A DNA stretch of 64,000 bases, taken from the NCBI RefSeq assembly GCF_001677475.2, contig NZ_CP015229.1; one strand, written 5' to 3'. Below, piece by piece: positions 1-64,000 of the stretch (positions within the stretch are counted from its first letter, which is position 1; the number at the start of each line of letters is the position of its first letter). Under the pieces are notes generated by a model. The model made no database searches. It worked only from the letters and a program-made list of their open reading frames with translations, and was not told the DNA's origin. The stretch is from Escherichia coli (GTDB lineage Bacteria > Pseudomonadota > Gammaproteobacteria > Enterobacterales > Enterobacteriaceae). The position numbers and the translations under genes were made by a program.

Positions 1-1267
1 AAATTAACGTTGCGATACCAAGGTTGAAGAGTGCAACCAGCAATGCGGCGACGCTACCGTTGGTGTTAAAGAAGGCTCCCAGACCGGTTGGCATGGTCCA
101 CGGTGCAATATTGGTCACCGGAGGAATAATACCCATGTAGTACGCTGCCAGGGTGATTGCCGCCAGAATCGGTTGTACCAGTACAAACGGGATAAACATC
201 ACCGGGTTCATGATAATTGGCAGACCAAACAGAATCGGTTCGTTAATCTGGAAGATGCCGGACGGCAGCGCCAGTTTTGCCACCTGACGATAATCAGCAC
301 GGCGAGAGGCGATAAAGATAGCCAGGATCAGACCTAAAGTCGCACCACTGCCCCCAAGGAAAATAAAGGAGTCCAGCATCGGCTTGGCCCAGATATGGAA
401 GGTCTTACCGGCTGCCAGAGCCGCTTCGACGGAACCATATTGCTGATAGGTCGCGATATTTTCCAGCGCCCACGGCGTCATAATGCCGTTGTCCAGTGCG
501 GTCAGCGCCAGCGCGCCATGAATACCGAAGAACCAGAGCAGTGGAACAAAGATCACATAGGCCCAGCCCACCACGCTACCCAACGATGCCAGTGGGGTTG
601 AGATGGTATCCATAATGATCTGATGGAAGTTGGTGCCCCAGGTATTCAACGCCCAGGCAATAATCCCCATCACGGAAAGAATAATAAAGCCGGGAATTAA
701 AGCCGAGAAGGAACGCGATACTGAAGCAGGTACGCTATCGGGCAATTTAATGACCCAATTGCGGCGGACAATAAAGGTAAACATTTCTGCCACCACCAGG
801 CCAATAATAATCCCGGAGATGATATTCGCCCCACCTAACCAGTTTGCGCCAACCGCATAGGCCTCCCCGACACTATATGGGGTGACGGTCATAAATGCTG
901 CAACGGATAACAACCCAGCCGCCAGCGCATCGACTTTACGCTCTTCTGCCAGCGCCATGCCAATAAAGAACGGTGCCATTAAAGACATTATCCCTAATGT
1001 TCCGTTATATACGTTGCCGCCAATACCTTTCAGACCATTAAGTGTTTCAATGGTTGAGGCGTCGAGGCGAATACCTAAGGAATAAAAAAACGACCCCTCC
1101 CCAAAGCTTAGAAAAACGTTGTTAATTAATACAAACATGGCCCCCGCAAGGGTTAACGGCATTAAGCGAATAAAGCCATTTTTGATTGCATTAACGTGTG
1201 GCTGCTTTCCTATTTTAACTGCAAAAGGGAGGAGTACCTTTTCAAGCGATGCAATAACATTACTCAT
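1..1267 (-). CDS. chbC: PTS N,N'-diacetylchitobiose-specific EIIC component; start codon at 1265-1267, 3-prime end runs off the window start
   Basis: Minus-strand reading frame open to the window edge; reverse complement of 1251-1267 gives ATGAGTAATGTTATTGC (MSNVIA...), recognised as K-12 ChbC; sits directly downstream of chbB as in the chb operon. Confidence 0.85.
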
Positions 1268-1351
1268 AGAAAAATACCCTTAAAAACCGCAATTTAAATA
1301 TTGCGGTATTGATTTATGAAATAACTCTTTGACGGGAAAATTTAAAAAAAA
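1268..1351 (-). promoter_or_regulatory. chbB-chbC intergenic region; in K-12 this spacer carries the decoy target that pairs with ChiX sRNA
   Basis: Position between chbB stop and chbC start; function taken from established knowledge, base-pairing not verified here. Confidence 0.4.
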
Positions 1352-1672
1352 TTAATTTGCTGCGGCTTTTTTAATCGCTGCAACCGCAGCCTTAAGCACG
1401 CCTAAACCATCGACTTTGCCATAAAGCAGCGAGTCAATTACTTCGACCGGTTTGTTGGGTAACAAACGCTGGATTTCGGGCAACATATAAGCAATCTGTG
1501 GCCCTAATAACACGACATCGGCATTCTGACCTTTTTCACCAGCCAGTGTTTCCGGAAATGCTTCAATAATGACCGGAACTTCATATTTTTCTGCCTGTGC
1601 GCGCATTTTTGATACCAGTAAAGAGGTAGACATGCCCGCAGAACAAAACAGATAAATGTGTTTCTTTTCCAT
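1352..1672 (-). CDS. chbB: PTS N,N'-diacetylchitobiose-specific EIIB component
   Basis: ORF track 106 aa [23 protein letters not shown]...; recognised as ChbB. Confidence 0.95.
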
Positions 1673-1910
1673 AAAACTGCCCTCATCGACGATTATCTGT
1701 CAGCCAGACACTCCGCAAGCCTTAACCTGCTTCCATGCTCTGGGTAACTTGCGAAACCAACATGACTTTTTTTGTGGCTGAAAGGAGTATACGGTATAGA
1801 CCTGAGCAATAGTATTTCTTTGACCTTATAAATTGTCTCTCCTTGACCTGCGGTTATGACCCTCTTCACATTTCGGGCAAATAATTCGCGAAGATAATTA
1901 AGAACTCAGG
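1673..1910 (-). promoter_or_regulatory. chb operon promoter/operator region (NagC, ChbR and CRP regulated in K-12)
   Basis: About 240 bp AT-rich non-coding region upstream of chbB; site positions not resolved. Confidence 0.4.
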
Positions 1911-1911
1911 C

Positions 1912-1940
1912 CAAAAAAAACCGGCGCAATGGCCGGTTTC
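1912..1940 (-). terminator. intrinsic terminator downstream of osmE
   Basis: On the minus strand a GC hairpin (aaccggcc/ggccggtt) is followed by a run of 8 T. Confidence 0.7.
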
Positions 1941-1970
1941 CGTTGTAACTCAAGCTTTCAGGCGAAGTGA

Positions 1971-2309
1971 TTACTTCGCAGCCTGTGGATCAGTGTCGTA
2001 TTCAGCACAGGTCTGATAACCGGAGTTGATGACATGTCCGGTATCATCTAACGCGACAAAGTAGGTTTCTGCTTTACCATCACGTTGACCCAGGATGTAG
2101 GTCTGGCAAGTACCACGAGCATGGATCATGCTCACTTCAGACGAAGGTTTACCCGCAATTTGTGCAACCTGCGCCCGGCTCATGCCTTTTTTGACGTCTT
2201 TCACCACAGGCTGTACAAACTGGTCTTTGGTACGATCATAAGCCGTACAACCCGCCAGCATGGTTAATACCGCCGCTGCACTCAGAATTCCTGCCATATT
2301 CTTGTTCAT
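1971..2309 (-). CDS. osmE: osmotically inducible lipoprotein OsmE
   Basis: ORF track 112 aa [21 protein letters not shown]... with lipobox; recognised as OsmE. Confidence 0.95.
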
Positions 2310-2510
2310 ATTCCGTCCTCTTGTTTATCAGCGTGTTAGATAAGCCTGGAATACATTGGGCGCTTTTTCAAGCCCGTGAACGAAACGGCTCCGCTTTCAG
2401 AGGATTCCTGTATGACGTTTTAACCACCATTCAGCCCGCTGTCGCTTGTCGTTTCAGTAGCAACGGGTTAGCTTTAAGGAAGTTTTGTCTTTTCTGTCTG
2501 GAGGGGTTCA

Positions 2511-3338
2511 ATGACATTGCAACAACAAATAATAAAGGCGCTGGGCGCAAAACCGCAGATTAATGCTGAAGAGGAAATTCGTCGTAGTGTCGATTTTCTG
2601 AAAAGCTACCTGCAAACTTATCCGTTCATTAAATCACTGGTGCTCGGGATCAGCGGCGGTCAGGACTCCACGCTTGCCGGAAAGCTGTGCCAGATGGCGA
2701 TTAATGAGCTGCGCCAGGAAACTGGCAACGAATCGCTGCAATTTATTGCCGTACGCCTGCCCTATGGTGTTCAGGCCGACGAACAAGATTGCCAGGATGC
2801 CATTGCCTTTATTCAACCGGATCGCGTATTAACCGTTAATATCAAGGGCGCGGTATTGGCCAGCGAACAGGCGCTGCGCGAAGCGGGTATTGAATTAAGT
2901 GATTTTGTCCGTGGCAATGAAAAAGCGCGTGAGCGGATGAAAGCACAATATAGCATTGCGGGTATGACCAGCGGTGTCGTGGTGGGCACCGATCATGCAG
3001 CAGAAGCCATTACCGGATTCTTCACTAAATATGGTGACGGCGGTACGGACATTAATCCACTGTATCGTCTCAACAAACGTCAGGGTAAACAGTTACTGGC
3101 AGCATTAGGTTGCCCGGAACACCTTTATAAGAAAGCCCCAACTGCCGATCTGGAAGATGATCGCCCTTCTCTGCCAGATGAAGTGGCACTCGGCGTGACC
3201 TATGACAATATCGACGACTATCTGGAAGGGAAAAACCTACCTGAACAGGTCGCCAGAACAATAGAGAACTGGTATCTGAAAACCGAACATAAACGCCGTC
3301 CGCCAATTACCGTTTTCGATGATTTCTGGAAAAAGTAA
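2511..3338 (+). CDS. nadE: NH3-dependent NAD+ synthetase
   Basis: ORF track 275 aa [26 protein letters not shown]...; SGGQDS ATP-PPase motif; recognised as NadE. Confidence 0.95.
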
Positions 3339-3377
3339 TAATTTGCACATATTGGTTTGTGCGAAAAAGAGTACTTT

Positions 3378-3415
3378 GTTCACGCCGGATGCGGCGTGAA
3401 CGCCTTATTCGCCCC
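3378..3415. repeat. REP-like palindromic element downstream of nadE
   Basis: gttcacgccggatgcggcgtgaacgcc, imperfect palindrome matching the REP consensus family. Confidence 0.55.
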
Positions 3416-3567
3416 ACAAAACTATGCAAATTCAATATATTGCATGAGTCGAATAGGCCTGACAGGCGTAGCACGTCAGACGGTGTAACCTTTGTCATCA
3501 ACCCGCCTCTTTTTTAATCGCTCCCCGCCTGTTACACTGGATAGATAACCAGCATTCGGAGTCAACA

Positions 3568-5068
<1,501 letters not shown>

Positions 5069-5103
5069 TTAGTGGCGATCAGGCTTTTTTTGCATCTGTT
5101 TGA

Positions 5104-5170
5104 GAACAAAAAAGAAAACCGCCGATCCTGTCCACCGCATTACTGCAAGGTAGTGGACAAGACCGGCGGT
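5104..5170 (-). terminator. intrinsic terminator downstream of spy
   Basis: Stem ccgccg.../...cggcgg with nested tgtccac/gtggaca, followed on the minus strand by a TTTTCTTTTTT tract. Confidence 0.6.
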
Positions 5171-5192
5171 CTTAAGTTTTTTGGCTGAAAGA

Positions 5193-5678
5193 TTATTCAG
5201 CAGTTGCAGGCATTTTACCTTTTGCCGCTGGACGTTCTGTCAGACGCTTCTCAAAATTAGCATTAAATTGCTTTTTCTGTTCCGGCGTCAGGATGTTGTA
5301 AATCTTGTTCTGGGTTTCCATGTGCGCCAGCATGTTAGCTTTGCGCTGTTCTTCCATTTTTGCGATCTGCGCTTCAGCTTTTGCTTTATCGAAGGTATCG
5401 CTGGCAATGATGTCATGCATTGCGCGGCGTTCTTCCAGCGGCGGACGTTTCATCTGGTCACGCTGGCCTTTCATGATTTCGCGGATCTGCTGTTTCTGCG
5501 CGTCGGTCAGGTTCAGGTCTTTGAACATCATGTCCTGATGCGGACCGAACTTGCCTTTGTGGTGCATCATCGGCTTCGCGTCAGCCGGTGCTGCGGTAGT
5601 GGTGTCTGCAGCATGGGCCAGGTTAGCCGCGCCAAGAGCCAGGGTAGAGGCAACAAACAGTGCAGTTAATTTACGCAT
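5193..5678 (-). CDS. spy: periplasmic ATP-independent chaperone Spy
   Basis: ORF track 161 aa MRKLTALFVASTLALGAANLAHA...; recognised as Spy. Confidence 0.95.
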   Translation of the reverse strand: MRKLTALFVASTLALGAANLAHAADTTTAAPADAKPMMHHKGKFGPHQDMMFKDLNLTDAQKQQIREIMKGQRDQMKRPPLEERRAMHDIIASDTFDKAKAEAQIAKMEEQRKANMLAHMETQNKIYNILTPEQKKQFNANFEKRLTERPAAKGKMPATAE

Positions 5679-5830
5679 ATTCTATATCCTTCCTTTCAGT
5701 TATTTATTACGGCTTTCTTAAGTAGCGTGCCGTGTTGACGAGATTAACTTTACTGACTTTAGCGTCAATTAATCAGAGCAACGGTAAAACAATGAAAGTG
5801 TAAAAAACACTTTTGCGCCAATTATGGAGA
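5679..5830 (-). promoter_or_regulatory. spy promoter region (CpxR/BaeR-controlled in K-12)
   Basis: Upstream non-coding region with GTAAA repeats at 5784-5788 and 5800-5804; spacing does not fit the canonical CpxR box, so individual sites are not called. Confidence 0.35.
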
Positions 5831-6007
5831 AAAAAAGAAAATTTGATGGAGAGTGATGAGAGAATATTACAACACGATGATTTTGCAGAGATTATGAAGA
5901 ACTATACCGGATGACTGGTGATAAATAAAGCAAATAACCAGGATTAATCTGTATTAATTTATAAGAAAGCAACTTAATACCCGCAGAATGATTTCTGCGG
6001 GTAAGTA

Positions 6008-12071
<6,064 letters not shown>

Positions 12072-12107
12072 TTAATAATAAGTAATGTTTGCGCTGTAAA
12101 TGTAGAT

Positions 12108-12123
12108 TGCAGGGTTCGTGCCA
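12108..12123 (-). promoter_or_regulatory. candidate sigma54 (-24/-12) promoter element for astCADBE
   Basis: Minus strand reads TGGCAC-gaacc-CTGCA, one mismatch to TGGCAC-N5-TTGCA, about 75 bp upstream of the astC ATG; ARG-box-like TGCAT/TGAAT half-sites nearby at about 12187-12217. Confidence 0.5.
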
Positions 12124-12480
12124 GCCAGTGATAAAAGTGCATAAACGGCGGAGGCTAACTGGAAATCAAGGAGTTATAACCAAACCATATGCATTTAAAG
12201 TGCATATAAAGTGAATACGTTTGCGATGTGGGTGAATAAAAAGAATAAAAAACGCAATGTTATGCAGAAGTAAAATATAATTCTGGAATTGTGATCATTG
12301 ACGAAATTTACTGGAAATTACTGCGCCATTCTGACGCAGCGCGCACCAAAAGCGGGCATTTTTTGCGCCATCGTTGACATCATTAACAACCATCGATCAA
12401 ATCACTTAACAACAGGCGGTAAGCAAAGCGAAATTCTGCTACCATCCACGCACTCTTTATCTGAATAAATGGCAGCGACT

Positions 12481-13287
12481 ATGAAATTTGTCTCTTTTAA
12501 TATCAACGGCCTGCGCGCCAGACCTCACCAGCTTGAAGCCATCGTCGAAAAGCACCAACCGGATGTGATTGGCCTGCAGGAGACAAAAGTTCATGACGAT
12601 ATGTTTCCGCTCGAAGAGGTGGCGAAGCTCGGCTACAACGTGTTTTATCACGGGCAGAAAGGCCATTATGGCGTGGCGCTGCTGACCAAAGAGACGCCGA
12701 TTGCCGTGCGTCGCGGCTTTCCCGGTGACGACGAAGAGGCGCAGCGGCGGATTATTATGGCGGAAATCCCCTCACCGCTGGGTAATGTCACCGTGATCAA
12801 CGGTTACTTCCCGCAGGGTGAAAGCCGCGACCATCCGATAAAATTCCCGGCAAAGGCGCAGTTTTATCAGAATCTGCAAAACTACCTGGAAACCGAACTC
12901 AAGCGTGAAAATCCGGTGCTGATTATGGGCGATATGAATATCAGTCCTGGCGACCTGGATATTGGCATTGGCGAAGAGAACCGTAAGCGCTGGCTGCGTA
13001 CCGGAAAATGCTCTTTCCTTCCGGAGGAACGCGAATGGATGGAGAGACTGATGAGCTGGGGGTTGGTCGATACCTTCCGCCATGCGAATCCGCAAACAGC
13101 AGATCGTTTCTCATGGTTTGATTACCGCTCAAAAGGTTTTGACGATAACCGTGGTCTGCGCATCGACCTGCTTCTCGCCAGCCAACCGCTGGCAGAATGT
13201 TGCGTAGAAACCGGCATCGACTATGAAATTCGCAGCATGGAAAAACCGTCCGATCACGCCCCCGTCTGGGCGACCTTCCGCCGCTAA
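12481..13287 (+). CDS. xthA: exodeoxyribonuclease III
   Basis: ORF track 272 aa trimmed to ATG at 12481 ([14 protein letters not shown]...). Confidence 0.9.
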
Positions 13288-13453
13288 TTTAGCAGCTCTC
13301 CTGGCTCAAACTGGGTCAGGAGAATTAACCTTGAGAAAAATCAACAAACTGTCAGTAATGATTTGTTGCCTGCCGTCCTTTGTTATACCGTCACTGCGTT
13401 TTTAGTTGTCTGACCACTTCTCTATTATCAAGTTTGATATAGGAAACTCCACG

Positions 13454-14164
13454 ATGAACGCTGAGCGTAAATTTCTGTTTGCCTGTCTTATTTTTGCGCT
13501 GGTCATTTACGCTATCCACGCTTTCGGTTTATTCGATCTGCTCACCGATTTACCCCACTTACAGACACTCATCCGCCAGAGCGGATTGTTCGGTTATAGC
13601 CTCTATATTCTGTTATTCATCATTGCCACCCTCTTTCTGTTACCAGGAAGCATACTGGTGATCGCTGGAGGAATAGTTTTTGGCCCGCTCTTAGGGACAC
13701 TACTCTCATTAATTGCCGCCACGCTCGCCTCCTCGTGCTCATTCCTGCTGGCGCGCTGGCTGGGACGTGATTTACTGCTGAAATACGTGGGCCATAGCCA
13801 TACCTTTCAGGCCATTGAAAAAGGCATTGCGCGTAACGGTATTGATTTTCTTATTCTGACCCGCTTAATCCCGTTGTTTCCTTACAATATTCAAAATTAC
13901 GCTTACGGATTAACCACAATCGCCTTCTGGCCTTATACCCTTATTTCGGCACTCACGACCCTACCCGGTATTGTTATTTATACCGTGATGGCAAGCGATC
14001 TCGCCAATGAAGGCATTACGCTGCGCTTTATTTTACAACTCTGTCTGGCGGGCCTGGCGCTGTTTATTCTCGTCCAGCTCGCAAAACTCTACGCCCGACA
14101 CAAACATGTGGATCTGTCTGCTTCGCGCCGCAGCCCACTTACTCACCCAAAAAATGAAGGATAG
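13454..14164 (+). CDS. ydjX: DedA/TVP38-family inner membrane protein
   Basis: ORF track 252 aa trimmed to ATG at 13454 with upstream aggaaa RBS; multi-pass hydrophobic. Confidence 0.8.
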   Translation: MNAERKFLFACLIFALVIYAIHAFGLFDLLTDLPHLQTLIRQSGLFGYSLYILLFIIATLFLLPGSILVIAGGIVFGPLLGTLLSLIAATLASSCSFLLARWLGRDLLLKYVGHSHTFQAIEKGIARNGIDFLILTRLIPLFPYNIQNYAYGLTTIAFWPYTLISALTTLPGIVIYTVMASDLANEGITLRFILQLCLAGLALFILVQLAKLYARHKHVDLSASRRSPLTHPKNEG

Positions 14165-14168
14165 AACG

Positions 14169-14846
14169 ATGTTGCAACATTATTCAGTGTCATGGAAAAA
14201 AGGACTGGCTGCACTCTGCTTACTGGCTGTTGCTGGGCTTAGCGGCTGCGATCAAAAAGAGAATGCGGCGGCAAAAGTGGAATACGACGGACTTTCGAAC
14301 AGCCAACCGCTGCGTGTCGATGCCAATAACCATACGGTAACCATGCTGGTGCAAATTAATGGTCGTTTCCTCACCGACGACACTCGTCACGGTATTGTGT
14401 TTAAAGATGGCTCCAACGGACATAAATCGCTGTTTATGGGTTATGCGACCCCGAAAGCATTTTATGAAGCCCTGAAAGAGGCAGGTGGTACACCGGGCGA
14501 AAACATGACGATGGATAATAAAGAAACGACTCATGTCACAGGCAGCAAACTGGATATTTCGGTCAACTGGCAAGGGGCGGCAAAAGCGTATTCCTTCGAT
14601 GAAGTGATTGTTGACAGTAATGGCAAGAAACTGGACATGCGCTTTGGCGGTAATTTAACGGCAGCAGAAGAGAAGAAAACGGGCTGCCTGGTGTGTCTGG
14701 ATAGCTGCCCGGTCGGCATCGTCAGCAATGCAACATACACTTATGGTGCGGTTGAAAAACGAGGTGAAGTTAAATTCAAAGGCAATGCCTCGGTTCTCCC
14801 GGCGGATAACACGCTGGCAACGGTTACCTTTAAAATCACCGAATAA
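14169..14846 (+). CDS. ydjY: putative lipoprotein with Cys-rich C-terminus (CLVCLDSCP)
   Basis: Internal ATG at 14169 (MLQHYSVSWKKGLAALCLLAVAGLSGC..., lipobox) within ORF 14007-14846. Confidence 0.8.
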   Translation: MLQHYSVSWKKGLAALCLLAVAGLSGCDQKENAAAKVEYDGLSNSQPLRVDANNHTVTMLVQINGRFLTDDTRHGIVFKDGSNGHKSLFMGYATPKAFYEALKEAGGTPGENMTMDNKETTHVTGSKLDISVNWQGAAKAYSFDEVIVDSNGKKLDMRFGGNLTAAEEKKTGCLVCLDSCPVGIVSNATYTYGAVEKRGEVKFKGNASVLPADNTLATVTFKITE

Positions 14847-14860
14847 AGCCAGGATAAAGG

Positions 14861-15568
14861 ATGATGAATATGCAATCGCGTAAAATCTGGTACTACCGTA
14901 TAACCCTCATCATCCTGTTGTTCGCTATGCTGCTGGCATGGGCGCTGCTTCCCGGCGTCCATGAGTTTATCAATCGCAGCGTTGCGGCGTTTGCCGCCGT
15001 GGACCAACAGGGTATAGAACGCTTTATTCAGTCTTACGGCGCACTAGCGGCAGTTGTCTCGTTCTTGTTGATGATTTTACAGGCCATTGCTGCACCGCTA
15101 CCTGCGTTTTTGATCACCTTTGCCAATGCGTCGCTGTTTGGCGCGTTCTGGGGCGGCTTGCTGTCGTGGACCAGTTCGATGGCCGGCGCGGCGCTGTGCT
15201 TTTTTATCGCCAGAGTGATGGGCCGCGAAGTGGTGGAAAAATTAACCGGCAAAACCGTACTTGACAGTATGGACGGCTTTTTCACTCGCTACGGCAAACA
15301 CACCATCCTGGTCTGTCGGTTATTGCCTTTTGTCCCTTTCGATCCAATCAGCTATGCTGCCGGTCTGACTTCAATACGTTTTCGCTCGTTTTTTATCGCC
15401 ACCGGGCTTGGTCAATTACCGGCGACTATTGTTTATTCCTGGGCGGGCAGCATGTTAACAGGCGGTACTTTCTGGTTTGTCACCGGACTGTTTATTCTGT
15501 TTGCCCTGACCGTGGTGATTTTTATGGCGAAGAAAATATGGCTTGAGCGCCAGAAGAGGAATGCCTGA
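14861..15568 (+). CDS. ydjZ: DedA/TVP38-family inner membrane protein
   Basis: ORF track 235 aa; hydrophobic. Confidence 0.8.
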   Translation: MMNMQSRKIWYYRITLIILLFAMLLAWALLPGVHEFINRSVAAFAAVDQQGIERFIQSYGALAAVVSFLLMILQAIAAPLPAFLITFANASLFGAFWGGLLSWTSSMAGAALCFFIARVMGREVVEKLTGKTVLDSMDGFFTRYGKHTILVCRLLPFVPFDPISYAAGLTSIRFRSFFIATGLGQLPATIVYSWAGSMLTGGTFWFVTGLFILFALTVVIFMAKKIWLERQKRNA

Positions 15569-16116
15569 TGGGTTTACCGCCGCTTAGCAAAATTCCTTTC
15601 ATTTTACGTCCGCAGGCGTGGCTGCATCGTCGCCATTACGGCGAGGTGCTAAGCCCGATTCGCTGGTGGGGGCGAATTCCGTTTATCTTTTATCTGGTGT
15701 CGATGTTTGTCGGCTGGCTGGAGCGCAAACGCTCACCGCTCGATCCGGTAGTGCGATCGCTTGTCAGCGCGCGCATTGCGCAAATGTGCCTGTGTGAGTT
15801 TTGCGTGGATATCACCAGTATGAAAGTCGCCGAGCGCACTGGCAGCACCGATAAACTGCTGGCAGTGGCTGACTGGCGGCAAAGCCCGCTCTTTAGCGAT
15901 GAAGAACGGCTGGCGCTGGAGTACGCCGAAGCCGCAAGCGTAACGCCGCCAACGGTCGATGATGCCCTGCGTACCCGACTGGCTGCGCATTTTGACGCCC
16001 AGGCGCTCACCGAACTGACGGCATTGATCGGCCTGCAAAACCTGTCAGCCCGTTTTAATTCTGCCATGGACATTCCCGCTCAGGGGCTGTGCCGTATTCC
16101 TGAAAAACGTTCTTAA
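15568..16116 (+). CDS. ynjA: carboxymuconolactone decarboxylase / AhpD-like protein
   Basis: ORF track 182 aa; ATG overlaps ydjZ stop by 1 bp (TGATG). Confidence 0.8.
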   Translation: MGLPPLSKIPFILRPQAWLHRRHYGEVLSPIRWWGRIPFIFYLVSMFVGWLERKRSPLDPVVRSLVSARIAQMCLCEFCVDITSMKVAERTGSTDKLLAVADWRQSPLFSDEERLALEYAEAASVTPPTVDDALRTRLAAHFDAQALTELTALIGLQNLSARFNSAMDIPAQGLCRIPEKRS

Positions 16117-16122
16117 GGAGAG

Positions 16123-17292
16123 ATGATGCGCCATTGTGGGTGGTTGCTGGGATTGTTATCGCTGATTTCTTTGGCAACACATGCCAGTGACTGGCAGGAA
16201 ATCAAAAACGACGCCAAAGGGCAAACCGTCTGGTTTAACGCCTGGGGCGGCGATACGGCAATTAACCGCTATCTCGACTGGGTTAGCGGCGAGATGAAAA
16301 CCCATTACGATATAAACCTGAAGATTGTTCATCTCGCGGATGCCGCAGACGCGGTGAAGCGCATTCAGACCGAAGCTGCTGCCGGACGCAAAACAGGCGG
16401 TTCGGTGGATCTGCTCTGGGTGAACGGCGAAAACTTCCGCACCTTAAAAGAGGCCAATTTATTACAAACGGGCTGGGTGGAGACTCTGCCCAACTGGCGC
16501 TATGTCGACACTCAGCTGCCGGTGCGGGAAGATTTTTCAGTGCCTACAGAAGGGGCTGAATCGCCCTGGGGGGGCGCACAACTGACATTTATCGCCCGCC
16601 GCGATGTTACGCCACAGCCACCACAAACACCGCAAGCCTTACTGGAGTTTGCTAAAGTCAATCCCGGCACGGTTACCTATCCGCGCCCACCGGACTTTAC
16701 CGGCACGGCGTTTCTTGAACAGTTGCTGATTATGTTGACACCAGATCCCGCCGCATTAAAAGAAGCTCCGGACGATGCGACTTTCGCCCGTGTCACTGCG
16801 CCCTTGTGGCAATTTCTTGATGCGCTGCATCCGTATTTATGGCGCGAAGGAAAGGATTTCCCGCCTTCGCCCGCGCGGATGGATGCTCTGCTGAAAGCCG
16901 GCACATTGCGCCTGTCGCTGACCTTTAATCCTGCTCATGCGCAGCAAAAAATCGCCAGCGGCGATTTACCCGTCAGCAGTTACAGCTTTGGCTTTCGCGA
17001 GGGAATGATTGGCAACGTGCATTTCGTCACCATTCCCGCCAACGCGAATGCCAGTGCTGCGGCGAAGGTAGTTGCCAATTTCCTGCTCTCACCCGATGCA
17101 CAACTGCGTAAAGCAGACCCTGCTGTCTGGGGCGATCCTTCGGTTCTCGATCCGCAAAAACTGCCTGACGGGCAGCGCGAAATATTGCAATCAAGAATGC
17201 CGCAGGATCTGCCGCCGGTACTGGCTGAACCGCACGCAGGTTGGGTAAATGCGCTGGAACAAGAATGGCTACACCGTTACGGTACGCATTAA
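16123..17292 (+). CDS. ynjB: ABC transporter periplasmic substrate-binding protein (thiamine-binding-protein-like)
   Basis: ORF track 389 aa with signal peptide MMRHCGWLLGLLSLISLATHA. Confidence 0.8.
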   Translation: MMRHCGWLLGLLSLISLATHASDWQEIKNDAKGQTVWFNAWGGDTAINRYLDWVSGEMKTHYDINLKIVHLADAADAVKRIQTEAAAGRKTGGSVDLLWVNGENFRTLKEANLLQTGWVETLPNWRYVDTQLPVREDFSVPTEGAESPWGGAQLTFIARRDVTPQPPQTPQALLEFAKVNPGTVTYPRPPDFTGTAFLEQLLIMLTPDPAALKEAPDDATFARVTAPLWQFLDALHPYLWREGKDFPPSPARMDALLKAGTLRLSLTFNPAHAQQKIASGDLPVSSYSFGFREGMIGNVHFVTIPANANASAAAKVVANFLLSPDAQLRKADPAVWGDPSVLDPQKLPDGQREILQSRMPQDLPPVLAEPHAGWVNALEQEWLHRYGTH

Positions 17293-27014: not shown

Positions 27015-28058
27015 TTAACGGATCTCAACCATGGCACGACCGCCGCGCGCTGGCACCAGTTCGCCAATCGCCGTCAGTTCAATGCCAAACTCGGCGGCTG
27101 TAGCTTTGACCTCATTTTCTGCTTCCGGCATGACCGCCAGCAGCAAACCGCCAGAAGTTTGCGGATCGCACAGCAGATCGCGCACTTCACGCGGCATTTC
27201 ACCCATCAGATGACCGTAGCTGGCAAAGTTACGTTCGGTGCCGCCAGGCACTGCGCCCAACTTAATGTACTCTTCAACCCCCGGCAATTTCGGGATCGCA
27301 TCATAGTCAACGCGCGCCTGCACACCAGCACCCTGACACATTTCGCTCAAATGCCCCAGCAGACCAAAGCCCGTAACGTCGGTCATCGCTTTTACGCCTT
27401 CGATGTTGGCAAAGGACGCGCCTGCGATGTTCATCCGGCACATCACTTCCGTCGCCAGTCCTTGATGTTCTGGTTTCAGCAGTGATTTTTTCTCAGCCGT
27501 GGTAAGAACGCCAATCCCCAGCGGTTTCGTCAGGAACAGTTTACATCCGGCTTGTGCGGTACTGTTTTTCTTCACCCGCTCGGTCGGTACGATCCCCGTC
27601 ACCGCCAGACCAAAAATCGGCTCCGGCGCATCGATGGAGTGACCGCCAGCCAGCGCAATACCCGCCTGACGGCATGCATAGCGTCCACCTTCGGTTACTT
27701 CGCGGGCAATTTCCGGGGAAAGTTTGTTAATCGGCCAGCCGAGGATCGCAATCGCCATAATCGGTTTGCCTCCCATTGCGAAGATATCGCTGATGGCGTT
27801 AGTCGCCGCAATGCGGCCAAAATCGAAAGGATTATCAACGATCGGCATAAAGAAGTCGGTGGTACTGATAACGCTGGTGCCATTGCCCAGATCGTATACC
27901 GCCGCATCGTCGCGGGTTTCATTACCCACAAGCAAATTCGGATCAACAAACTTCGCCTGCTCACTGTGCAGGATGGTTTCCAACACTTTTGGGGAAATTT
28001 TACAGCCGCAACCAGCTCCGTGGCTGTATTGGGTCAAACGAATCGTATTCTCGCTCAT
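27015..28058 (-). CDS. selD: selenide, water dikinase (selenophosphate synthetase)
   Basis: ORF track 349 aa trimmed to [23 protein letters not shown]... Confidence 0.9.
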
Positions 28059-28174
28059 GGACATCTCCTGTCAATGCAATCCGGGTATGGTAACCCTCAT
28101 TCCGTGAAGTGATAAGTGAGAGTGTCTGAATTCCTGCGCCTTTGCTCACAATCCAGACAGTTTCGCGACAATTA

Positions 28175-28726
28175 TCAGAAATAAGTGACAAACGGCGTCG
28201 GGTCCGGGACGTTTATCGACGTCGATGCCTTCAGTTGTGGCGTGCCGAGGTAGAGAAAACCGACAATTTTATCCTGCTCACGGCAACCGAATGCTTCACG
28301 CACTACTGGGCTTTCAGTTAATGCGCCACTGCGCCAGATGCCGCCAAAACCCTGGGCAACGGCTGCCATTTGCATCGCCATGACCGCGCATCCCGCAGAC
28401 ATTTCCTGTTCCCATCGCGGGACTTTATGATTTTCTTCGCATTTCGCCACCACCGTGATGATGAGCGGTGCGCGGAACGGCGCATTACGGGCTTTGTCGA
28501 TTGCTTTGTTATCACTACCGGCAGCAATCGCCCCCTGTTCCAGTACGGCGCTGAAACGCTCGCGCCCTTCCCCTTCAATCACAAAAAAATGCCACGGTTG
28601 CATGGACTTATGGTCCGGCGCACGCATACCCGCACGCAGGATGTTTTGCAGTTGTTCACCCGTTGGCGCGGGTTCAGCCAGGCGGGAGGCGCTACGGCGA
28701 TTGATCAATAGTTCGAGTGCATCCAT
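28175..28726 (-). CDS. ydjA: nitroreductase-family protein
   Basis: ORF track 189 aa trimmed to [16 protein letters not shown]... Confidence 0.85.
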
Positions 28727-28886
28727 TTGATTAACTCCTGTCATGATATTTATTCACAAAATTAACACGAGAGTGGATTTTGTTACAGCACAGTCCGCAA
28801 TTCCTGCTGACAAGTGCCGGTTGGGTCATTACGATAAACACATCTATTGCGCCTGTGACAGGTGTGACCTTAAGTTGGGAGAATAC

Positions 28887-30743
28887 ATGCGAACCCTTTG
28901 GCGATTTATTGCCGGATTTTTTAAATGGACGTGGCGTCTGCTGAATTTCGTCCGTGAAATGGTACTTAACCTGTTCTTTATTTTTCTCGTGCTGGTTGGT
29001 GTGGGGATCTGGATGCAAGTCAGTGGTGGTGATTCGAAAGAAACGGCCAGTCGTGGCGCACTGCTGCTGGACATTTCTGGTGTGATCGTCGATAACCCCG
29101 ACAGTTCTCAGCGGTTTAGTAAATTAAGCCGCCAACTACTTGGTGCCAGTTCCGATCGTCTGCAGGAAAACTCACTGTTTGATATCGTCAACACCATTCG
29201 CCAGGCGAAGGACGACCGGAATATCACCGGTATCGTGATGGATCTGAAAAACTTCGCAGGCGGCGACCAGCCGTCTATGCAGTACATCGGCAAAGCCCTG
29301 AAAGAGTTTCGTGACAGCGGGAAACCGGTTTATGCCGTTGGCGAGAACTACAGCCAGGGGCAATATTATCTCGCCAGTTTCGCCAATAAAATTTGGCTGT
29401 CTCCGCAAGGCGTGGTTGATCTGCACGGTTTTGCCACCAACGGTCTGTACTACAAATCGTTACTGGATAAGCTGAAAGTTTCCACCCATGTGTTCCGCGT
29501 GGGTACGTATAAATCTGCCGTTGAACCGTTTATTCGTGATGATATGTCGCCTGCAGCCCGCGAAGCTGACAGCCGCTGGATTGGTGAGCTGTGGCAAAAC
29601 TATCTGAATACTGTTGCCGCTAACCGGCAGATCCCTGCTCAGCAGGTATTCCCTGGCGCGCAAGGGTTGCTTGAGGGTTTAACCAAAACCGGTGGCGATA
29701 CCGCGAAATATGCGTTGGAAAACAAGCTGGTCGATGCACTGGCATCGAGTGCCGAAATCGAAAAAGCTCTGACTAAAGAGTTCGGCTGGAGTAAGACTGA
29801 TAAAAATTATCGCGCCATCAGTTATTACGATTACACATTGAAAACGCCGGCAGATACCGGTGACAGCATCGGTGTCGTCTTCGCTAATGGCGCAATTATG
29901 GATGGCGAGGAAACTCAGGGGAATGTTGGCGGTGATACCACTGCGGCACAAATCCGCGACGCTCGCCTTGACCCGAAAGTGAAAGCGATTGTCCTGCGTG
30001 TTAATAGCCCAGGCGGCAGCGTTACCGCGTCTGAAGTGATTCGCGCTGAACTGGCAGCAGCCCGGGCAGCGGGTAAGCCTGTGGTTGTATCGATGGGCGG
30101 CATGGCGGCATCTGGTGGTTACTGGATTTCCACGCCAGCTAATTACATTGTGGCTAACCCCAGCACTTTGACCGGTTCTATCGGTATCTTCGGCGTGATC
30201 ACCACCGTAGAAAATAGTCTGGATTCGATTGGTGTTCATACTGATGGTGTCTCAACTTCACCGCTGGCGGATGTTTCTATCACCAAGGCACTGCCGCCGG
30301 AAGCGCAGCAGATGATGCAGTTAAGCATTGAGAATGGCTATAAACGCTTTATCACGCTGGTTGCTGATGCGCGTCATTCGACGCCGGAGCAGATTGATAA
30401 AATCGCCCAGGGCCACGTCTGGACCGGTCAGGATGCAAAAGCTAACGGGCTGGTCGATAGTCTCGGGGATTTCGATGATGCGGTCGCCAAAGCAGCAGAG
30501 CTGGCAAAAGTGAAACAGTGGCATCTGGAATACTACGTTGATGAACCGACCTTCTTCGACAAAGTGATGGACAACATGTCTGGTTCTGTCCGGGCAATGT
30601 TGCCAGATGCGTTCCAGGCCATGTTACCTGCACCGCTGGCCTCGGTAGCCTCTACTGTTAAAAGTGAAAGCGACAAGCTGGCCGCGTTTAACGACCCACA
30701 AAACCGTTATGCGTTTTGCCTGACCTGCGCCAACGTGCGTTAA
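28887..30743 (+). CDS. sppA: signal peptide peptidase A (protease IV)
   Basis: Internal ATG at 28887 ([14 protein letters not shown]...) within ORF 28743-30743. Confidence 0.9.
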
Positions 30744-30755
30744 GTCTTGTACTGA

Positions 30756-30790
30756 GTGGCCGACAGATCGTCGGCCACATTACTTTTTAC
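30756..30790 (+). terminator. intrinsic terminator downstream of sppA
   Basis: 9-bp stem gtggccgac/gtcggccac followed by attacttttt. Confidence 0.7.
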
Positions 30791-30909
30791 GTCGACGAAT
30801 CCTCTTCCCGCTGTCTCACCACATATTTCCTTATCCGCATAGTATCAGGTGCGCTCCCCCTGCCTCACGTATATACTTTTGCTCTTTCGATATCATTCAT
30901 ATCAATATC

Positions 30910-31926
30910 ATGCAAAAGAAATCAATTTACGTTGCCTACACGGGCGGGACCATCGGGATGCAGCGTTCCGAGCAGGGTTATATTCCGGTGTCAGGTCATC
31001 TACAACGCCAACTGGCGCTGATGCCGGAATTCCATCGCCCGGAGATGCCAGATTTCACCATTCATGAATATACGCCGTTGATGGATTCTTCTGATATGAC
31101 GCCAGAAGACTGGCAGCATATTGCTGAAGATATTAAAGCGCACTATGACGACTATGATGGTTTTGTCATTCTGCACGGCACCGATACGATGGCATATACC
31201 GCCTCTGCGCTGTCGTTCATGCTCGAAAATCTCGGTAAACCGGTCATTGTGACAGGGTCACAAATCCCGCTAGCTGAGTTACGCTCTGACGGACAAATTA
31301 ATCTGCTGAATGCGTTGTACGTTGCGGCGAATTATCCGATCAACGAAGTAACGCTCTTTTTCAATAACCGATTGTATCGCGGCAACCGCACTACCAAAGC
31401 CCATGCCGATGGTTTTGATGCGTTTGCCTCTCCAAACCTTCCTCCGTTACTGGAAGCAGGTATCCATATTCGTCGTTTGAATACACCACCCGCCCCGCAC
31501 GGTGAAGGGGAATTGATCGTTCATCCAATCACCCCACAACCAATTGGCGTAGTGACGATTTATCCGGGGATTTCTGCTGACGTCGTGCGCAATTTTCTGC
31601 GCCAACCGGTGAAAGCATTGATTCTGCGCTCATATGGCGTGGGTAATGCGCCACAAAACAAAGCCTTCCTGCAGGAATTACAAGAAGCCAGCGATCGCGG
31701 TATTGTGGTGGTCAACCTGACACAATGTATGTCCGGTAAAGTGAACATGGGTGGTTATGCCACTGGTAACGCCCTCGCCCATGCCGGCGTTATTGGCGGT
31801 GCAGATATGACTGTAGAAGCCACGCTAACCAAACTGCATTACCTGCTTAGCCAGGAACTGGATACTGAAACCATTCGCAAGGTCATGAGCCAAAACCTGC
31901 GCGGCGAACTGACGCCAGATGATTAA
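30910..31926 (+). CDS. ansA: cytoplasmic L-asparaginase I
   Basis: ORF track 338 aa MQKKSIYVAYTGGTIGMQRS... Confidence 0.95.
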   Translation: MQKKSIYVAYTGGTIGMQRSEQGYIPVSGHLQRQLALMPEFHRPEMPDFTIHEYTPLMDSSDMTPEDWQHIAEDIKAHYDDYDGFVILHGTDTMAYTASALSFMLENLGKPVIVTGSQIPLAELRSDGQINLLNALYVAANYPINEVTLFFNNRLYRGNRTTKAHADGFDAFASPNLPPLLEAGIHIRRLNTPPAPHGEGELIVHPITPQPIGVVTIYPGISADVVRNFLRQPVKALILRSYGVGNAPQNKAFLQELQEASDRGIVVVNLTQCMSGKVNMGGYATGNALAHAGVIGGADMTVEATLTKLHYLLSQELDTETIRKVMSQNLRGELTPDD

Positions 31927-31936
31927 GGAGACTGCA

Positions 31937-32578
31937 ATGCCCCCTCGCGCCCTGTTACTGGTCGATTTACAAAATGATTTCTGTGCTGGTGGCGCGCTCG
32001 CCGTGCCGGAGGGTGACAGTACGGTGGATGTCGCTAACCGCCTGATTGACTGGTGCCAGTCGCGCGGTGAAGCGGTTATCGCCAGTCAGGACTGGCACCC
32101 GGCGAATCACGGCAGTTTTGCCAGTCAGCACGGTGTAGAGCCTTATACGCCAGGCCAACTCGACGGTTTGCCACAAACCTTCTGGCCAGATCACTGTGTG
32201 CAGAACAGTGAAGGCGCACAATTACATCCGTTACTGAACCAAAAAGCGATCGCAGCGGTGTTCCATAAAGGCGAAAATCCTTTAGTTGACAGTTACAGTG
32301 CCTTTTTTGATAACGGCCGTCGGCAGAAAACCTCGCTTGATGACTGGTTACGCGATCATGAAATCGATGAATTGATCGTTATGGGCCTGGCTACTGACTA
32401 TTGCGTGAAGTTTACCGTGCTGGACGCGTTACAGTTAGGTTATAAGGTAAACGTGATTACCGATGGTTGTCGTGGCGTGAATATCCAGCCCCAGGACAGT
32501 GCGCACGCGTTTATGGAGATGTCAGCAGCTGGGGCAACGCTATATACGCTGGCAGACTGGGAAGAGACGCAGGGGTAA
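31937..32578 (+). CDS. pncA: nicotinamidase/pyrazinamidase
   Basis: ORF track 219 aa trimmed to MPPRALLLVDLQNDFCAGGAL... Confidence 0.9.
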   Translation: MPPRALLLVDLQNDFCAGGALAVPEGDSTVDVANRLIDWCQSRGEAVIASQDWHPANHGSFASQHGVEPYTPGQLDGLPQTFWPDHCVQNSEGAQLHPLLNQKAIAAVFHKGENPLVDSYSAFFDNGRRQKTSLDDWLRDHEIDELIVMGLATDYCVKFTVLDALQLGYKVNVITDGCRGVNIQPQDSAHAFMEMSAAGATLYTLADWEETQG

Positions 32579-32598
32579 TATTAGTTGAATTCATCTCT

Positions 32599-32629
32599 GG
32601 CCTACATTTCCTCAATGACATTGTAGGCC
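32599..32629. repeat. perfect 8-bp inverted repeat ggcctaca-N15-tgtaggcc (REP-like) in the pncA-yeaC spacer
   Basis: Read directly from sequence; GTAGGCC is a typical REP terminal motif. Confidence 0.6.
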
Positions 32630-32738
32630 AGATAATACTTGTCAGTGTTGCATTTAACCTACTTACAGCTAAAACACGACGTCCGAACAAGTATATTTGC
32701 CCTCCCTTAATAACAGGCTTAAATACTAGATAACTCAT

Positions 32739-33011
32739 TCACTTAAACATGGCAATAGGCTTTGCTGAGATACCAAAATCTTCTTTTAACTGCTGTTTGC
32801 TCTTCATGACCATCTGACCATTTGTGTCAATTGTCATATGCTGTGCTTCGGTATTATGGCGGGCTTGCCACAGCATCACCAATTGCAGGCAGTTCTCTTT
32901 TTGTTCCTCGGTCAACGCACCGCCATCGGGCCATTTCCCCAGTTCAACGGCGGTCGACAAACGCTGGTATACCTCAGGCGTCATGCTGTTGATAATGTCA
33001 TCAAGATTCAT
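32739..33011 (-). CDS. yeaC: DUF1315 protein
   Basis: ORF track 105 aa trimmed to ATG at 33009-33011 (MNLDDIINSMTPEVYQRL...). Confidence 0.8.
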   Translation of the reverse strand: MNLDDIINSMTPEVYQRLSTAVELGKWPDGGALTEEQKENCLQLVMLWQARHNTEAQHMTIDTNGQMVMKSKQQLKEDFGISAKPIAMFK

Positions 33012-33052
33012 AATTTTTCCGCTCCTGTGGAATAAGTTGCTGAATCGTTTTT

Positions 33053-33466
33053 TCAACCGTTGATTTCTTCGCCGTTTTCACCATCAGTGAAGCGTAAAGA
33101 AGCAGAGTTAACACAATAACGTTCGCCCGTTGGCTGCGGCCCGTCAGGGAAGACATGCCCCAGATGGGCATCACAGTTACCGCAACGAATTTCTATGCGC
33201 TGCATTCCATGTGACAAGTCTTTGATATAACGAATGGATTCTTCACTCACCGGTTCGTAGAAACTGGGCCAGCCACAGCCGGAATCATACTTGGTTTGGG
33301 AATGAAACAGCGGGGCATCGCAGATCAAACAGTGATATACGCCGTCACGCTTGTTATGCAGTAAACGACCCGTAAATGGCGGCTCTGTCCCATGATTCTG
33401 CGTCACGTAAAACTGCATCTCGGACAAATTTTTTTTCAGTTCTTCTGCCGAAGGTTTATTAGCCAT
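33053..33466 (-). CDS. msrB: peptide methionine sulfoxide reductase B
   Basis: ORF track 147 aa trimmed to [33 protein letters not shown]...; CxxC pairs. Confidence 0.9.
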
Positions 33467-33736
33467 TTGCTCACATCTCACTTTAATCGTGCTCACATTA
33501 CGTGACTGATTCTAACAAAACATTAACACCAACTGGCAAAATTTTGTCCTAAACTTGATCTCGACGAAATGGCTGCACCTAAATCGTGATGAAAATCACA
33601 TTTTTATCGTAATTGCCCTTTAAAATTCGGGGCGCCGACCCCATGTGGTCTCAAGCCCAAAGGAAGAGTGAGGCGAGTCAGTCGCGTAATGCTTAGGCAC
33701 AGGATTGATTTGTCGCAATGATTGACACGATTCCGC

Positions 33737-33764
33737 TTGACGCTGCGTAAGGTTTTTGTAATTT
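33737..33764 (+). promoter_or_regulatory. candidate sigma70 promoter for gapA
   Basis: TTGACG (33737-33742), 16-bp spacer, TAATTT (33759-33764), about 45 bp upstream of the gapA ATG. Confidence 0.5.
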
Positions 33765-33795
33765 TACAGGCAACCTTTTATTCACTAACAAATAG

Positions 33796-34803
<1,008 letters not shown>

Positions 34804-34825
34804 GTTGAGATGACACTGTGATCTA

Positions 34826-34856
34826 AAAAGAGCGACTTCGGTCGCTCTTTTTTTTA
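34826..34856 (+). terminator. intrinsic terminator downstream of gapA
   Basis: aaaagagcgac-ttcg-gtcgctctttttttt, perfect hairpin plus T-run. Confidence 0.85.
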
Positions 34857-34886
34857 CCTGATAAAATGAAGTTAAAGGACTGCGTC

Positions 34887-35771
34887 ATGATTAAGAAAAT
34901 TTTTGCCCTTCCGGTCATCGAACAAATCTCCCCTGTCCTCTCCCGTCGTAAACTGGATGAACTGGACCTCATTGTGGTCGATCATCCCCAGGTAAAAGCC
35001 TCTTTTGCATTACAGGGCGCACACCTTCTCTCGTGGAAACCTGCGGGTGAAGAAGAAGTTCTGTGGTTGAGTAACAACACACCGTTCAAAAATGGCGTCG
35101 CCATTCGCGGTGGCGTACCGGTTTGCTGGCCGTGGTTTGGTCCGGCTGCACAACAAGGTCTGCCTGCGCACGGTTTTGCCCGCAACCTGCCGTGGACGCT
35201 GAAATCACATCGTGAAGATGCTGATGGCGTAGCGCTGACTTTTGAATTGACACAAAGCGAAGAGACGAAAAAATTCTGGCCACACGACTTTACGCTATTA
35301 GCGCATTTCCGCGTGGGTAAAGCCTGTGAAATCGATCTTGAAGCACACGGCGAATTTGAAACCACCTCTGCACTGCATACCTACTTTAACGTGGGTAATA
35401 TCGCTAAGGTAAGCGTCAGTGGGCTGGGCGATCGCTTCATTGATAAAGTGAATGACGCGAAAGAAGATGTACTGACCGACGGTATTCAGACCTTCCCTGA
35501 CCGTACCGATCGCGTGTATCTGAATCCGCAAGATTGCAGCGTTATTAATGATGAAGCGCTGAATCGTATTATCGCCGTAGGCCACCAGCATCATCTGAAC
35601 GTTGTAGGCTGGAACCCAGGACCGGCGCTTTCAGTTAGCATGGGCGATATGCCGGATGATGGCTACAAGACCTTTGTTTGTGTAGAAACGGCTTACGCTT
35701 CAGAAACGCAAAAAGTGACCAAAGAGAAACCTGCACATCTGGCGCAATCCATTCGCGTTGCGAAACGTTAA
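34887..35771 (+). CDS. yeaD: glucose-6-phosphate 1-epimerase (aldose 1-epimerase family)
   Basis: ORF track 301 aa trimmed to ATG at 34887 (MIKKIFALPV...). Confidence 0.85.
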   Translation: MIKKIFALPVIEQISPVLSRRKLDELDLIVVDHPQVKASFALQGAHLLSWKPAGEEEVLWLSNNTPFKNGVAIRGGVPVCWPWFGPAAQQGLPAHGFARNLPWTLKSHREDADGVALTFELTQSEETKKFWPHDFTLLAHFRVGKACEIDLEAHGEFETTSALHTYFNVGNIAKVSVSGLGDRFIDKVNDAKEDVLTDGIQTFPDRTDRVYLNPQDCSVINDEALNRIIAVGHQHHLNVVGWNPGPALSVSMGDMPDDGYKTFVCVETAYASETQKVTKEKPAHLAQSIRVAKR

Positions 35772-35821
35772 TTTGCGTTAATGTTGTGTGCCGGGTGCGA
35801 TGCATCCGGCACGTATCAACA

Positions 35822-36676
35822 TCACACCATATCCAGCGCAGTTTTTCCTTTTGGTGCCGGATATGCCTTATCCAGCATAGCTAATTCCGCTGACGAAAGT
35901 TCAACCTCAAGCACAGCCGCATTTTGTTGGACATGGGCAATCGTGGCCGCTTTTGGAATCGCCATCACCCCCTGATGGCTGATTACCCACGCCAACAATA
36001 CTTGTGCCGCGCTGATATTGTGAGCATGTGCAATTTCGTTGACTACCGCGTTTTTTAACAGCCCATTGCGCAACCGCCCGGCCTGAGCTAACGGACTGTA
36101 AGCCATCACCGGTATCTGCTGTTGCTGGCACCAGGGGAGTAGATCGTACTCAATCCCTCGTGAACCGAGATGGTAAAGCACCTGATTAGTGGCACACTGA
36201 TTTCCCCCCGGCAGCTGCCAGAGTTCCTGCATATCGGCATAATCAAGGTTAGAAACGCCCCAGCGGCGGATTTTTCCCCCGGCGATCAATTTTTCCATCG
36301 CTGCGACAGTCTCTTCAAAAGCGAAACTGCCAGACCAGTGTAATAAGTAAAGATCGAGATAATCAGTATTGAGACGGCGTAAACTGGCTTCGCATGCATT
36401 TATCGCTTTTTGCCCGCCAGCATTCCACGGATAGACTTTAGAGACGAGAAAGACCTTCTCTCGCAGACCGGCTAATGCCTCCCCAACCACCTTTTCGGCA
36501 CCGCCATCGGCATACATTTCGGCGGTATCAATGAGGGTTAAACCGAGCTCAATGCCCGCGCGTAGTGCAGCAACTTCTGTTTTACGCTTACTAGCGTCTT
36601 CGCCCATATACCATGTTCCCTGCCCAATGGCTGGCAGTGAGACATCGCCACTAAATTGAATCATTTTTTGTTGCAT
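35822..36676 (-). CDS. yeaE: aldo-keto reductase (methylglyoxal reductase)
   Basis: ORF track 284 aa. Confidence 0.85.
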   Translation of the reverse strand: MQQKMIQFSGDVSLPAIGQGTWYMGEDASKRKTEVAALRAGIELGLTLIDTAEMYADGGAEKVVGEALAGLREKVFLVSKVYPWNAGGQKAINACEASLRRLNTDYLDLYLLHWSGSFAFEETVAAMEKLIAGGKIRRWGVSNLDYADMQELWQLPGGNQCATNQVLYHLGSRGIEYDLLPWCQQQQIPVMAYSPLAQAGRLRNGLLKNAVVNEIAHAHNISAAQVLLAWVISHQGVMAIPKAATIAHVQQNAAVLEVELSSAELAMLDKAYPAPKGKTALDMV

Positions 36677-36765
36677 TGTTTCCTCCCAGGTATTGCACCA
36701 CCGTAATGCAAAACAGGGCGTGACGCCCTGTTTTTATGCACAAAATGCCCTGGAAAGATGCATTA

Positions 36766-37512
36766 TCAGAATTTGTAGGTGATCCCGGTAGAAATCAGGC
36801 CAGTCCAGGATTTATCCACCATTGGGCTGTCAGTAACTTCATCAGACAGACGGGTGTAGCGCGCGGTACCGTAAACACTCCAGTCGCCGAGGAAGTTGTA
36901 GCTGGCGCTCAGCTCCAGGTAAGGGCTCCAGCTGTCGTTCGGGTTATAGCCACGCAGACCGCTGCGAGCGGACTCTTTGCGCGATACGCCATAATAGTAT
37001 TCGTTCTGGTTTTCGCTGTTCCACTGCACACCAATACCCGGAGTCACGGTCAGGCCGCCGTTGGTGTAACGATACAACCAGGCCATATCCCAGACGATGC
37101 CGTTGCTGTTATCCAGGGTATCGCCAGCCAGGGTGGTACGCAGGTAACCGTACTGGGTAAAGTGAGCATAAGACAGACCAGCCATCATGGTGCTCTTACG
37201 GTCATCCAGGTGACGCATTTGGTGATCGCCACTGTCTTTAGCTTTGAAGTAAAGCGGCGACCAGTAAGCGGTAATTGAAAGTTTGTCCGTTGCGTCATTC
37301 CACAGGTAGTAACCACCACCTAAGCCACGGAACCAGAAGTTATCGCCTTCATAGTTGATTACCGGTACTGGGTAAACATCGGTATCGTAATCTTTATATG
37401 GGTGTTCAACGACACCTACGCCTGCGCCCAGGGAAAATTTACCTTCAGCGTGCGCTACGCCTGCAGACGTTGCGATAAGCACTCCAAGTGCCAGAAGTTT
37501 GAGTTTGGTCAC
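36766..37512 (-). CDS. mipA: MltA-interacting outer membrane protein
   Basis: ORF track 248 aa with signal peptide and C-terminal Phe. Confidence 0.85.
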   Translation of the reverse strand: MTKLKLLALGVLIATSAGVAHAEGKFSLGAGVGVVEHPYKDYDTDVYPVPVINYEGDNFWFRGLGGGYYLWNDATDKLSITAYWSPLYFKAKDSGDHQMRHLDDRKSTMMAGLSYAHFTQYGYLRTTLAGDTLDNSNGIVWDMAWLYRYTNGGLTVTPGIGVQWNSENQNEYYYGVSRKESARSGLRGYNPNDSWSPYLELSASYNFLGDWSVYGTARYTRLSDEVTDSPMVDKSWTGLISTGITYKF

Positions 37513-37947
37513 AATTAATCATTCCTTAAACAAATGTTTAGCGGGCGACAAAGTTTACCCGTCAATACATCGAAACCCAACCTTTTTACGTTTTCATTTT
37601 TTAAAGTAACTGTTTAATTTTCCTGACGCGGATGACACCGCGCTTACAGCCAAATGAATTTAGCGTTACTGGCGAGCCTGGTCTTTACATTAATTATGCA
37701 AAATTTATGGATGAGTTGTTGATATGCCATTGAAATTAAGAAAGCCGTGCAGGCAAGTTTTCCATTTGCCATCTACGCTTAATTTTGAAGGTGTATCACC
37801 GGGCACGTTGTTCTCATCGTCGATAAAATGGCATGAGAGTTGCTGTGTTTTAGCAAGAGACGTCGTTCAGTTTACCTCTTCCGGGAGCCTCTACTATTCA
37901 TATGAACGGCTCTTAACCTGTGCTAAAAAACGAAAGGACGGCATACC

Positions 37948-39882
37948 ATGAATATATTCGATCACTATCGCCAGCGATATGAAGCTGCCAAGGACGAAGA
38001 GTTCACACTGCAGGAGTTTCTTACCACTTGTCGGCAAGATCGCAGTGCTTATGCCAACGCGGCTGAGCGGCTATTGATGGCTATCGGTGAGCCTGTCATG
38101 GTCGATACAGCCCAGGAACCCAGACTTTCTCGACTCTTTTCTAACCGGGTCATAGCACGTTATCCGGCATTTGAAGAGTTTTACGGCATGGAAGACGCGA
38201 TTGAACAGATTGTCTCTTATCTGAAACACGCGGCTCAGGGGCTGGAAGAGAAGAAACAAATCCTGTATCTGCTGGGGCCTGTGGGTGGGGGTAAATCATC
38301 GCTTGCTGAGCGACTGAAATCATTGATGCAGCTCGTACCGATTTATGTATTGAGCGCCAACGGTGAGCGTAGCCCGGTCAACGATCATCCGTTCTGTCTT
38401 TTCAATCCGCAGGAAGATGCTCAGATTCTGGAAAAAGAGTATGGCATTCCTCGCCGTTATCTCGGCACCATCATGTCGCCGTGGGCGGCAAAACGCCTGC
38501 ATGAATTTGGTGGCGATATCACTAAGTTCCGGGTAGTGAAGGTCTGGCCGTCAATTCTGCAACAAATTGCTATCGCCAAAACGGAACCCGGCGATGAGAA
38601 CAACCAGGACATCTCCGCGCTGGTAGGGAAAGTCGATATTCGTAAACTCGAACACTACGCGCAGAATGACCCGGACGCCTACGGCTATTCCGGTGCGCTG
38701 TGCCGCGCCAACCAGGGGATCATGGAATTCGTTGAGATGTTTAAAGCACCGATTAAAGTGCTGCATCCCTTGCTAACCGCCACTCAGGAAGGTAACTACA
38801 ACGGGACGGAAGGTATCTCCGCCCTGCCGTTCAACGGGATTATTCTCGCCCACTCGAACGAATCCGAATGGGTCACTTTCCGTAATAACAAAAACAACGA
38901 AGCCTTCCTCGATCGTGTTTACATCGTGAAGGTGCCGTATTGCTTGCGCATTTCCGAAGAGATCAAAATCTACGAGAAATTGCTTAATCACAGTGAATTG
39001 ACTCACGCCCCCTGCGCCCCTGGCACGCTGGAAACGCTGTCACGTTTTTCCATTCTTTCGCGCCTTAAAGAGCCAGAAAACTCCAGCATTTATTCAAAGA
39101 TGCGGGTTTATGATGGCGAAAGTCTGAAAGACACAGATCCCAAAGCCAAGTCGTATCAGGAATATCGTGACTACGCCGGTGTCGATGAAGGGATGAACGG
39201 TCTGTCGACGCGTTTTGCGTTTAAGATCCTCTCCCGCGTGTTCAACTTCGATCATGTAGAAGTGGCGGCAAACCCGGTCCATCTGTTCTACGTCCTGGAA
39301 CAGCAGATCGAGCGCGAGCAGTTCCCGCAAGAGCAGGCAGAACGCTATCTGGAGTTCCTGAAAGGTTATCTGATCCCGAAATATGCCGAGTTTATCGGCA
39401 AAGAGATCCAGACGGCCTACCTTGAATCCTATTCCGAATATGGGCAAAACATTTTCGACCGTTATGTTACCTACGCGGATTTCTGGATTCAGGATCAGGA
39501 GTATCGCGATCCGGATACCGGGCAGTTGTTTGACCGCGAGTCTCTTAACGCCGAGCTGGAGAAAATCGAGAAACCGGCGGGGATCAGTAATCCAAAAGAT
39601 TTCCGCAACGAGATTGTTAACTTCGTACTGCGCGCCAGAGCGAATAACAGCGGACGCAATCCGAACTGGACCAGCTATGAAAAACTGCGCACGGTTATTG
39701 AGAAGAAAATGTTCTCCAATACCGAGGAGCTGTTGCCGGTTATTTCGTTTAACGCCAAAACGTCAACCGACGAGCAGAAGAAACATGACGACTTTGTCGA
39801 CCGTATGATGGAAAAAGGCTACACCCGTAAACAGGTGCGTTTACTGTGCGAATGGTATTTGCGCGTACGTAAATCGTCTTAA
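37948..39882 (+). CDS. yeaG: PrkA-family protein kinase (AAA-type P-loop)
   Basis: ORF track 644 aa; P-loop GPVGGGKSS. Confidence 0.9.
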   Translation: MNIFDHYRQRYEAAKDEEFTLQEFLTTCRQDRSAYANAAERLLMAIGEPVMVDTAQEPRLSRLFSNRVIARYPAFEEFYGMEDAIEQIVSYLKHAAQGLEEKKQILYLLGPVGGGKSSLAERLKSLMQLVPIYVLSANGERSPVNDHPFCLFNPQEDAQILEKEYGIPRRYLGTIMSPWAAKRLHEFGGDITKFRVVKVWPSILQQIAIAKTEPGDENNQDISALVGKVDIRKLEHYAQNDPDAYGYSGALCRANQGIMEFVEMFKAPIKVLHPLLTATQEGNYNGTEGISALPFNGIILAHSNESEWVTFRNNKNNEAFLDRVYIVKVPYCLRISEEIKIYEKLLNHSELTHAPCAPGTLETLSRFSILSRLKEPENSSIYSKMRVYDGESLKDTDPKAKSYQEYRDYAGVDEGMNGLSTRFAFKILSRVFNFDHVEVAANPVHLFYVLEQQIEREQFPQEQAERYLEFLKGYLIPKYAEFIGKEIQTAYLESYSEYGQNIFDRYVTYADFWIQDQEYRDPDTGQLFDRESLNAELEKIEKPAGISNPKDFRNEIVNFVLRARANNSGRNPNWTSYEKLRTVIEKKMFSNTEELLPVISFNAKTSTDEQKKHDDFVDRMMEKGYTRKQVRLLCEWYLRVRKSS

Positions 39883-39982
39883 CAACCCTGGCCCGGTACA
39901 CATGCTACCGGGCCTACAACGACAGCGAACCGTGGGCCAGAGAAGCGGCAACACAGGCGTAGCATACAGTTGGCAAATGTAG

Positions 39983-41278
<1,296 letters not shown>

Positions 41279-41424
41279 AACTATCAGCCGGGTCATTATC
41301 GCCTGGCTGATTTTTAGCTCACTGTAAATTATCTCATTTATTACATACATTAGCTTACAATCGCTTTAAATATGACAGCATAACCTTTACACAATTTAGT
41401 TCCAGAAAACAATCATTCGGAAAA

Positions 41425-42900
41425 ATGATTCGGTCAACACGTGTTTCCCTAGGGTTATTCTTTAAATATTTTTTATCGTTAACGAAAATTGATCCTGGTC
41501 AAAACTATATATCTCTGCCATCAATAAAATCCAGCACTCACATTGCTCTCCTTTTTATGGTTTCTATGGGTACACAAAAATTAAAAGCTCAAGGCTTTTT
41601 TATTTTCAGTTTATTGCTGACGTTAATTTTATTTTGCATTACTACCTTATATAACGAAAACACGAATGTAAAACTCATCCCACAGATGAATTACCTGATG
41701 GTTGTTGTGGCTTTGTTTTTCCTTAACGCCGTCATTTTTCTTTTCATGTTAATGAAATATTTCACTAACAAACAAATTTTACCAACACTCATTTTAAGCC
41801 TTGCATTTTTAAGTGGCCTTATCTATTTAGTTGAAACCATTGTAATTATCCATAAACCAATCAACGGCAGTACACTGATCCAGACAAAGTCGAATGATGT
41901 TTCTATTTTCTATATTTTCCGCCAACTCAGTTTTATTTGTTTAACCTCGCTGGCGCTCTTTTGTTATGGAAAAGACAACATCTTTGAAAACAATAAGAAA
42001 AAAACTGGCATTCTGTTACTGGCGCTGATTCCTTTTTTAGTTTTTCCCCTTCTGGCACACAATCTGAGCAGTTATAACGCTGACTATTCTTTGTATGTCG
42101 TCGATTACTGTCCGGACAACCATACTGCGACCTGGGGAATCAACTATACAAAAATATTGGTTTGTTTGTGGGCATTTTTACTGTTCTTTATTATCATGCG
42201 TACACGATTAGCCAGCGAACTATGGCCGTTAATAGCATTATTATGTCTGGCATCGCTATGCTGCAACTTACTTCTACTGACTCTGGATGAGTATAATTAC
42301 ACCATCTGGTATATCAGTCGTGGGATTGAAGTTTCCAGTAAACTGTTTGTTGTGTCTTTTCTGATTTATAACATTTTTCAGGAACTGCAACTCTCCAGCA
42401 AACTGGCAGTTCATGATGTGCTGACCAATATTTATAATCGGCGCTACTTTTTCAACAGCGTAGAGTCATTATTGTCGCGACCTGTTGTTAAGGACTTCTG
42501 TGTCATGCTGGTTGATATTAATCAGTTCAAACGCATCAATGCCCAATGGGGACATCGTGTGGGTGATAAAGTGCTGGTTTCAATTGTCGATATTATCCAG
42601 CAAAGCATCCGCCCCGATGATATTTTAGCGCGACTGGAGGGTGAGGTGTTTGGCTTGCTGTTTACCGAACTCAATAGTGCCCAGGCAAAAATCATTGCAG
42701 AACGTATGCGTAAAAATGTCGAACTCCTGACCGGCTTTAGTAACAGATATGATGTTCCTGAACAAATGACCATCAGTATTGGCACGGTTTTTTCAACGGG
42801 TGACACGCGTAATATCTCGCTTGTCATGACGGAAGCAGATAAAGCCTTACGCGAAGCGAAAAGCGAGGGGGGCAACAAAGTGATTATTCATCATATTTAA
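41425..42900 (+). CDS. dgcJ: membrane-anchored diguanylate cyclase (GGDEF-type, GGEVF in active-site position)
   Basis: ORF track 491 aa; very AT-rich N-terminal membrane domain, C-terminal GGDEF-like domain; K-12 yeaI. Confidence 0.8.
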   Translation: MIRSTRVSLGLFFKYFLSLTKIDPGQNYISLPSIKSSTHIALLFMVSMGTQKLKAQGFFIFSLLLTLILFCITTLYNENTNVKLIPQMNYLMVVVALFFLNAVIFLFMLMKYFTNKQILPTLILSLAFLSGLIYLVETIVIIHKPINGSTLIQTKSNDVSIFYIFRQLSFICLTSLALFCYGKDNIFENNKKKTGILLLALIPFLVFPLLAHNLSSYNADYSLYVVDYCPDNHTATWGINYTKILVCLWAFLLFFIIMRTRLASELWPLIALLCLASLCCNLLLLTLDEYNYTIWYISRGIEVSSKLFVVSFLIYNIFQELQLSSKLAVHDVLTNIYNRRYFFNSVESLLSRPVVKDFCVMLVDINQFKRINAQWGHRVGDKVLVSIVDIIQQSIRPDDILARLEGEVFGLLFTELNSAQAKIIAERMRKNVELLTGFSNRYDVPEQMTISIGTVFSTGDTRNISLVMTEADKALREAKSEGGNKVIIHHI

Positions 42901-43080
42901 GTGCAAAAATATTCAGAGCCATGCTTTTTGCGTGGCTTTTGCATACAATTTATTACTATTACCCCTAAATTTCCCCTCCCCAGCGGCGCAGAGATGAGTA
43001 TAATTAGCGCCCCTGTGCCAGGCCGCAATCGAACTTTATCTGGTTTTCTCGTTTCACTAACCGAAGGAGTGCCATTTATC

Positions 43081-44571
43081 ATGAAATTGCACCATAGAAT
43101 GCTCCGGCATTTTATCGCCGCAAGTGTCATTGTGCTGACATCTTCCTTCCTTATTTTTGAACTTGTCGCCAGCGACAGAGCAATGAGTGCTTATCTGCGC
43201 TATATCGTGCAGAGAGCAGACTCCTCCTTTCTTTATGATAAGTATCAGAATCAGAGTATTGCCGCGCATGTGATGCGCGCTCTCGCTGCTGAGCAGTCGG
43301 AAGTGTCGCCAGAACAGCGGCGCGCCATCTGCGAGGCTTTTGAGTCTGCCAATAATACCCATGGCTTAAACCTGACTGCCCATAAATACCCGGGCTTACG
43401 CGGCACACTACAAACCGCATCCACTGACTGCGACACAATTGTGGAAGCTGCAGCACTATTACCCGCTTTTGATCAGGCAGTGGAAGGCAACCGCCACCAG
43501 GATGATTACGGTTCAGGTCTTGGGATGGCCGAAGAGAAATTTCACTATTATCTCGATCTCAATGACCGCTATGTCTATTTTTATGAGCCGGTTAATGTTG
43601 AATACTTTGCGATGAATAACTGGTCCTTCCTGCAGTCAGGAAGTATTGGCATCGATCGCAAAGATATTGAAAAGGTATTTACCGGGCGTACCGTATTATC
43701 GAGCATTTACCAGGATCAGCGTACTAAACAGAACGTGATGAGTTTGCTGACGCCGGTATATGTCGCAGGGCAGCTAAAAGGGATTGTGCTGCTGGATATT
43801 AACAAAAACAATTTGCGGAATATCTTTTACACTCATGACCGCCCTCTCCTCTGGCGTTTTCTCAATGTCACGCTAACTGATACCGATTCGGGGCGCGACA
43901 TTATCATCAACCAGAGCGAAGATAATCTGTTCCAGTATGTCAGTTACGTCCATGACTTACCGGGCGGCATTCGTGTCTCGTTATCCATTGATATTCTTTA
44001 CTTTATCACGTCTTCGTGGAAAAGCGTTCTGTTCTGGATTTTGACGGCGTTAATTTTGCTGAATATGGTCCGGATGCACTTCCGTTTATACCAAAATGTG
44101 TCGCGAGAAAATATTAGTGATGCGATGACTGGACTGTATAATCGCAAAATTTTAACCCCTGAACTGGAACAGCGGTTGCAGAAACTGGTGCAATCCGGTT
44201 CTTCGGTGATGTTTATTGCTATTGACATGGACAAGTTAAAGCAAATAAATGACACCCTCGGTCATCAGGAGGGGGATTTAGCGATTACGTTATTAGCTCA
44301 GGCGATTAAACAGTCGATTCGTAAAAGTGATTATGCCATCCGACTCGGTGGCGATGAATTCTGCATCATCCTTGTCGATTCGACGCCGCAAATTGCAGCA
44401 CAACTGCCTGAACGTATCGAAAAACGTCTGCAACATATCGCGCCGCAGAAAGAGATCGGCTTCTCTTCCGGTATTTACGCGATGAAAGAAAACGATACGT
44501 TACATGATGCGTATAAAGCTTCCGATGAGCGTTTATATGTCAATAAGCAGAACAAAAACAGCCGTTCATGA
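43081..44571 (+). CDS. dgcK: diguanylate cyclase with N-terminal sensor domain (GGDEF)
   Basis: Internal ATG at 43081 (MKLHHRMLRHF...) within ORF 42901-44571; RLGGDEF motif; K-12 yeaJ. Confidence 0.8.
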   Translation: MKLHHRMLRHFIAASVIVLTSSFLIFELVASDRAMSAYLRYIVQRADSSFLYDKYQNQSIAAHVMRALAAEQSEVSPEQRRAICEAFESANNTHGLNLTAHKYPGLRGTLQTASTDCDTIVEAAALLPAFDQAVEGNRHQDDYGSGLGMAEEKFHYYLDLNDRYVYFYEPVNVEYFAMNNWSFLQSGSIGIDRKDIEKVFTGRTVLSSIYQDQRTKQNVMSLLTPVYVAGQLKGIVLLDINKNNLRNIFYTHDRPLLWRFLNVTLTDTDSGRDIIINQSEDNLFQYVSYVHDLPGGIRVSLSIDILYFITSSWKSVLFWILTALILLNMVRMHFRLYQNVSRENISDAMTGLYNRKILTPELEQRLQKLVQSGSSVMFIAIDMDKLKQINDTLGHQEGDLAITLLAQAIKQSIRKSDYAIRLGGDEFCIILVDSTPQIAAQLPERIEKRLQHIAPQKEIGFSSGIYAMKENDTLHDAYKASDERLYVNKQNKNSRS

Positions 44572-44613
44572 TAACCTTCTGTGATTGTTTGCTTGTAATC
44601 TCAGGAGCATGAA

Positions 44614-45117
44614 ATGACTGAAATGGCTAAAGGAAGCGTGACGCATCAGCGGTTAATCGCTTTATTATCACAAGAAGGTGCTGACTTCCGCGTCGTTACC
44701 CATGAAGCGGTAGGTAAATGTGAAGCGGTGTCAGAAATTCGTGGCACCGCTCTAGGCCAGGGTGCTAAGGCACTGGTATGTAAAGTCAAAGGCAATGGCG
44801 TAAATCAACATGTTCTGGCGATCCTCGCTGCCGATCAACAGGCCGATCTGAGCCAACTCGCCAGCCATATAGGCGGATTACGCGCTTCGTTGGCCAGCCC
44901 GGCGGAAGTCGATGAACTCACAGGCTGTGTCTTCGGCGCGATCCCCCCTTTCAGCTTCCATCCAAAACTCAAACTGGTTGCCGACCCCCTACTCTTCGAA
45001 CGATTTGATGAAATCGCCTTCAATGCAGGCATGCTGGATAAATCCGTTATTTTGAAAACCGCGGATTATTTGCGTATTGCGCAACCAGAACTGGTCAATT
45101 TCCGCCGCACTGCGTAA
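44614..45117 (+). CDS. yeaK: YbaK/ProX-family mischarged aminoacyl-tRNA deacylase
   Basis: ORF track 167 aa. Confidence 0.85.
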   Translation: MTEMAKGSVTHQRLIALLSQEGADFRVVTHEAVGKCEAVSEIRGTALGQGAKALVCKVKGNGVNQHVLAILAADQQADLSQLASHIGGLRASLASPAEVDELTGCVFGAIPPFSFHPKLKLVADPLLFERFDEIAFNAGMLDKSVILKTADYLRIAQPELVNFRRTA

Positions 45118-45222
45118 CTAGCCTGTCCGTTCAATAAGCAGAACGGACAAAACCAGCACAACAGCAATGGCAAAAAACGATGACGTGATAATCAGTGTCT
45201 CGACGAACATTTGATCGTTCAT
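45118..45222 (-). CDS. yoaI: small membrane protein, 34 aa
   Basis: Reverse complement reads ATGAACGATCAAATGTTCGTCGAG... ([34 protein letters not shown]); recognised as K-12 small protein YoaI; not listed in the ORF track because it is under 60 aa. Confidence 0.6.
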
Positions 45223-45391
45223 AGCATGCCCCCGGGAGATAGCTGTTTTCACGTTATTGTTAGCGTGCACAAATGGCAGTTTGATGACAGTTCGCCTGAT
45301 TTTTTATGCAAAAAACGTAAAGATTTTCTACTTCCTTCCTGCAGCAAGCGTAAAGTAAGCAGGCTTATTATTTTTTGGCAAGGAAACCACG

Positions 45392-45838
45392 ATGTTTGAT
45401 GTCACTTTGCTGATCCTGCTCGGGTTAGCTGCGCTGGGCTTTATCAGTCATAACACCACTGTCGCCGTTTCAATTCTGGTGTTGATAATTGTCCGCGTCA
45501 CACCGTTAAGCACCTTTTTCCCGTGGATTGAAAAACAGGGGCTAAGTATCGGGATAATCATTCTGACGATTGGCGTTATGGCCCCCATCGCCAGCGGGAC
45601 GCTACCGCCCTCAACCCTGATTCACTCGTTTCTGAACTGGAAATCACTGGTGGCAATTGCAGTAGGCGTTATTGTCTCCTGGCTGGGTGGACGCGGCGTG
45701 ACGTTAATGGGCAGCCAGCCGCAACTGGTTGCTGGGCTGCTGGTGGGCACTGTTTTAGGCGTAGCGCTGTTTCGCGGCGTACCGGTTGGCCCGCTTATTG
45801 CCGCGGGTCTGGTTTCGCTGATTGTGGGGAAACAGTAG
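45392..45838 (+). CDS. yeaL: UPF0756 family inner membrane protein
   Basis: ORF track 148 aa, hydrophobic. Confidence 0.8.
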
Positions 45839-46616
45839 TTAATCCCGCAATATATCGGCCTGGCGTTTGCCCCAGGCCTTTCTTAAACATAGTAATAAAG
45901 GCCGTTGTTGAATCATACCCCAGCGTATGAGCAACTTTCTGTACAGTATCGCCTTTCACTAATCCCTGAAGCGCCATAATCAGCTGTAACTGCTGACGCC
46001 ACTGGCGAAAACTCAACCCCGTCTCTTTTACTATCAGTCGGGCAAGATTGCGTTCACTCATCGCAAAAAAGCCAGCCCATTGCCCCAATGACCCCCACTC
46101 GACGGGCCCTTTCGCCATCATCTCCACCATCGTGCGGATTTTAGGATGAGAAGAAACGGGCAGGTGCAGCTGTTGTTGTGGCTGCTGAGGGAGTTCATCA
46201 AACAGGACCTGAATTAATCTGCGGGTCATCGGCTCAGCACGCTGAGTCGTCGTCCTGTTTGCCAGGGTTAAAATTAATTCCCGGCATAAGGGCGATATTT
46301 TCAATGTGCAACATGTTGTCGGCATTGTCACTGCGCTGGGTTCGATAAACAGAAAACAGAGTTCAGCGTTAGATGTCACTTGATTGCTATGTTCCACCCC
46401 GCCCGGTATCCAAACCGCATATTGCGGCGGCACCATCCACAAAGCATTTTCCACCGTACAGGTAATTGCACCATGTAGCGCCAGTATCAGCTGTCCTTTG
46501 CGGTGCTGATGTACAGGACTGGTTAACTCATCCGTTCCGGCGTGAATACAAAATGCGACCGCGGCTTCATGGTGTCGGTCGGGTTCATAGCCATTGAGAT
46601 TCAACCTGTGCATCAT
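45795..46616 (-). CDS. nimR: AraC-family transcriptional regulator (NimR)
   Basis: ORF track 273 aa; C-terminal AraC helix-turn-helix; overlaps yeaL 3-prime end; K-12 yeaM. Confidence 0.8.
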
Positions 46617-46712
46617 TTTGTCCGAACTTAGCGATAAGTTGTCATTTTAGCTTGATTCAACATAACAATAAAAACGGTAAGGTACAGCCTCGTTTGTAAC
46701 AATGAGAAGCAT

Positions 46713-47894
46713 ATGACCTGTTCAACTTCATTAAGCGGCAAAAACAGGATTGTCCTTATCGCTGGCATTCTGATGATTGCCACTACATTACGCGTCACCT
46801 TCACCGGCGCAGCACCGTTACTGGATACGATTCGTTCCGCTTACTCGCTGACGACTGCGCAAATCGGCTTATTGACCACCCTGCCATTATTGGCCTTTGC
46901 GCTAATCTCACCTTTGGCCGCCCCGGTGGCGCGACGTTTTGGTATGGAACGTAGCCTGTTTGCCGCGTTACTTTTGATCTGTGCAGGTATCGCAATTCGT
47001 TCTCTCCCTTCGCCTTACTTATTATTTGGCGGTACAGCGGTCATTGGCGGTGGGATTGCATTAGGCAATGTCTTACTGCCAGGATTAATTAAACGCGATT
47101 TCCCTCATTCCGTCGCCAGACTTACCGGCGCATATTCCCTGACAATGGGAGCTGCAGCGGCACTGGGATCGGCTATGGTCGTGCCGCTGGCTTTGAACGG
47201 TTTTGGCTGGCAAGGCTCGTTGCTCATGCTGATGTGTTTTCCTCTGCTGGCTCTTTTTTTATGGTTGCCACAGTGGCGAAGCCAACAACATGTAAATTTG
47301 AGTACTTCACGCGCCTTACATACTCGGGGTATCTGGCGTTCGCCGCTTGCCTGGCAGGTCACATTGTTTCTTGGGATCAACTCACTGATCTATTACGTGA
47401 TTATTGGCTGGCTTCCGGCGATCCTCATCAGTCACGGCTATAGCGAAGCACAGGCGGGTTCATTGCATGGTTTGCTGCAACTAGCCACAGCAGCTCCCGG
47501 TTTGCTGATCCCACTTTTCTTACATCATGTGAAAGATCAGCGTGGTATTGCAGCGTTCGTTGCCTTGATGTGCGCAGTGGGCGCGGTTGGGTTCTGCTTT
47601 ATGCCAGCGCACGCGATCACCTGGACTCTGCTTTTCGGTTTTGGTTCCGGCGCAACGATGATACTGGGGTTGACGTTCATTGGTCTTCGGGCAAGTTCTG
47701 CGCATCAGGCGGCGGCACTCTCGGGGATGGCACAATCCGTCGGGTATTTGCTGGCAGCCTGTGGGCCGCCGCTAATGGGTAAAATACACGATGCTAACGG
47801 TAACTGGTCTGTACCACTGATGGGTGTTGCCATACTTTCACTACTGATGGCGATTTTCGGACTTTGCGCCGGGAGAGACAAAGAAATTCGCTAG
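46713..47894 (+). CDS. nimT: MFS transporter (NimT)
   Basis: ORF track 393 aa, 12-TM-like; divergent from nimR; K-12 yeaN. Confidence 0.8.
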   Translation: MTCSTSLSGKNRIVLIAGILMIATTLRVTFTGAAPLLDTIRSAYSLTTAQIGLLTTLPLLAFALISPLAAPVARRFGMERSLFAALLLICAGIAIRSLPSPYLLFGGTAVIGGGIALGNVLLPGLIKRDFPHSVARLTGAYSLTMGAAAALGSAMVVPLALNGFGWQGSLLMLMCFPLLALFLWLPQWRSQQHVNLSTSRALHTRGIWRSPLAWQVTLFLGINSLIYYVIIGWLPAILISHGYSEAQAGSLHGLLQLATAAPGLLIPLFLHHVKDQRGIAAFVALMCAVGAVGFCFMPAHAITWTLLFGFGSGATMILGLTFIGLRASSAHQAAALSGMAQSVGYLLAACGPPLMGKIHDANGNWSVPLMGVAILSLLMAIFGLCAGRDKEIR

Positions 47895-47948
47895 TATCCG
47901 GTGCTATAGTGACGTGACAAATCATGCGTGAAAGGGAGAACAAACACG

Positions 47949-48296
47949 ATGAATATTCAGTGCAAACGCGTTTATGATCCGGCTGAACAGAGCGATGGTT
48001 ATCGCGTACTGGTCGACCGCCTCTGGCCGCGCGGTATCAAAAAAACCGATTTAGCCCTTGATGAGTGGGATAAAGAAATCACGCCGTCAACGGAACTGCG
48101 CAAAGCCTTTCACGGCGAAGTCGTCGATTTTGCAACCTTTCGCGAGCAATATCTTGCAGAACTGGCGCAACACGAGCAAGAAGGAAAGCGGCTGGCGGAC
48201 ATCGCCAAAAAACAGCCGCTGACCCTGCTCTACTCAGCAAAAAACACCACGCAGAACCATGCGCTGGTGCTGGCCGACTGGCTACGTAGCTTGTGA
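47949..48296 (+). CDS. yeaO: DUF488 protein
   Basis: ORF track 122 aa trimmed to ATG at 47949 (MNIQCKRVYDP...). Confidence 0.75.
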   Translation: MNIQCKRVYDPAEQSDGYRVLVDRLWPRGIKKTDLALDEWDKEITPSTELRKAFHGEVVDFATFREQYLAELAQHEQEGKRLADIAKKQPLTLLYSAKNTTQNHALVLADWLRSL

Positions 48297-48317
48297 TTTT
48301 AGTACAGCATCCGGCGG

Positions 48318-48572
48318 TTATTTTTCACCAGCCGGATGGTCCCTTCGCCACAATGCCCATTCATCAATCGTTTCACCGCCCGGTAATTTGCAATTGTTGC
48401 TGACCCCTTGCGCTGTCTGCACTGGAATGAGCGTCCCGCCCTTCTGCTGGCAATAGACCGACGCCGGATTAGCCATACCAATCTGCGGCGGTTTAGGTGC
48501 TTCTGGCTGAGAAGAGGTTGAACAACCAGCCAGAACCAGCAAGCAAGGCAGAACAAAACTGATAATTTTCAT
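48318..48572 (-). CDS. yoaF: DUF333 lipoprotein
   Basis: ORF track 84 aa with lipobox LAGC. Confidence 0.75.
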   Translation of the reverse strand: MKIISFVLPCLLVLAGCSTSSQPEAPKPPQIGMANPASVYCQQKGGTLIPVQTAQGVSNNCKLPGGETIDEWALWRRDHPAGEK

Positions 48573-48754
48573 TTATTGATCTCACATATTTATCTACGCT
48601 TAGAGTATCGCGGTATCGTTTTGTTTTGCAGCACTATTTTTATTACATTCACTCAAATCATATTACGCCTTGTTTCATCTTTGTTGATGATGTTTTATCA
48701 TGCCTGCAAAGATTAAATAATCAGCATTTACCCGCCGTATCCTGGAGTTGTTTC

Positions 48755-49764
48755 GTGTCAGATCAGATTATCGCCCGCGTCTCGCAATCCCTTGCCAAAG
48801 AACAGTCACTGGAAAGTCTGGTCCGACAGCTTCTGGAGATGCTGGAAATGGTCACTGATATGGAATCAACCTACCTGACCAAAGTGGATGTCGAAGCGCG
48901 CCTGCAGCATATTATGTTTGCCCGTAACAGCCAGAAAATGCACATCCCGGAGAATTTTACCGTCTCGTGGGATTACTCGTTATGCAAACGCGCCATTGAT
49001 GAAAACTGCTTTTTCAGCGATGAAGTCCCTGACCGTTGGGGCGACTGTATTGCGGCACGCAATCTTGGCATCACCACATTTCTGAGCACGCCAATTCACT
49101 TACCGGATGGATCATTCTATGGCACGCTTTGCGCCGCCAGTGGAGTGAACGCGCGGAACAGGTTTTACAGTTATTCGCCGGACTGATTGCACAATATATT
49201 CAAAAAGAGGCGCTGGTAGAACAGCTGCGCGAAGCCAATGCCGCGCTGATAGCGCAATCGTATACCGACTCGTTAACCGGGTTGCCGAATCGGCGGGCGA
49301 TTTTTGAAAATCTGACGACGCTGTTTTCCCTCGCCCGGCATCTTAACCATAAGATAATGATCGCGTTTATCGACCTGGATAACTTCAAATTAATCAACGA
49401 TCGTTTTGGTCATAATAGTGGCGATCTGTTTCTCATTCAGGTTGGCGAGCGCCTTAATACGCTCCAGCAAAATGGCGAAGTTATTGGTCGTCTCGGCGGT
49501 GATGAGTTTTTGGTTGTTTCACTAAACAACGAGAATGCGGATATTTCGTCGCTGCGAGAACGTATTCAACAGAAAATACGTGGAGAATATCACTTAGGTG
49601 ATGTTGATTTGTATTATCCCGGTGCCAGTCTTGGCATAGTAGAAGTCGATCCTGAAACAACCGATGCAGACAGTGCCCTGCATGCTGCCGATATCGCGAT
49701 GTATCAGGAGAAAAAACACAAACAGAAAACACCTTTTGTCGCGCATCCAGCGCTACATTCCTGA
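48755..49764 (+). pseudogene. dgcP: diguanylate cyclase dgcP (yeaP) interrupted by a frameshift between the N-terminal sensor region and the GGDEF domain
   Basis: N-terminal part (GTG 48755 ... stop 49186) and C-terminal part (open from about 49036 to stop 49764, RLGGDEF motif) are in different frames and overlap over 49036-49186. Confidence 0.7.
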
Positions 49765-49796
49765 GGCGTATTCACATCCTTTTGATTGGTGATAAC

Positions 49797-49895
49797 ATGC
49801 GAATCGGTATTATTTTTCCGGTTGTAATCTTCATTACAGCGGTCGTATTTTTAGCATGGTTTTTTATTGGCGGCTATGCTGCCCCGGGAGCATAA
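49797..49895 (+). CDS. yoaK: small membrane protein, 32 aa
   Basis: ATG at 49797, MRIGIIFPVVIFITAVVFLAWFFIGGYAAPGA, stop 49893-49895; recognised K-12 small protein. Confidence 0.6.
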   Translation: MRIGIIFPVVIFITAVVFLAWFFIGGYAAPGA

Positions 49896-49897
49896 AG

Positions 49898-49972
49898 ATG
49901 AAAAAAACAACGATTATTATGATGGGTGTGGCGATTATTGTCGTACTCGGCACTGAGTTGGGATGGTGGTAA
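49898..49972 (+). CDS. yoaJ: small membrane protein, 24 aa
   Basis: ATG at 49898, MKKTTIIMMGVAIIVVLGTELGWW, stop 49970-49972; recognised K-12 small protein. Confidence 0.6.
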   Translation: MKKTTIIMMGVAIIVVLGTELGWW

Positions 49973-49980
49973 CGTCACCT

Positions 49981-50018
49981 CTAAAAAATAGCAAAGGCTG
50001 CCTGTGTGCAGCCTTTGT
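49981..50018 (-). terminator. hairpin terminator between convergent yoaJ and yeaQ
   Basis: caaaggctgc/gcagcctttg stem; on the minus strand followed by a T-run (complement of ctaaaaaata). Confidence 0.6.
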
Positions 50019-50030
50019 GCAATTTACGCG

Positions 50031-50279
50031 TTAACTTTTAATCTTCCTGTAGATAAATAGCACGACAATCGCACCAATAACGGCAACCACGAAGCTGCCA
50101 AAATTGAAGCCATCGACTTTACCAAAGCCAAACAGCGTGCTGATCCATCCGCCGACTACAGCACCGACTATTCCCAGCAGGATAGTCATAAAGAATCCAC
50201 CACCATCTTTACCTGGCATGATCCACTTCGCCAGAATACCGGCAATAAGCCCAAAAATAATCCATGACAGAATGCCCAT
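50031..50279 (-). CDS. yeaQ: GlsB/YeaQ/YmgE-family small membrane protein
   Basis: ORF track 82 aa, Gly-rich hydrophobic. Confidence 0.8.
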   Translation of the reverse strand: MGILSWIIFGLIAGILAKWIMPGKDGGGFFMTILLGIVGAVVGGWISTLFGFGKVDGFNFGSFVVAVIGAIVVLFIYRKIKS

Positions 50280-50426
50280 TGTTTCCTCACTTATCTGTTT
50301 TGCATTAGCGGGTTAGTCGCTGATAAAAAGCATAGCACAACATCGGGAGGGCAAGATTTGTGACGAGCATCACGGAGGATTTTTTTTCGATGGCGCAGAA
50401 ATTGCGCCATCAACGATCAGTGATAA

Positions 50427-50609
50427 TTACCAACCACAAACATCATGTTCGTTTTCCGTGTCATAAGAACGCACGGTATTCACCAGATCTTTTATCACTT
50501 CAGCCGCCACTTCTGGCACCAGCAAAGTCATCGGCGTCTCTGTTTCATAATCGACAGAAACGCCATTGCTGTTATTGGTGACGGTCACGGTATACGTTGC
50601 TTTGCCCAT
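50427..50609 (-). CDS. yoaG: DUF1869 protein
   Basis: ORF track 60 aa; starts 4 bp after yeaR stop (yeaR-yoaG operon). Confidence 0.7.
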   Translation of the reverse strand: MGKATYTVTVTNNSNGVSVDYETETPMTLLVPEVAAEVIKDLVNTVRSYDTENEHDVCGW

Positions 50610-50612
50610 GAT

Positions 50613-50972
50613 TCATTTCCCGTTATGAATGACTTTCCGTTGTTGCGCGCCTTCCATCAGGACTTCAGGAGCAACGAAGAAGTCAATGTTGAAATAAGTA
50701 TCGTCAGTCATGGCTTCAATGTTGTGCCACTTTTCTGGAGGGAACACCGCAAACTGCCCCGCTTCGATAAGGATCACCTGATCAGGCTCTGCACTGTGTT
50801 CATCAGGGTAGCCGAGATATTTGACCGCCCCATGCATAACGGAAAGGCGTGGGTAAACTCCCGGGCGCGTTCCTTTATCAAGATGACGTTCGAATATTCC
50901 GGCAGGCGCAGTTTGTTTATTCCAGAAAGGCGTTGAGCGCGTATGAATATAATTCTGTGGGATTTGCAGCAT
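50613..50972 (-). CDS. yeaR: DUF1971 protein (nitrate/NO-inducible in K-12)
   Basis: ORF track 119 aa. Confidence 0.8.
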   Translation of the reverse strand: MLQIPQNYIHTRSTPFWNKQTAPAGIFERHLDKGTRPGVYPRLSVMHGAVKYLGYPDEHSAEPDQVILIEAGQFAVFPPEKWHNIEAMTDDTYFNIDFFVAPEVLMEGAQQRKVIHNGK

Positions 50973-51144
50973 CCTTTTCCCTCCTTCGGTGAATGCGCTG
51001 AAAACAGTTTATTCCAGCCGTTTCAGGGTACGCCTGATAATTTGCATTTTAAATACCATTTATTGGTTACTTTTTAGCACCATATCAGAGAAGAATCAGG
51101 GAGGATTACAGATGGGAAGCCCGCGACAACGCGGGCTGAAAGCA

Positions 51145-51852
<708 letters not shown>

Positions 51853-51909
51853 TTAGAAAGGAGAAAATCAGGTTTTAACCTGATATCAACCCGATAATTG
51901 AATCATTAA

Positions 51910-52833
51910 TCAGGCATGCTCCAGTGAAAAATTCGGGTAGTGCTCGGCAAAATACTGGCGTAAAAATTCTACCGTTATCCGCACTTTCGCTGACGTCGCC
52001 AGCCTTGAAACATAAACGGCCCAGACGTTCGCTGGCTGGTAATATTCCGGTAGCACTTGTACTAAATGACCACTGGCAATGTTTTCGCTAACATCCCACC
52101 AGGAGCGCAGAGCAATCCCCTGTCCATCGAGACACCACTGATGGACAATTTCTCCATGATTAGACGACAGTGGGCCGGTGACTTTAATCGCATGGTGGCC
52201 TTCTTTATTGCGTAATTGCCAGACACCAAAAGGATGATCGCGCTCTTTAATGACCAGGCACGGCAATGCGGAAAGATCGGTTAAATGTTTCGGCGCGCCA
52301 TGTTGCGCAATAAATTCCGGCGACGCGCAGAGAATGCGGTAATTGGTCGCCAGTTTGCGGGCGATTAAATTAGGGGCGATGTCATCGCCAATGCGAATAT
52401 CGAGATCGACACCTTCATTGACCAAATCGACCAACCGGTCTTCCACATCAAAACGTAATTCCAGTTGCGGATACGCCTTCGCCAGCGCTGATAACGCCGG
52501 AGCCACCACCTGTCGTCCAAAACCAAAGCTGCTGATAATACGCAGCATCCCCTGTGGCACCTGACGCACGTCAGAAAGTTCGTCCATCATCTGACCGACA
52601 TCCTGCAAAATCCGCTGCGCCCATTCATAAATCCGCTCTCCTTCTTCGGTAATGGTGACGCGGCGGGTGGTGCGGTGTAACAACACCACGTTTAGCGTTT
52701 GCTCCAGCAAGGCGATGCGCTTGCTGACGAACGCCGGTGAAACGCCCAGTTCTTCCGCCACGGCGGCAAAACCAGCCCGGCGAGCCACCAGCATAAAGAC
52801 GCGCAAATCGTTCAGCAGCGGTAAATTATTCAT
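51910..52833 (-). CDS. dmlR: LysR-family regulator of D-malate degradation
   Basis: ORF track 314 aa trimmed to ATG at 52831-52833 (MNNLPLLNDLRVFMLVARR...). Confidence 0.8.
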   Translation of the reverse strand: MNNLPLLNDLRVFMLVARRAGFAAVAEELGVSPAFVSKRIALLEQTLNVVLLHRTTRRVTITEEGERIYEWAQRILQDVGQMMDELSDVRQVPQGMLRIISSFGFGRQVVAPALSALAKAYPQLELRFDVEDRLVDLVNEGVDLDIRIGDDIAPNLIARKLATNYRILCASPEFIAQHGAPKHLTDLSALPCLVIKERDHPFGVWQLRNKEGHHAIKVTGPLSSNHGEIVHQWCLDGQGIALRSWWDVSENIASGHLVQVLPEYYQPANVWAVYVSRLATSAKVRITVEFLRQYFAEHYPNFSLEHA

Positions 52834-52935
52834 GATTCGTGTTTTATGTTTCACCAGTTACGGGGATTAATTCCTTTTCAGTCAATTATAGGATGGTGAT
52901 GTTGTCAATTTTGATGGTCAGGAAGTGAGAACCCA

Positions 52936-54021
52936 ATGATTAAAACGATGCGTATTGCTGCGATCCCGGGAGACGGGATTGGCAAAGAAGTCCTTCCTGA
53001 AGGGATTCGCGTGTTACAGGCTGCCGCTGAGCGCTGGGGCTTCGCCTTGAGTTTTGAGCAAATGGAGTGGGCGAGCTGCGAGTATTACAGCCATCACGGT
53101 AAAATGATGCCGGACGACTGGCATGAGCAACTTAGCCGTTTCGACGCCATCTATTTTGGTGCCGTCGGCTGGCCGGACACCGTTCCGGACCATATTTCGT
53201 TGTGGGGTTCGCTGCTGAAATTTCGTCGTGAATTCGACCAGTACGTCAACCTGCGCCCGGTTCGTCTCTTTCCTGGCGTTCCCTGCCCGCTGGCGGGAAA
53301 ACAGCCTGGCGACATCGATTTTTACGTGGTCAGGGAAAACACCGAAGGCGAATATTCCTCGCTCGGCGGTAGAGTGAATGAAGGTACAGAGCATGAAGTC
53401 GTCATTCAGGAATCGGTATTTACGCGTCGTGGTGTCGATCGCATTTTGCGTTATGCCTTCGAACTTGCGCAAAGCCGCCCACGTAAGACGCTTACTTCTG
53501 CCACTAAATCAAACGGTTTAGCCATCAGCATGCCGTACTGGGATGAGCGAGTGGAAGCAATGGCCGAGAATTACCCGGAGATCCGCTGGGACAAGCAGCA
53601 TATTGATATTCTCTGCGCGCGTTTTGTGATGCAGCCGGAACGCTTCGATGTGGTGGTGGCGTCCAATTTGTTTGGCGATATCCTTTCCGATCTTGGCCCG
53701 GCCTGCACCGGCACCATTGGCATTGCCCCATCCGCCAACCTGAATCCGGAACGCACTTTCCCGTCGCTCTTCGAGCCTGTCCACGGTTCCGCGCCGGATA
53801 TCTACGGGAAAAATATTGCTAACCCTATCGCCACAATTTGGGCCGGTGCAATGATGCTCGATTTTCTCGGCAATGGCGATGAGCGTTTCCAGCAAGCGCA
53901 TAACGGTATTCTGGCAGCGATTGAAGAAGTGATTGCTCACGGGCCGAAAACACCGGATATGAAAGGCAGTGCCACCACGCCACAGGTTGCCGACGCGATT
54001 TGCAAAATTATTTTGCGTTAA
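52936..54021 (+). CDS. dmlA: D-malate / 3-isopropylmalate dehydrogenase (decarboxylating)
   Basis: ORF track 361 aa; divergent from dmlR. Confidence 0.85.
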   Translation: MIKTMRIAAIPGDGIGKEVLPEGIRVLQAAAERWGFALSFEQMEWASCEYYSHHGKMMPDDWHEQLSRFDAIYFGAVGWPDTVPDHISLWGSLLKFRREFDQYVNLRPVRLFPGVPCPLAGKQPGDIDFYVVRENTEGEYSSLGGRVNEGTEHEVVIQESVFTRRGVDRILRYAFELAQSRPRKTLTSATKSNGLAISMPYWDERVEAMAENYPEIRWDKQHIDILCARFVMQPERFDVVVASNLFGDILSDLGPACTGTIGIAPSANLNPERTFPSLFEPVHGSAPDIYGKNIANPIATIWAGAMMLDFLGNGDERFQQAHNGILAAIEEVIAHGPKTPDMKGSATTPQVADAICKIILR

Positions 54022-54041
54022 GGTCAAACCAGTTTATTTGA

Positions 54042-54068
54042 ACCGCGTCACTGACGCGGTTTTTTTAT
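54042..54068 (+). terminator. intrinsic terminator downstream of dmlA
   Basis: accgcgtca-ctgacgcggt hairpin followed by ttttttt. Confidence 0.85.
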
Positions 54069-54271
54069 TCGTTCTTTGCAGTAAATAACCTGCGTCATTT
54101 CACCTTTTATTGTTTCCGTTTCGTGTTTTATGGCTTTCCGTATTCTTAATTGTTTAATTTATGTAACATGCAAATAATCAATTTGTTAATCACGACATAC
54201 AACTCATTACCCTGCAAATAATTACAACTGGCAAAAGCCAGAGACGGGCTTTTATGCCCAGGAGATGACTC

Positions 54272-55882
54272 ATGATGAGCAATGTTAAGAAAAAAGATGT
54301 GCCGCTGATAAGCATCAGCCTGGTGGCCATTCTTTTCATCGCAGCTGCATTAAGCCTTTTCCCACAACAATCGGCCGACGCGGCCAACGCAATATACACT
54401 TTTGTTACGCGTACGTTAGGTTCCGCCGTACAGGTATTGGTTTTGCTGGCAATGGGACTGGTGATTTATTTAGCCACCAGTAAATACGGCAATATTCGTC
54501 TTGGCGAAGGAAAACCGGAATACAGCACGCTCTCCTGGCTGTTTATGTTTATTTGTGCCGGTTTAGGTTCTTCTACGCTTTATTGGGGGGTTGCTGAATG
54601 GGCCTATTATTATCAAACGCCTGGATTAAATATCGCACCGCGTTCACAACAGGCACTCGAATTTAGCGTTCCCTACTCCTTCTTCCACTGGGGCATCAGC
54701 GCCTGGGCAACTTATACGCTGGCCTCATTAATCATGGCTTATCACTTTCATGTGCGGAAAAATAAAGGGCTGAGCCTTTCCGGCATTATTGCTGCTATTA
54801 CCGGCGTTCGCCCGCAAGGCCCGTGGGGGAAACTGGTCGATTTGATGTTCCTGATCGCCACTGTCGGCGCACTGACCATTTCCCTTGTTGTCACCGCAGC
54901 AACCTTTACCCGTGGGCTTTCCGCGCTGACCGGTTTACCCGATAACTTTACCGTACAGGCATTTGTGATCCTGCTTTCCGGCGGCATTTTTTGCCTAAGC
55001 TCGTGGATTGGTATCAACAACGGTTTGCAACGTCTAAGCAAAATGGTTGGCTGGGGCGCGTTCCTGCTGCCATTACTGGTGCTGATTGTCGGTCCAACCG
55101 AATTTATTACCAACAGCATCATCAATGCCATCGGCCTGACCACGCAAAACTTCCTGCAAATGAGCTTATTCACCGATCCGCTTGGCGATGGTTCATTTAC
55201 CCGCAACTGGACCGTTTTCTACTGGCTGTGGTGGATCTCATACACGCCTGGCGTAGCAATGTTTGTCACCCGCGTTTCCCGCGGTCGTAAGATTAAAGAA
55301 GTTATCTGGGGACTGATCCTCGGCAGCACCGTCGGTTGCTGGTTCTTCTTCGGCGTAATGGAAAGCTATGCCATTCACCAGTTTATCAATGGTGTAATCA
55401 ACGTCCCACAGGTGCTGGAAACACTGGGCGGCGAGACAGCTGTGCAGCAAGTTCTGATGTCGTTGCCAGCCGGTAAATTGTTCCTCGCCGCATACCTGGG
55501 CGTGATGATTATTTTCCTTGCCTCGCATATGGATGCGGTGGCCTACACCATGGCGGCAACCAGTACGCGTAATCTCCAGGAAGGTGACGATCCTGACCGT
55601 GGGCTGCGTCTTTTCTGGTGCGTGGTAATTACCCTGATCCCGCTTTCAATTCTTTTCACTGGCGCGTCGCTGGAAACGATGAAAACCACCGTCGTACTCA
55701 CAGCCCTTCCGTTCCTCGTCATTTTACTGGTGAAAGTCGGCGGATTTATTCGCTGGCTGAAACAGGATTACGCCGACATTCCGGCTCATCAAGTTGAACA
55801 TTATCTCCCGCAGACACCGGTTGAAGTCCTGGAAAAAACGCCAGTGCTCCCTGCGGGAACCGTATTCAAAGGCGACAACTGA
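54272..55882 (+). CDS. yeaV: BCCT-family transporter (betaine/carnitine/choline type)
   Basis: ORF track 536 aa; start may lie further downstream. Confidence 0.8.
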
Positions 55883-55913
55883 GCGCCATCATCCTAACGA
55901 TAAAGGTATCCCT

Positions 55914-57038
55914 ATGAGCAATCTGAGCCCTGACTTTGTACTACCCGAAAATTTTTGCGCTAACCCGCAAGAGGCGTGGACCATTCCTGCCCGTTTTTAT
56001 ACCGATCAGAACGCCTTTGAACACGAAAAAGAGAGCGTCTTCGCCAAAAGCTGGATTTGCGTCGCTCATAGCAGCGAACTGGCGAATGCCAATGATTATG
56101 TGACGCGTGAGATCATTGGCGAAAGCATCGTGCTGGTACGTGGTCGTGATAAGGTTTTGCGCGCGTTCTATAACGTTTGCCCGCACCGTGGTCATCAGTT
56201 ATTGAGCGGCGAAGGGAAAGCGAAAAATGTGATTACCTGCCCGTATCACGCCTGGGCATTCAAACTCGATGGTAACCTGGCCCATGCGCGTAACTGCGAA
56301 AACGTCGCCAATTTCGATAGCGACAAAGCGCAACTGGTTCCAGTACGTCTGGAAGAATATGCCGGATTCGTCTTCATCAACATGGACCCCAACGCCACCA
56401 GCGTAGAAGATCAGTTACCCGGTCTGGGCGCGAAAGTGCTGGAAGCCTGCCCGGAAGTCCACGATCTGAAACTGGCGGCCCGCTTTACCACCCGCACGCC
56501 TGCCAACTGGAAGAACATTGTCGATAACTATCTCGAGTGCTATCACTGTGGTCCGGCGCATCCAGGTTTCTCCGACTCCGTACAGGTTGATCGTTACTGG
56601 CACACCATGCACGGTAACTGGACGCTGCAATACGGTTTCGCCAAACCGTCAGAACAGTCTTTCAAATTCGAAGAGGGCACGGATGCGGCATTCCACGGTT
56701 TCTGGCTGTGGCCGTGCACGATGCTGAACGTCACCCCAATCAAAGGGATGATGACGGTCATTTATGAATTCCCGGTGGATTCTGAAACTACCCTGCAAAA
56801 CTACGATATTTACTTCACCAATGAAGAGTTAACCGACGAGCAAAAATCGCTGATTGAGTGGTATCGCGATGTGTTCCGTCCGGAAGATTTACGTCTGGTT
56901 GAAAGCGTACAGAAAGGGCTGAAATCGCGTGGCTATCGTGGTCAGGGGCGCATCATGGCCGACAGTAGCGGTAGCGGAATTTCCGAACATGGTATCGCCC
57001 ACTTCCATAATCTGCTGGCGCAGGTGTTTAAGGACTAA
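55914..57038 (+). CDS. yeaW: Rieske [2Fe-2S] oxygenase subunit (carnitine monooxygenase CntA-like)
   Basis: Internal ATG at 55914 (MSNLSPDFVLPENF...); Rieske motif CPHRG...CPYHAW. Confidence 0.85.
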   Translation: MSNLSPDFVLPENFCANPQEAWTIPARFYTDQNAFEHEKESVFAKSWICVAHSSELANANDYVTREIIGESIVLVRGRDKVLRAFYNVCPHRGHQLLSGEGKAKNVITCPYHAWAFKLDGNLAHARNCENVANFDSDKAQLVPVRLEEYAGFVFINMDPNATSVEDQLPGLGAKVLEACPEVHDLKLAARFTTRTPANWKNIVDNYLECYHCGPAHPGFSDSVQVDRYWHTMHGNWTLQYGFAKPSEQSFKFEEGTDAAFHGFWLWPCTMLNVTPIKGMMTVIYEFPVDSETTLQNYDIYFTNEELTDEQKSLIEWYRDVFRPEDLRLVESVQKGLKSRGYRGQGRIMADSSGSGISEHGIAHFHNLLAQVFKD

Positions 57039-57093
57039 TGACATCGGCGGCGGTATTTTCCGCCGCTGGGCTGATTTTTGATGGAGTACAGCA

Positions 57094-58059
57094 ATGTCAG
57101 ACTATCAAATGTTTGAAGTACAGGTGAGCCAGGTTGAACCGCTTACAGAACAGGTGAAACGCTTCACGCTGGTGGCAACCGATAGCAAACCATTACCTGC
57201 GTTTACTGGAGGAAGTCACGTCATTGTGCAGATGAGCGATGGTGATAACCAGTACAGCAATGCGTATTCACTACTGAGTTCGCCGCATGACACCTCTTGT
57301 TATCAGATTGCCGTTCGGCTGGAGGAAAACTCGCGCGGCGGTTCCCGCTTTTTGCATCAGCAGGTAAAAGTGGGCGATCGGTTAACGATTTCAACGCCTA
57401 ATAACCTGTTTGCGCTAATTCCCTCGGCCAGAAAGCATCTGTTTATCGCGGGCGGCATTGGTATCACCCCTTTCCTGTCGCACATGGCAGAGTTGCAACA
57501 CAGCGACGTCGACTGGCAGCTACATTACTGCACGCGAAATCCAGAAAGTTGCGCATTTCGTGATGAGCTAGTCCAACATCCGCAGACGGATAAAATCCAT
57601 TTTCATCACTCATCGACCGGAACGCGTCTTGAATTAGCGCGATTATTGGCGGATATCGAACCTGGCACACATGTTTATACCTGTGGCCCCGAGGCGCTAA
57701 ATGAAGCGGTAAGAAGTGAAGCTGCGCGTCTGGACATCGCCGCCGATACGATGCACTTTGAACAATTTGCGATTGAAGACAAAACCGGCGATGCATTTAC
57801 CCTGGTGCTTGCCCGTTCCGGTAAAGAGTTTGTGGTGCCGGAAGAGATGACTATTTTGCAGGTTATTGAAAATAATAAAGCAGCGAAAGTGGAATGTTTA
57901 TGTCGTGAAGGGGTATGCGGAACCTGCGAAACGGCAATACTGGAAGGTGAAGCTGACCATCGGGATCAGTATTTTAGCGATGAAGAGCGTGCCAGCCAGC
58001 AAAGTATGTTGATCTGTTGTTCGCGTGCGAAGGGTAAACGCCTGGTGTTGGATTTGTAG
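57094..58059 (+). CDS. yeaX: oxygenase reductase subunit (FNR-like plus plant-type 2Fe-2S ferredoxin domain, CntB-like)
   Basis: ORF track 321 aa; C-terminal CxxxxCxxC ferredoxin motif. Confidence 0.85.
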   Translation: MSDYQMFEVQVSQVEPLTEQVKRFTLVATDSKPLPAFTGGSHVIVQMSDGDNQYSNAYSLLSSPHDTSCYQIAVRLEENSRGGSRFLHQQVKVGDRLTISTPNNLFALIPSARKHLFIAGGIGITPFLSHMAELQHSDVDWQLHYCTRNPESCAFRDELVQHPQTDKIHFHHSSTGTRLELARLLADIEPGTHVYTCGPEALNEAVRSEAARLDIAADTMHFEQFAIEDKTGDAFTLVLARSGKEFVVPEEMTILQVIENNKAAKVECLCREGVCGTCETAILEGEADHRDQYFSDEERASQQSMLICCSRAKGKRLVLDL

Positions 58060-58063
58060 TTTG

Positions 58064-58105
58064 CCGAAGCCGGACTGAGCGCGCCCAGTCCGGCTTCGGA
58101 AGATT
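58064..58105 (+). terminator. strong hairpin between convergent yeaX and rnd
   Basis: 14-bp stem ccgaagccggactg/cagtccggcttcgg followed by aagatttta. Confidence 0.7.
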
Positions 58106-59233
58106 TTACTGCGGATATTCCTGCAATAAATTGTGTAATGCTTCCGCCATCAGCTCACCACGCCAGCCGGAAATCAGCTCCGGCAAATTGTTCTGCGGTT
58201 TCAGTTTCCAGTGCCAGTTCAGCAGTTGGTTGATTTGCCGACGCGATGCCAGCAATTCGGCGCTGATCTTGTGCGTTTCGCTCACGTCAGTAATCAGCGA
58301 CTTAATCGCTTTAAACGCTTTACGATAACCCGGCATGTCCATCAGGTTAAGCATCGGCTGCGGTAAGGCCTCTTCCGGCAATGTCTGCGCTTTTTCCACC
58401 AGCGCCAGCAGCGTTTTACCGTGAAAGCGGATTTCGCTACCGGATAAGCCCAGGCTGTCCAGTTCGCCTAAACTTCCCGGCATATAACGCGCTACCGACC
58501 ACAAATGCTCTTCACGCACGACAAAGTTCACCGCCAGATCGCGCTCCCGCGCCTTGCGCAGTCGCCAGTCGGCTAACAGTTGCAGACAGGCCAGTTGGCG
58601 TGTGCGTAACTGCCAGGCATTGGTGATATCACGCCAGGCATCTTCCGGTGCAACGACTTCCTGACGACGCATTTGCATCAGGCGGCATTCATCCAGCGCC
58701 GCAGGTAGCCAGCCGGAGGCCTCCGTTTCTACCATAAGCTTTGCGGTGATCGGTAACAGATACCAGACATCCGCCGCTGCGTATTCACACTGACGTTCGG
58801 TCAGCGGTCTGGCCAGCCAGTCGGTGCGCGATTCACTCTTGTCCAGCGTAACGCCGGAATACTCTTCCACCATGGAAGCGAAACCCCATGACATCGGGCG
58901 TCCGCAGAAGGCAGCAAGGATTTGCGTGTCAATCAGGGGTTGTGGTAATTCGCCAAAGACATTGAGGAACACTTCCAGATCTTCACTGCCTGCATGGAGA
59001 AATTTTGTGATGGACGGATCGCGCAGGATCGCTTTCAGCGGTGACCAGTCGGTGATCCCGAGTGGATCGATTAGCGCCAGATGCTCGCCATCGAAAAGTT
59101 GAATCAACCCCAGCTGCGGGTAATAAGTGCGCGTACGAACAAATTCAGTATCCAGGGCTATCGCCGGAAAGGCACGGACGGCTTCACACAAAGAAGCCAG
59201 CGCATCGTCCGTGGTAATCATTTGGTAATTCAA
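58106..59233 (-). CDS. rnd: ribonuclease D
   Basis: ORF track 375 aa MNYQMITTDDALASL... Confidence 0.9.
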   Translation of the reverse strand: MNYQMITTDDALASLCEAVRAFPAIALDTEFVRTRTYYPQLGLIQLFDGEHLALIDPLGITDWSPLKAILRDPSITKFLHAGSEDLEVFLNVFGELPQPLIDTQILAAFCGRPMSWGFASMVEEYSGVTLDKSESRTDWLARPLTERQCEYAAADVWYLLPITAKLMVETEASGWLPAALDECRLMQMRRQEVVAPEDAWRDITNAWQLRTRQLACLQLLADWRLRKARERDLAVNFVVREEHLWSVARYMPGSLGELDSLGLSGSEIRFHGKTLLALVEKAQTLPEEALPQPMLNLMDMPGYRKAFKAIKSLITDVSETHKISAELLASRRQINQLLNWHWKLKPQNNLPELISGWRGELMAEALHNLLQEYPQ

Positions 59234-59253
59234 ATTGTATTCTCTTTAGTGGG

Positions 59254-59286
59254 CGTCAAAAAAAACGCCGGATTAACCGGCGTCTG
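59254..59286 (-). terminator. intrinsic terminator downstream of fadD (the sRNA SroD is reported from the rnd-fadD interval in K-12)
   Basis: On the minus strand acgccgg-ttaa-ccggcgt followed by 8 T; the SroD link is from memory and low-confidence. Confidence 0.8.
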
Positions 59287-59302
59287 ACGACTGACTTAAC
59301 GC

Positions 59303-60988
59303 TCAGGCTTTATTGTCCACTTTGCCGCGCGCTTCGTCACGTAATTCTCGTCGCAAAATTTTTCCGACGTTAGATTTCGGTAACTCATCACGAAACTCCA
59401 CCAGCTTCGGTACTTTGTAGCCCGTGAGCTGACGGCGGCAAAAGGTCACCAGTGACTCTTCGGTAAGCGATGGATCTTTTTTCACTACGAAGATTTTCAC
59501 CGCTTCACCACTGGAGCCGGAAGGTACGCCAACAGCCGCGACTTCCTGTACGCCAGGATGCTGCATGACGACATCTTCAATCTCGTTGGGATAGACGTTA
59601 AAACCGGAAACCAGAATCATGTCTTTTTTACGATCGACAATGCGCAGGAATCCTTCTTCATCCATCACCGCGATGTCGCCGGTGTGTAACCAGCCATTTT
59701 TGATGATTTCATCGGTAGCATCCGGACGCTGCCAGTAACCCAGCATCACCTGCGGTCCTTTGACACAAAGCTCACCCGGTTGACCCGGTGGTACTTCATT
59801 ATCATCATCATCCACAAGTTTTGCTTCCGTCGACGGCACCGGCAAACCGATGCTACCACTATGATAATCAATATCATACGGGTTAACGCTCACCAGCGGC
59901 GCACACTCGGTCAGGCCATAACCTTCCAGCAGATACTGTCCTGTCAGTTTCACCCAACGTTCTGCCACCACTTGCTGAACAGGCATCCCTCCGCCTGCGG
60001 AAAGATGCAGACTGGAGAAATCCAGCTGCTGGAACTCTTTATTGTTCAGCAACGCATTGAACAAGGTGTTTACGCCGGTGATAGCGGTAAACGGATATTT
60101 CGCTAACTCTTTTACCAACCCTGGAATATCGCGCGGGTTAGTGATAAGCAGGTTCTGCCCACCCAGTTCGATAAACAGCAGGCAGTTAATGGTCAGGGCA
60201 AAAATGTGATAGAGCGGCAGTGCCGTTACTACCAGTTCTTTACCTGGATGCAGCAACGGCCCATAGGTGGCGTTGACCTGTTCCAGGTTCGCCAGCATAT
60301 TGCGGTGAGTCAGCATCGCGCCTTTCGCCACACCTGTGGTGCCGCCGGTGTATTGCAGGAAGGCTAAATCTTCCGGCACCAGTTCGGGTTTGACGTACTG
60401 CATCCGGTAGCCGTTATGCAGTGCGCTACGAAATGAAATGGCATCTGGCAGATGGTATTTCGGCACCAGACGCTTGATGTATTTAACAACAAAATTGACT
60501 ACCGTGCCTTTTGCCGTAGATAGCTGATCGCCCATACGGGTCAGAATTACGTGCTGAACGGCGGTTTTATCAACCACTTTTTCCAGAGTGTGGGCAAAGT
60601 TAGACACGATAACAATCGCCGATGCGCCGCTATCGTTAAGCTGATGCTCAAGTTCACGCGGGGTATACAACGGGTTAACGTTTACGACAATCATCCCGGC
60701 ACGCAAAATACCAAACAGCGCCACCGGATATTGCAATAAATTAGGCATCATCAACGCAACGCGATCGCCTTTCTTCAGTCCCAACCCTTGTTGCAAATAA
60801 GCGGCAAACGCGCGACTGCGTTCTTCCAGTTTGCGGAAGGTCATCACCTCCCCCATATTCACAAACGCGGGTTGATCGGCGTAGCGCGCGACCGACTGCT
60901 CAAACATATCTACCAGAGATTGATAACGGTCAGGGTTGATCTCCGTCGGAACGTCCGCGGGATAACGGTTAAGCCAAACCTTCTTCAA
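59303..60988 (-). CDS. fadD: long-chain-fatty-acid--CoA ligase; TTG start
   Basis: ORF track 583 aa trimmed to TTG at 60986-60988 ([25 protein letters not shown]...), 561 aa. Confidence 0.9.
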
Positions 60989-61060
60989 TTCTTCACCTCT
61001 AAAATGCGTGTTCGTCGTCATCGCAACCCCAAATGATATACATGCCGTTAACATAATATT

Positions 61061-61077
61061 AACTCATCATACCAGCT
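61061..61077 (-). promoter_or_regulatory. candidate FadR operator in the fadD promoter
   Basis: Minus strand reads AGCTGGTATGATGAGTT, resembling FadR boxes (CTGGT half-site), about 75-90 bp upstream of the fadD start. Confidence 0.45.
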
Positions 61078-61146
61078 TGATAATTACCCAACGAAAAGGT
61101 TGCGAAGCGCGTCACTATTTATTTTTATCTTTACCGTAAGAATGCA

Positions 61147-61180
61147 GAAACAGCGGACCAGCCGCTGTTTCTTTTTCTTT
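61147..61180 (+). terminator. plus-strand-oriented intrinsic-terminator-like hairpin in the fadD-yeaY spacer
   Basis: gaaacagcgg-acca-ccgctgtttc followed by tttttcttt on the plus strand; no plus-strand gene upstream. Confidence 0.5.
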
Positions 61181-61192
61181 AAAAACAAGCAA

Positions 61193-61774
61193 TTATTCAG
61201 TTACAACTGTTTGTACTCTCGCGGGGCCGGGATTATACCAACCCCATCCACCGTAGCCATAGGGCCAGCCACGACCACCATAAAACCATGGATCAATCGG
61301 CTGAGGCGGCATAATCACCTGCTGGGTTAAATGCCAACGTTTGTAACCCGTTACCTGCATCACCATAAATTTATAGGGCGTGTTGCCGATTTTGCCGTCA
61401 ACCGCACCGGTGATTGGCCCAACTACCGTAACCAGTTGTCCACGGAAATCTACCGGGTCCAGAAAACCGTTCACATCAGCATAAATGCGACCGCGAGAAG
61501 GTTCTCCCAGCGTCGGTCTGGCTCCGCTGTCCAGTGGTACGGTGGCAATTTCCAGGCGGGTTTTCCCTTGCTGGTTTTGTACCGCAACCACTTTGCCACC
61601 AAAGCGTGCCTCCTGACCAACGTACAGCTGCGGCGCACTCATCACCCGAACTAAATCTTGTTGCGGCGTGGGACTGCTGCCTTTAATGGCGTCCGGCACA
61701 GTGACACAACCGCTCAGCATTAGCGCAAACGTACCTGCCAGTATGCCTTTGATAACATTCTTTTGAACCGCCAT
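61193..61774 (-). CDS. yeaY: Slp-family outer membrane lipoprotein
   Basis: ORF track 193 aa with lipobox LSGC. Confidence 0.8.
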
Positions 61775-61813
61775 GATGCGACTCCTTTTTTTCTCAGGGC
61801 ATACTCTTAAGAT

Positions 61814-62509
61814 TCATTCTTTGCCCGGAAGTTTCTTCCATGCGACGTTGTTACGTAAATAAACCGGTTCGGCATGTTCCACCGCCACCGTTTTACCCTC
61901 GGCAAACATCTGACAAGCAATCGGCAGCATATCTTCTGCGGCGGGGAGTAACACTTCGCCATCGCGCAAAACCAACCCGCTCTCTTTACCGAGATCCGGC
62001 CAGGCTTGCCAGCCCGTCCCTACCGTCACCCATTCGCCGGAAAGCTGTTGCATTCGTTCATGAACGAGTTCGGGTTTGAGTACGGCTTCGGTTTCTTCAC
62101 CGTGCCAGATACCGTTTTCATCACGCTGATATTCGGCCCAGTAAACTTCGCCCATTCGCGCGTCAATGGCTGACAGCACGCGTGTTGCGCCGTTTTTGCG
62201 CCACGCCCCTTGCGCCATCGTCATTAGCGTGGAGACGCCAATCATCGGCAGCTCCGCGCCAAGCGCCAGCCCTTGCGCGATGCCAATACCAATGCGCACG
62301 CCAGTAAAGCTACCGGGGCCGCGCCCGTAAGCCAGAGCATTTATGTCCGTCAGGGAAGTTCCGCTGGTGGTCAGGATATCCTGCACCATCGGTAAGATTC
62401 GTTGAGTATGTTCACGAGGGCAAAGCTCAAAATGAGCGTTGACAGTACCGTCGTTCCACAGGGCGACAGAGCAGGCCTCTGTCGCGGTATCGATAGCCAG
62501 AATTCGCAT
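61814..62509 (-). CDS. tsaB: tRNA threonylcarbamoyladenosine biosynthesis protein TsaB
   Basis: ORF track 231 aa [17 protein letters not shown]... Confidence 0.85.
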
Positions 62510-62566
62510 GGGTCTTCGTGCTTAGATCAATAAAAAGGCGCGCATCATACCATACTCCATCACAAA

Positions 62567-64000
62567 TTACCTGGAGGATGGTATCGCAAGGAAACGAACC
62601 GCACGGGCAATGTCACGGGTGCGCGGCGCTGGCGGCAGACTGGCGAGAAACGTCGCGCCGTAAGGGCGCATCACCAGCCGATTATCGCAAATCACCAAAA
62701 CCCCTCGATCGTCGGCGTCGCGAATCAGTCGCCCTACCCCCTGTTTGAGAGTAATGACCGCATCCGGCAGCTGTACTTCATCGAACGGGTCGCCTCCGCG
62801 CAAACGGCAATCTTCCATGCGCGCTTTTAATAGTGGATCATCCGGTGAGGTAAACGGCAACTTGTCGATAATCACCAATGACAATGTATCGCCACGCACA
62901 TCCACCCCTTCCCAGAAGCTGCTGGTTGCCACAAGAAGCGCGTTACCGGCGCTGACAAATTGCTGCAACAGTTGCCCTTTGCTGGTTTCCCCCTGCAACA
63001 AAACGGGAAGCGTCATGGTAGCGCGGAACTGCTCGGCCAGATCGCGCATCATGGCGTGCGAGGTACAAAGCATAAAACAACGACCGTTGTTAGCCTCGAT
63101 GATCGGTCGCAGCATTGCCGCCAGTTGCCTTGCGGAACCCGGTTGATTGGTTTGCGGCAGGTTGCGCGGCACACAGAGTAACGCCTGGCGGCTGTAATCA
63201 AACGGGCTGGGTAACAGCAACGACTCTGCCTGTTCAATGCCAAGCCGCGAGGTAAAATGATGCAGATCGTCATTCACCGACAGCGTTGCTGAGGTAAAGA
63301 TCCAGCTACCTGGTTTTTGCGCCATTAACTCTTTGAATTTATCCGCCACGCTGAGCGGCGTGAGTGCCAGAGTAAAATGGCGCGAAGTGCATTCGTACCA
63401 GTAGCTGTAGCCCGGCTGATTGATCTCTTTTAGCCGTTTCAGCCGCGTGCGATACAACGTGGCGCGCTCAAATGCCGCATCCAGCAAGGCGGAACGCCCC
63501 AGCGACAGTTTCGCCACGTCATAACAAAGTTCCAGGGTGTCATCGAGCAGTAAAAACGCCCGTTGAATTTGCGGATTAGCTAACAGTTCGCGCAGGTTTC
63601 CGCGATAACCTGGCTCGCCTAATTGCAGACGAAAATCCTGCGCACTCTGGGCAAGACGGTCGGCGCATTTTTGTAACTGCTGAGTGTCTTTTAATTCGGT
63701 GCGATAGGCGATGGTGATGTCTTTTGCCAGGTCGAGCAGTTGTCGACTGGAGAGTGACTGACCAAAATACTGGCTGGCAATGTCGGGCAGTTGGTGGGCT
63801 TCGTCGAAGATCATCACGTCAGCTTCCGGGATCAGTTCGCCAAATCCACTCTCTTTCACCACCATATCCGCCAGAAAGAGATGATGGTTTACCACCACCA
63901 CATCGGCGTCCATCGCTTTTTTGCGTGCTTTGACTACAAAGCAATCTTTATACATCGGGCAGTCGCTGCCAAGGCAGTTATCGTTGGTGCTGGTGACAAG
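62567..64000 (-). CDS. yoaA: DinG-family ATP-dependent helicase YoaA; C-terminal part only, 5-prime end beyond the window
   Basis: Minus-strand frame open to the window end; ORF track lists 462 aa from an internal Met; DEAH box (IFDEAH) present. Confidence 0.85.
   Translation of the reverse strand, partial: LVTSTNDNCLGSDCPMYKDCFVVKARKKAMDADVVVVNHHLFLADMVVKESGFGELIPEADVMIFDEAHQLPDIASQYFGQSLSSRQLLDLAKDITIAYRTELKDTQQLQKCADRLAQSAQDFRLQLGEPGYRGNLRELLANPQIQRAFLLLDDTLELCYDVAKLSLGRSALLDAAFERATLYRTRLKRLKEINQPGYSYWYECTSRHFTLALTPLSVADKFKELMAQKPGSWIFTSATLSVNDDLHHFTSRLGIEQAESLLLPSPFDYSRQALLCVPRNLPQTNQPGSARQLAAMLRPIIEANNGRCFMLCTSHAMMRDLAEQFRATMTLPVLLQGETSKGQLLQQFVSAGNALLVATSSFWEGVDVRGDTLSLVIIDKLPFTSPDDPLLKARMEDCRLRGGDPFDEVQLPDAVITLKQGVGRLIRDADDRGVLVICDNRLVMRPYGATFLASLPPAPRTRDIARAVRFLAIPSSR

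Follow-up and report, generated by a model that had tools for sequence, protein, structure and literature searches.

The 84-nt gap between chbB and chbC, at positions 1268-1351 of a 64,000-nt stretch of the Escherichia coli chromosome (contig NZ_CP015229.1; hereafter the window), is very probably the chbBC intergenic ChiX decoy of the E. coli chitobiose operon, an element also called a sponge or 'trap'. The decoy is already known, having been described in 2009, and the window holds a copy of it rather than a new element. Figueroa-Bossi et al. (2009) and Overgaard et al. (2009) are said to have reported the chbBC ChiX decoy ('trap-mRNA') in E. coli K-12 and Salmonella.

In K-12, ChiX is sponged by pairing to the chbBC intergenic region, which accelerates decay of the sRNA and de-represses chiP (PMC7815308; PMC4098024), and further support for this sponging has been published (bioRxiv 10.1101/2021.05.11.443692; PMC5145812; PMC4474525). 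A fall in ChiX and de-repression of chiP upon chb induction in vivo are reported for Salmonella as well as for K-12. ChiX constitutively represses chiP, and chitobiose induces chb via ChbR and relief from NagC (PMC4098024; PMC7815308; PMC8383071). A genomic-library screen for ChiX silencers recovered only clones of the chbBC intergenic region (bioRxiv 10.1101/2021.05.11.443692), and RIL-seq captured ChiX and chbBC interacting on Hfq in living cells (PMC5145812). The inactivation of ChiX on chb is reported to involve an altered ChiX terminator region and PNPase, with the decoy acting within the intact polycistronic mRNA (PMC4474525). The preliminary description of this DNA had attributed ChiX pairing, ChiX decay and chitoporin de-repression to the K-12 spacer, as is indeed stated in PMC7815308, PMC4098024 and PMC4474525.

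Genomic context of the chbB-chbC spacer

The first 2.4 kb of the window match 5425 of 5426 complete E. coli genomes, with a top identity of 99.5%, and chbC, chbB and osmE, all three on the minus strand, are annotated under this match. The ORF upstream of the spacer contains a Pfam PTS_IIB domain (E=8e-15) and the ORF downstream a PTS_EIIC domain (E=6e-47), and the annotation of the 99.5%-identical genomes names them chbB and chbC, respectively. By ORFs, annotation and Pfam, the boundaries that the preliminary description had assigned to the spacer are exact (Table 1). It had also called the spacer AT-rich and preserved in position, in agreement with a GC content of 25%, compared to 44% for chbB, 50% for chbC and 51% for the window, and with an identity of 83 of 84 bases to the spacer of K-12 MG1655.

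Read as mRNA, the first half of the spacer is UUUUUUUUAAAUUUU-CCCGUCAAAGAG-UU-AUUUCAU-AAAUCAAU, and after AAAUCAAU it continues as A CCGCAAU AUUUAA AUUGCGG U-UUUU-AAGGG-UAUUUUUCU-AUG. The ChiX-pairing segment thus comes before a hairpin, and the chbC Shine-Dalgarno sequence after it. The U/A-rich tract just 5' of the ChiX site is a possible Hfq contact.

Table 1. Features of the chbB-chbC region, in window coordinates
Feature	Position	Strand	Description
chbB (PTS N,N'-diacetylchitobiose IIB), upstream cistron	1352..1672	-	106-aa ORF; stop 1354..1352
chbB-chbC intercistronic spacer	1268..1351	-	84 nt, 25% GC; from ORFs and annotation
U/A-rich tract (UUUUUUUUAAAUUUU)	1337..1351	-	just 5' of the ChiX site; from sequence
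Core ChiX-pairing site, mRNA 5'-CCCGUCAAAGAG-3'	1325..1336	-	perfect complement of ChiX nt 47-58 (CUCUUUGACGGG)
Second ChiX helix, mRNA AUUUCAU	1316..1322	-	7 bp; pairs with ChiX nt 38-44 (AUGAAAU)
Hairpin, A-CCGCAAU / AUUUAA loop / AUUGCGG-U	1286..1307	-	8 bp; -10.2 kcal/mol
chbC Shine-Dalgarno sequence, AAGGG	1277..1281	-	9 nt upstream of the chbC AUG; from sequence
chbC (PTS IIC), downstream cistron	1..1267	-	ATG 1267..1265; 3' part beyond the window start

Neither chiX (by an Rfam scan of the entire window) nor chiP lies within the 64 kb, and no Rfam family covers the chbB-chbC spacer. A low-scoring Rfam match to FnrS (RF01796) at 1282-1395 (-), with 25.6 bits against a threshold of 60 and E = 0.25, was taken as chance. 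Elsewhere in the window, the sroD RNA was matched above its gathering score (59259-59344, minus strand, 115 bits), and ES036/CssrF was matched just over threshold (38.9 bits) at 3418-3460 (+), in the nadE-cho intergenic region.

Complementarity between the spacer and ChiX

The ChiX sequence was taken from the K-12 MG1655 annotation (84-nt ncRNA chiX, b4585, 507204-507287), and an identical 84-nt chiX is found once each in 5422 of 5426 complete E. coli genomes. Its complement in the window is on the minus strand, in the sense orientation of the chb operon. The core of the predicted duplex comprises 12 contiguous Watson-Crick pairs, seven of them G/C, and its CCC (1334-1336) pairs with ChiX G56-G58, of which G57 and G58 belong to the first two pairs of the ChiX terminator stem. 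A 2x2 internal loop, formed by mRNA UU (1323-1324) and ChiX U45 and C46, separates the core from the second helix.

When the duplex energy was computed with the single-stranded ChiX region (nt 23-60), a value of -28.5 kcal/mol was obtained for chb-ChiX, compared to a mean of -12.7 (sd 3.0) for dinucleotide shuffles of the spacer (z = -5.3). None of 2000 spacer shuffles and none of 2000 shuffles of the sRNA segment reached -28.5 kcal/mol. Moreover, the core 12-mer occurs a single time in the 64-kb window, counting both strands, against 0.008 occurrences expected. The preliminary description had left the complementarity to ChiX to be verified by alignment; with 12 + 7 bp, a unique 12-mer and an energy matched by no shuffle, the duplex and shuffle tests establish that it is significant.

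The site also appears accessible. Opening would cost 2.4 kcal/mol at the chb site and 8.2 kcal/mol at the ChiX seed, giving a net energy of about -18 kcal/mol, and in the folded mRNA the ChiX site is relatively exposed, with a mean unpaired probability of 0.59 versus 0.45 for the surrounding 284 nt. A duplex with full-length ChiX (-36.1 kcal/mol), which included far-flung pairs, was rejected, as it ignored ChiX's own hairpins.

Only one other 84-nt tile in the window matches the raw ChiX energy of chb. This tile, 46086-46109 (-), lies in an AraC-family ORF (45795-46616) and reaches -29.1 kcal/mol, and therefore raw duplex energy alone is not specific. It was rejected as a ChiX site, being G.U-rich and located in a structured coding region that would take 13 kcal/mol to open, for a net energy of about -8 kcal/mol; its match to ChiX is probably due to chance.

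Match to K-12 and variation within E. coli

The pairing segment is identical in the window and in K-12 MG1655. The single difference between the two spacers, at window position 1348 in the U-rich tract (U8 here, UUUAUUUU in K-12), precedes the pairing core by 12 nt and lies outside the duplex, and no functional effect is expected from it. Judged by this comparison, the spacer is the same element as the CHARACTERISED one. It is present in 5402 E. coli genomes, most of which carry the K-12 allele, and the window allele is found in at most 86 of the 5402. In strain 2016C-3878, the spacer begins with U7.

Among the divergent E. coli alleles sampled, changes were found in the U-tract, at one hairpin position and in the U-run after the hairpin; the hairpin change is C to U and keeps a G.U pair. 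The 21-nt ChiX site is unchanged in all E. coli alleles sampled.

In E. coli strain 100416 (L005, NZ_CM128593.1, locus 1501-2709), an IS1 interrupts the spacer hairpin; chbB and the ChiX-pairing site are still present, but chbC, chbA, chbR and the 5' portion of celF have been lost. Judging from this arrangement, strain 100416 could be incapable of chitobiose uptake and yet still produce the ChiX decoy.

Distribution of the site in other genera

A scan for CCCGTCAAAGAGNNRTTTYRT across one genome per species, for which about 17 chance matches are expected in the full collection, returned at least 120 loci; as the pattern demanded the exact site including the second helix, these loci describe the distribution of the site and not the frequency of chb spacers without it. 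At least 77 are chiX genes, which match on the antisense strand and were recognised by the adjoining terminator hairpin GGCCAAUA...UAUUGGCC, and at least 34 lie between ChbB and ChbC homologues identified by tblastn. Among the matches listed, spacers with the site come from Escherichia, Salmonella, Citrobacter, Klebsiella, Raoultella, Kluyvera, Pluralibacter, Superficieibacter and other Enterobacteriaceae. The remaining loci among the matches listed are eight isolated ones in unrelated phyla, as chance predicts, and one at a Citrobacter gene start.

These data indicate that the position of the predicted ChiX site is shared by at least eight genera of enterobacteria, and that the site stays in place even as the linker and the loop of the hairpin diverge. 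The second helix is present in 33 of the 34 spacers listed, with one G.U variant, a count that is not independent evidence because the pattern required this helix. Across the 31 distinct spacers among the matches listed, the three U that immediately precede the ChiX site show little or no variation, and the AGG of the chbC Shine-Dalgarno sequence is invariant.

Several individual genomes depart from the common arrangement. Some Klebsiella and Raoultella spacers (L044, L052, L098, L116, L126) are 136-168 nt long, compared to the usual ~80 nt. Their extra ~85 nt, bounded by AAAACUC...GAGUUU, fold into a long hairpin (-20 to -40 kcal/mol) that directly precedes the ChiX site; a small repeat element may have been inserted here, or a structured module added. 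Superficieibacter sp. 1612_C1 has two chbB-chbC pairs on one contig, both with the ChiX site (L050, L051), and one spacer type is shorter, with a divergent Shine-Dalgarno region (ACAGGAUG; compare L010 and L079).

The Citrobacter gene start belongs to Citrobacter sp. FP75 (L013, 3557-3577), whose genome contains a third 12+7 ChiX complement, CCCGTCAAAGAG AA ATTTCAT, which ends at the ATG of the gene for a secreted DUF2541 protein of 134 aa. Since this complement overlaps the start codon, the DUF2541 gene is a candidate direct target of ChiX.

Comparison of the decoy with chiP and other sponges

The K-12 and Salmonella chbBC decoy has the same genes, 84-nt spacer, strand relation, 21-nt segment, hairpin and Shine-Dalgarno sequence as the element in the window. 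The repressed target, the 5' leader of chiP (ybfM), likewise contains a 12-nt perfect complement of the ChiX seed and shares the CGUCAAAGAG core with chb. In K-12, chiP pairs via ACGUCAAAGAGGA with ChiX nt 45-56, over its own Shine-Dalgarno sequence and 7 nt before the AUG, so that ChiX pairing blocks chiP translation. Unlike chb, which engages both nt 47-58 and nt 38-44, chiP has no second helix and stops short of the terminator stem. Relative to chiP, the register of chb on ChiX lies 2 nt further 3', into the terminator stem (G57-A64 with U69-C76), and this offset fits the published decay mechanism.

In a nearest-neighbour model of this overlap, an intact 8-bp terminator with 10 core pairs has an energy of -46.8 kcal/mol, and a 6-bp terminator with 12 core pairs -45.4 kcal/mol, which is 1.4 kcal/mol less stable, with G57 paired to chb in 38% of the ensemble. 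Invasion of the ChiX terminator is thus permitted, but not predicted, by the thermodynamic model.

Other sponge RNAs offer further points of comparison. ChiZ, derived from the chiP 5'-UTR, is a second RNA that sponges ChiX via the same seed (Adams et al. 2021, PMC7815308), but it is a separate fragment of ~90 nt produced by Rho-dependent termination, whereas the chb decoy reportedly acts in the intact mRNA (PMC4474525). SroC from gltIJKL, which sponges GcvB, and 3'ETS-leuZ, which sponges RyhB and RybB, are likewise located inside the transcripts of functionally related operons. Both act as processed fragments, unlike the chb decoy, and SroC triggers RNase E cleavage of GcvB, whereas the chb route is reported to depend on an altered ChiX terminator and PNPase (PMC4474525).

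A conserved hairpin between the ChiX site and chbC

Across the 31 distinct spacers among the matches listed, 99.2% of the cells in the hairpin columns are paired, compared to 28-44% in a control in which the 3' partners were slid by 1 to 3 columns. The hairpin region was unconstrained by the CCCGTCAAAGAGNNRTTTYRT scan pattern. Compensatory changes were found at three hairpin pairs (A-U/G-C in 13 sequences, C-G/U-A in four and U-A/C-G in one), and RNAalifold independently predicted the identical 8-bp helix. As judged from this covariation, the hairpin is under structural selection.

The later papers surveyed on the chb-ChiX system describe no role for the spacer hairpin. We consider it rather unlikely that the hairpin contributes to decoy function instead of being a passive structure in the spacer. 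If it does, it could serve as a barrier to 3' exonucleases or as a processing boundary, leaving a stable fragment of chbB and the intergenic region, and such a fragment could end in a stem-loop with a U-rich tail, an sRNA-like Hfq-binding module. Alternatively, the hairpin could insulate chbC translation from the ChiX duplex.

Alternative explanations

That the complementarity is coincidental, with the spacer merely an AT-rich gap carrying the chbC ribosome-binding site, has a negligible probability in our assessment. AT-rich spacers can yield low duplex energies with A/U-rich sRNA segments, and the AraC-family coding tile does equal the raw energy of chb, but a 12-nt complement with seven G/C falls exactly once, and at the spacer, where 0.008 are expected, and the observed energy is reached by none of the shuffles. 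Together with the retention of the site in at least eight genera while its surroundings diverge, these statistics exclude chance complementarity, and published genetics and RIL-seq back the pairing itself (PMC7815308; bioRxiv 10.1101/2021.05.11.443692; PMC5145812). The pairing might also be incidental to the hairpin, which together with its U-run would be an internal intrinsic terminator or attenuator uncoupling chbB from chbC. The E. coli hairpin does resemble one, with 8 bp and -10.2 kcal/mol followed by UUUU(U), and it is structurally selected. The U-run, however, is UAUUU in Citrobacter and Salmonella and CCUUAAA in Klebsiella, and since it varies between genera, a canonical terminator is not the feature under selection. 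In a terminator scan the minus-strand hairpin fell outside the criteria, the same inverted repeat being reported on the plus strand, and the Term-seq supplements of PMC7815308 contain no 3' end at chbB or chbC, although the operon was probably uninduced there. As it would also leave the invariant 21-nt ChiX complement unexplained, we regard the terminator explanation as very improbable.

The direction of regulation needs closer weighing, as the site might mainly or also let ChiX repress chbC, keeping basal permease levels and inducer uptake low when transcription is weak. Plumbridge et al. (2014) reportedly observed that ChiX down-regulates the distal chb genes at low transcription. A role of chbC as a target is also hinted at by PMC10710024, and as the same duplex would serve both roles, such repression would add to the decoy function and not replace it. 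The geometry, however, differs from that of chiP: the chb duplex stops 48 nt short of the chbC AUG, overlapping neither its Shine-Dalgarno sequence nor its start, and because of this distance and the intervening hairpin, the chb site cannot occlude the chbC ribosome-binding site. Repression of chbC by ChiX would thus need another route, such as Rho, RNase E or refolding. Furthermore, the recovery of chbBC clones only in the ChiX-silencer screen shows that the decoy direction is strong (bioRxiv 10.1101/2021.05.11.443692). On balance, we hold a target role of the site to be somewhat doubtful, and repression of chbC to be a possible second function beside that of the decoy.

Proposed mechanism and significance

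Under the decoy model, chitobiose would induce chbBCARFG, and each transcript would bear the 21-nt site in the untranslated chbB-chbC gap. By pairing with the single-stranded seed of ChiX, an abundant sRNA that depends on Hfq, this site would titrate ChiX and so draw it off the chitoporin mRNA chiP, which it represses. ChiX would then be degraded, and chitoporin synthesis would rise along with the genes for chitobiose uptake and catabolism. Because the element is nearly identical to that of K-12 and chiX is present in 5422 of 5426 genomes, we infer that ChiX decay and chiP de-repression take place in this strain as well, and the literature suggests that the chb-ChiX pairing here would also depend on Hfq.

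To our knowledge, the chb-ChiX-chiP circuit was the first bacterial case of an mRNA decoying a small RNA. The circuit is a model for sponge RNAs. It now provides the chassis for synthetic sponge circuits (bioRxiv 10.64898/2026.05.19.726096). The modest added value of the present analysis is comparative, namely the position of the 21-nt site, the difference in register between decoy and target and the structurally selected hairpin, and only the hairpin, which separates the decoy site from the chbC ribosome-binding site, might merit a short follow-up. With an intact copy of the decoy, the strain very probably keeps the standard regulatory logic for chitosugars.

Follow-up and report, generated by a model that had tools for sequence, protein, structure and literature searches.

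The 64,000-nucleotide stretch of Escherichia coli DNA analyzed here, which we refer to as the window, has the "empty" form of a site already known to vary by presence or absence. The eight-gene sugar-acid catabolic cluster ydjLKJIHGFE is absent from it, and the genes pncA and yeaC converge on each other across 160 bp. This empty allele is probably an ancient deletion of the ydj island from a ydj-positive ancestor, still segregating in the species today.

Results

In the window, pncA (nicotinamidase/pyrazinamidase; 31937 to 32578, plus strand, stop codon included) is an intact open reading frame of 213 amino acids and the last gene of the ansA-pncA pair. It matches the annotated pncA of EC2641 and of K-12, with 98.9% nucleotide identity to K-12 up to position 32583. 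The convergent gene yeaC (DUF1315 family; 32739 to 33011, minus strand; 90 amino acids) is also intact and is annotated at the equivalent position in EC2641 and others, and Pfam DUF1315 is assigned in contigs of identical context. The ends of the two reading frames, at 32578 and 32739, agree with the 160-bp gap described in an earlier note on this DNA, and the intergenic spacer between them (32579 to 32738) is the empty allele of the pncA-yeaC variable site. The local gene order is sppA-ansA-pncA, then yeaC-msrB on the opposite strand, then gapA-yeaD.

In MG1655, pncA (b1768) ends at 1852528 and yeaC (b1777) starts at 1861702, and the 9,173 bp between them (the same in NEB10-beta) hold ydjE, ydjF, ydjG, ydjH, ydjI, ydjJ, ydjK, and ydjL (b1769 to b1776). 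The K-12 gene order given in the note is therefore correct, a gap of about 160 bp not being the K-12 state, and the genes missing from the window occupy exactly this site in both K-12 genomes. No part of the K-12 9.1-kb segment aligns anywhere in the 64-kb window. Against a K-12 derivative, the window aligns in order as three blocks (1 to 32583, 32729 to 54175, and 54400 to 63997) at 97.3 to 98.6% identity; the predicted colinearity outside ydj thus holds, with one other break of 224 bp. As proposed, a single indel suffices, at a size of about 9.0 kb instead of the suggested 10 kb. These identities, and a maximum of 98.5% to any complete E. coli genome, also bear out the view that the strain is not MG1655.

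The 224-bp segment (54176 to 54399) lies at the dmlA-yeaV boundary. It is found in the window and in 2930 complete E. coli genomes, about 1050 genomes have none of the whole region, and it is missing from the K-12 laboratory derivatives NEB10-beta, DH5a, and EPI300; the break is therefore a K-12-lineage deletion. In NEB10-beta, yeaV is annotated without its N terminus at this point.

The products of the ydj cluster are two MFS transporters, one DeoR regulator, one kinase, one aldolase, and three dehydrogenases/reductases; the MG1655 record names YdjH as L-glycero-L-galacto-octuluronate kinase and YdjI as the 1-phosphate aldolase. The enzymology of these gene products was reportedly worked out by Huddleston and Raushel in 2019, as cited in PMC9602453, which gives the natural substrate as not known. 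None of ydjE to ydjL, the genes by which a cluster of the L-glycero-L-galacto-octuluronate type is recognized, was found within the 64-kb window; loss of the pathway would be the expected consequence, and the strain presumably lacks it. In E. coli O157:H7 Z1816 (phylogroup E; locus L086, 13066 to 14279), an IS3-family insertion splits ydjE, which is annotated as a pseudogene, so that the cluster is inactivated there by another route.

The search of E. coli genomes that the note had recommended found the full 160-bp spacer in 1088 of 5426 complete genomes, one copy each, and the contiguous pncA-spacer-yeaC junction in 1089. The ydj cluster is indeed accessory, as had been suggested: ydjI is present in 4243 of the 5426 genomes, with a median of one location and a maximum of 2 in each. 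The ydjI and empty-junction counts, compared as totals, are compatible with mutual exclusion. A survey of meat-plant E. coli (PMC9602453, Microbiol Spectr 2022) describes the eight ydj genes together as a cluster of variable presence, and its Table 2 gives ydjI prevalences of 96.6% in phylogroup A, 29.9% in B1, 100% in B2, 50% in C, 100% in D, and 100% in E. The polymorphism is thus already in the literature, for the same eight genes in the same species, and is ordinary, known biology; the passages of that paper reached by term searches report prevalence and contain no empty-site sequence, junctions, REP context, or depth of allele divergence. Within E. coli, the empty allele seems to belong chiefly to phylogroup B1, an assignment drawn from this one paper and from a few serotypes (carriers include O111:H8 and O112ab:H8 strains).

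Over 22 kb of the window, no complete E. coli genome (n = 5,426) exceeds 98.5% identity, despite draft assemblies (GCA_018683295.1 and GCA_019135775.1) that match it at 100% and 99.99%, respectively, over 12 to 14 kb. The lineage of the window is therefore unrepresented among complete RefSeq genomes. The same drafts, which are independent and show the same junction, weigh against a collapsed or misjoined contig or a sampling artifact that hides a ydj cluster really present at the site, as does the identical junction in 1089 complete genomes. We found no point in support of such an artifact and assign it a negligible probability.

Several other variants were encountered in this neighborhood. 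E. coli BS-04 (locus L088, 5965 to 6036) carries a third allele with a 72-bp pncA-yeaC spacer, in which the left REP head described below is kept together with ~35 nt from the yeaC end of the window-type spacer, and the right REP and the private segment are gone. This allele looks like an empty allele that has been shortened once more; the TopB protein of this strain is identical to that of K-12. The plasmid-labelled sequence p8479-1 (locus L095, NZ_CP074995.1, 167 kb) contains, at 125455 to 141614, chromosomal ynjI-topB-…-pncA-yeaC-…-yeaH with the empty site; this is either chromosomal DNA captured in the manner of an F-prime or a fault in assembly or labelling. In E. coli VREC0761 (locus L089, 11389 to 12540), an IS30 element interrupts pncA. 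Between sppA and ansA, O157:H7 Z1816 carries an additional SIMPL-domain gene (locus L086, 9150 to 9860) that is absent from the window and K-12. Megablast alignments of O157 and Escherichia sp. E1V33 break at the sppA-ansA spacer (window 30779 to 30826), which makes it a second small site of variation, 2 kb away from the one studied here. Another variable spot adjoins topB, where CFT073 (locus L085, 1 to 4027) has Hsp70-family, J-domain, and hypothetical genes at the position of ynjI in K-12 and the relatives of the window.

The spacer contains a palindrome. The note had pointed out a perfect inverted repeat, GGCCTACA at 32599 to 32606 and TGTAGGCC at 32622 to 32629 with 15 nt between them. 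The repeat is real and longer than claimed, with perfect arms of 11 nt in place of 8 (TCTGGCCTACA, 32596 to 32606; TGTAGGCCAGA, 32622 to 32632), giving an 11-bp stem and a 15-nt loop across 32596 to 32632. Among 2000 shuffles of the spacer, 2 gave a perfect inverted repeat of 11 nt or more (p≈0.001). Both arms match the REP head motif GTAGGCCNGATAAG; they are two of its 6 occurrences in the window, where 0.82 would be expected. The left arm belongs to a decayed inverted REP of which the head alone is left (32592 to 32605, GTAGGCCAGAGATG on the minus strand, 2 mismatches, body fold of 0.0 kcal/mol). The right arm belongs to a truncated or decayed unit on the plus strand (32623 to 32659), with a head hit of 1 mismatch at 32623 to 32636. 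The GTAG tetranucleotides lie at 32623 to 32626 (plus strand) and 32602 to 32605 (minus strand). In the right-hand unit, GTAG, GCCAGAT, and AA … GC are present, with ATTTAAC as the 3′ outer stem instead of ATCTGGC.

A REP has been described as GTAG followed by an imperfect palindrome of 20 to 50 nt with an AA/GC bulge, often occurring in inverse pairs as BIMEs (PMC8266576). The window resembles REPs and BIMEs (PMC8266576, PMC2817692) in the extragenic location between convergent stop codons, in the order of GTAG, GCCNGAT, and the AA … GC bulge positions, and in the inverse orientation of two units with a short linker. It differs from them in that both units are decayed, the left reduced to its head and the right without its 3′ outer stem, and in that the stable hairpin joins the two heads instead of lying within one unit. 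Neither unit folds as a palindrome of ~29 to 37 nt with an AA/GC bulge (right, -0.6 kcal/mol; left, 0.0 kcal/mol), and the window therefore holds REP remnants here, not intact REPs. By comparison, the right-hand unit of ydj-positive alleles spans 36 to 37 nt and folds in the manner of genuine REPs, at -3.6 to -7.1 kcal/mol; the genuine REPs of the window fold at -8.0 and -10.1 kcal/mol. A genuine BIME just after gdhA (23778 to 23870), with two intact GTAG-type REPs head to head around a 33-nt A/T-rich linker, served as the internal reference for REP architecture; the palindrome heads share its relative orientation, with a linker of 15 nt as opposed to 33 nt. The MG1655 feature table has no REP entry between pncA and ydjE, and none at the undoubted gdhA BIME, our control. 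The palindrome comprises the GTAG-proximal heads of two head-to-head decayed REPs, a BIME-like remnant.

The hairpin is a property of both allele classes. It stands directly after pncA in the ydj-positive alleles of K-12, CFT073, O157:H7, and Escherichia sp. E1V33, and in every Escherichia allele examined (a set without E. fergusonii and a complete E. albertii) the REP-head pair adjoins pncA, with or without ydj. The 7-bp core of its stem, GGCCTAC/GTAGGCC, is the same in all 7 alleles compared, with a loop that differs among them, and the predicted DNA hairpin has a free energy of -10.4 kcal/mol in the window and -8.3 to -12.5 kcal/mol in the other alleles. Neither the GGCCTAC/GTAGGCC motif nor a REP head was found in the ydjL-yeaC spacer of five ydj-positive alleles or inside the island. 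The suggestion that the palindrome could be a "REP-type scar or recombination site" is thus right as to its REP relationship, both arms matching the head motif with 1 or 2 mismatches. Because the hairpin is also present in ydj-positive alleles and has no copy at the other end of the island, the palindrome is not a scar or recombination site of the indel, nor does it flank the island where the island is present: it stands on the left (pncA) side only.

The E. albertii type strain, NBRC 107761, was considered as an outgroup and rejected since, 1.6 kb past pncA, its contig breaks off in an ISAs1 element (locus L005, 2128 to 3701; ISAs1-family transposase). A 112-amino-acid membrane-protein ORF that follows pncA there is similar to a 117-amino-acid ORF at the Citrobacter werkmanii site (locus L018) and has no NCBIfam match.

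BLAST alone placed the breakpoints at 32583 and 32729, and allele-by-allele alignment shifted both inward. On the left, the two allele classes can be aligned through …GTAGGCCAGATAA…GTTGCAT, up to 32653, or up to 32659 if three transitions are allowed. The junction zone (32653 to 32660) lies 21 to 28 nt beyond the palindrome, in the 3′ half of the right-hand REP unit. After 32653, the ydj-positive alleles read CTGGC…, which completes the outer stem GCCAGAT/ATCTGGC, the AA/GC bulge, and the inner stem. The classes diverge at the CT in …GCATCTGGC of the intact ydj-positive REP, and the empty alleles continue with TTAACC…, so that the outer stem is not formed (-0.6 kcal/mol).

The ~42 nt that follow (32654 to 32695) are private to the empty class. 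A match of this segment to the ydjL-yeaC spacers of E1V33 and K-12, as a clean indel would leave, had been seen by eye and was rejected: local alignment with three ydj-positive right spacers gave no significant match (1000 shuffles, p of at least 0.09). No second copy of the segment exists in any E. coli genome of the complete set (n = 5426). It does match the empty allele of a second Escherichia species, represented by locus L008 (E = 3e-4). The last 43 nt before the yeaC stop (32696 to 32738) are again shared between the classes; in global alignments, the K-12 and CFT073 score was reached by 2 of 2000 shuffles and the L008 score by 0 of 2000. This right-hand segment corresponds to a decayed form of the ATCCCCTT…AAGGGGAT hairpin of ydj-positive alleles, a putative former terminator of yeaC. 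Two other origins of the junction were considered and set aside. A 9-nt direct repeat, GGCCAAATA, stands at both ends of the K-12 island, and a deletion between its copies was rejected on finding that the window continues like the sequence downstream of the left copy, not of the right. A long imported tract around the junction was rejected on finding that sliding identity stays at 98 to 100%, normal for E. coli, right up to the spacer.

Beyond these segments, the spacer has few distinguishing features. A permissive Rfam search of 31500 to 33600 returned only a chance IRES hit (E = 0.42), leaving the spacer without an Rfam family, and a pattern scan of the spacer found no sigma-70-like promoter and no intrinsic-terminator pattern. 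The minimum-free-energy folds of the two RNA strands each contain the head-to-head hairpin, which is the only strong structure in the spacer. Because folding of the whole spacer is only marginally better than that of shuffles (z = -2.1 and -1.85), we make no claim of structured RNA beyond the hairpin.

The spacer sequences suggest that the two allele classes are discrete and old. Over the 64 to 75 nt they share, a repeat-rich sample of sites that possibly evolves unusually fast, the empty allele and the E. coli ydj-positive alleles are 76.6 to 78.1% identical and differ in addition by an 11-nt indel, whereas the flanking genes of the window are 98 to 100% identical to those of other E. coli right up to the spacer. 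This divergence equals that of either class from other Escherichia species (77 to 81%), and the 11 nt are present in the window, L008, and E1V33 and missing only from E. coli ydj-positive alleles. L008, labelled E. coli SCPM-O-B-8794 and 91.4% identical to the window locally in the genome, has an empty spacer of 167 bp that can be aligned end to end with that of the window, private segment included (75%, E = 5e-21). Across identity bands in the complete E. coli genomes, no ydj-positive genome carries a window-type left spacer at high identity. 

These comparisons contradict a recent deletion, in the immediate ancestry of the strain, from a K-12-like allele by way of the REP-like inverted repeat, of which the palindrome would be the scar. 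Such an event would fit the position of the left junction, which falls in a REP unit no more than about 25 nt from the palindrome, and REP elements are known substrates of rearrangement. However, the palindrome is unchanged in position in ydj-positive alleles and no matching repeat exists at the other end of the island; the shared spacer differs by ~22% and an 11-nt indel next to genes that differ by 0 to 2%; and the same allele is found in 1088 other genomes, with a diverged form in another Escherichia species. We consider a recent event very improbable.

We then compared PncA-anchored loci from 80 species representatives, classified by tblastn, of which 66 hold both pncA and yeaC. Among these 66 Enterobacterales loci, the gap between the genes is at most 300 bp in 33, 301 to 1000 bp in 4, 1 to 3.5 kb in 26, and larger in 3. 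Adjacency within 300 bp, the commonest state, extends from Yersinia and Xenorhabdus to Phytobacter and Salmonella. The midsize inserts (9 of 26 examined) mostly encode a ChiD-type chitinase and in some cases a YajD-family HNH nuclease, and Kluyvera has a monooxygenase cluster at the site. ydjE to ydjL occupy it in Escherichia sp. E1V33, two Citrobacter species representatives, Klebsiella spallanzanii, and Yokenella, with protein identities similar to those of the flanking genes. Given this varied cargo across genera, the pncA-yeaC site is a general variable spot. It is like the regions of genome plasticity at convergent sites in Enterobacteriaceae, the same site holding nothing, ydj, ChiD, YajD, a monooxygenase cluster, or ISAs1. 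It differs from classical mobile genomic islands, which come with an integrase or transposase, insertion at a tRNA or tmRNA gene, and flanking direct repeats: the K-12 island consists of ydjE to ydjL only (transporters, regulator, and enzymes), no tRNA gene is present at the site, and neither the island nor the site shows any of these marks.

In Salmonella arizonae and Salmonella diarizonae, pncA is next to yeaC, and the spacer retains a 3′ remnant of ydjE (64 nt, 76.6% identity, E = 2.7e-8 against Citrobacter youngae; 35 nt, E = 5.6e-4 against K-12). The 3′ coding end of ydjE lies at about 10765 to 10828 in locus L062 and about 10698 to 10733 in locus L031, and REP-like sequences accompany it. 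By this remnant, ydj was at the pncA-yeaC site before Escherichia diverged and was deleted independently elsewhere, as in Salmonella.

Discussion

The origin of the empty allele turns on whether the site lost an island or never had one. In the latter case, the empty state would be ancestral in Escherichia, and ydj would have been inserted, or brought in by homologous replacement, beside the REP pair in other lineages. This possibility draws on the frequency of short pncA-yeaC gaps (33 of 66 loci), on the readiness of the site to accept varied cargo, on the lower GC content of the K-12 island (46.4%, versus 51.6% in the left flank), and on the empty allele having private sequence as well as 11 nt that two other species also possess. 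Against it, an inserted segment would have to start with exactly the CTGGC that completes the REP outer stem in three ydj-positive lineages, and both empty lineages hold only half a REP. The Salmonella empty sites contain a ydjE remnant, which places ydj at the site before Escherichia diverged, and ydj is near-universal in E. coli phylogroups A, B2, D, and E by the prevalences tabulated in PMC9602453 and present in the cryptic lineage E1V33. An ancestral empty site seems to us rather unlikely, though not implausible.

We favor a deletion of the island from a ydj-positive ancestor. Three ydj-positive lineages have an intact right-hand REP, and in the two empty lineages its 3′ outer stem is missing. 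REPs come into being as whole palindromes, which makes the half REP the derived state and favors a deletion that ended inside the REP; the Salmonella remnant and the many genera with ydj at the site also point to deletion. The left end of the indel lies inside the second REP, whole in ydj-positive alleles and truncated in empty ones, and the right end ~43 nt before the yeaC stop. The result would be an ancient deletion allele, common to another Escherichia species and now segregating in E. coli, around which recombination may have homogenized the flanking genes. The event is not demonstrably a clean deletion, since the private 42 nt have no detectable source in ydj-positive alleles. They may be what remains of a diverged, hypervariable yeaC-proximal spacer; between the ydjL-yeaC spacers of E1V33 and K-12, which run to about 360 nt, alignment stops after the first 184.

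A more elaborate form of the deletion hypothesis would be a trans-species polymorphism, in which an ancient ydj-deletion allele, produced by REP cleavage or recombination beside pncA, was kept beside the ydj-positive allele by niche-dependent selection across Escherichia species while recombination trimmed its linkage to the 160-bp spacer. A REP-associated transposase could be the cutter, at the CT beside REPs. We regard this scenario as a speculative one with little probability.

The hairpin after pncA probably acts as a putative mRNA 3′-end protector or weak terminator of the ansA-pncA transcript, a role suggested by general knowledge of REPs. A gene whose stop codon is followed by a REP at a distance of up to about 15 nt is reportedly expressed at a lower level (Liang, Rudd, and Deutscher, 2015). 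In K-12 the stem begins about 8 nt past the pncA stop and in the window 17 nt past it, and given these distances PncA levels could differ between the two alleles.

The practical value of the finding is small. The site offers a clean, PCR-sized marker (160 bp versus 9.2 kb) by which most B1-type E. coli can be told from other phylogroups, and an empty site predicts loss of a partly characterized sugar-acid pathway, which one study linked statistically to lactic-acid tolerance. Our additions to the known polymorphism are modest: the junction lies inside a truncated REP, and the empty allele appears old (~22% diverged) and is common to a second Escherichia species. They alter no established view, and they may interest work on the loss of accessory operons and on old indel alleles that persist under recombination.

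Follow-up and report, generated by a model that had tools for sequence, protein, structure and literature searches.

The AT-rich tract around Escherichia coli cdgI: a likely foreign, H-NS-coated gene for a degenerate diguanylate cyclase with a probably misannotated 5′ end

The window analyzed here is a 64,000-nt stretch of E. coli DNA (contig NZ_CP015229.1) in which all coordinates count from the first letter. At positions 41425-42900 on the plus strand it contains an open reading frame of 491 codons, running from ATG to stop, that is cdgI (yeaI, b1785), with yeaH on its 5′ side and dgcJ (yeaJ) as its 3′ neighbor. A match is present in 5424 of 5426 complete E. coli genomes, where the feature is annotated as cdgI. 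The original prediction had labeled this reading frame dgcJ, a name that belongs to the downstream neighbor, and had named dgcK as a flanking gene, which the annotation of the locus does not contain. Gene identity, and likewise the composition, synteny, conservation and protein-level selection described below, were computed from the sequence, and the features of the locus are collected in Table 1.

Table 1. Features of the cdgI locus (window coordinates)
Feature	Position	Strand	Details
Terminator-like hairpin and T-run	41283..41311	+	11-pair stem with 6 G-C pairs, then TTTTAGCTCA
TACA-N6-TACA, form of RstA box	41346..41359	+	sequence; box form TACANNNNNNTACA (PMC6824119)
Weak sigma70-like promoter candidate TTTACA-16-AACAAT, 5′ of annotated ATG	41386..41413	+	9/12 matches
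cdgI codons 1-47 as annotated; probable non-coding promoter and 5′ leader	41425..41565	+	conservation, codon-position variation
AT run TTATTCTTTAAATATTTTTTATCGTT	41455..41480	+	about -82 to -57 of predicted FNR-dependent promoter
FNR box TTGATCCTGGTCAA	41489..41502	+	9/10 matches to TTGAT-N4-ATCAA
Putative -10 hexamer TAAAAT	41525..41530	+	TAGAAT in E. albertii and Citrobacter
Probable cdgI coding sequence from conserved start (annotated Met48), 444 aa and stop	41566..42900	+	ortholog alignment
MASE4 integral-membrane sensor domain, aa 88-319	41686..42381	+	Pfam PF17158, E = 1.6e-48
Perfect TATAAT in coding sequence	42292..42297	+	codons of conserved DEYNY motif; possible intragenic promoter
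GGDEF domain, aa 328-485	42406..42879	+	Pfam PF00990, E = 9.2e-45
RxxD I-site RPDD, aa 396-399	42610..42621	+	five residues (ILARL) before EGEVF
Degenerate A-site EGEVF, aa 405-409, for GG[D/E]EF	42637..42651	+	translation, alignment

The first 600 nt of the cdgI reading frame have a GC content of 0.330 (33.0%) relative to a mean of 50.6% for the window (z = -3.8), and only 0.4% of the 600-nt intervals in the 64-kb stretch are equally low. This bears out the marked AT-richness described by the original prediction, which also quoted an AT run that occurs once and regarded the flanking genes as less AT-rich, as indeed they are (GC 0.497 for yeaH and 0.458 for dgcJ). What does not hold is the extent given to this segment. 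Specifically, the GC minima at window sizes of 300, 600 and 1000 nt all fall at about 41200-41600 in a scan of the 64 kb, and the tract in which 300-nt GC stays below 0.40 covers 41076-42542, from the 3′ end of yeaH through the intergenic region to near the MASE4/GGDEF boundary. Moreover, about 141 of the 600 nt ascribed to the gene are probably non-coding, as described below. The gene as a whole has a GC content of 0.383 and a GC3 of 0.42, where about 0.55 is expected, and both values are the lowest among the 47 ORFs of the window; the membrane and GGDEF halves have GC3 values of 0.41 and 0.47, respectively, relative to 0.52-0.64 in other genes, among them five others for hydrophobic or membrane proteins.

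A low GC content could be a mere codon effect of a hydrophobic membrane domain rich in Phe, Ile, Leu, Asn, Lys and Tyr, with no evolutionary or regulatory meaning. Indeed, the amino acid sequence at normal local codon usage gives an expected GC of 0.401 for the first 600 nt, which means that ~60% of the deficit is reproduced by amino acid composition and ~40% is synonymous, and a chromosomal homolog with host-level GC3 (0.58, in a host of ~54% GC) still has a GC of 0.44 in its membrane half vs 0.52 in its GGDEF half. However, the five other hydrophobic or membrane-protein genes of the window have GC contents of 0.45-0.56 and GC3 values of 0.51-0.64, with FYMINK fractions of 0.17-0.35 and GARP fractions of 0.24-0.34 (0.38 and 0.12, respectively, for Met48 to residue 319 of CdgI). 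The low GC3 also extends through the soluble GGDEF half of cdgI, and the intergenic region and leader are just as AT-rich (0.336). On the GC3 values we rejected the membrane domain as the sole explanation, which is largely refuted and which we consider improbable. The extreme AT-richness of the cdgI 5′ end would instead be the sum of three additive causes, namely a synonymous-site GC that is low along the entire gene, a MASE4 membrane domain with the F/Y/M/I/N/K-rich amino acid composition typical of AT-rich genomes, and a first 141 annotated nt that would constitute a non-coding promoter and leader carrying a class II-type FNR site and a -10 hexamer.

The annotated 141-nt extension is probably not coding, with the true start lying downstream, because it contains in-frame stops and indels in relatives and exhibits flat variation across codon positions. 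Specifically, only E. coli proper and E. whittamii have an uninterrupted frame through the extension; of the six other relatives examined, five carry in-frame stops at 14-44 codons 5′ of the conserved ATG, and there are also 1-nt indels. Variable sites are distributed 10/10/9 over the three codon positions in the extension vs 33/11/79 downstream. Orthologs of cdgI are annotated at 445-448 aa, and Met48 is the sole start codon that is kept in all of them, although within Escherichia Met45 (41557) is an alternative. Met48 is not preceded by an evident Shine-Dalgarno sequence. If the shorter reading frame is right, then a construct that starts at Met48 would be the corrected one for expression, topology and interaction work. 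The true start codon is one of three elements that we infer, the others being the transcription start and the causal chain linking AT-richness, H-NS and FNR that are both taken up below.

Several candidate promoter elements are located within and around this extension. The terminator-like hairpin lies directly 3′ of the yeaH stop codon, where it separates yeaGH from cdgI, and its stem is conserved in the alignment. The 64 kb contain no match other than this FNR box, which is conserved in 10 of 10 orthologous loci, with a perfect match in both Citrobacter loci. The same 14-mer appears in published tables among predicted FNR sites, where it is placed ‘Within yeaI’ and has a ChIP-seq peak (PMC3688515 Tables S5, S6). 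The center of this box (41495.5) is spaced from the TAAAAT hexamer exactly as in a class II promoter, which would place a transcription start near 41537 and the center of the FNR box at -41.5. K-12 ChIP positions were converted to the window via the K-12 locus, which is ~98% identical to it, and this puts the anaerobic sigma70 ChIP-seq peak of position 1868507 at about 41523 (PMC3688515 Table S1). Further upstream, a published sigma70 ChIP position (1868329) converts to about 41345 and an SrsR gSELEX position (1868366) to about 41382. RstA binds a yeaI promoter fragment in gel-shift assays (PMC6824119), and the RstA-type box in Table 1 may be the exact site that it contacts. Inside the coding sequence, the perfect TATAAT sits between an AppY ChIP summit that converts to about 42269 (PMC10057817) and an anaerobic sigma70 peak ‘within yeaI’ at about 42313, where occupancy rises from 15.6 to 407.9 (PMC3688515 tables). 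An Rfam scan of 40800-43300 at E values up to 1 gave no match. CdgI is among the few E. coli GGDEF/EAL-domain proteins that still have no function or known inducing condition, and if a single promoter upstream of a shorter reading frame unites the FNR box, the sigma70 peak and the conserved start, then anaerobiosis together with relief from H-NS would be a concrete candidate for such a condition.

The encoded protein has at least seven hydrophobic 19-residue segments between residues 57 and 287, followed by the GGDEF domain. The MASE4 match scores 165.7 bits against a cut-off of 28.4 and spans profile positions 5-237 of 239, and the GGDEF domain matches 43 GGDEF sequences of solved structure, among them PleD, WspR and DosC. 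Among the NCBIfam models there is no equivalog-level model for CdgI, with the generic GGDEF domain alone scoring above its cut-off. The I-site residues R396 and D399 are invariant in 16 of 16 aligned homologs. The A-site had been read as GGEVF in the original prediction; the codons GAG GGT GAG GTG TTT encode EGEVF, in the context L-E-G-E-V-F, as also appears in the published residue table for YeaI (KNAHDR-EGEVF; PMC3484386). Thus the letters were misread, but the departure from GG[D/E]EF is real, and the doubt that was expressed over catalysis is both justified and already published in the form of a degenerate A-site, an intact I-site and a purified domain that binds c-di-GMP (PMC5635695). In alignment, EGEVF stands opposite GGEEF in both the solved cyclases and the Citrobacter orthologs. 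CdgI is also changed at three more conserved positions (IND to INA, LYEAK to LREAK and GRN to GGN) that are kept in solved cyclases, in the Citrobacter orthologs and in active relatives. In PleD structures, the residues at these positions that contact substrate or metal are Asp (in IND), Tyr (in LYEAK) and Arg (in GRN).

There is published evidence that could be taken to mean that CdgI retains diguanylate cyclase activity despite EGEVF. The biofilm defect of a CFT073 yeaI mutant in no-salt LB is complemented by the cyclase WspR, and Spurbeck et al. list YeaI, citing earlier work, among ‘verified’ cyclase activities (PMC3484386); YeaI also raises c-di-GMP in vivo according to Sanchez-Torres 2011, as cited in PMC6824119. 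However, WspR did not complement the same mutant in glycerol medium (PMC3484386), and later papers call CdgI degenerate or non-functional (PMC5635695, PMC10459773). The first Gly and fourth Glu of GG[D/E]EF are replaced, the three additional substitutions described above are present, and the A-site residues drift within the Escherichia clade (EGEVF, EGEEF, EGNVF or EGKRF), with GGEEF in the Citrobacter-type orthologs. We therefore regard retained cyclase activity as very unlikely. CdgI would instead be a MASE4-GGDEF protein of the inner membrane in which the cyclase active site is lost but the RxxD I-site for c-di-GMP binding is kept. The purified GGDEF domain is reported, with reference to Fig. 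S4 of Sarenko 2017 (PMC5635695), to bind c-di-GMP, and two-hybrid data led to the proposal that CdgI acts by heteromeric contact with other GGDEF domains (PMC5635695).

The distribution of cdgI is narrow. Among 80 Enterobacteriaceae yeaH loci, only the five from Escherichia have cdgI between yeaH and dgcJ, and the same placement is observed in separately fetched loci, one of which matches Citrobacter sp. Awk 4. At the yeaH locus the gene is absent from all other Citrobacter loci and from all other genera sampled, most of which have yeaH followed by yeaK or yeaL. We rejected the notion that cdgI is unique to Escherichia, because syntenic orthologs with GGEEF exist at 57-61% identity, including one that carries the name Citrobacter sp. 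Awk 4. Also rejected was a divergent cdgI allele in ‘E. coli E69’ (MASE4 85% identical, YeaH 100% identical), because the flanking genes, too, reach no more than 91-95% DNA identity, which indicates a different Escherichia lineage. Homologs in mobile contexts adjoin phage or plasmid-type genes and have a GC content of 0.29-0.30 in both halves, an example being a 38%-identical MASE4-GGDEF homolog of 29% GC that adjoins phage tail genes.

The original prediction had suggested a foreign origin for the sensor/membrane module. Near the domain boundary of cdgI the GC content rises stepwise, from ~0.35 for the membrane half to 0.45 for the GGDEF half, as would be expected if only a low-GC N-terminal MASE4 cassette were foreign and had been joined to a resident GGDEF domain. 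In contrast, GC3 is nearly the same in the two halves across the orthologs (0.41-0.46 in the MASE4 half vs 0.38-0.48 in the GGDEF half), and the MASE4 part has a GC of 0.35-0.38 in all orthologs and in the paralog dgcT. Homologs down to 37% identity, including DgcT and the mobile-context copies that are ~30% GC throughout, all share the full, collinear two-domain architecture, and the GGDEF domains of CdgI and its neighbor DgcJ share only 28-30% identity. The two halves are also similarly diverged from the Citrobacter orthologs (dN of 0.23-0.28 vs 0.32-0.33). On the GC3 values we rejected a module swap, which is extremely unlikely. Thus, foreign origin is supported for the whole MASE4-GGDEF gene and not for the sensor module alone. 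The cdgI family would travel on phages and plasmids as ~30% GC DNA, and cdgI would have entered the Escherichia/Citrobacter lineage by insertion between yeaH and dgcJ, with only partial amelioration since. Both halves are under strong purifying selection, with dN/dS of ~0.1 (0.07-0.10).

Occupancy by H-NS, FNR and sigma70, as well as c-di-GMP binding, absent expression and overexpression toxicity, are taken from published data. The involvement of H-NS that the original prediction had raised is supported by K-12 ChIP, where an extended H-NS region of 2820 bp (1867616-1870436) converts to approximately 40632-43452 of the window (Myers 2013, PMC3688515 Table S3), and yeaI is scored as H-NS-bound in all data sets compared by Panyukov & Ozoline 2013 (PMC3661553 Table 1). 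The FNR site itself lies inside this region and is marked ‘None’ for nucleoid-protein signal (PMC3688515 Table S6). The FNR ChIP signal at yeaI increases from 1.57 to 2.55 in an hns stpA double mutant (PMC3688515 Table S7). In anaerobic glucose minimal medium yeaI expression shows no FNR-dependent change (PMC3688515 Table S9), and yeaI is not listed among the genes that acquire an O2 response in the hns stpA mutant (PMC3688515 Table S11); in these data neither silencing nor FNR activation of yeaI is evident at the transcript level. According to the mechanism that we propose, an extended H-NS filament would coat the AT-rich tract and keep cdgI essentially silent in laboratory culture, and FNR, and probably also AppY, RstA and SrsR, would bind the tract as candidate releasers under anaerobic or stress conditions. 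The causal chain would run from AT-richness to H-NS silencing and on to FNR counter-silencing.

It is also conceivable that the low GC is not a fading relic of transfer and is instead kept by selection as an H-NS platform, or ‘promoter island’, that holds off a toxic protein until counter-silencers such as FNR or AppY come into play. GC3 is 0.37-0.46 in all orthologs from E. coli to Citrobacter even though dS between the Escherichia and Citrobacter genes is saturated, relative to 0.47-0.58 for the flanking yeaH. CdgI is toxic when overproduced and is below detection in culture (PMC5635695), and both the extended H-NS region and a published ‘promoter island’ map onto the tract. On the other hand, the homolog in the ~54% GC host has a GC3 of 0.58, and therefore the family tolerates GC-rich codons. 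The H-NS nucleation motif TCGWTWAATT, allowing up to one mismatch, has no match in 41000-43000 (16 in the window vs 18.7 expected), and a two-hexamer scan of 40800-43200 gave 6 promoter-like sites vs 6.5 ± 2.5 in dinucleotide-preserving shuffles and thus no excess, although the promoter-island definition of Panyukov & Ozoline uses a different algorithm. No record of an hns-dependent change in yeaI expression was found in the published data examined. Selection for such a platform is in our view rather unlikely. We also observe that the retention of low GC3 in orthologs despite saturated synonymous sites is poorly explained by simple slow amelioration.

Taken together, we consider it likely that cdgI is a foreign, partly ameliorated and H-NS-coated gene that encodes a degenerate cyclase and is misannotated at its 5′ end. 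Nearly all of this picture is already published, and the reinterpretation of the start codon and promoter alone may be new. A bolder reading, in which the untranslated first 47 codons are a conserved class II FNR promoter within an H-NS filament, the product is an anaerobically poised c-di-GMP receptor and the low GC is selected as a silencing platform for a toxic protein, is a possibility that we offer with some doubt. If true, an anaerobically poised, H-NS-gated cdgI would explain the absence of expression in aerated cultures. The locus also illustrates how large a share of the apparent AT-richness of a gene may be due to each of three sources, namely amino acid usage, synonymous sites and misannotated non-coding DNA.

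Several known systems resemble cdgI in part. YcdT, DgcX and YeaI have been grouped as one family in the literature (PMC10459773), and DgcT (YcdT) and DgcX of E. coli have the same collinear two-domain MASE4-GGDEF layout, with DgcT being 37% identical to CdgI. The dgcT gene is also similar in composition, with a GC of 0.386 overall, 0.347 in its N-terminal part and 0.462 in its C-terminal part. However, DgcT and DgcX are active cyclases with GGEEF, IND, YEAK and GRN where CdgI has EGEVF, INA, REAK and GGN. PelD and PopA are degenerate GGDEF proteins that function as c-di-GMP receptors via an RxxD I-site. CdgI is like receptors of this type in that the A-site is lost and RxxD is kept, with published c-di-GMP binding by the purified domain (PMC5635695) and strong purifying selection on the protein, but it is unlike them in that its proposed mode is heteromeric contact with other GGDEF domains and not a defined effector pathway. 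With regard to regulation, yeaI is like hlyE, an H-NS-masked FNR target (category 7 of Myers et al. 2013), in having an FNR site at an activating position in AT-rich, H-NS-bound and horizontally acquired DNA, and like such targets it has higher FNR occupancy in the absence of H-NS and StpA. In contrast to the hlyE-type targets, FNR is already bound at yeaI in wild type, and no change in yeaI expression that depends on O2 or FNR is on record, the hns stpA strain included. Finally, yeaI is one of the 78 ‘promoter islands’ of Panyukov & Ozoline 2013, a 304-bp segment that converts to approximately 41550-41853 and that is scored as associated with predicted foreign genes (PMC3661553). By the simple two-hexamer scan, the promoter-like sites of cdgI are no denser than in shuffled sequence, and one specific, conserved FNR-type promoter is predicted to lie just 5′ of the yeaI island.

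The AT-rich ORF that the original prediction had named dgcJ is cdgI, both by genome annotation and by gene order. Specifically, the order in ST2747 and in K-12 MG1655 is yeaG, yeaH, cdgI (b1785, formerly yeaI), dgcJ (b1786, formerly yeaJ) and yeaK, so the names first given were wrong and the neighbor taken for 'dgcK' is dgcJ. The cdgI region (41279-42900) has a megablast match in 5424 of 5426 complete E. coli genomes at 95-99% identity, and the annotation beneath this match is cdgI. Overall, the AT-richness is confirmed, the gene names and the reading of the motif were in error, and the interpretation is right in outline with two changes needed. One is that foreign origin applies to the whole gene, and the other is that the AT-rich '5′ coding region' appears in part to be a promoter. 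The identity of cdgI, its degeneracy and its binding by H-NS and FNR are already in the literature.

Features of cdgI and its upstream region
Feature	Position	Strand	Basis or remark
ATG-to-stop ORF (cdgI), 491 codons	41425-42900	+	ORF reading
MASE4 membrane domain of CdgI	aa 88-319		Pfam, E = 1.6e-48
GGDEF domain of CdgI, C-terminal to MASE4	aa 328-485		Pfam, E = 9.2e-45
RstA-box form TACA-N6-TACA	41346-41359		sequence match, upstream of annotated ATG
Sigma70-like TTTACA-16-AACAAT	41386-41413		sequence match, upstream of annotated ATG
AT run quoted in the original prediction	41455-41480		sequence search
FNR box TTGATCCTGGTCAA	41489-41502		alignment; 9/10 to TTGAT-N4-ATCAA
Candidate -10 hexamer TAAAAT (or TAGAAT)	41525-41530		conserved in alignment
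Perfect TATAAT inside cdgI	42292-42297 (context 42269-42313)		within codons of conserved DEYNY motif

Windowed GC analysis bears out the extreme AT-richness of the first 600 nt of cdgI, which have a GC content of 0.330, where the window as a whole averages 0.506 (z = -3.8). At each scan size (300, 600 and 1000 nt) the GC minimum of the 64 kb falls at ~41200-41600, and the contiguous low-GC tract extends from 41076 to 42542. With codon usage taken from the other 46 long ORFs in the window, the amino acids of the first 200 codons predict a GC content of 0.401. The encoded amino acids thus account for roughly 60% of the GC deficit (0.506 to 0.401), and synonymous choice for roughly 40% (0.401 to 0.330); GC3 of these codons is 0.375 versus 0.554 expected. 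Membrane-protein status does not account for the low GC, because the window has five further genes for hydrophobic or membrane proteins, with a GC of 0.45-0.56 and a GC3 of 0.51-0.64. FYMINK and GARP fractions are 0.17-0.35 and 0.24-0.34 in these five, and 0.38 and 0.12 in the membrane half of CdgI (Met48-aa319). GC3 is nearly equal in the membrane and GGDEF halves of cdgI (0.41 vs 0.47; 0.37-0.46 vs 0.38-0.48 across orthologues), and therefore the GC step at the domain boundary is due to the first and second codon positions. The synonymous signature of atypical origin thus extends over the entire gene. Elsewhere in the window, dgcJ (43081-44571) is also under the window GC at 0.458, and the second most AT-rich gene is ynjI (DUF1266; 23884-24924, minus strand; GC 0.417, GC3 0.43). 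The latter varies within the species, with at least 80% of the surrounding 1.5-kb query present in 3457 of 5426 complete E. coli genomes and many E. coli matches at just 90-95% identity.

Homologues are collinear with CdgI over its full length down to 37% identity. Together with the GC3 of both halves, this supports the view that the MASE4-GGDEF gene is foreign as a whole; separate acquisition of the sensor/membrane module, the form in which foreign origin had been proposed, finds no support. Horizontal acquisition of yeaI had already been noted in published surveys (PMC3661553, Table 1). Distant homologues include two with an intact GGEEF, one beside phage tail genes in E. coli (L090:8001-9332; GC 0.29, GC3 0.26) and one beside ParM-/ParE-type genes (L089:8001-9332; 0.30, 0.27), and also a chromosomal one in a locus of 54% GC (L088:8001-9347; 0.47, 0.58; membrane half 0.44 GC vs GGDEF half 0.52). 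With cdgI and its paralogue dgcT (GC 0.386, GC3 0.41) in between, these form an apparent amelioration series.

When the DNA downstream of yeaH was inspected in 80 loci (one genome per species), a MASE4-GGDEF gene was present between yeaH and dgcJ in 5/5 Escherichia loci (three labelled E. coli, E. albertii and E. whittamii, one Escherichia sp. E1V33 and one divergent and E. coli-labelled). None of the Citrobacter loci of this set had cdgI, as dgcJ was either adjacent to yeaH or separated from it by 1-2 kb of unrelated DNA, and in most other genera yeaH is followed by yeaK or yeaL. In a protein search, the names attached to the nearest non-Escherichia homologues, at 57-61% identity, were Citrobacter sp. 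Awk 4 and Citrobacter sp. NCU1, and the loci of the homologous proteins P0020 and P0024 (Citrobacter sp. Awk 4) carry the gene at the same syntenic position. These syntenic homologues indicate that the insertion is patchy and either old or exchanged between Escherichia and Citrobacter. Several Citrobacter loci and one Raoultella-labelled locus (L011, L013, L014, L017, L018 and L020) hold 1.0-2.1 kb of unrelated DNA at the exact cdgI position, and the yeaH-dgcJ interval is suggested to be an insertion hot spot. In addition, many Enterobacteriaceae, such as Enterobacter, have no dgcJ between yeaH and yeaK; loci of Citrobacter, Kluyvera and the Klebsiella oxytoca group do carry it, with 39-65% identity. 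Like cdgI, dgcJ has the look of a variable GGDEF gene at this site.

The annotated 5′ end of cdgI is probably non-coding. In an alignment of ten loci from the yeaH stop into cdgI, the sole start codon common to all is annotated Met48 (ATG at 41566). The long upstream extension is open solely in E. coli proper and E. whittamii (TTG start there). There are 1-nt indels and, 14-44 codons 5′ of the Met48 ATG, in-frame stops in E. albertii, SCPM-O-B-8794, E69, the metagenomic relative L087 and Citrobacter. Variable sites by codon position among four collinear Escherichia sequences number 10/10/9 in the 141-nt extension and 33/11/79 in the next 600 nt, and the orthologues are annotated at 445-448 aa. 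The extension, which contains the quoted AT run and makes up about a quarter of the 'first 600 nt', thus behaves as non-coding.

The extension contains two conserved islands in otherwise divergent sequence. Its FNR box is the sole such match in the window and is perfect in both Citrobacter loci. The box centre (41495.5) is 29.5 nt upstream of the TAAAAT hexamer, which places it at -41.5 from a predicted start near 41537, a position associated in the literature with FNR activation. By inference, cdgI transcription would start near 41537 and may be activated by FNR. The box was predicted from sequence and only afterwards met in Myers et al. 2013 (PMC3688515). The supplementary tables of that study give the identical 14-mer at K-12 position 1868473, 'Within yeaI', along with an FNR ChIP-seq peak at 1868480 (Tables S5, S6), an anaerobic sigma70 peak at 1868507, about window 41523 (Table S1), and an FNR ChIP-chip signal at yeaI that rises from 1.57 to 2.55 in an hns stpA mutant (Table S7). 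We predict that this site 'within yeaI' is part of a phylogenetically conserved FNR promoter with correct spacing that precedes the real start codon, a modest annotation-level insight for which no published statement was found in the searchable literature.

The suggested H-NS involvement also agrees with published data. The anaerobic extended H-NS region 1867616-1870436 (2820 bp; PMC3688515) corresponds to about 40632-43452 in the window and spans the low-GC tract completely, yet the FNR site is marked free of nucleoid-protein signal (Table S6). The 5′ end of dgcJ is inside this region as well. A 304-bp 'promoter island' inside yeaI (about window 41550-41853) was H-NS-bound in all compared data sets (Panyukov & Ozoline, PMC3661553). 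A motif scan of the low-GC tract found no H-NS nucleation motif, and promoter-like sites at cdgI were in no excess over shuffled sequence. Other published regulatory evidence includes RstA gel-shifts of a yeaI promoter fragment, an SrsR gSELEX peak in the yeaH-cdgI spacer, an AppY ChIP-seq peak at the locus with RNA up 34-fold upon AppY overproduction, and CsrA repression, as cited in PMC5635695. The RstA-box and sigma70-like elements may mark a second, upstream cdgI promoter, and the internal TATAAT may be an intragenic promoter. The former two lie close to the SrsR peak and to a sigma70 ChIP position from the literature. The TATAAT is located between the AppY summit (~42269) and a sigma70 peak 'within yeaI' (~42313) with an occupancy that goes from 15.6 to 407.9 anaerobically. 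No CdgI can be detected in laboratory cultures, and its overexpression is toxic (PMC5635695).

Regarding catalysis, the motif had been misread as GGEVF; the codons at 42637-42651 (GAG GGT GAG GTG TTT) encode EGEVF, with Leu just before. Doubt about activity was nevertheless justified, as alignment with solved cyclases and GGEEF-bearing Citrobacter orthologues shows EGEVF, INA, LREAK and GGN in CdgI where active relatives have GGEEF, IND, LYEAK and GRN, respectively. The A-site has drifted within the Escherichia clade (EGEVF, EGEEF, EGNVF, EGKRF), and the RxxD I-site (RPDD, aa 396-399), five residues 5′ of the A-site, is invariant in 16/16 aligned homologues. A dN/dS of 0.07-0.10 in both cdgI halves (Escherichia lineages) argues that CdgI is maintained by selection, but not as a diguanylate cyclase. 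Older in vivo claims of cyclase activity are relayed by citing papers (PMC3484386, PMC6824119), and a later paper calls CdgI 'catalytically non-functional' (PMC10459773). Strong two-hybrid contacts with other GGDEF domains have been reported (PMC5635695), and our selection and A-site results agree with the degenerate A-site, intact I-site and c-di-GMP binding by the purified domain described in that same study.

Follow-up and report, generated by a model that had tools for sequence, protein, structure and literature searches.

The 8.34-kb interval from position 41,425 to position 49,764 of the window, a 64,000-nucleotide stretch of an Escherichia coli genome (contig NZ_CP015229.1), is best read as a conserved core segment carrying three anciently diverged, independent GGDEF genes, one of which, dgcP, has been broken by a recent clonal deletion. 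We assign this reading a probability of about 92%. The arrangement itself belongs to the E. coli core and was described long ago; it is already known and ordinary. The original prediction had portrayed the interval as a cluster of three diguanylate cyclase genes, with one member inactivated by a frameshift. Three GGDEF genes do lie within 8.34 kb at matching coordinates, and the frameshift in dgcP was confirmed as a single 16-bp gap relative to intact genes. However, the first of the three products, CdgI, has a degenerate EGEVF motif in place of a cyclase signature.

Gene content and layout of the locus

Three ORFs matched the Pfam GGDEF model (PF00990; gathering cutoff, 23.8 bits), with scores of 152.7 bits for cdgI, 137.9 bits for dgcJ, and 144.7 bits for the C-terminal frame of dgcP (Table 1). 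Gene names were taken from the RefSeq annotation of collinear genomes, in which the order across the interval is yeaI-yeaJ-yeaK-yoaI-yeaL-nimR-nimT-yeaO-yoaF-yeaP. The genes had been predicted to be dgcJ, dgcK, and dgcP. Only the last of these names was right, as RefSeq and the DgcJ equivalog model identify the three as cdgI, dgcJ, and dgcP. The collinear genomes have no annotated dgcK, and the label probably derives from yeaK, which encodes a tRNA_edit deacylase. The small membrane protein genes said to be interspersed among the cyclase genes are present (yoaI and yeaL, along with the lipoprotein gene yoaF), but yeaK, nimR, nimT, and yeaO also lie between them.

Table 1. Features of the GGDEF gene interval and its downstream flank
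Feature	Position	Strand	Description	State
cdgI (yeaI)	41425..42900	+	491 aa; MASE4 and degenerate GGDEF	ORF intact
dgcJ (yeaJ)	43081..44571	+	496 aa; GAPES1 periplasmic sensor and canonical GGDEF	Intact
yeaK	44614..45117	+	Mischarged aminoacyl-tRNA deacylase (Pfam tRNA_edit, 3.3e-27, and annotation); no GGDEF	Intact
yoaI	45118..45222	-	34-aa small membrane protein (annotation)	Intact, same as the PCN033 copy
yeaL	45392..45838	+	DUF441 membrane protein (Pfam DUF441, 2.7e-44)	
nimR	45795..46616	-	AraC-type regulator (annotation)	Intact
nimT	46713..47894	+	MFS 2-nitroimidazole transporter (annotation and MFS_1)	Intact
yeaO	47949..48296	+	DUF488 protein (Pfam)	
yoaF	48318..48572	-	DUF333 lipoprotein (Pfam DUF333)	
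dgcP (yeaP)	48755..49764	+	GTG start; 1010 bp here versus 1026 bp when intact	Pseudogene
Truncated DgcP product	48755..49186	+	143 aa: 129 native residues (partial GAF), then 14 out-of-frame residues	
dgcP deletion junction	49129..49146	+	CGCCAGCAGTGAGAAG (dgcP nt ~381-396) lost between two CGCCAG direct repeats	
Orphaned dgcP frame	49129..49764	+	GAF-GGDEF linker and complete GGDEF (Pfam GGDEF, 2.7e-42)	
yoaK	49797-49895	+	Small membrane protein, directly downstream of dgcP	Intact
yoaJ	49898-49972	+	Small membrane protein, directly downstream of dgcP	Intact

Across positions 39995-52833, dgcP was the sole gene that was not intact, and no insertion sequence elements or gene decay beyond dgcP were found in the window. 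Rfam models detected no structured RNAs or small RNAs inside the interval, the sole matches in the window being sroD (59259-59344) and ES036 (3418-3460). A promoter-like site was located at 49771-49798; in the promoter and terminator scan, counts did not exceed those for shuffled sequence.

At most two potential cyclases are encoded

The cdgI product combines an N-terminal MASE4 domain (1.6e-48) with a GGDEF domain (9.2e-45), and its translation reads RPDD-ILARL-EGEVF. The A-site thus departs from the GG[D/E]EF signature of active diguanylate cyclases, while the RxxD I-site (RPDD), five residues upstream, is intact. These features, together with the RefSeq name in place, assign the protein to the MASE4-GGDEF family. 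It is not DgcJ, scoring 66 bits on the DgcJ equivalog NF040885 against a cutoff of 500. The same degenerate EGEVF is listed for YeaI of K-12 and CFT073 (motif table of PMC3484386). In PMC5635695, CdgI is described as catalytically degenerate, c-di-GMP binding, and noncatalytic, as undetectable and not expressed under laboratory conditions, and as repressed by CsrA. Given the degenerate A-site and this literature, no more than two cyclases are encoded here, and CdgI would be a membrane-bound MASE4 c-di-GMP binder or regulator instead.

The neighboring ORF passed the NCBIfam DgcJ equivalog model NF040885 with 747 bits (model positions 1-492 of 493; cutoff, 500) and encodes a protein identical to DgcJ of PCN033. 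It carries GAPES1 (7e-151) and GGDEF (3.4e-40) domains, a canonical RLGGDEF A-site, and an RKSD I-site, consistent with a membrane cyclase that is probably active and has GAPES1 as its periplasmic sensor. Published work on orthologues (PMC3484386, PMC8669469, and PMC11327459) is the sole source for the diguanylate cyclase activity of products of this locus.

A 16-bp deletion separates the two domains of DgcP

Apart from the gap, dgcP shares ~99% DNA identity with two annotated dgcP genes in the same position. Alignment with these two intact genes revealed the 16-bp gap and no further indel. The deletion took out one of two 6-bp direct repeats together with the 10-bp spacer between them, leaving a single CGCCAG at 49135-49140 and a junction at about 49134/49135; replication slippage or microhomology-mediated deletion probably produced it. 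Codon 129 is the last in the original frame, and the shifted frame runs into a TGA stop codon at 49184-49186.

Intact dgcP orthologues contain both a GAF and a GGDEF domain, and the full-length protein is expected to act as a cytoplasmic GAF-GGDEF cyclase. In the copy analyzed here, which is a pseudogene, no continuous ORF joins a start codon, a sensor/dimerization domain, and a GGDEF domain. The frameshift would yield a 143-aa GAF fragment and leave the GGDEF domain untranslatable. The fragment gave no Pfam or NCBIfam match. Judged from the sequence, the strain has most likely lost DgcP activity while keeping DgcJ and CdgI. DgcP is vegetatively expressed according to PMC5635695, and deletion of yeaP in CFT073 lowers biofilm formation, a defect complemented by a heterologous cyclase (PMC3484386).

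A stop codon alone is no proof of a null dgcP, as some activity reportedly remains in Shigella cyclase genes that are interrupted by a premature stop before the GGDEF domain (PMC11327459). In Shigella flexneri, such cyclase "pseudogenes" contribute to c-di-GMP (PMC11327459). By analogy, translation could restart within the GGDEF frame of the split dgcP, for example at TTG 49129, so that a sensorless linker-GGDEF protein makes c-di-GMP without GAF control and the enzyme is rewired, not removed. This frame stays open across 49036-49764, and gene callers begin it at the same TTG, predicting a 211-aa product. Its GGDEF domain is complete with a canonical RLGGDEF A-site, and the RxxD I-site is absent. 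Additional disabling mutations were not found in dgcP: the only change is one Q-to-K replacement, and the ungapped region shows 0 mismatches to an otherwise near-identical strain with an intact gene (L003). However, this lack of further decay is explained equally well by a very recent deletion. There is no in-frame ATG or GTG upstream of the GGDEF domain, and none of the in-frame starts, including the TTG candidates, has a suitably spaced Shine-Dalgarno-like sequence. As the upstream ORF ends 57 nt past TTG 49129, normal translational coupling does not apply. Moreover, catalysis requires a dimer, and the GGDEF domains of active E. coli cyclases as a rule fail to homodimerize in isolation (PMC5635695). 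We therefore consider a working split dgcP improbable. Noncanonical, low-level initiation at TTG 49129 or nearby, which would generate a constitutive sensorless cyclase, likewise has only a slim chance of being correct; in that reading, the 143-aa GAF fragment could survive as a ligand binder in its own right.

The dgcP deletion is rare and recent

Neither the 5,426 complete E. coli genomes nor, in an exact-match search, the GTDB species representatives contained a 46-nt sequence spanning the junction. In contrast to the complete genomes, drafts and metagenomes do contain the allele: NCBI, Logan, and ENA samples include at least 17 draft or metagenomic contigs that encode exactly this truncated product, and inspection of four loci (L004, L008, L009, and L010) confirmed the junction. 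The window DNA is at most about 98.6 to 98.9% identical to complete E. coli genomes, with none above 99% in RefSeq. This low identity raised the possibility of a Shigella source, which was rejected because the window is free of IS elements and of pseudogenes besides dgcP and because identical proteins bear E. coli names.

In the assembly L003 (GCA_019135775.1), dgcP is intact, and the 16 bp are the only difference across 21.4 kb. This near-identity could suggest that the organism has an intact gene and that the frameshift arose in sequencing or assembly. However, loss of 16 bp between direct repeats is untypical of read-level errors, and the same junction occurs in independent data, namely, two Logan runs, an NCBI assembly, and an ENA metagenome contig. 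Together with the recurrence of the truncated product on the contigs noted above, this leaves an error with a negligible probability. As a strain identical over 21.4 kb retains the intact gene, the lesion is both recent and clonal. It is a mutation restricted to one clone and not part of a locus-level mechanism. Other dgcP frameshift alleles break at different positions, and the deletion described here is one among many sporadic dgcP frameshifts in E. coli.

Conserved neighborhood, probably independent genes

Of the 5,426 complete E. coli genomes, 5,399 (99.5%) cover at least 80% of the locus query, and 5,408 do so for dgcP alone. The three proteins differ in their sensor domains (MASE4 in CdgI, GAPES1 in DgcJ, and GAF in DgcP), and their GGDEF domains are only 27 to 30% identical in pairwise comparisons. 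As no DNA repeats are shared between the three genes either, recent or tandem duplication was rejected as their origin. Mobile-element boundaries or repeats that could explain the clustering were likewise not found. When 19 genes were placed at random on 4.64 Mb, three GGDEF genes fell within 8.3 kb in ~0.9% of simulations. In this post hoc test, the clustering is nominally nonrandom (P about 0.009), which leaves room for selective linkage.

Such linkage could take the form of a c-di-GMP module kept by selection, in which, for example, CdgI heterodimerizes with the GGDEF domains of its neighbors and loss of DgcP alters the output of the whole locus. Clustering expected by chance in less than 1% of simulations and an arrangement retained in 99.5% of complete genomes are both compatible with this idea, as is two-hybrid evidence that the GGDEF domain of CdgI can pair with several others, for which the accessible part of PMC5635695 does not name the partners. 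However, a core region will be conserved within one species mainly through common descent, and unrelated genes on both strands separate the three. The nfrBA operon, which encodes the DgcJ partner NfrB, presumably maps to another part of the chromosome, which also speaks against a module. The divergence of the sensors and of the GGDEF domains also argues against a module, as does the unlike regulation of cdgI and dgcP described in PMC5635695. Furthermore, S. flexneri keeps dgcP, lacks cdgI, and has a truncated dgcJ (PMC11327459), which indicates that these genes are lost independently. Overall, a selected module appears very improbable, and we infer a lack of functional coupling among cdgI, dgcJ, and dgcP.

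The same divergence and the intervening unrelated genes speak against the functional "hotspot" that had been proposed for this interval, and the idea that inactivation of one member shifts local output finds no better footing. In E. coli, "local" c-di-GMP signaling refers to protein complexes, not to gene neighborhood. The expected effect of losing DgcP is therefore the removal of a single cytoplasmic cyclase input and not a shift in a locus-specific output. DgcJ signals to NfrB in such a local manner (PMC8669469), and the published regulation and outputs of these genes differ (PMC8669469 and PMC5635695).

Significance and comparison with known systems

The value of this analysis is mainly corrective: the genes are cdgI, dgcJ, and dgcP, only two of them encode potential cyclases, and the lesion in dgcP is genuine, uncommon, and of recent origin. 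As textbook E. coli c-di-GMP genetics, the locus has little wider importance. Nevertheless, the natural near-isogenic pair, identical over 21.4 kb with or without the 16 bp, could be used to gauge the contribution of DgcP, whose physiological role is poorly defined. If the orphaned GGDEF frame were expressed, it would provide an E. coli example beside the "pseudogenized" Shigella cyclases that retain activity.

The locus corresponds to yeaI-yeaJ...yeaP of K-12, whose genes are called cdgI, dgcJ, and dgcP under the systematic GGDEF/EAL nomenclature, in genes, order, orientation, and neighbors (PMC8669469, PMC3484386, and PMC5635695). Domain architectures and motifs also match, with EGEVF in CdgI and GGDEF in DgcJ and DgcP (motif table of PMC3484386). 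Unlike the K-12 locus, dgcP here carries the 16-bp frameshifting deletion, which is absent from the 5,426 complete genomes. Loss of single GGDEF genes at this locus by deletion or truncation is shared with S. flexneri, as is the question whether a GGDEF domain located after a premature stop keeps some activity (PMC11327459). The pattern is nevertheless the reverse of that in S. flexneri, where cdgI is absent, dgcJ is truncated, and dgcP is intact (PMC11327459), as cdgI and dgcJ are intact here and dgcP is broken. Other truncated E. coli dgcP alleles (a 90%-identity cluster with 512 members) similarly result from frameshift or nonsense mutations that leave a GAF-only fragment. In the alleles aligned, those truncations break at about aa 181 to 207, compared with aa 129 here, which makes the present fragment the shortest of those examined.

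Gene order and identities at the locus

The ORF listing and a megablast search, in which 41000–50200 was compared with 5,426 complete genomes of E. coli, show this part of the window to be collinear with a conserved chromosomal segment. Following the RefSeq annotation of the collinear genomes PCN033 and ATCC 8739, the order is yeaH, cdgI (yeaI), dgcJ (yeaJ), yeaK, yoaI, yeaL, nimR, nimT, yeaO, yoaF, dgcP (yeaP), yoaK, yoaJ, and yeaQ, the last of these on the minus strand. From yeaH to dmlR, every gene in the window besides dgcP is intact.

Positions of genes from cdgI to yoaJ (window numbering)
Gene	Position	Strand	Description
cdgI	41425–42900	+	MASE4 + GGDEF domains
dgcJ	43081–44571	+	GAPES1 + GGDEF domains
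yeaK	44614–45117	+	tRNA-editing-domain deacylase
yoaI	45118–45222	−	
yeaL	45392–45838	+	
nimR	45795–46616	−	
nimT	46713–47894	+	
yeaO	47949–48296	+	
yoaF	48318–48572	−	
dgcP	48755–49764	+	frameshifted
yoaK	49797–49895	+	
yoaJ	49898–49972	+	

The original prediction placed three diguanylate cyclase genes, dgcJ, dgcK, and a frameshifted dgcP, within 8.4 kb. Three GGDEF-domain ORFs are indeed present across 41425–49764 (Pfam PF00990, 1e-40 to 1e-45), and both the co-location and the dgcP frameshift were confirmed, but two of the names and the number of cyclases were wrong. The first gene combines MASE4 with GGDEF, is annotated as cdgI, and at 66 bits falls below the 500-bit cutoff of the NCBIfam equivalog for DgcJ; the second scored 747 bits and is dgcJ. 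No gene is annotated as dgcK in PCN033 or ATCC 8739, and yeaK was ruled out as a GGDEF gene by annotation and Pfam. The description of the intervening genes as encoding small membrane proteins applies to yoaI, yeaL, and yoaF but not to yeaK, nimR, nimT, and yeaO.

In L005, a related locus on an ENA metagenome scaffold, yeaK (13190-13603) was called at 137 aa versus 167 aa and the downstream spacing was off by 19 bp, which suggests a separate yeaK indel in that sample. Elsewhere in the window, Rfam matches above the gathering score were obtained for the sRNAs sroD (115 bits; 59259-59344, minus strand) and, barely, ES036 (38.9 bits; 3418-3460, plus strand).

Active sites and catalytic capacity

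Motifs were read from the translations. CdgI (…IRPDDILARLEGEVFGLL…) has a degenerate active site (A-site), EGEVF, with an RxxD I-site at the canonical distance. Both sites are intact in DgcJ (…IRKSDYAIRLGGDEF…), while the DgcP GGDEF frame (…NGEVIGRLGGDEF…) has an intact A-site and no I-site. Judged by these motifs, the locus encodes at most two cyclases rather than the three proposed, and only one of the two is intact in this strain. The CdgI motifs are those of K-12/CFT073 YeaI (PMC3484386) and agree with the account by Sarenko et al. of CdgI as a c-di-GMP-binding protein with a degenerate GGDEF domain, toxic on overproduction and undetectable in laboratory conditions (PMC5635695). Around 41300-42200, the 5′ half of cdgI, which encodes MASE4, has a G+C content of 0.33-0.35, compared with ~0.50 in neighboring genes; the codon bias of membrane proteins could account for this, as could an ancient horizontal acquisition of the MASE4-GGDEF family.

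A 16-bp deletion in dgcP

Alignment with two intact dgcP genes revealed a single 16-bp gap at otherwise ~99% identity. The sequence here is GCGC-CGCCAG-CAGTGAGAAG-CGCCAG-TGG in intact genes and GCGC-CGCCAG-TGG in the window allele. A 6-bp direct repeat has thus been reduced to a single copy and the intervening 10 bp are gone, a signature of slipped-strand or microhomology-mediated deletion, by which the allele probably arose. Relative to the intact protein, the frame shifts after Ser129 and continues for 14 foreign residues to a TGA at 49184–49186. As intact DgcP comprises a GAF-like region (~residues 5–169) and a GGDEF domain (~172–334), the 143-aa truncated product is a partial GAF domain; it matched no Pfam or NCBIfam model.

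The GGDEF domain lies in a frame open from 49036; ahead of the domain, the only canonical in-frame starts (ATG/GTG/TTG) are TTG 49036 and TTG 49129. Neither TTG is preceded by a Shine-Dalgarno sequence, the upstream ORF terminates 57 nt past TTG 49129, and the GGDEF domains of active E. coli cyclases seldom dimerize when isolated, although catalysis requires dimers (PMC5635695). The allele is thus most likely null, with the caveat that residual activity has been reported for Shigella cyclase genes interrupted by premature stops (PMC11327459). The strain is expected to lack one cytoplasmic cyclase input as a result. Downstream of the dgcP stop codon and ahead of yoaK, 49771-49798 resembles a promoter (TTCACA-16-TAACAT, the -10 being TG-extended), so yoaK and yoaJ may be independent of dgcP transcription and may escape polarity of the premature stop.

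Frequency and age of the allele

The window is entirely collinear with E. coli and contains no IS elements in its 64 kb. Its best identity to any of the 5,426 complete RefSeq E. coli genomes was 97.8% (1-25000), 98.6% (41000-50200), and 98.5% (50000-64000), whereas draft assemblies and Logan runs matched at ≥99.9%, so the source lineage has no representative among complete genomes. A 46-nt junction probe, for which intact alleles offer no seed by design, had no matches in the complete E. coli genomes or in GTDB species representatives. The junction was found in four loci that were examined, among them L004, which matches the window at 99.99% identity across 21.5 kb, and 17 contigs from NCBI, Logan, and ENA data encode a product identical to the 143-aa fragment. 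Locus L003 (GCA_019135775.1) has no mismatches over 21.4 kb and an intact dgcP; its 17331-18356 corresponds to window 48755-49764, and the only difference over the stretch is the 16 bp in dgcP. L003 and the window form a natural near-isogenic pair. Together, these matches indicate that the deletion is genuine, recent, and limited to a small clone.

dgcP was present at ≥80% query coverage in 5,408 of the complete genomes. The 90%-identity protein cluster containing the 143-aa fragment has 512 members, including other frameshift alleles broken at ~aa 181, 186, 190, 196, and 207 (P0002-P0015), and one 181-aa form occurs on 133 contigs. Sporadic inactivation thus strikes dgcP repeatedly in E. coli. 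The window allele is a minor strain-level variant.

Significance of the clustering

When 19 GGDEF genes were placed at random on 4.64 Mb, the size of the K-12 chromosome, three fell within 8.3 kb in ~0.9% of placements. The gene count was taken from published work (PMC5635695). By this post hoc test, the clustering is nominally nonrandom. Recent duplication as its origin was ruled out, as the GGDEF domains share just 27–30% pairwise identity, the N-terminal sensor domains (Pfam) differ among all three genes, and no DNA repeats are shared between them.

The proposed signaling hotspot is unsupported past simple co-location. Unrelated genes on both strands separate the three genes, and the nfrBA operon is located elsewhere on the chromosome. 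In published work, the three also differ in how they are regulated and in what they control. Phage N4 infection depends on DgcJ, whose specific target is the glycosyltransferase NfrB (PMC8669469). CdgI is CsrA repressed and undetectable, while DgcP is expressed vegetatively and is fairly abundant (PMC5635695). Deletion of yeaP in CFT073 reduced biofilm in glycerol medium, and a heterologous cyclase rescued this phenotype (PMC3484386). The arrangement is conserved in 5,399 of 5,426 complete E. coli genomes; this reflects the core region of one species and is no evidence for a module. Both the locus and the genes it carries have been described before. In S. flexneri, cdgI is missing, dgcJ is truncated, and dgcP is kept (PMC11327459), and the three genes are thus lost independently of one another.

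Follow-up and report, generated by a model that had tools for sequence, protein, structure and literature searches.

The convergent genes yeaL and nimR (yeaM) share the last 44 bp of their coding sequences, and we interpret this, with a probability of roughly 80%, as an ordinary overlap between the tails of two real genes, brought about by drift of the nimR stop codon in a dispensable NimR tail, with no dedicated function for the shared bases. The pair lies in a 64,000-nucleotide stretch of DNA, here called the window, to which all coordinates refer unless stated otherwise. An incidental origin is the preferred reading because the length of the overlap varies among species, because a switch from 17 to 44 nt tracks residue 145 of YeaL, because the sequence added by that switch is unconstrained, and because an open run of this length is to be expected. 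It is further supported by the absence of nimR and nimT from several Escherichia, and by the position of the shared stretch, which falls outside the Pfam domains of NimR and inside the DUF441 match of YeaL. In sum, the comparative sequence data favour an incidental origin of the overlap.

The ORF listing places yeaL on the plus strand at 45392–45838 (148 aa, with the stop codon TAG at 45836–45838) and nimR on the minus strand at 45795–46616 (273 aa, stop codon TAA), and the RefSeq gene models are identical. The overlap at 45795–45838 thus encodes, on one strand, YeaL residues 135–148 and the yeaL stop and, on the other, part of NimR residue 260, residues 261–273 and the nimR stop. The latter reads TTA on the plus strand (45795–45797), where TT closes the yeaL codon for Leu135 (CTT) and A opens that for Ile136 (ATT). 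Within the overlap, codon position 1 of one gene lies opposite position 1 of the other, and position 2 lies opposite position 3. The 44-bp convergent overlap claimed in the earlier note is therefore borne out by the ORF coordinates, the sequence and the RefSeq models. The same models, with the same 44-bp overlap, are found in RefSeq for O157:H7 TR01, K-12 MG1655, strain E12 and strain 53; in K-12 MG1655 the genes are b1789 (1874352–1874798) and b1790 (1874755–1875576). The locus was found in 5,406 of 5,426 complete E. coli genomes, and in 4,858 of 5,408 (~90%) a 56-nt probe spanning the junction matches with 99% identity or better. The overlap is real, ordinary and fixed in E. coli. It is also already known: the K-12 reference genome is annotated with it, and the pair figures in a published list of overlapping transcription units.

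Several observations concern individual genomes. E. coli 23CRST051 (NZ_AP045826.1, 313–2313) carries an IS1B inserted within the overlap, at about position 45804 of the window, and its genes are annotated as a yeaL of 167 aa and a nimR of 280 aa, both with new C-terminal ends, so that this strain represents a natural uncoupling of the pair. When the window is compared with O157:H7 TR01, the upstream part (window 1–32729) is not collinear, window 11122–30779 corresponding to positions 1–19662 of the TR01 locus; an IS3 insertion and a truncated form of ydjE are present in TR01 and absent from the window, and the identity is only 97.5–98.6%. Over the yeaL/nimR locus as a whole, the 99% level is attained by only 87 of the 5,411 complete E. 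coli genomes that match, and the source strain is thus not close to most sequenced lineages.

To place the junction in a wider context, we searched for YeaL in one genome per GTDB species and located the nimR stop by walking from a conserved motif to the first stop codon. Orthologues of YeaL and NimR were recovered from 57–80 enterobacterial species, and the 57 loci with a convergent nimR were classified by the length of the junction. The commonest class, with 26 loci, overlaps by 17 nt and includes Klebsiella, Enterobacter, Raoultella, Kluyvera, Leclercia, Lelliottia and the divergent ‘E. coli’ E69. The 44-nt overlap of the window recurs in 13 further loci, mostly of Citrobacter. Overlaps of 20–21 nt (four loci, Salmonella diarizonae among them), 6 nt (two loci) and 45 nt (one locus) are rarer; eight loci abut or leave a small gap of up to 5 nt (S. 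arizonae, Buttiauxella, Cedecea and one Citrobacter), and three have large gaps of 122 to 181 nt. Some overlap, of 6–45 nt, is thus present in 46 of the 57 species and absent from 11, and the junction is tight (an overlap, or a gap of no more than 5 nt) in 54. With junctions that extend from a gap of 181 nt to an overlap of 45 nt, these species show no conservation of overlap length. The comparison indicates that the tight convergent arrangement is old and that the length of the overlap is labile.

A further 21 loci have no intact nimR beside yeaL. Both nimR and nimT are missing from this position in E. albertii, E. whittamii, Escherichia sp. E1V33 and ‘E. coli’ SCPM-O-B-8794, where yeaO comes next after yeaL, about 85 nt on. 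Escherichia sp. MOD1-EC7003 (2432–2616) retains a scar of nimR in which the codons for residues 250–273 are fused to those for residues 2–42, nimT being gone, and the breakpoint of this scar coincides with the loop of the terminator-like hairpin described below.

A comparison of the 17-nt and 44-nt classes helps to explain how the overlap acquired its present length. For a stop codon to appear in the nimR frame inside yeaL, two successive yeaL codons must read xTT|Axx or xTC|Axx. In species with the 17-nt overlap, this is achieved at yeaL codons 144–145, which encode Phe, Leu or Ile followed by Ile, for example as TTT ATC or ATT ATT, and which place TAA or TGA on the opposite strand. In the window the same two codons are ATT GTG (Ile-Val), as a result of which positions 45822–45824 read TTG, and the reverse complement, CAA, encodes Gln265 of NimR at the point where nimR of the other species stops (TTA or TCA on the yeaL strand). 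The next usable stop site is offered by the yeaL codons CTT ATT of Leu135-Ile136 (45794–45799). The correspondence between the yeaL terminus and the overlap is close: all loci in which YeaL ends in LIIGKQ have the 17-nt overlap, and in loci in which it ends in LIVGKQ the 17-nt stop is absent and nearly all end at 44 nt. The shared sequence can accordingly be divided into an older 17-nt core (45822–45838), common to Klebsiella, Enterobacter, Raoultella, Kluyvera, Leclercia and others, and a 27-nt extension (45795–45821), found in E. coli and most Citrobacter, that encodes NimR residues 265–273 (QSAKPDPRQ).

Once past the folded DNA-binding domain (which ends at about residue 260), the reading frame of NimR enters yeaL and continues until the yeaL codons supply a first stop. 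Replacement of yeaL Ile145 by Val (ATT to GTG) in the E. coli/Citrobacter lineage converted the ancestral nimR TAA into CAA (Gln265), and NimR now runs nine codons further, to the next stop at Leu135-Ile136, giving the 44-nt overlap. Judged from the aligned codons, a single A-to-G change is at once an Ile-to-Val replacement in YeaL and a stop-to-Gln replacement in NimR. YeaL sets the shared sequence, and the tail of NimR follows passively. The step from 17 to 44 nt, with the loss of a stop (TAA to CAA) and extension to the next one, is just such an event as the general model of overlap origin by stop loss or shift describes, for instance for same-strand genes (PMC3887535). It differs from the general stop-loss model in that the mutation removing the stop is also the Ile145Val replacement in the opposite gene (PMC3887535).

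The overlap falls very differently in the two proteins. YeaL is a 148-aa inner-membrane protein of the DUF441 (UPF0756) family, matched over the full Pfam DUF441 profile (1–139 of 139) by residues 7–145 with an E value of 2.7e-44; the sRNA UhpU has been reported to target and repress the yeaL mRNA (PMC12704781). The residues encoded by the overlap, 135–148, lie within the DUF441 match and are almost invariant over 80 enterobacterial loci, in nearly all of which YeaL also ends at the same residue. NimR, the repressor of nimT, is a 273-aa single-target regulator of the AraC family that controls resistance to 2-nitroimidazole, and its sole SELEX target is the spacer between yeaM and yeaN (nimR/nimT) (PMC5934670); RefSeq names the MG1655 product ‘DNA-binding transcriptional repressor NimR’. 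Its Pfam matches (HTH_18 at residues 180–255, E value 1.5e-18; HTH_AraC at 224–256; AraC_binding at 22–148; Cupin_2 at 30–91) give the layout of the AraC/XylS family, a C-terminal double helix-turn-helix and an N-terminal cupin-type ligand domain. These domains end at residue 255 or 256, ahead of residues 260–273 in the overlap, and in an alignment of 39 orthologues no column after P252 is invariant and none after Y255 is nearly so. An AlphaFold2 model built on this alignment (mean pLDDT 85.6) is rich in β-structure in its N-terminal half and helical in its C-terminal half; the last helix spans residues 252–260, and residues 262–273 have a pLDDT below 50. The overlap is therefore asymmetric, combining conserved DUF441 sequence in YeaL with a tail of NimR that lies past the DNA-binding domain.

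Because no spacer separates the two genes, the yeaL and nimR mRNAs must be complementary at their 3′ ends. A terminator-like element for yeaL is located on the plus strand at 45857–45884, where a 7-bp G+C-rich hairpin (45857–45878; GGCCTGG-N8-CCAGGCC, −12.7 kcal/mol) begins 19 nt past the yeaL stop and is followed by TTTCTT. It is the only such site on either strand between 45000 and 47000, and it lies wholly within nimR codons 245–254. Transcripts of yeaL probably stop at this predicted hairpin and U-tract, inside nimR. Most loci of Escherichia, Citrobacter and Salmonella retain both the hairpin and the T-run, whereas in Klebsiella and Enterobacter these are degraded. Pair counting over the stem found 80% of cells paired and one pair with compensatory changes. 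We did not accept this covariation as good evidence of selection for RNA structure, since the conserved Gly-Leu-Gly and Pro-Gly-Arg codons dictate three of the seven pairs, Lys-Lys codons on the opposite strand account for the T-run, and NimR has a Gly-to-Ala change at the covarying pair. A bidirectional intrinsic terminator was likewise rejected: TTTCTT stands on the plus strand only, the minus-strand side reading GATATATTGCGG, and the hairpin at 45857–45878 cannot serve nimR in any case, being upstream of the nimR stop.

The 45000–47000 scan found no hairpin site that could act as a minus-strand terminator for nimR, and beyond the nimR stop the minus strand folds with a stability no greater than that of shuffled sequences (z = −0.39). 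The first ~160 nt after the nimR stop have a C/G ratio of 1.4–1.9 in 78-nt windows, and this C-rich stretch, antisense to yeaL (45637–45794, minus strand), is a candidate Rho loading region. Its base composition is compatible with Rho-dependent termination, and nimR transcripts probably end by Rho action at this predicted site. The sequence implies that the two transcripts overlap by 44 nt or more; if both predicted ends hold, at least ~90 nt of sense and antisense RNA would be complementary, and some mutual dampening of the two genes would be possible as a side effect.

Two other plus-strand hairpins lie at the junction, one at 45781–45813 (−15.6 kcal/mol), whose loop holds the nimR stop, and one at 45821–45851 (−10.9 kcal/mol), which spans the yeaL stop; neither is followed by a T-run. 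The 121-nt region that contains them has a more stable fold than 198 of its 200 shuffled versions (z = −2.4), and the two may be by-products of coding, as they lie largely within conserved codons. An Rfam scan of 44500–47500 (E ≤ 1) returned a single sub-threshold hit, to JUMPstart, at 45598–45627 on the minus strand, antisense within yeaL (21.5 bits against a gathering threshold of 35, E 0.16), which we rejected as chance. The 3′-end mapping supplements of TERMITe and of Adams et al. 2021 have no entry for yeaL, nimR or yeaM.

The alternative that survives best is a functional excludon, in which the 3′ overlap would be kept since transcription of one gene lowers the other, by polymerase collision or because RNase III cuts the RNA duplex; strong expression of yeaL would then mean less NimR and derepression of the nimT exporter, or the reverse. 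The pair does appear in the core list of ExcludonFinder (Table 1), among the 165 convergent excludons that recur in 50% or more of 58 RNA-seq data sets from MG1655 (PMC12288877). It shares with the other listed excludons the arrangement of opposite-strand neighbours with overlapping transcripts, and the list rests on RNA-seq coverage only (PMC12288877); what defines a working excludon is that the two genes exclude each other's expression. Such a call is almost automatic for genes whose coding sequences overlap: the listing records overlapping transcription, which is almost unavoidable at a junction of this kind, and says nothing about regulation. Selection for coupled 3′ ends could explain why 54 of 57 species keep the nearly spacer-free arrangement, but the overlap varies in length, three species have gaps of 122–181 nt, and several Escherichia lineages have lost nimRT and kept yeaL. 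Similarly, the predicted yeaL terminator inside nimR, from which the ~90 nt or more of complementary RNA are expected, speaks for coupling, but outside Escherichia, Citrobacter and Salmonella the hairpin is not conserved, and its sequence is mostly dictated by the NimR amino-acid motif encoded there.

A precedent for regulation by such an arrangement exists in mscL-arfA of E. coli and other Enterobacterales (PMC10070815). That pair is likewise convergent with overlapping 3′ ends, its junction distance also varies between species, from overlapping coding sequences to short gaps, and the 3′ region of one transcript is, as in yeaL-nimR, complementary to the 3′ coding region of the other (PMC10070815). 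Unlike yeaL-nimR, however, mscL-arfA has a measured antisense effect on mRNA level, and arfA carries a stem-loop that is cleaved by RNase III (PMC10070815). On balance, we regard a functional excludon at yeaL/nimR as unlikely. A more specific proposal makes the junction a regulatory device: the hairpin would be held in the codons of the nimR DNA-binding domain by selection on synonymous sites, and a ~90-nt duplex or a collision of polymerases would let yeaL lower NimR and so raise NimT. We hold this to be quite doubtful. If true, it would link YeaL, an uncharacterised membrane protein, to nitroimidazole efflux, and the frozen GGG and AAG codons at the end of yeaL would be a footprint of dual use.

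In length, the overlap does not exceed what is expected by chance. Among the window's 47 ORFs of 200 aa or more, antisense stops in the frame relation of yeaL and nimR occur at 0.047 per codon, corresponding to a mean open run of 21 codons, or ~64 nt. Against this expectation, the run of 13.7 codons that nimR makes in yeaL is typical and 44 nt is unremarkable. The same frame relation offers a measure of dual-coding constraint, as the wobble base of each yeaL codon is the middle base of a nimR codon and selection on the NimR tail would consequently freeze the synonymous sites of yeaL. Within the 27-nt extension, the entropy of yeaL third positions in the 44-nt class is 0.74, compared with a gene mean of 0.81 (rank 39 of 140 windows), which points to no added constraint on this part of the overlap.

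The older 17-nt core behaves somewhat differently. Third-position entropy over its yeaL codons, the last four of the gene, is 0.33 in the 44-nt class and 0.59 in the 17-nt class (rank 5 of 145 windows), and it is 0.97 in species that have no nimR (rank 50 of 145). At Gly146 (45827–45829), 38 of the 40 loci that bear nimR use the rare codon GGG, as do only 3 of the 19 without it (counts that ignore shared ancestry); the nimR-less loci mostly use GGC or GGT. GGG at this position retains Ser263 of NimR (TCC), where GGC would give Cys; the exceptions, GGT and GGA, give Tyr and Phe. The GGG codon may therefore be a small footprint of dual coding, with phylogeny uncorrected, and the core as a whole carries a weak signal that is suggestive of dual coding at four or five sites, again uncorrected for shared ancestry. 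The first residues of the NimR tail, T261–S263, are probably not free.

These data bear directly on the possibility that the nine-residue extension QSAKPDPRQ is itself functional, as a stability or interaction tail of NimR, with the overlap as its price. The extension is fixed in E. coli, where about 90% of 5,408 genomes have an identical junction, and it occurs in 13 of the 19 Citrobacter-type loci classified. Its sequence, however, differs freely among Citrobacter species (QSTRPDLPQ, QSATPDRPQ, RSAKPVPPQ and others), following synonymous changes in yeaL, and the yeaL wobble entropy across it is that of the average of the gene. The extension is also missing from some Citrobacter and from one divergent genome labelled E. 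coli (L005), and it is modelled at a pLDDT below 50. A function of its own for this tail is, in our estimation, very improbable.

A further alternative is a non-contiguous operon, in which nimR transcripts would run through yeaL in antisense into yoaI (minus strand, 45118–45222), so that nimR and yoaI would be co-transcribed around yeaL. The two genes are on the same strand, and no intrinsic terminator is predicted on that strand between them. ExcludonFinder, however, gives only three non-contiguous operons in MG1655, and nimR-yoaI is not among them (PMC12288877). The untranslated C-rich RNA past the nimR stop would, moreover, favour termination by Rho. Also counting against the operon, yoaI is described as separately regulated, and we attach very little credence to this reading. 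As a separate observation, yoaI abuts yeaK (plus strand, ending at 45117) with zero spacer bases, and this pair of a gene and a small-protein gene is in the published ExcludonFinder list too (PMC12288877).

That the overlap is an artefact of annotation, one of the ORFs being no gene or ending elsewhere, was rejected and deserves practically no weight, as the stop codons are unambiguous, each protein matches its family strongly, and conserved orthologues of both occur in dozens of genera. For the same reason, the corrected gene boundaries by which the earlier note thought the overlap might disappear cannot apply here: a tail-to-tail overlap is set by its two stop codons, which no re-annotation of start codons can move, and both ORFs are conserved genes.

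The yeaL/nimR junction was also said to be the third instance of this architecture in the window, and a scan for convergent ORF overlaps combined with protein identification agrees, yielding three cases. The first is cho/ves (pair region 3568–5053), in which cho (3568–4455, plus strand) and ves (minus strand, stop at 4415) overlap by 41 bp, as established by the ORF scan and by protein identification. The second, nudG/ynjH, has an overlap of 35 bp between nudG (21543–21950, plus strand) and ynjH (21916–22188, minus strand) and is also annotated in RefSeq. Both resemble yeaL/nimR in length and have the same frame relation, all three overlaps being 2 modulo 3, and the genes involved are unrelated to yeaL and nimR. 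Coding sequences overlap at three of the 12 convergent junctions of the 64-kb window.

The importance of the yeaL/nimR overlap is little beyond bookkeeping, but it does have consequences for work on either gene. Deleting or tagging the 3′ end of yeaL or of nimR alters the other gene. Phenotypes of yeaL or nimR knock-outs need to be checked for polar or cis effects, because each gene shares its last 14 codons with the other and the likely, predicted terminator of yeaL lies inside nimR. The yeaL/nimR pair also offers a clean worked example of how convergent overlaps arise and grow.

Follow-up and report, generated by a model that had tools for sequence, protein, structure and literature searches.

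The gene dgcP (yeaP) of this Escherichia coli chromosome, which encodes a diguanylate cyclase that produces c-di-GMP, a messenger in biofilm formation, has lost exactly 16 nt between two copies of the hexamer CGCCAG, and is very probably a genuine natural loss-of-function allele that was produced by replication slippage between those copies. Judging from the haplotypes on which it occurs, at least two E. coli lineages acquired the identical deletion independently of each other. The gene is broken by a variety of other lesions in public sequences, some of them at further short repeats.

Locus and reading frames

The window, by which we mean the whole stretch of 64,000 nt that was analysed (contig NZ_CP015229.1 of assembly GCF_001677475.2), carries dgcP on the plus strand at 48755–49764. 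Alignment with K-12 gives the entire pseudogene a length of 1,010 nt, against 1,026 nt for the intact gene. The K-12 gene (b1794) forms one ORF of 1,026 nt, and its product is a GAF-GGDEF protein of 341 aa, in agreement with the length of about 341 aa given in the preliminary description of this DNA. In the intact protein the GAF domain occupies residues 17–155 and the GGDEF domain residues 175–330 (Pfam). Gene-by-gene comparison leaves dgcP in its usual place as the K-12 orthologue, within a collinear block yoaF-dgcP-yoaK-yoaJ-yeaQ (yoaF upstream, yoaK/yoaJ downstream), and with the same start, stop and GGDEF motif. Outside the gap it aligns from end to end with K-12 and with strain WP4-S18-ESBL-07 (about 25 substitutions in 1,026 nt), nucleotide identity to K-12 being about 98%.

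Two ORFs, both on the plus strand, occupy the locus. The first (48755–49186) starts at the GTG at 48755, ends with a TGA at 49184–49186 and encodes 143 aa; translation beside K-12 resolves this product into native DgcP residues 1–129 followed by 14 out-of-frame residues, GVNARNRFYSYSPD, before the TGA. The second is in the GGDEF frame and ends with a TGA at 49762–49764. Its mechanical extent is 49036–49764, from a TTG at 49036 (242 aa), while the form preferred by gene callers is 49129–49764, from a TTG at 49129 (211 aa), the latter product consisting of Met-Arg and then native R133 to S341. The GGDEF motif (49495–49509, plus strand; GGC GGT GAT GAG TTT) is the same as in K-12, and lies in the frame of the 49129–49764 ORF. 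The two frames overlap over 151 nt (49036–49186), and a single ORF covering both GAF and GGDEF is absent. The preliminary description had already read the locus as a dgcP split by a frameshift, with a GTG at 48755, a stop at 49186, a second frame open from about 49036 to a stop at 49764, and no frame spanning both parts; the ORF list agrees with it at every one of these positions. In public contigs, gene callers label the two pieces 'hypothetical protein' and 'GGDEF domain protein'.

Two further changes within the gene are absent from all of the haplotypes compared. At 49282–49284 a double synonymous change (CTA to TTG, at Leu182) makes an in-frame TTG at the start of the GGDEF domain, and at 49573 a Gln-to-Lys change turns RIQQQIRG into RIQQKIRG.

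The 16-nt deletion

When 48755–49764 was aligned with K-12 and with the closest complete genome, the sole indel in dgcP was an exact deletion of 16 nt. The preliminary description had proposed a small deletion of roughly 16 nt and recommended a pairwise alignment with K-12 yeaP to locate it; the alignment turns the estimate into an exact figure, and K-12, rather than sharing the sequence of the window, has 16 nt more. Where K-12 reads GCG-CCGCCAG-CAGTGAGAAG-CGCCAG-TGG, the window reads GCG-CCGCCAG-TGG. The hexamer CGCCAG occurs twice in intact dgcP (length 6, period 16, gene position 381), and the missing nucleotides are gene positions 381–396, so that the lost segment comprises one copy of CGCCAG and the 10-nt spacer. 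The single copy that was kept marks the deletion junction (49135–49140, plus strand), and the breakpoint can be placed anywhere from 49134/49135 to 49140/49141. The junction k-mer of the deletion allele is TTTGCGCCGCCAGTGGAGTGAACG, and the corresponding intact form, with the extra 16 nt, is CAGCAGTGAGAAGCGC.

Loss of one repeat copy together with the spacer is what replication slippage between short direct repeats classically leaves behind, and by this signature the deletion is identified as a slippage product. It is a specific mutation and not a chance feature. Slipped-strand (microhomology-mediated) deletions between short direct repeats were classically described for E. coli lacI. The likeness to these extends to the loss of a repeat copy with the intervening sequence, to a junction that falls within the repeat, and to independent recurrence of the event. 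The mechanism is no different in dgcP; the lacI deletions come from a mutation-spectrum experiment, whereas the dgcP case is seen in natural isolates.

The sequence of events would be as follows. During replication, the nascent strand would have slipped between the two CGCCAG copies, which lie 16 nt apart, with the loss of one copy and 10 bases. Owing to the loss of 16 nt, translation from the normal GTG leaves the native frame after Ser129, adds 14 wrong residues and stops at 49186. The GGDEF part downstream would probably be translated little or not at all, and the cell would lose one of its sources of c-di-GMP.

Distribution of the allele and its haplotypes

Among the 5,417 complete RefSeq E. 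coli genomes that have the locus, not one carries the 16-nt deletion. With a 101-nt query laid over the junction, all 5,417 fell in the 80–90% identity band, and the matches listed align over 116–117 nt. The exact junction also had no match in JGI metagenome contigs or in the GTDB species-representative genomes. It was found in about 35 contigs (NCBI, Logan, ENA), which derive from isolates and read sets independent of one another, and the exact 143-aa product is recorded from the same three sources. The Logan contig of run ERR3309125 is identical to the window at 6,432 of 6,432 positions, and NCBI assembly GCA_018682815.1 differs from it by 1 base. The C-terminal product of the window type is encoded on about 18 contigs, among them a second NCBI assembly (GCA_018683295.1). 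About 17 further contigs (e.g. SRR28237394, SRR17847259, SRR25824746 and ENA ERZ773152) encode the C-terminal product of the common haplotype (…RIQQQIRG…), which is possible only with the deletion junction. Variants of the N-terminal product (K-12-type Y63, R49H, or Cys for Tyr in the frameshifted tail) had no exact match in the sequence collection.

A table of variable sites separates three haplotypes that carry the identical deletion: A, that of the window; B, represented by loci L009, L010 and L011; and C, represented by L005. Haplotype B has many flanking differences from A, the nearest of which (49179) is 45 nt from the junction. Compared with strain 13P460A, in which dgcP is intact, it is identical at 5,949 of 5,949 bases, with the 16-nt deletion as the sole difference, and it follows that the deletion very likely occurred de novo on that background, independently of the lineage of the window. 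Haplotype C differs from A at −92 and +79 nt. It is known from one ENA metagenome contig at 1.7x, the first ∼52 nt of which do not match the region upstream of dgcP, and this contig end is probably chimeric. Because of the low coverage and the off-locus start of L005, haplotype C is counted as a possible third origin only.

Independent origin in at least two lineages is thus the reading to which the haplotypes point. A single origin, after which the deletion was moved to other haplotypes by short tracts of homologous recombination, appears unlikely. No difference separates haplotypes A and B over the 323 nt that precede the junction (48812–49134), a tract shorter than about 370 nt would be compatible with the markers, and the third haplotype comes from the one 1.7x contig and may be a chimera. 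However, such a tract would have to leave haplotype B matching the intact strain at every compared base, including the B-specific base 45 nt downstream of the junction, and L005 has alleles foreign to the window at −92 and +79 nt. The donor lineage, moreover, is rare, being missing from all 5,417 complete genomes. Recurrence of this sort does happen in the gene, as a 20-nt slippage deletion at another dgcP repeat is likewise present on two haplotypes (see below).

An IS200/IS605-family tnpB gene (InsQ/TnpB RNA-guided endonuclease) is located between yeaQ and yoaG in L009 (5379–5948) and L015 (5395–5965). The haplotype-B background shares this gene with many complete E. coli genomes; it is absent from the window.

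Other lesions in dgcP

Direct repeats that are 6 bp or longer and have a period of at most 40 nt number about a dozen in dgcP; CGCCAG with its period of 16 is among them and is not the best. As a control, the slippage products of ten other dgcP repeat sites were predicted on one haplotype and looked up as exact matches, a search in which a missing product is weak evidence. Three of the ten are present in public data, and the DNA was confirmed for two. A 16-nt deletion at the GCTGCGC repeat (dgcP nt 486–501) occurs in L022 (NCBI GCA_037167555.1), and a 20-nt deletion at the TACCGA repeat (dgcP nt 525–544) occurs on two different haplotypes, L023 and L024. The third predicted product, of 148 aa, is recorded as a partial protein only. 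The 164-aa product of the GCTGCGC deletion can also be reached by another route, a nonsense change of E165 to a stop (nt 493) in L021.

Truncated DgcP products of the same protein cluster revealed three further lesions near codons 181–182: an allele with a palindrome and a TAA, an IS1 insertion and a 1-nt deletion. In L016 and L017 (locus ∼1714–1760, codons 172–186), TCGTTAACCGGGCTACCGAATCGG has been replaced by TCGTTAACCGGTTAACAAATCGG, a net change of −1 nt that places a TAA after Gly181. The replacement creates a perfect palindrome of 14 nt, GTTAACCGGTTAAC, and looks like a quasi-palindrome template-switch mutation. In L018 (GCA_949767165.1, locus 1747–2595) an IS1 directly follows dgcP codon 181, and the resulting 181-aa product, which occurs in 184 index blocks of the collection, is shared by this allele and the palindrome allele of L016/L017. 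The complete genome of strain RS571 has an IS1-like element inside dgcP, and L019 has a 1-nt deletion in a GGG run of the gene. Several of the lesions lie close together in the linker that joins GAF to GGDEF.

Taken together, the slippage alleles, the IS1 insertion, the nonsense change and the 1-nt frameshift indicate that dgcP is repeatedly inactivated in nature, partly by slippage that can be predicted from its sequence. Given a recurrent deletion and scattered disruptions of other kinds, loss of dgcP appears to be tolerated by E. coli, or sometimes to be beneficial. The CGCCAG site is one of about a dozen sites of microhomology in the gene, and its recurrence could mean something beyond mutation rate.

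Protein products and translation of the remnant

The deletion separates the two domains unequally. The 143-aa product gives a weak and truncated GAF match (Pfam; model positions 2–110 of 133, E = 0.0016), short of a complete GAF domain; this fragment is without approximately the last 25 residues of the domain, the helical linker and the entire catalytic domain. The 211-aa product has a complete GGDEF domain (Pfam; model positions 2–160 of 161, E = 1.4e-41). By fusing the TTG at 49129 in frame with native residues 133–341, the deletion leaves a pair of ORFs that jointly miss residues 130–132 only. The closest solved relative reaching into the sensor region is the GAF-GGDEF cyclase 4zmu/4zmm ('diguanylate cyclase'), query residues 107–324 matching 4zmu with E = 3.1e-17. 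As a distant sequence relative, it was used only for placing the break within the domain architecture, and no structure of DgcP itself was found among the solved relatives.

Shine-Dalgarno pairing energies were compared between the starts of the GGDEF frame, 55 true starts in the window and all ATG, GTG and TTG codons. The medians were −5.5 kcal/mol for the true starts and −1.9 kcal/mol for the background. In the GGDEF frame, the values (kcal/mol) were −0.5 for TTG 49036, −3.1 for TTG 49129, +0.4 for TTG 49282 and −1.5 for ATG 49357, the last of which would, as a start, cut into the GGDEF domain. All canonical starts in the frame were scored, and none of them stands above the Shine-Dalgarno background. 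For re-initiation, no canonical start is located by the upstream stop at 49186, where the nearby candidates are the non-canonical CTG 49183 and ATT 49186, and the overlap (49036–49186) has no slippery heptamer of the form X_XXY_YYZ. A promoter scan gave fewer sites than were found in shuffled controls. A terminator-like hairpin at 49282–49296, inside the coding region, is a weak match to the consensus and was given no weight.

On the question of whether the C-terminal ORF has its own ribosome-binding site and start, raised in the preliminary description, the sequence shows in-frame TTG codons whose Shine-Dalgarno pairing is at the level of the background. Since the GGDEF ORF is without a credible ribosome-binding site, its translation is probably weak or absent. 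With neither a Shine-Dalgarno sequence nor a suitable start nor a slippery signal, DgcP function has most likely been lost, a point against this being that the part coding for GGDEF is undamaged and its motif intact.

Similar remnants are known from Shigella flexneri, in which the degenerate cyclase genes dgcE, dgcQ, dgcN and dgcM likewise have a premature stop before an intact GGDEF domain and an alternative frame that starts near the lesion (PMC11327459). On expression, three of these (dgcE, dgcQ and dgcN), whose stops precede GGDEF, nevertheless increased c-di-GMP and yielded several proteins (PMC11327459). The present case differs in the gene concerned (dgcP, which is intact in S. flexneri), in the lesion (a slippage deletion rather than a nonsense mutation), and in that the window shows no general gene decay.

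It is improbable, on balance, that the locus functions as a split gene, in which a GAF fragment would be accompanied by a sensor-less linker-GGDEF protein, started at TTG 49129 or at another internal codon and making c-di-GMP without sensor control. The preliminary description had named separate production of the two domains among its options; the completeness of the GGDEF domain is compatible with this, while the truncation of the GAF fragment and the background-level Shine-Dalgarno pairing make it unlikely. In favour of such a protein, the in-frame TTG ORF made at the junction keeps the whole of the predicted linker helix (residues 133–174), GGDEF domain and motif are intact, the degenerate S. 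flexneri cyclases are active when expressed (PMC11327459), and the same allele recurs in separate lineages. Yet every canonical start of the GGDEF frame has background pairing, and no canonical start adjoins the upstream stop. Alleles with an IS1 insertion, a nonsense change or a 1-nt deletion cannot yield the sensor-less product, and slippage has also affected other repeats, all of which speaks for general loss rather than for one selected product. In addition, GGDEF domains generally need dimerisation through N-terminal partner domains for their activity. A more specific proposal, that a sensor-less linker-plus-GGDEF cyclase, made at a low level and free of GAF control, has been selected and explains why the allele recurs in unrelated lineages beyond the proneness of the site to slippage, must be considered very unlikely.

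Genomic context and authenticity of the allele

The window is an ordinary piece of E. coli chromosome, running from chbC via spy, the ast operon and gdhA to dgcP and on to yoaA, and is collinear with K-12. Even the best matches among 5,426 complete E. coli genomes reach no more than 98.6–99.2% identity to it, so its lineage is poorly represented among finished genomes; the nearest are GN06156, WP4-S18-ESBL-07, an O7:H15 ST70 strain and LR778147. Of the 57 K-12 orthologues located wholly inside the window, dgcP alone has a frame-breaking indel or premature stop. The c-di-GMP genes cdgI and dgcJ, which are near dgcP, are intact. A Shigella origin of the window was considered, as the allele is missing from complete E. 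coli genomes and Shigella loses cyclase genes, and was rejected: no other gene among the 57 is broken, dgcP is intact in S. flexneri, and ordinary E. coli of commensal or livestock origin has the same sequence as haplotype B.

Several other differences from K-12 were seen along the window. At topB (minus strand, ∼25146) a harmless in-frame deletion of 3 nt gives 653 instead of 654 codons. At 32584–32728 the window lacks the 9.2-kb ydjE-ydjL block of K-12, which leaves yeaC/msrB almost immediately after pncA. Of 5,426 complete E. coli genomes, 1,089 share this form of the junction, which thus represents a common presence/absence polymorphism. Between dmlA and yeaV (54175–54400) there are 225 bp more than in K-12, and the yeaV ORF (54272–55882) encodes 536 aa rather than 481 aa. 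The longer form of yeaV occurs in 2,930 of 5,426 complete genomes, K-12 having the shorter variant. The genes ynjB and ynjC (16126–18800) and ynjD, ynjE and ynjF (18800–21456) are all intact and show 92–96% identity to K-12, compared with 97–100% elsewhere in the window, a divergence that suggests an old recombination patch.

A sequencing or assembly artefact, with an intact dgcP in the true genome, is highly improbable. The identical junction was obtained via different pipelines (two NCBI assemblies, many Logan run assemblies and one ENA metagenome); the lost 16 nt lie in no homopolymer, and a loss of 16 nt is atypical of sequencing error; the 6-bp repeat is too short for collapse of an assembly graph; and the 57 genes of the window contain no other frameshift. 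Because the junction is reproduced across pipelines, falls outside any homopolymer and lies in a window otherwise free of frameshifts, it is almost certainly not an assembly error. Of the options weighed in the preliminary description, assembly error is contradicted by the NCBI, Logan and ENA assemblies, while a natural pseudogene is supported by the same junction in independent assemblies, at a frequency of 0/5,417 in complete genomes.

Programmed ribosomal frameshifting or bypass that restores a near full-length DgcP can practically be dismissed: the frames do overlap over 151 nt, and a −1 shift within 49135–49186 would give a nearly full-length protein, but the overlap has no slippery heptamer, the two-frame arrangement is not conserved (0/5,417 complete genomes), and the lesion is a recent deletion rather than an evolved signal.

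Significance for c-di-GMP signalling

In K-12, DgcP is reported to be among the cyclases with relatively strong expression throughout all growth phases, and to be under vegetative control (PMC5635695), and it is listed among the cyclases affecting CsgD and curli (PMC12713406). In comparison, the window is without 16 nt and without a single ORF, and its shortened GAF domain is no longer coupled to GGDEF. That GGDEF/EAL genes vary and decay naturally across E. coli and Shigella is already well documented (PMC11327459). A literature search on dgcP/yeaP frameshifts returned Shigella papers and unrelated ones, with no published description of this allele among the papers searched. The allele is new and its kind is familiar: a known, well-annotated gene has become a frameshift pseudogene by a textbook mechanism. 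Its one mildly notable aspect is that unrelated lineages have lost dgcP in parallel, in a way that its sequence predicts.

For annotation, both ORFs are best recorded as one dgcP pseudogene. Of the roughly one dozen c-di-GMP synthases, the allele would remove, or at best cripple, one in a rare E. coli lineage; loss of DgcP should lower one input to c-di-GMP signalling. Slippage has struck three short repeats of the gene, in two cases on more than one haplotype, and IS1, nonsense and 1-nt frameshift mutations have hit it as well. This pattern suggests that some niches can dispense with DgcP or select against it, and it makes dgcP a convenient natural example of parallel gene loss driven by microhomology.

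What the first reader, a model, noticed from the sequence alone, without database searches (positions are those of the whole stretch)
49797..49972. Tandem small hydrophobic protein genes yoaK and yoaJ directly downstream of dgcP
Two short single-TM ORFs (32 aa and 24 aa) are separated by 2 bp and lie 32 bp after the dgcP stop; together with yoaI (34 aa, 45118-45222) they are absent from the ORF track because they are under 60 aa. They may be co-transcribed with dgcP, so the frameshift upstream could affect their expression.
Basis: partly seen in the sequence, partly recalled or inferred. Interest (0 to 1): 0.3.

Follow-up and report, generated by a model that had tools for sequence, protein, structure and literature searches.

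The report
Known small membrane genes yoaK, yoaJ
These are the already catalogued E. coli small-membrane-protein genes yoaK and yoaJ, intact and correctly placed behind a diguanylate cyclase gene (dgcP) that a 16-bp deletion has broken in this strain, so the finding is correct but ordinary.

Summary
yoaK is at 49797-49895 (32 aa) and yoaJ at 49898-49972 (24 aa). They are 2 nt apart and start 32 nt after the dgcP stop. yoaI is at 45118-45222, on the minus strand.

Both ORFs pass the curated NCBIfam models and are annotated in E. coli K-12 and in RefSeq genomes. Both follow dgcP in 23 of 26 enterobacterial dgcP loci, under strong purifying selection (dN/dS about 0.05 and 0.14). Conserved Shine-Dalgarno sites, a 0/+2/-4 nt junction and a shared terminator hairpin show them to be the last two cistrons of a dgcP-yoaK-yoaJ operon. 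Published work reports a tagged YoaK protein, membrane insertion of YoaJ and an RNA-seq call of this operon.

The dgcP frameshift is real: a 16-bp deletion between CGCCAG repeats. It leaves 610 nt probably untranslated before yoaK. Polarity on yoaK/yoaJ is therefore plausible but untested.

Function is still unknown. Helix-periodic conservation suggests that each protein binds a membrane partner through one helix face.

By-product: YoaK-family ORFs also sit directly after repressor genes in lambdoid prophages such as HK106 and mEp234. I found no paper in the held library that discusses this.

Novelty: already known. Interest: low.

The parts
48755..49764 (+). dgcP (yeaP), diguanylate cyclase gene, here a pseudogene. 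It starts at GTG 48755. A 16-bp deletion between 6-bp direct repeats (CGCCAG) lies at 49134/49135. The frame shifts after codon 129 and a premature TGA follows at 49184-49186. The GGDEF frame stays open to the normal stop at 49762-49764 but has no good restart site.
   Evidence: Alignment to E. coli PCN033; sequences read; translation and restart scan. No complete E. coli genome matched the deletion junction at 99% identity or more over 80% or more of the 44-nt probe.
49788..49793 (+). Shine-Dalgarno site of yoaK (GGTGAT), 3 nt before the ATG.
   Evidence: Pairing to the 16S 3' end is -8.8 kcal/mol, in the top 4.5% of + strand ATGs in the window. An (A)GGTGAT-like motif keeps its position across genera while the rest of the spacer diverges.
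49797..49895 (+). yoaK: 32-aa single-pass small membrane protein, YoaK family (NF033821; listed as PF28021 in precomputed annotations).
   Evidence: 69.1 bits; dN/dS 0.05; best 19-aa window has mean hydropathy 2.79; helix-periodic conservation.
49886..49890 (+). Shine-Dalgarno site of yoaJ (GGGAG), inside the Pro-Gly-Ala codons at the end of yoaK, 7 nt before the yoaJ ATG.
   Evidence: GGGAG or GGGGG in all loci that carry both genes; -6.6 kcal/mol.
49898..49972 (+). yoaJ: 24-aa single-pass small membrane protein (NF011343), probably translationally coupled to yoaK.
   Evidence: 60.4 bits; dN/dS 0.14. The junction is +2 nt here, 0 nt in Enterobacter and Lelliottia, and a -4 overlap (ATGA/GTGA) in L031 and L037.
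49991..50018 (.). GC-rich hairpin between the convergent yoaJ and yeaQ genes: a bidirectional intrinsic terminator that ends the dgcP-yoaK-yoaJ unit. The T-run is better on the minus (yeaQ) strand.
   Evidence: Terminator scan. Fold energy is -21 kcal/mol with z = -3.6. A hairpin flanked by A and T runs is present after yoaJ in nearly all of the two-gene loci, despite sequence changes in stem and loop.
50031..50279 (-). yeaQ: convergent 82-aa GlsB/YeaQ/YmgE-family membrane protein gene. It is a neighbour, not part of the operon.
45118..45222 (-). yoaI: 34-aa small membrane protein gene named in the finding. It is unlinked, about 4.6 kb away on the opposite strand.
   Evidence: 79.8 bits. The literature reports that YoaI binds and stimulates EnvZ (PMC12648545; PMC11429745).

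Best explanation
yoaK and yoaJ are genuine, translated genes. Each encodes one transmembrane helix of the inner membrane: a short basic N-terminus in the cytoplasm and a few C-terminal residues in the periplasm. They are the last two cistrons of a dgcP-yoaK-yoaJ mRNA that ends at the hairpin shared with the convergent yeaQ gene.

yoaK has its own conserved Shine-Dalgarno site. yoaJ starts 2 nt after the yoaK stop, from a Shine-Dalgarno site embedded in the last yoaK codons, so its translation is probably coupled to that of yoaK (inferred).

The biochemical function is unknown. The mechanism I consider most likely (about 50%, inferred) is that each helix acts like other bacterial small membrane proteins such as MgrB, AcrZ or YoaI. 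On this view it binds a larger inner-membrane protein through its one conserved helix face and modulates that protein. The output would be tied to the conditions under which dgcP is expressed.

In this strain dgcP is dead because of the 16-bp deletion, while yoaK and yoaJ are unchanged at the protein level. If the dgcP promoter is their only one, their expression may be lowered by Rho-dependent polarity across the roughly 610 nt that are no longer translated. This is inferred and untested.
For: Shown here:
- Exact ORFs and spacing.
- Curated family models passed.
- Same annotation in K-12 and in RefSeq genomes.
- Both genes follow dgcP in 23 of 26 loci from Escherichia, Citrobacter, Enterobacter, Lelliottia and Pseudenterobacter.
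- Third-position variation and dN/dS of 0.05 and 0.14.
- Conserved Shine-Dalgarno sites.
- Junction always -4 to +2 nt.
- No terminator-like site between dgcP and yoaK, and a conserved terminator hairpin after yoaJ.
- Strong hydrophobic cores with N-terminal Arg or Lys-Lys.
- Sequence variability periodic at 100 degrees per residue: YoaK P=0.0004, YoaJ P=0.006, meaning one conserved and one variable helix face.
- No RNA-family match.

From the literature:
- yeaP-yoaK-yoaJ called as an operon from RNA-seq (PMC4620388).
- Tagged YoaK detected in stationary phase (10.1101/511675).
- YoaJ is an integral membrane protein, N-in/C-out, and co-precipitates with RseP (PMC4597795).
- Both are cleaved by purified RseP (PMC10470546).
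- YoaJ is induced by diamide (PMC12542507).

Frameshift anatomy.
Against: - No experiment on this strain was available.
- No partner protein is known. Neither protein appears in any solved structure, and a 2025 review of small membrane proteins does not mention them.
- Helix-periodic conservation would also fit homo-oligomerisation.
- An internal promoter inside dgcP cannot be excluded, so polarity may be irrelevant.
- The C-over-G enrichment downstream of the premature stop is modest, at most 1.75.
- yoaK and yoaJ each occur without the other in some genomes, so they need not act together.
Confidence: 0.85

Rival explanations
1. The two ORFs are chance hydrophobic reading frames in the dgcP 3' untranslated region, or belong to a 3'UTR-derived small RNA, and are not protein-coding.
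For: They are very short (32 and 24 codons). Many short ORFs of similar length overlap the region on both strands.
Against: Codon-position variation of 11/8/30 and 13/9/21 with dN/dS of 0.05 and 0.14 across genera. Conserved start codons and Shine-Dalgarno sites. Curated HMM matches above cut-off. No Rfam match. No significant RNA structure at either start. Published detection of the proteins.
Confidence: 0.01
2. yoaK-yoaJ form an independent transcription unit driven by a promoter inside or just after dgcP, so the dgcP frameshift has no effect on them.
For: A sigma-70-like match (TTCACA-16-TAACAT with an upstream TG) lies at 49771-49798. yoaK-like genes function behind unrelated genes elsewhere. 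yoaK and yoaJ remain intact here, and in L031, next to a broken dgcP.
Against: The -10 of that match overlaps the yoaK ATG, so the transcript would start inside yoaK. The region holds fewer promoter-like matches (2) than shuffled sequence does (mean 3.8). The spacer sequence is not conserved outside Escherichia. RNA-seq in K-12 groups the three genes as one operon.
Confidence: 0.2
3. YoaK and/or YoaJ are type I toxin-like or holin-like membrane-damaging peptides rather than regulators.
For: They are small, very hydrophobic single-helix peptides. YoaK-family ORFs sit in prophage immunity regions beside HicAB and HipA toxin-antitoxin modules.
Against: No antisense RNA or known toxin family match was found. 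The genes are expressed from an ordinary operon with good Shine-Dalgarno sites. In the RseP study growth inhibition is discussed for HokB, and none is mentioned in the passages I read on the tagged YoaJ and YoaK constructs. The genes are conserved as single-copy chromosomal genes under strong purifying selection.
Confidence: 0.07
4. YoaK works specifically with diguanylate cyclases, for example by tethering or regulating soluble DgcP at the membrane. On this view, with dgcP dead, yoaK here is a relic on its way to decay.
For: YoaK-family ORFs directly follow a GGDEF gene in the dgcP loci. One locus has a different cyclase, MASE5+GGDEF, only 32% identical to DgcP in the GGDEF domain.
Against: Five distinct prophage types carry YoaK after a repressor gene with no cyclase nearby. 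yoaK was lost but dgcP kept in Kosakonia and in Enterobacter sp. EA-1. The second cyclase type rests on a single locus. yoaK shows no damage in this window.
Confidence: 0.15

Closest known systems
E. coli K-12 yoaK (b4676) and yoaJ (b4675), small membrane proteins of the dgcP (yeaP) locus
   Same: Identical protein sequences. Identical DNA except one synonymous base, 49958. Same 32-nt and 2-nt spacings, the same terminator hairpin and the same neighbours.
   Different: In this window the upstream dgcP carries a 16-bp frameshifting deletion. That deletion was found in none of 5,426 complete E. coli genomes, but it is present in assembly GCA_018682815.1 and in run ERR3309125.
Characterised single-helix regulators of inner-membrane proteins (MgrB-PhoQ, AcrZ-AcrB, YoaI-EnvZ)
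   Same: Size, a single transmembrane helix, inner-membrane location, stress or stationary-phase expression, and one conserved helix face (literature).
   Different: No sequence relationship. No partner is known for YoaK or YoaJ. This is a 'works like' comparison only.
Prophage-borne accessory genes next to the repressor gene (lambda rexA/rexB position) and small membrane exclusion proteins such as HK97 gp15 (recalled from my own knowledge, not tested)
   Same: YoaK-family ORFs lie 3-104 nt downstream of the CI-like repressor gene, in the same orientation, in HK106, mEp234, mEp506, a Klebsiella phage and several prophages.
   Different: The copy in the window is chromosomal and follows dgcP, with no prophage genes nearby. 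No exclusion phenotype has been tested for any YoaK protein. There are no PADLOC or PHROG matches.

Membership tests
YoaK family small membrane protein (NCBIfam NF033821) | Full-length match to the 32-position family model above the curated cut-off of 32 bits | tested here: met
   69.1 bits, residues 1-32 on model positions 1-32.
YoaK family small membrane protein (NCBIfam NF033821) | One hydrophobic helix with the conserved G4, F7-P8, A15, W21-F22 and G26-Y27-A28 positions | tested here: met
   All of these residues are present in the window protein. They are invariant or nearly so in 31 distinct family sequences.
YoaK family small membrane protein (NCBIfam NF033821) | Protein is made and inserted in the inner membrane | not testable with these tools
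   Literature only: tagged YoaK detected by immunoblot in K-12 (10.1101/511675); tagged YoaK used as an RseP substrate (PMC10470546).
Protein YoaJ (NCBIfam NF011343 / PRK14760) | Full-length match above the curated cut-off of 54 bits | tested here: met
   60.4 bits, residues 1-24 on model positions 1-24.
Protein YoaJ (NCBIfam NF011343 / PRK14760) | 24-25 aa with a basic N-terminus (K/R-K), conserved T5, M8, A12, G18 and G22, and a C-terminal W-W; located directly after yoaK or dgcP | tested here: met
   The position after yoaK is conserved in 23 loci, and the gene stands alone after dgcP in 2 loci.
Protein YoaJ (NCBIfam NF011343 / PRK14760) | N-in/C-out integral membrane topology | not testable with these tools
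   Literature: topology confirmed experimentally (Fontaine et al. 2011, as cited in PMC4597795), and alkali-resistant membrane association shown there.
dgcP-yoaK-yoaJ operon | Same strand, no terminator between the cistrons, a single terminator after the last gene | tested here: met
dgcP-yoaK-yoaJ operon | One transcript spanning all three genes | not testable with these tools
   RNA-seq-based operon call for K-12 (PMC4620388). Nothing is available for this strain.
Type I toxin-antitoxin small hydrophobic toxins (Hok, Ldr, Ibs, TisB type); considered, not adopted | Cognate antisense or overlapping small RNA and a known toxin or RNA family match | tested here: not met
   No Rfam match at E<=1 in 48400-50500. 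No toxin family match for YoaK or YoaJ in NCBIfam, Pfam or PADLOC.
Small-protein regulators of membrane proteins (functional class, 'works like') | Specific binding to a larger membrane protein that changes its activity | not testable with these tools
   Indirect evidence only: one conserved helix face and RseP co-precipitation of tagged YoaJ. No solved complex exists.

The most novel reading that the evidence does not exclude
YoaK is a mobile single-helix module that phages and chromosomes both append as a tail cistron to regulator genes. It follows CI-like repressors in at least five lambdoid prophage types and follows diguanylate cyclase genes on chromosomes. On this reading the prophage copies are made in lysogens together with the repressor. 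They would act on a conserved host inner-membrane protein, for example to block superinfection or change envelope physiology. The chromosomal dgcP-linked copy in this window would target the same host protein, which would explain why it stays intact after dgcP has died.
Probability: 0.15. Interest if true: 0.5.

Novelty: already known. Interest (0 to 1): 0.15.

Why it matters
For this window it matters little. The finding re-identifies two annotated E. coli small-protein genes that an ORF track with a 60-aa floor hides.

It is a useful reminder that annotation thresholds drop real genes. It also shows that a pseudogenising deletion in a promoter-proximal gene (dgcP) may silence intact downstream small genes.

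The wider value is in the by-products. YoaK and YoaJ remain functionally uncharacterised. The one-sided helix conservation, the conserved coupling, and the recurrence of YoaK behind phage repressors and behind cyclase genes give concrete, testable leads to their partners.

Tried and rejected
I used the exhaustive representative search for YoaK and dgcP-anchored loci instead.
- The original discovery papers (Hemm 2008 and 2010, Fontaine 2011, the EcoSal review) are not held. Their results are cited only through papers that quote them.
- One literature search on dgcP/yeaP was swamped by the surname Yeap.
- Pfam-A gave no significant hit for the small proteins, although precomputed annotations list PF28021:YoaK.
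- Rfam, PADLOC, PHROGs and PDB sequence searches were all negative.
- The promoter-like match at 49771-49798 was rejected as the yoaK promoter, because its -10 overlaps the start codon and the sequence is not conserved.
- An 81-nt probe across the deletion was uninformative, because BLAST joined two flanking pieces. A 44-nt junction probe settled it.
- I could not name the source organism. S. flexneri is unlikely, since its dgcP is reported intact (PMC11327459). The window is 98.5% identical to the best complete E. coli genome over 25 kb.
- Structure prediction was not run. A single 24-32-aa helix would give no searchable fold.

Full report
**Observation**

Reading the window and listing ORFs confirms every coordinate in the finding.
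- The dgcP reading frame ends with TGA at 49762-49764.
- After 32 nt, an ATG at 49797 opens a 32-codon ORF (MRIGIIFPVVIFITAVVFLAWFFIGGYAAPGA) that stops at 49893-49895.
- Two bases later (AG), an ATG at 49898 opens a 24-codon ORF (MKKTTIIMMGVAIIVVLGTELGWW) that stops at 49970-49972.
- yoaI (34 aa) is at 45118-45222, on the minus strand.

**Identity**

- Megablast against 5,426 complete E. coli genomes finds the region in 5,418 of them. The listed best hits are annotated dgcP, yoaK ('YoaK family small membrane protein'), yoaJ ('protein YoaJ') and a convergent yeaQ.
- The K-12 and PCN033 records show the same layout.
- The curated NCBIfam models are passed: YoaK 69.1 bits (cut-off 32), YoaJ 60.4 (cut-off 54), YoaI 79.8 (cut-off 45).
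- From the end of dgcP to the terminator, the window differs from K-12 by one synonymous change in yoaJ (49958, Leu21) and one base beyond the hairpin.

**The frameshift**

- dgcP starts at GTG 48755. Compared with E. coli PCN033 it lacks 16 bp at 49134/49135.
- The reference has two CGCCAG repeats 10 nt apart, and the window keeps one copy. This is the signature of slippage.
- The frame shifts after codon 129 and stops at TGA 49184-49186. The GGDEF frame remains open to the normal stop, but no in-frame start with a Shine-Dalgarno site could yield a complete domain.
- A 44-nt junction probe found no complete E. coli genome with the deletion.
- The 143-aa truncated product is on record on 17 contigs. 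Contigs from assembly GCA_018682815.1 and from run ERR3309125 are identical to the window over 3,432 bp.
- Over 25 kb the window is colinear with E. coli at 98.5% identity to the best genome. I could not name the organism. S. flexneri is reported to have an intact dgcP (PMC11327459).

**Are they real genes?**

Using K-12 DgcP as an anchor, I fetched 26 loci from species-representative genomes.
- Both small ORFs follow dgcP in 23 loci: Escherichia (including E. albertii and E. whittamii), Citrobacter, Enterobacter, Lelliottia and Pseudenterobacter.
- yoaJ alone follows dgcP in Kosakonia cowanii and in Enterobacter sp. EA-1. In Kosakonia an 'ATGAGGTAA' remnant marks the lost yoaK start.
- Neither gene is present in Symbiopectobacterium.
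- Lengths are fixed at 32 and 24 codons (25 in Kosakonia).
- Variable columns by codon position are 11/8/30 for yoaK and 13/9/21 for yoaJ. Pooled Nei-Gojobori dN/dS is 0.05 and 0.14, with near-saturated synonymous sites.
- No RNA family matches the region.
- This excludes chance ORFs and non-coding explanations.

**Expression anatomy**

- yoaK is preceded by GGTGAT at 49788-49793. It pairs with the 16S 3' end at -8.8 kcal/mol, within the top 4.5% of ATGs in the window. An (A)GGTGAT-like motif keeps its position in the other genera while the spacer around it diverges.
- The yoaJ Shine-Dalgarno site (GGGAG, 49886-49890) lies in the Pro-Gly-Ala codons of yoaK and is GGGAG or GGGGG in every locus that carries both genes.
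- The junction is +2 nt in Escherichia and Citrobacter, 0 nt in Enterobacter and Lelliottia, and a 4-nt overlap (ATGA or GTGA) in two further lineages. This pattern is typical of translational coupling. Coupling itself is inferred.
- Neither start region is significantly structured.
- No terminator-like site lies between dgcP and yoaK.
- A GC-rich hairpin at 49991-50018 (-21 kcal/mol, z = -3.6) follows yoaJ. A hairpin flanked by A and T runs is present in nearly all of the two-gene loci despite changes in stem and loop. It also serves the convergent yeaQ.
- The only promoter-like match near yoaK has its -10 over the start codon, is not conserved, and the region holds fewer such matches than shuffled sequence.

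**Literature**

- An RNA-seq-based resource reports yeaP-yoaK-yoaJ as an operon in K-12 (PMC4620388).
- Chromosomally tagged YoaK is detected in stationary phase, among the more weakly expressed of the first set of small proteins (bioRxiv 10.1101/511675).
- YoaJ is integral to the membrane. Its N-in/C-out topology is cited as experimentally confirmed. It co-precipitates with the protease RseP (PMC4597795).
- Purified RseP cleaves both proteins, with tag-dependent results in vivo (PMC10470546).
- YoaJ is said to rise in diamide-treated cells (PMC12542507).
- A 2025 review of small membrane proteins covers YoaI (it binds and stimulates EnvZ) but mentions neither YoaK nor YoaJ.
- Neither protein appears in any PDB entry.
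- From my own memory, the genes were first reported by Hemm et al. 2008. That paper is not held.

**How they probably work**

- Both peptides are dominated by one hydrophobic stretch, with Arg2 or Lys2-Lys3 at the N-terminus. This fits an N-in orientation.
- Across 31 distinct YoaK and 23 distinct YoaJ sequences, variability is periodic at 100 degrees per residue (P=0.0004 and P=0.006 against shuffles).
- In YoaK the stripe G4, F7-P8, I11-F12, A15, F18, W21-F22, G25-G26-Y27-A28 is conserved. Positions 3, 6, 10, 14, 17, 20 and 23-24 vary.
- One conserved face and one lipid-facing variable face is what is expected of a helix that packs against a specific partner or against itself.
- I therefore favour, at about 50%, the model that each acts like MgrB, AcrZ or YoaI, as a modulator of a larger membrane protein. 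This is inference. No partner is known.

**Consequence of the dead dgcP**

About 610 nt (49187-49796) are probably untranslated in this strain. Several 78-nt windows there have C/G of 1.2-1.75. Rho-dependent polarity on yoaK and yoaJ is therefore plausible but unproven, and an internal promoter cannot be excluded. The two small genes show no damage.

**By-product**

An exhaustive search with YoaK found 25 cluster representatives. Their contexts fall into two groups.

(A) Directly after a GGDEF cyclase gene:
- DgcP orthologues, including a Klebsiella-like locus and a split DgcP orthologue.
- One MASE5+GGDEF protein, only 32% identical to DgcP in the GGDEF domain.

(B) 3-104 nt after a CI-like or HTH repressor gene in prophage immunity regions:
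- This includes phages HK106, mEp234 and mEp506, where the ORF is unannotated.
- It also includes a Klebsiella phage, where the ORF is labelled 'CI transcriptional regulator'.

Further points on the prophage copies:
- They score 44-68 bits on NF033821.
- They are conserved at the protein level, with pooled pN of 0.24 against pS of 0.77.
- PGAP names them in some E. coli genomes.
- They have no PHROG or PADLOC match.
- I found no paper discussing them.
- YoaJ is absent from these prophage loci.

This does not change the verdict on the window, but it is the most novel lead.

**Verdict**

Interest is low (0.15). The open questions are their function and whether the dgcP deletion silences them.

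Noticed in passing
L032 2501-2599 (phage HK106, NC_019768 30464-30559); L030 3001-3099; L029 3001-3105; L036 2501-2611; L033 2501-2599: YoaK-family ORFs (44-68 bits on NF033821) lie 3-104 nt downstream of the CI-like or HTH repressor gene in several lambdoid phages and prophages, often before HicAB or HipA modules. They are unannotated in the HK106, mEp234 and mEp506 records, have no PHROG, and I found no paper that mentions them.
   Followed up: partly
L033 2480-2599 (Klebsiella phage ST974-OXA48phi18.2, MK448237 17516-17635): The 39-aa CDS annotated 'CI transcriptional regulator' (QBP28606.1) is in fact a YoaK-family small membrane protein ORF (62 bits for the 32-aa core). This is a likely mis-annotation.
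   Followed up: partly
window 49120-49150: The dgcP frameshift is a 16-bp deletion between two 6-bp direct repeats (CGCCAG), typical of replication slippage. It is absent from all 5,426 complete E. coli genomes searched, but present in GCA_018682815.1 and Logan ERR3309125, which are identical to the window over 3.4 kb.
   Followed up: yes
L024 (Kosakonia cowanii) about 4040-4210; L028 (Enterobacter sp. EA-1) about 4120-4200: yoaJ occurs without yoaK after dgcP, with its own strong Shine-Dalgarno site (GAGGAG or AAGGAG). In Kosakonia an 'ATGAGGTAA' remnant marks the lost yoaK start. The two small genes are therefore separable.
   Followed up: partly
L031 1345-2525: In this metagenome contig the DgcP orthologue (55% identity) is called as two ORFs (103 aa and 206 aa), while yoaK and yoaJ (ATGA overlap) are intact. 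This may be a second, independent case of a broken dgcP with preserved small genes, or an assembly error.
   Followed up: no
L034 1383-2635: A YoaK-family ORF follows a MASE5+GGDEF cyclase that is only 32% identical to DgcP in the GGDEF domain, and no yoaJ is present. YoaK is thus linked to a second, unrelated cyclase type (single example).
   Followed up: partly
protein ids P0001, P0002, P0004, P0005, P0008, P0016, P0024: Public protein collections hold chimeric 'YoaK' products that run into the yoaJ frame or another frame; for example P0002 is a YoaK-YoaJ fusion. These presumably come from frameshifted reads or assemblies at the Pro-Gly codon run near the yoaK stop.
   Followed up: no
window 39000-63900: The neighbourhood is colinear with E. 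coli (one BLAST piece, 98.5% identity to the best genome). It carries two further c-di-GMP genes, dgcJ and cdgI, whose state (intact or degraded) in this strain I did not check.
   Followed up: no
window 45118-45270 (minus strand): The mechanical ORF for yoaI extends to an upstream GTG (50 aa), whereas the annotated and family-model protein is 34 aa starting at the ATG at 45222. The finding did not state that yoaI is on the minus strand, directly abutting the yeaK stop (45117).
   Followed up: yes

Follow-up and report, generated by a model that had tools for sequence, protein, structure and literature searches.

A probable Escherichia coli version of an ancient aerobic carnitine-catabolic cluster at the dmlR-yeaX locus

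The genes dmlR, dmlA, yeaV, yeaW and yeaX of Escherichia coli are most probably, at an estimated probability of about 0.8, the form that one ancient cluster for aerobic carnitine catabolism takes in this species, with the cluster split into two transcription units in enterobacteria. A reading of the sequence alone had described the locus as two adjacent modules; the terminator and the gap between them are real, but synteny and the literature (PMC11353897) identify a single ancestral cluster. That the genes belong to one ancient, widely conserved cluster, and are not two sets of chance neighbours, had already been noted (PMC11353897), in agreement with the synteny described below; the identity of the locus, the function of YeaW/YeaX and the orthology of the cluster were likewise already known.

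Results

Gene layout and synteny

The listing of open reading frames in the window, the 64-kb stretch of DNA that was analysed, contains five intact ORFs at this locus. On the minus strand, dmlR (yeaT; 51910-52833) encodes a LysR-type regulator of 307 aa. On the plus strand, it is followed by dmlA (yeaU; 52936-54021), whose 361-aa product carries the RefSeq name D-malate/tartrate/3-isopropylmalate dehydrogenase (decarboxylating), yeaV (54272-55882), encoding a full-length BCCT-family transporter of 536 aa, yeaW (cntA; 55914-57038), encoding the 374-aa Rieske oxygenase subunit of carnitine monooxygenase, and yeaX (cntB; 57094-58059), encoding the 321-aa FMN/NADH and plant-type [2Fe-2S] reductase subunit. 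A gap of 250 bp (54022-54271) separates dmlA from yeaV, and spacers of 31 bp (55883-55913) and 55 bp (57039-57093) precede yeaW and yeaX, respectively. This order, the strands, both spacers and the gap had been given in the sequence-only reading and agree with the ORF listing and the RefSeq annotation. RefSeq also annotates the identical gene set, lengths and spacing, with dmlR at matching coordinates, in ETEC1738, the complete genome nearest to this sequence (98.9% identity across 7 kb). For dmlR one correction applies: its longest ORF reaches a GTG at 52854, but the annotated 307-aa product begins with the ATG at 52833.

Downstream of the cluster, a hairpin with a 14-bp stem (58064-58099) lies between the convergent genes yeaX and rnd. 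Whichever strand is folded, its dG is about -31 kcal/mol (z -6.3 and -6.6); it is still present in B2 strains that lack the cluster and is likely the end of the yeaVWX transcript. This hairpin, shared with rnd, and another one in the yeaW-yeaX spacer (57044-57069) are additions to the earlier description.

The order dmlR/dmlA-yeaV-yeaW-(msadh)-yeaX is found again across Enterobacterales, Pseudomonas and Acinetobacter. At 55 of 78 loci, dmlR (on the opposite strand), dmlA, yeaV and yeaW are found in identical order, and a DmlA homologue is encoded at most 8 kb from cntA at 64 of 80; in Paraburkholderia the cluster is rearranged, with dmlA still near cntAB. Purifying selection acts on each of the five, with dN/dS values against E. 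albertii of 0.013-0.077, compared to 0.010 and 0.018 for the flanking leuE and rnd. The five-gene cluster of E. coli was described in 2024 as the Acinetobacter baumannii orthologues minus hyd and msadh (PMC11353897).

DmlR, DmlA and their control region

DmlA matches TIGR02089 with 562 bits (cutoff 470) as well as Pfam Iso_dh, while DmlR combines the Pfam domains HTH_1 and LysR_substrate and has TtdR as its nearest NCBIfam model, at a score under the model cutoff. These matches bear out the earlier assignment of dmlR as a LysR regulator gene divergent from dmlA. D-malate is said, with reference to Lukas et al. 2010, to be the known inducer of this regulator. Based on sequence and published biochemistry, dmlA is activated by DmlR, the LysR-type protein encoded divergently from it, and DmlA is a decarboxylating D-malate dehydrogenase that yields pyruvate.

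The 102-bp divergent control region (52834-52935) contains the box TTCGTGTTTTATG (52836-52848), a -35-like ATTAAT (52866-52871), a dyad ATTAA-N11-TCAAT (52866-52886), a -10-like TAGGAT (52889-52894) and a second GTCAATT (52904-52910). Both its length (100-104 bp) and its sequence blocks are kept from Escherichia to Xenorhabdus and Serratia, including the T-N11-A dyad typical of LysR-type regulators, which takes the perfect form ATTGA-N11-TCAAT in the latter two genera. The intergenic sequence shows no differences from the K-12 sequence in the oligonucleotides of PMC6452873. Laboratory evolution had yielded the up-mutations T->G and C->T in this region (PMC6452873 supplement); these changes map to 52868 and 52883, inside the promoter elements, and support the placement of the dmlA promoter here.

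A terminator and a candidate promoter between dmlA and yeaV

The strong terminator proposed to follow dmlA is indeed present on the plus strand (54040-54069), consisting of a 10-bp stem (54040-54062) with 6 G-C pairs, a 3-nt loop and a run of seven T residues. Its dG of -15.6 kcal/mol (z = -4.5) was equalled in 0 of 200 shuffles, and it is invariant throughout Escherichia and Citrobacter. Further downstream on the same strand lies a candidate yeaV promoter module (54120-54178), in which a second copy of TTCGTGTTTTATG (54120-54132) is followed by a -35 element TTGTTT (54150-54155) and, after a 17-nt spacer, a -10 element AATAAT (54173-54178). Within the 64-kb window, this 13-mer occurs only at 52836 and 54120 (expected 0.11). 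The spacing of box, -35 and -10 is constant in 15 Enterobacterales loci, and the distance to the yeaV ATG ranges from 92 to 234 nt. The earlier expectation of a yeaV promoter within 54022-54271 thus gains a conserved candidate, although a standard sigma-70 consensus scan of this interval called no site; the -35/-10 pair, which matches only 8 of 12 consensus positions, is weaker but phylogenetically conserved. We consider the module likely to be the yeaV promoter. As the yeaV and dmlA promoters have the same 13-mer box and the same box/-35/-10 geometry, their arrangement suggests that control by DmlR is common to both. However, the box upstream of dmlA adjoins the dmlR start codon, so that its conservation there could instead reflect dmlR translation signals.

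The yeaW-yeaX spacer and the loss of msadh

Just upstream of the yeaX SD, the plus strand carries a terminator-like hairpin with a U-run (57044-57079; hairpin 57044-57069). The hairpin has 8 G-C pairs among its 10 bp, and the spacer folds with a dG of -26.2 kcal/mol (z -4.5). Both Escherichia and Citrobacter keep the structure, 7 of 12 pairs showing compensatory changes, and it is orthologous to the hairpin in the msadh-yeaX spacer of other species. For the co-transcription of yeaVWX previously proposed, transcription of yeaX must pass this conserved structure. A GabD-like aldehyde dehydrogenase is encoded between cntA and cntB at 60 of 78 loci, whereas our synteny survey found msadh absent from the cluster in all four Escherichia species; in msadh-less Citrobacter, a deletion scar is visible. 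The gene was thus lost in Escherichia, where the 55-bp spacer between yeaW and yeaX marks its former site.

YeaW/YeaX is a carnitine monooxygenase

YeaW aligns over residues 4-371 with the structure of A. baumannii CntA (PDB 6Y8J) at 658 bits, widely separated from the aromatic-ring dioxygenases, of which the next-best family, phthalate dioxygenase, reaches 118 bits. Among NCBIfam HMMs none attains its cutoff for YeaW, the best being GbcA (154, cutoff 670); Pfam detects Rieske (83.5 bits) and Ring_hydroxyl_A (82.4 bits), and both the Rieske motif C89-P-H...C-P-Y-H and H211-x4-H are found. YeaX, a single-polypeptide reductase encoded 55 bp downstream of yeaW, as expected for a CntA/CntB pair, contains the Pfam domains Fer2, NAD_binding_1 and FAD_binding_6 and the motifs C270-x4-C-x2-C...C and GIGITP. 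Purified E. coli YeaW/YeaX is a proven, highly active carnitine monooxygenase, converting L-carnitine to trimethylamine and malic semialdehyde (PMC9508527). The mere resemblance to a trimethylamine-yielding carnitine oxygenase noted from the sequence was thus an understatement: sequence and published biochemistry identify YeaW/YeaX as the two-component Rieske carnitine monooxygenase (a group V Rieske oxygenase, EC 1.14.13.239), which also cleaves gamma-butyrobetaine.

YeaV and a 225-bp deletion among E. coli strains

YeaV matches NF007412 with 1031 bits (cutoff 647) over residues 1-536 of 536, N-terminal helices included, and further matches TIGR00842 (548 bits) and Pfam BCCT (406 bits). On the basis of sequence and published biochemistry, it is a BCCT transporter; for its A. 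baumannii orthologue, transport of carnitine and choline has been described (PMC11353897), and YeaV itself may transport carnitine or gamma-butyrobetaine, for which metabolomics with the truncated K-12 ORF gives indirect evidence (PMC10971958).

This truncation stems from the loss of a 225-bp segment (54175-54399, plus strand), defined by alignment to a K-12-like genome, which is present here but missing from K-12-type strains and from B/BL21. With it go part of the -10 element, the SD together with the 5'UTR, and yeaV's first 128 nt; the PGAP annotation of genomes with the deletion lists yeaV as a pseudogene 'missing N-terminus'. Of 5426 genomes, 2930 contain the segment, and the cluster is intact, as here, in only about 54% of the complete E. 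coli genomes; the promoter/yeaV 5' deletion accounts for about 26%, and the cluster is absent from about 20%, with dmlR through yeaX lost together in about 1060 genomes. All five genes are lost together in B2 strains, and in the E. whittamii representative yeaV has an internal lesion. E. coli BL21, B and K12 did not grow on carnitine, and cntA expression was not found in public data (Piskol et al. 2024, PMC11353897). All three of these strains carry the 225-bp lesion.

Discussion

We propose that the ancestral cluster operates in E. coli as two units. The dmlA unit would end at its intrinsic terminator, and the yeaVWX unit would start from a promoter that is weak and of the activator type (-35 at 54150-54155, -10 at 54173-54178), with DmlR probably driving both promoters. 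The hairpin and U-run before yeaX may attenuate read-through or stabilise the transcript, and could thereby set the ratio of oxygenase to reductase. In the published pathway, carnitine is converted to malic semialdehyde, then to D-malate and finally to pyruvate (PMC11353897); without msadh, any flux from malic semialdehyde to D-malate would depend on an aldehyde dehydrogenase of general function, for instance GabD. From sequence we thus infer where yeaV transcription starts, that DmlR binds the box found at both promoters, and what the hairpin before yeaX does.

One can ask whether the locus is not rather composed of two independent modules that happen to lie side by side, dmlR-dmlA for D-malate/tartrate and an unrelated yeaVWX set for quaternary amines, with separate regulation and roles. 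The strong terminator and the 250-bp gap that part dmlA from yeaV would fit such an arrangement, as would the carnitine-independent roles of DmlA in growth on D-malate and tartrate and as a LeuB substitute (PMC11353897; PMC6452873) and the fact that msadh, the enzyme linking both halves, is missing in E. coli. However, the gene order is common to three orders of Proteobacteria, dmlA stays near cntAB even in the rearranged clusters of Paraburkholderia, the Acinetobacter genes form one CarR-controlled operon, and the YeaWX product becomes, via msadh, the substrate of DmlA (PMC11353897). Box and geometry are common to both promoters, and B2 strains have lost all five genes at once, leaving independence of the modules improbable. 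We regard it as less probable still that yeaVWX in E. coli is a decaying, functionless remnant, silent and heading to loss after the deletion of msadh. While msadh is gone from all Escherichia, about 26% of complete genomes have the 225-bp deletion, about 20% lack the cluster, the E. whittamii representative has its yeaV lesion, and laboratory strains show neither carnitine growth nor detectable expression (PMC11353897), this negative physiology comes solely from strains with the 225-bp deletion. No ORF of the five is broken here or in about 54% of genomes, their dN/dS, at 0.013-0.077 since the split of E. coli and E. albertii, which postdates msadh loss, is on a par with that of the housekeeping neighbours, conservation extends to the yeaX hairpin and the promoter module, and purified YeaW/YeaX is highly active (PMC9508527).

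Within the preferred reading of a single, split cluster, a further and tentative idea, which we consider rather unlikely as it stands, is that yeaVWX has a native promoter which depends on DmlR and is paralogous to that of dmlA, and which only natural isolates still have intact, since the deletion in K-12 and B/BL21 cuts the -10 element, the 5'UTR and the first YeaV transmembrane helix. If this were true, the reports that cntA is silent and that E. coli does not use carnitine would reflect an artefact of laboratory strains, and about half of E. coli strains would express a D-malate/carnitine-linked aerobic pathway forming trimethylamine under one regulator.

The A. baumannii cluster, carR/mdh-bcct-hyd-cntA-msadh-cntB (Zhu 2014; Breisch 2019, 2022; Piskol 2024, PMC11353897), has five orthologues here, for an LTTR, a D-malate dehydrogenase, a BCCT transporter, a Rieske oxygenase and its reductase, and they agree with it in order and orientation. 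Their published identities are 45, 72, 56, 72 and 52% (PMC11353897), and our tblastn comparison gave 45-50, 70-72, 55-57, 72-74 and 48-51%. As in A. baumannii, the LTTR gene is divergent from mdh, bcct, cntA and cntB, whereas msadh is missing at this locus between cntA and cntB, which are only 55 bp apart, and so is hyd between bcct and cntA, where the gap is 31 bp compared to about 1.1 kb in Acinetobacter. The mdh-bcct gap of Acinetobacter measures 59-78 bp, in contrast to the intrinsic terminator and 250-bp promoter-candidate gap of E. coli, and the cluster genes there form one operon controlled by CarR (PMC11353897). A complete carnitine degradation cluster of the A. baumannii type would support growth on carnitine as sole carbon source, on which the E. 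coli strains tried do not grow. A. baumannii CarR senses carnitine, whereas E. coli DmlR is reportedly known, again from Lukas et al. 2010, as a sensor of D-malate.

Enterobacterial clusters that contain msadh, for example those of Citrobacter sp. R56 and C. youngae, have the same order, dmlR/dmlA-terminator-yeaV-yeaW...yeaX-rnd, and the dmlA terminator, box/-35/-10 module and pre-yeaX hairpin in common with E. coli; between yeaW and yeaX they still encode a GabD-like aldehyde dehydrogenase of 482 aa, which Escherichia and some Citrobacter have lost. In E. coli K-12, the D-malate system DmlR/DmlA (Lukas et al. 2010, J Bacteriol 192:2503; Vorobieva 2014) has the same divergent LTTR-target layout and does not differ at this locus, although published work treats dmlRA apart from yeaVWX. 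The characterised E. coli YeaW/YeaX (Koeth 2014; Piskol 2022, PMC9508527) corresponds to the same locus, with the same RefSeq names, lengths and cofactor motifs and with allelic differences only (best E. coli DNA identity 98.9% over 7 kb); it came, however, from K-12/B-type strains in which the neighbouring yeaV is truncated, whereas the yeaV described here is full length.

Gene content and conservation of the cluster

All five genes at 51910-58059 are intact open reading frames. dmlR (51910-52833, minus strand) encodes HTH_1 and LysR_substrate domains; dmlA (52936-54021, plus strand) matches the tartrate/D-malate dehydrogenase equivalog TIGR02089 with 562 bits (cutoff 470), and yeaV (54272-55882, plus) matches the YeaV-type BCCT model NF007412 with 1031 bits over residues 1-536 of 536. 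Downstream, yeaW (55914-57038, plus) has its Rieske and mononuclear-iron motifs, and yeaX (57094-58059, plus) carries flavin/NAD and plant-type ferredoxin domains. The gene order and orientation proposed in the sequence-only reading agree with our ORF list and with the RefSeq annotation of the best match, strain ETEC1738, in which the genes, their lengths and their spacing are identical, with leuE as the neighbour on one side and rnd and fadD on the other. The ORF coordinates likewise reproduce the spacers of 31 bp (yeaV-yeaW) and 55 bp (yeaW-yeaX) and the 250-bp gap after dmlA; the sole correction concerns dmlR, whose longest ORF reaches GTG 52854, the annotated 307-aa protein starting at ATG 52833. 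YeaW scores 658 bits against the sequence of the A. baumannii CntA crystal structure (6Y8J) and 118 bits against the next family. That YeaWX 'resembles' a carnitine oxygenase was therefore right and an understatement, because the purified E. coli YeaW/YeaX enzyme has been demonstrated to be a carnitine monooxygenase (PMC9508527). The locus is textbook-annotated and biochemically characterised, and this reading of its genes was already known, with gene content and enzymology settled. At 59259-59344 on the minus strand, the interval from rnd to fadD contains a further known feature, the small RNA sroD, with a full-length match of 115 bits to Rfam RF00370.

In Acinetobacter baumannii, CntAB converts carnitine to trimethylamine and malic semialdehyde, which is turned into D-malate by MSA-DH, a dehydrogenase of malic semialdehyde, and then into pyruvate by D-malate dehydrogenase (Piskol et al. 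2024, PMC11353897). The description of dmlR-dmlA and yeaVWX as adjacent modules needs refining, as they form one cluster. Among 80 loci collected with YeaW as query, one genome per species, 78 contained both oxygenase subunits, and the order dmlR(-) dmlA yeaV yeaW was found directly upstream in 55 of these, in Escherichia, Citrobacter, Yersinia, Xenorhabdus, Serratia, Pseudomonas, Acinetobacter and Vitreoscilla. A DmlA homologue lay within 8 kb of cntA (yeaW) in 64 of the 80 loci, six of the 16 exceptions ending at contig ends, and in Paraburkholderia, where the cluster is rearranged, dmlA is still found a few kb downstream. On this synteny, the dmlRA-yeaVWX adjacency is both old and functional.

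A gene of ~1.45 kb separates cntA from cntB (yeaX) in 60 of the 78 loci. The product in Citrobacter sp. R56 is a GabD-like aldehyde dehydrogenase of 482 aa, which scores 702 bits with TIGR01780; identity to the Acinetobacter gene is ~64%. This MSA-DH gene (msadh) is missing from all four Escherichia species and from some Citrobacter, Yersinia, Xenorhabdus, Serratia and Pseudomonas. In msadh-less Citrobacter, its final ~10 nt (GGGCTGTAA) remain directly after the yeaW stop codon as a clean deletion scar, and the 55-bp yeaW-yeaX spacer of E. coli is the site of msadh. One could regard a cluster that has lost msadh as a decaying, dead remnant. However, when the window was compared with E. albertii, which likewise lacks msadh, dN/dS was 0.016 for dmlR, 0.032 for dmlA, 0.039 for yeaV, 0.013 for yeaW and 0.077 for yeaX, the neighbours leuE and rnd giving 0.010 and 0.018. 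The low values in all five genes mean that purifying selection has been maintained, which argues against a dead remnant in those lineages that keep the cluster.

Terminator, hairpins and candidate promoters

The strong terminator that had been claimed after dmlA is confirmed: a 10-bp stem at 54040-54062 on the plus strand, followed by a T-run, folds with a dG of -15.6 kcal/mol (z -4.5; none of 200 shuffles folds as well) and is unchanged in Escherichia and Citrobacter. An Rfam match to anti-hemB on this terminator (21.6 bits against a gathering score of 49.5) was dismissed as a sub-threshold chance match, and a search of 51000-59500 at permissive E-values returned no RNA family inside the cluster.

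In the alignment of the dmlA-yeaV gap (54022-54271) from Escherichia and Citrobacter, the terminator is followed by several conserved blocks. The 13-mer TTCGTGTTTTATG has just two copies in the 64-kb window, 52836-52848 and 54120-54132, both on the plus strand and one per intergenic region of the cluster; its chance expectation is 0.11, and two matches appeared in none of 100 shuffles. A local alignment of the dmlR-dmlA region (52834-52935) with the gap was bettered by 4 of 1000 shuffles. In 15 Enterobacterales loci, TTGTTT follows the core GTGTTTTAT at +27/28, and exactly 17 nt further on stands a -10-like hexamer, AATAAT, TATATT or GATACT, with Serratia (TTGTGG and CACACT) as a weak exception. 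The module lies 92 to 234 nt from the yeaV ATG, and its distance from dmlA is variable too. A rigid module in variable flanks looks like a promoter with an upstream activator site. Two short hairpins in the yeaV 5'UTR (54227-54241 and 54246-54259), with short stems and no clear compensatory changes in the alignment, support no claim.

The dmlR-dmlA region mirrors this geometry, with the box at 52839, ATTAAT (TTGAAT in Xenorhabdus) at +27 and TAGGAT at +50. Overlapping the -35-like hexamer is a T-N11-A dyad, ATTAA-N11-TCAAT (52866-52886); Xenorhabdus and Serratia have it in the perfect form ATTGA-N11-TCAAT. Selection of K-12 for growth on meso-tartrate yielded two up-mutations in this region (PMC6452873), which map to window positions 52868 (T->G) and 52883 (C->T). 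The former converts ATTAAT to ATGAAT, gaining the G of TTG, and the latter makes the dyad a perfect ATTAA-N11-TTAAT; both support the proposed placement of the dmlA promoter. By analogy with the dmlR-dmlA region, we propose that yeaV has its promoter at 54150-54178, with transcription beginning near 54185; it may be driven by the same LysR-type activator as the dmlA promoter. A sigma-70 consensus scan of 51000-59500 called no site in the dmlA-yeaV gap, so that this proposal rests on conservation instead. Two other candidates were rejected: a CRP site (TGTGA-N6-TCACA) for the shared box, as its GTG...CAC spacing of 10-11 nt differs between the copies, and a minus-strand TTGACA/TATAAT pair as the dmlR promoter, as its spacer is merely 12 nt. 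Our literature searches returned nothing on co-expression of dmlA with yeaVWX, DmlR binding data or transcript data. Induction by D-malate through DmlR was reportedly described by Lukas et al. in 2010.

Just upstream of the yeaX SD lies a terminator-like hairpin on the plus strand (57044-57069; 10 bp, 8 of them G-C), with a U-run at 57075-57079. It matches the hairpin in the msadh-yeaX spacer of relatives with msadh and is conserved in Escherichia and Citrobacter, with or without that gene. In 15 sequences from Escherichia and Citrobacter the stem varies in sequence and keeps its pairing, 7 of 12 pairs showing compensatory changes, and neither the TTTT run nor the GGAG varies; selection is therefore acting on a terminator-like element directly in front of the yeaX ribosome-binding site. 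We infer that it attenuates transcription or stabilises the transcript. The same sigma-70 scan revealed no separate yeaX promoter, so read-through is still needed for yeaX; co-transcription of yeaVWX, as first suggested, stands to this extent, qualified by the conserved hairpin. A perfect 14-bp stem at 58064-58099, between the convergent yeaX and rnd genes, folds with ~-31 kcal/mol on each strand, is retained in strains without the cluster and is probably a shared bidirectional transcript end.

Allelic variation within E. coli

When the 7-kb region 51500-58500 was compared with 5426 complete E. coli genomes, 5425 gave a match and 4366 covered at least 80% of it. Identity was 98.9% for ETEC1738, the best value obtained over these 7 kb, 94% for Escherichia sp. 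E1V33 and 87% for E. albertii, which places the sequence in E. coli sensu stricto. A 225-bp segment, 54175-54399, comprising part of the candidate -10 element, the 5'UTR and SD of yeaV and the initial 128 nt of that gene (codons 1-43), is deleted in K-12-type genomes and in BL21(DE3), where PGAP annotates yeaV as a pseudogene with a missing N-terminus. The classic 481-aa K-12 'YeaV' would be an ORF truncated at its N-terminus, with a TTG start corresponding to codon 56 here. Only 2930 of the 5426 genomes carry the segment, so that the cluster is intact in ~54%, truncated in promoter and yeaV in ~26% and lost in ~20%. The truncated class was estimated from the coverage of the 7-kb query and the segment counts, a direct BLAST count of the K-12 deletion junction being uninformative, as half-matches are joined in intact genomes.

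The ~1060 genomes of the third class, UPEC clone D i14 among them, lack everything from dmlR to yeaX apart from a multi-deletion scar (window ~52078-58040; 2911-3326 in the comparison locus L003). It consists of the 3'-terminal 168 nt of dmlR, an internal piece of dmlA 156 nt long and half of the dmlA terminator, the first, joined to the final bases of yeaX, with one junction at the 11-nt repeat ATTTTGCGTTA (53443 and 54010). A rarer, larger deletion class is represented by E. coli strain 1444 (locus L004, 3178-3875), in which IS1 adjoins rnd and the entire yeaH-to-rnd stretch, including the whole dml/yea cluster, is gone. In the representative genome of Escherichia whittamii (locus L006), the BLAST alignment has an ~80-nt break within yeaV (~6996-7003, window ~54828-54908), and the YeaV match is limited to the C-terminal 323 residues; this may be an independent lesion. 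In BL21(DE3) (locus L086, 3966-5674), the IS4-like IS421 interrupts yeaR just upstream of leuE, unrelated to the cluster.

The first 2.7 kb of 51500-58500 are 99.0% identical to K-12-type genomes, the remainder 97.6%, and none of the 5426 complete genomes exceeds 98.9% over the whole region. This pattern suggests that the region is a recombinant mosaic or comes from a lineage that is under-sampled. Public draft genomes and metagenomes do contain the exact YeaX allele, in the same context.

Discussion

As a marker gene, cntA/yeaW is used to gauge the capacity of the gut microbiota to convert dietary carnitine to trimethylamine, a metabolite with a link to cardiovascular disease, and the majority of gut cntA reads derive from E. 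coli (PMC5433236), which gives the locus medical relevance. BL21, B and K12, for which a lack of growth on carnitine has been reported, belong to the deleted type, which was verified in BL21(DE3) and in a K-12-like strain, and a metabolomics study of YeaV (PMC10971958) presumably used K-12 constructs. The standard laboratory strains behind the notion that E. coli neither expresses nor uses this pathway thus all carry the truncated form, and the sharp strain differences at this locus need to be considered when marker-gene counts or negative physiology are interpreted. Compared with the papers that we searched, the promoter architecture that the two intergenic regions share, the hairpin conserved ahead of yeaX, the scar left by msadh and the crippled allele in common laboratory strains go modestly beyond what has been described for this carnitine monooxygenase locus.
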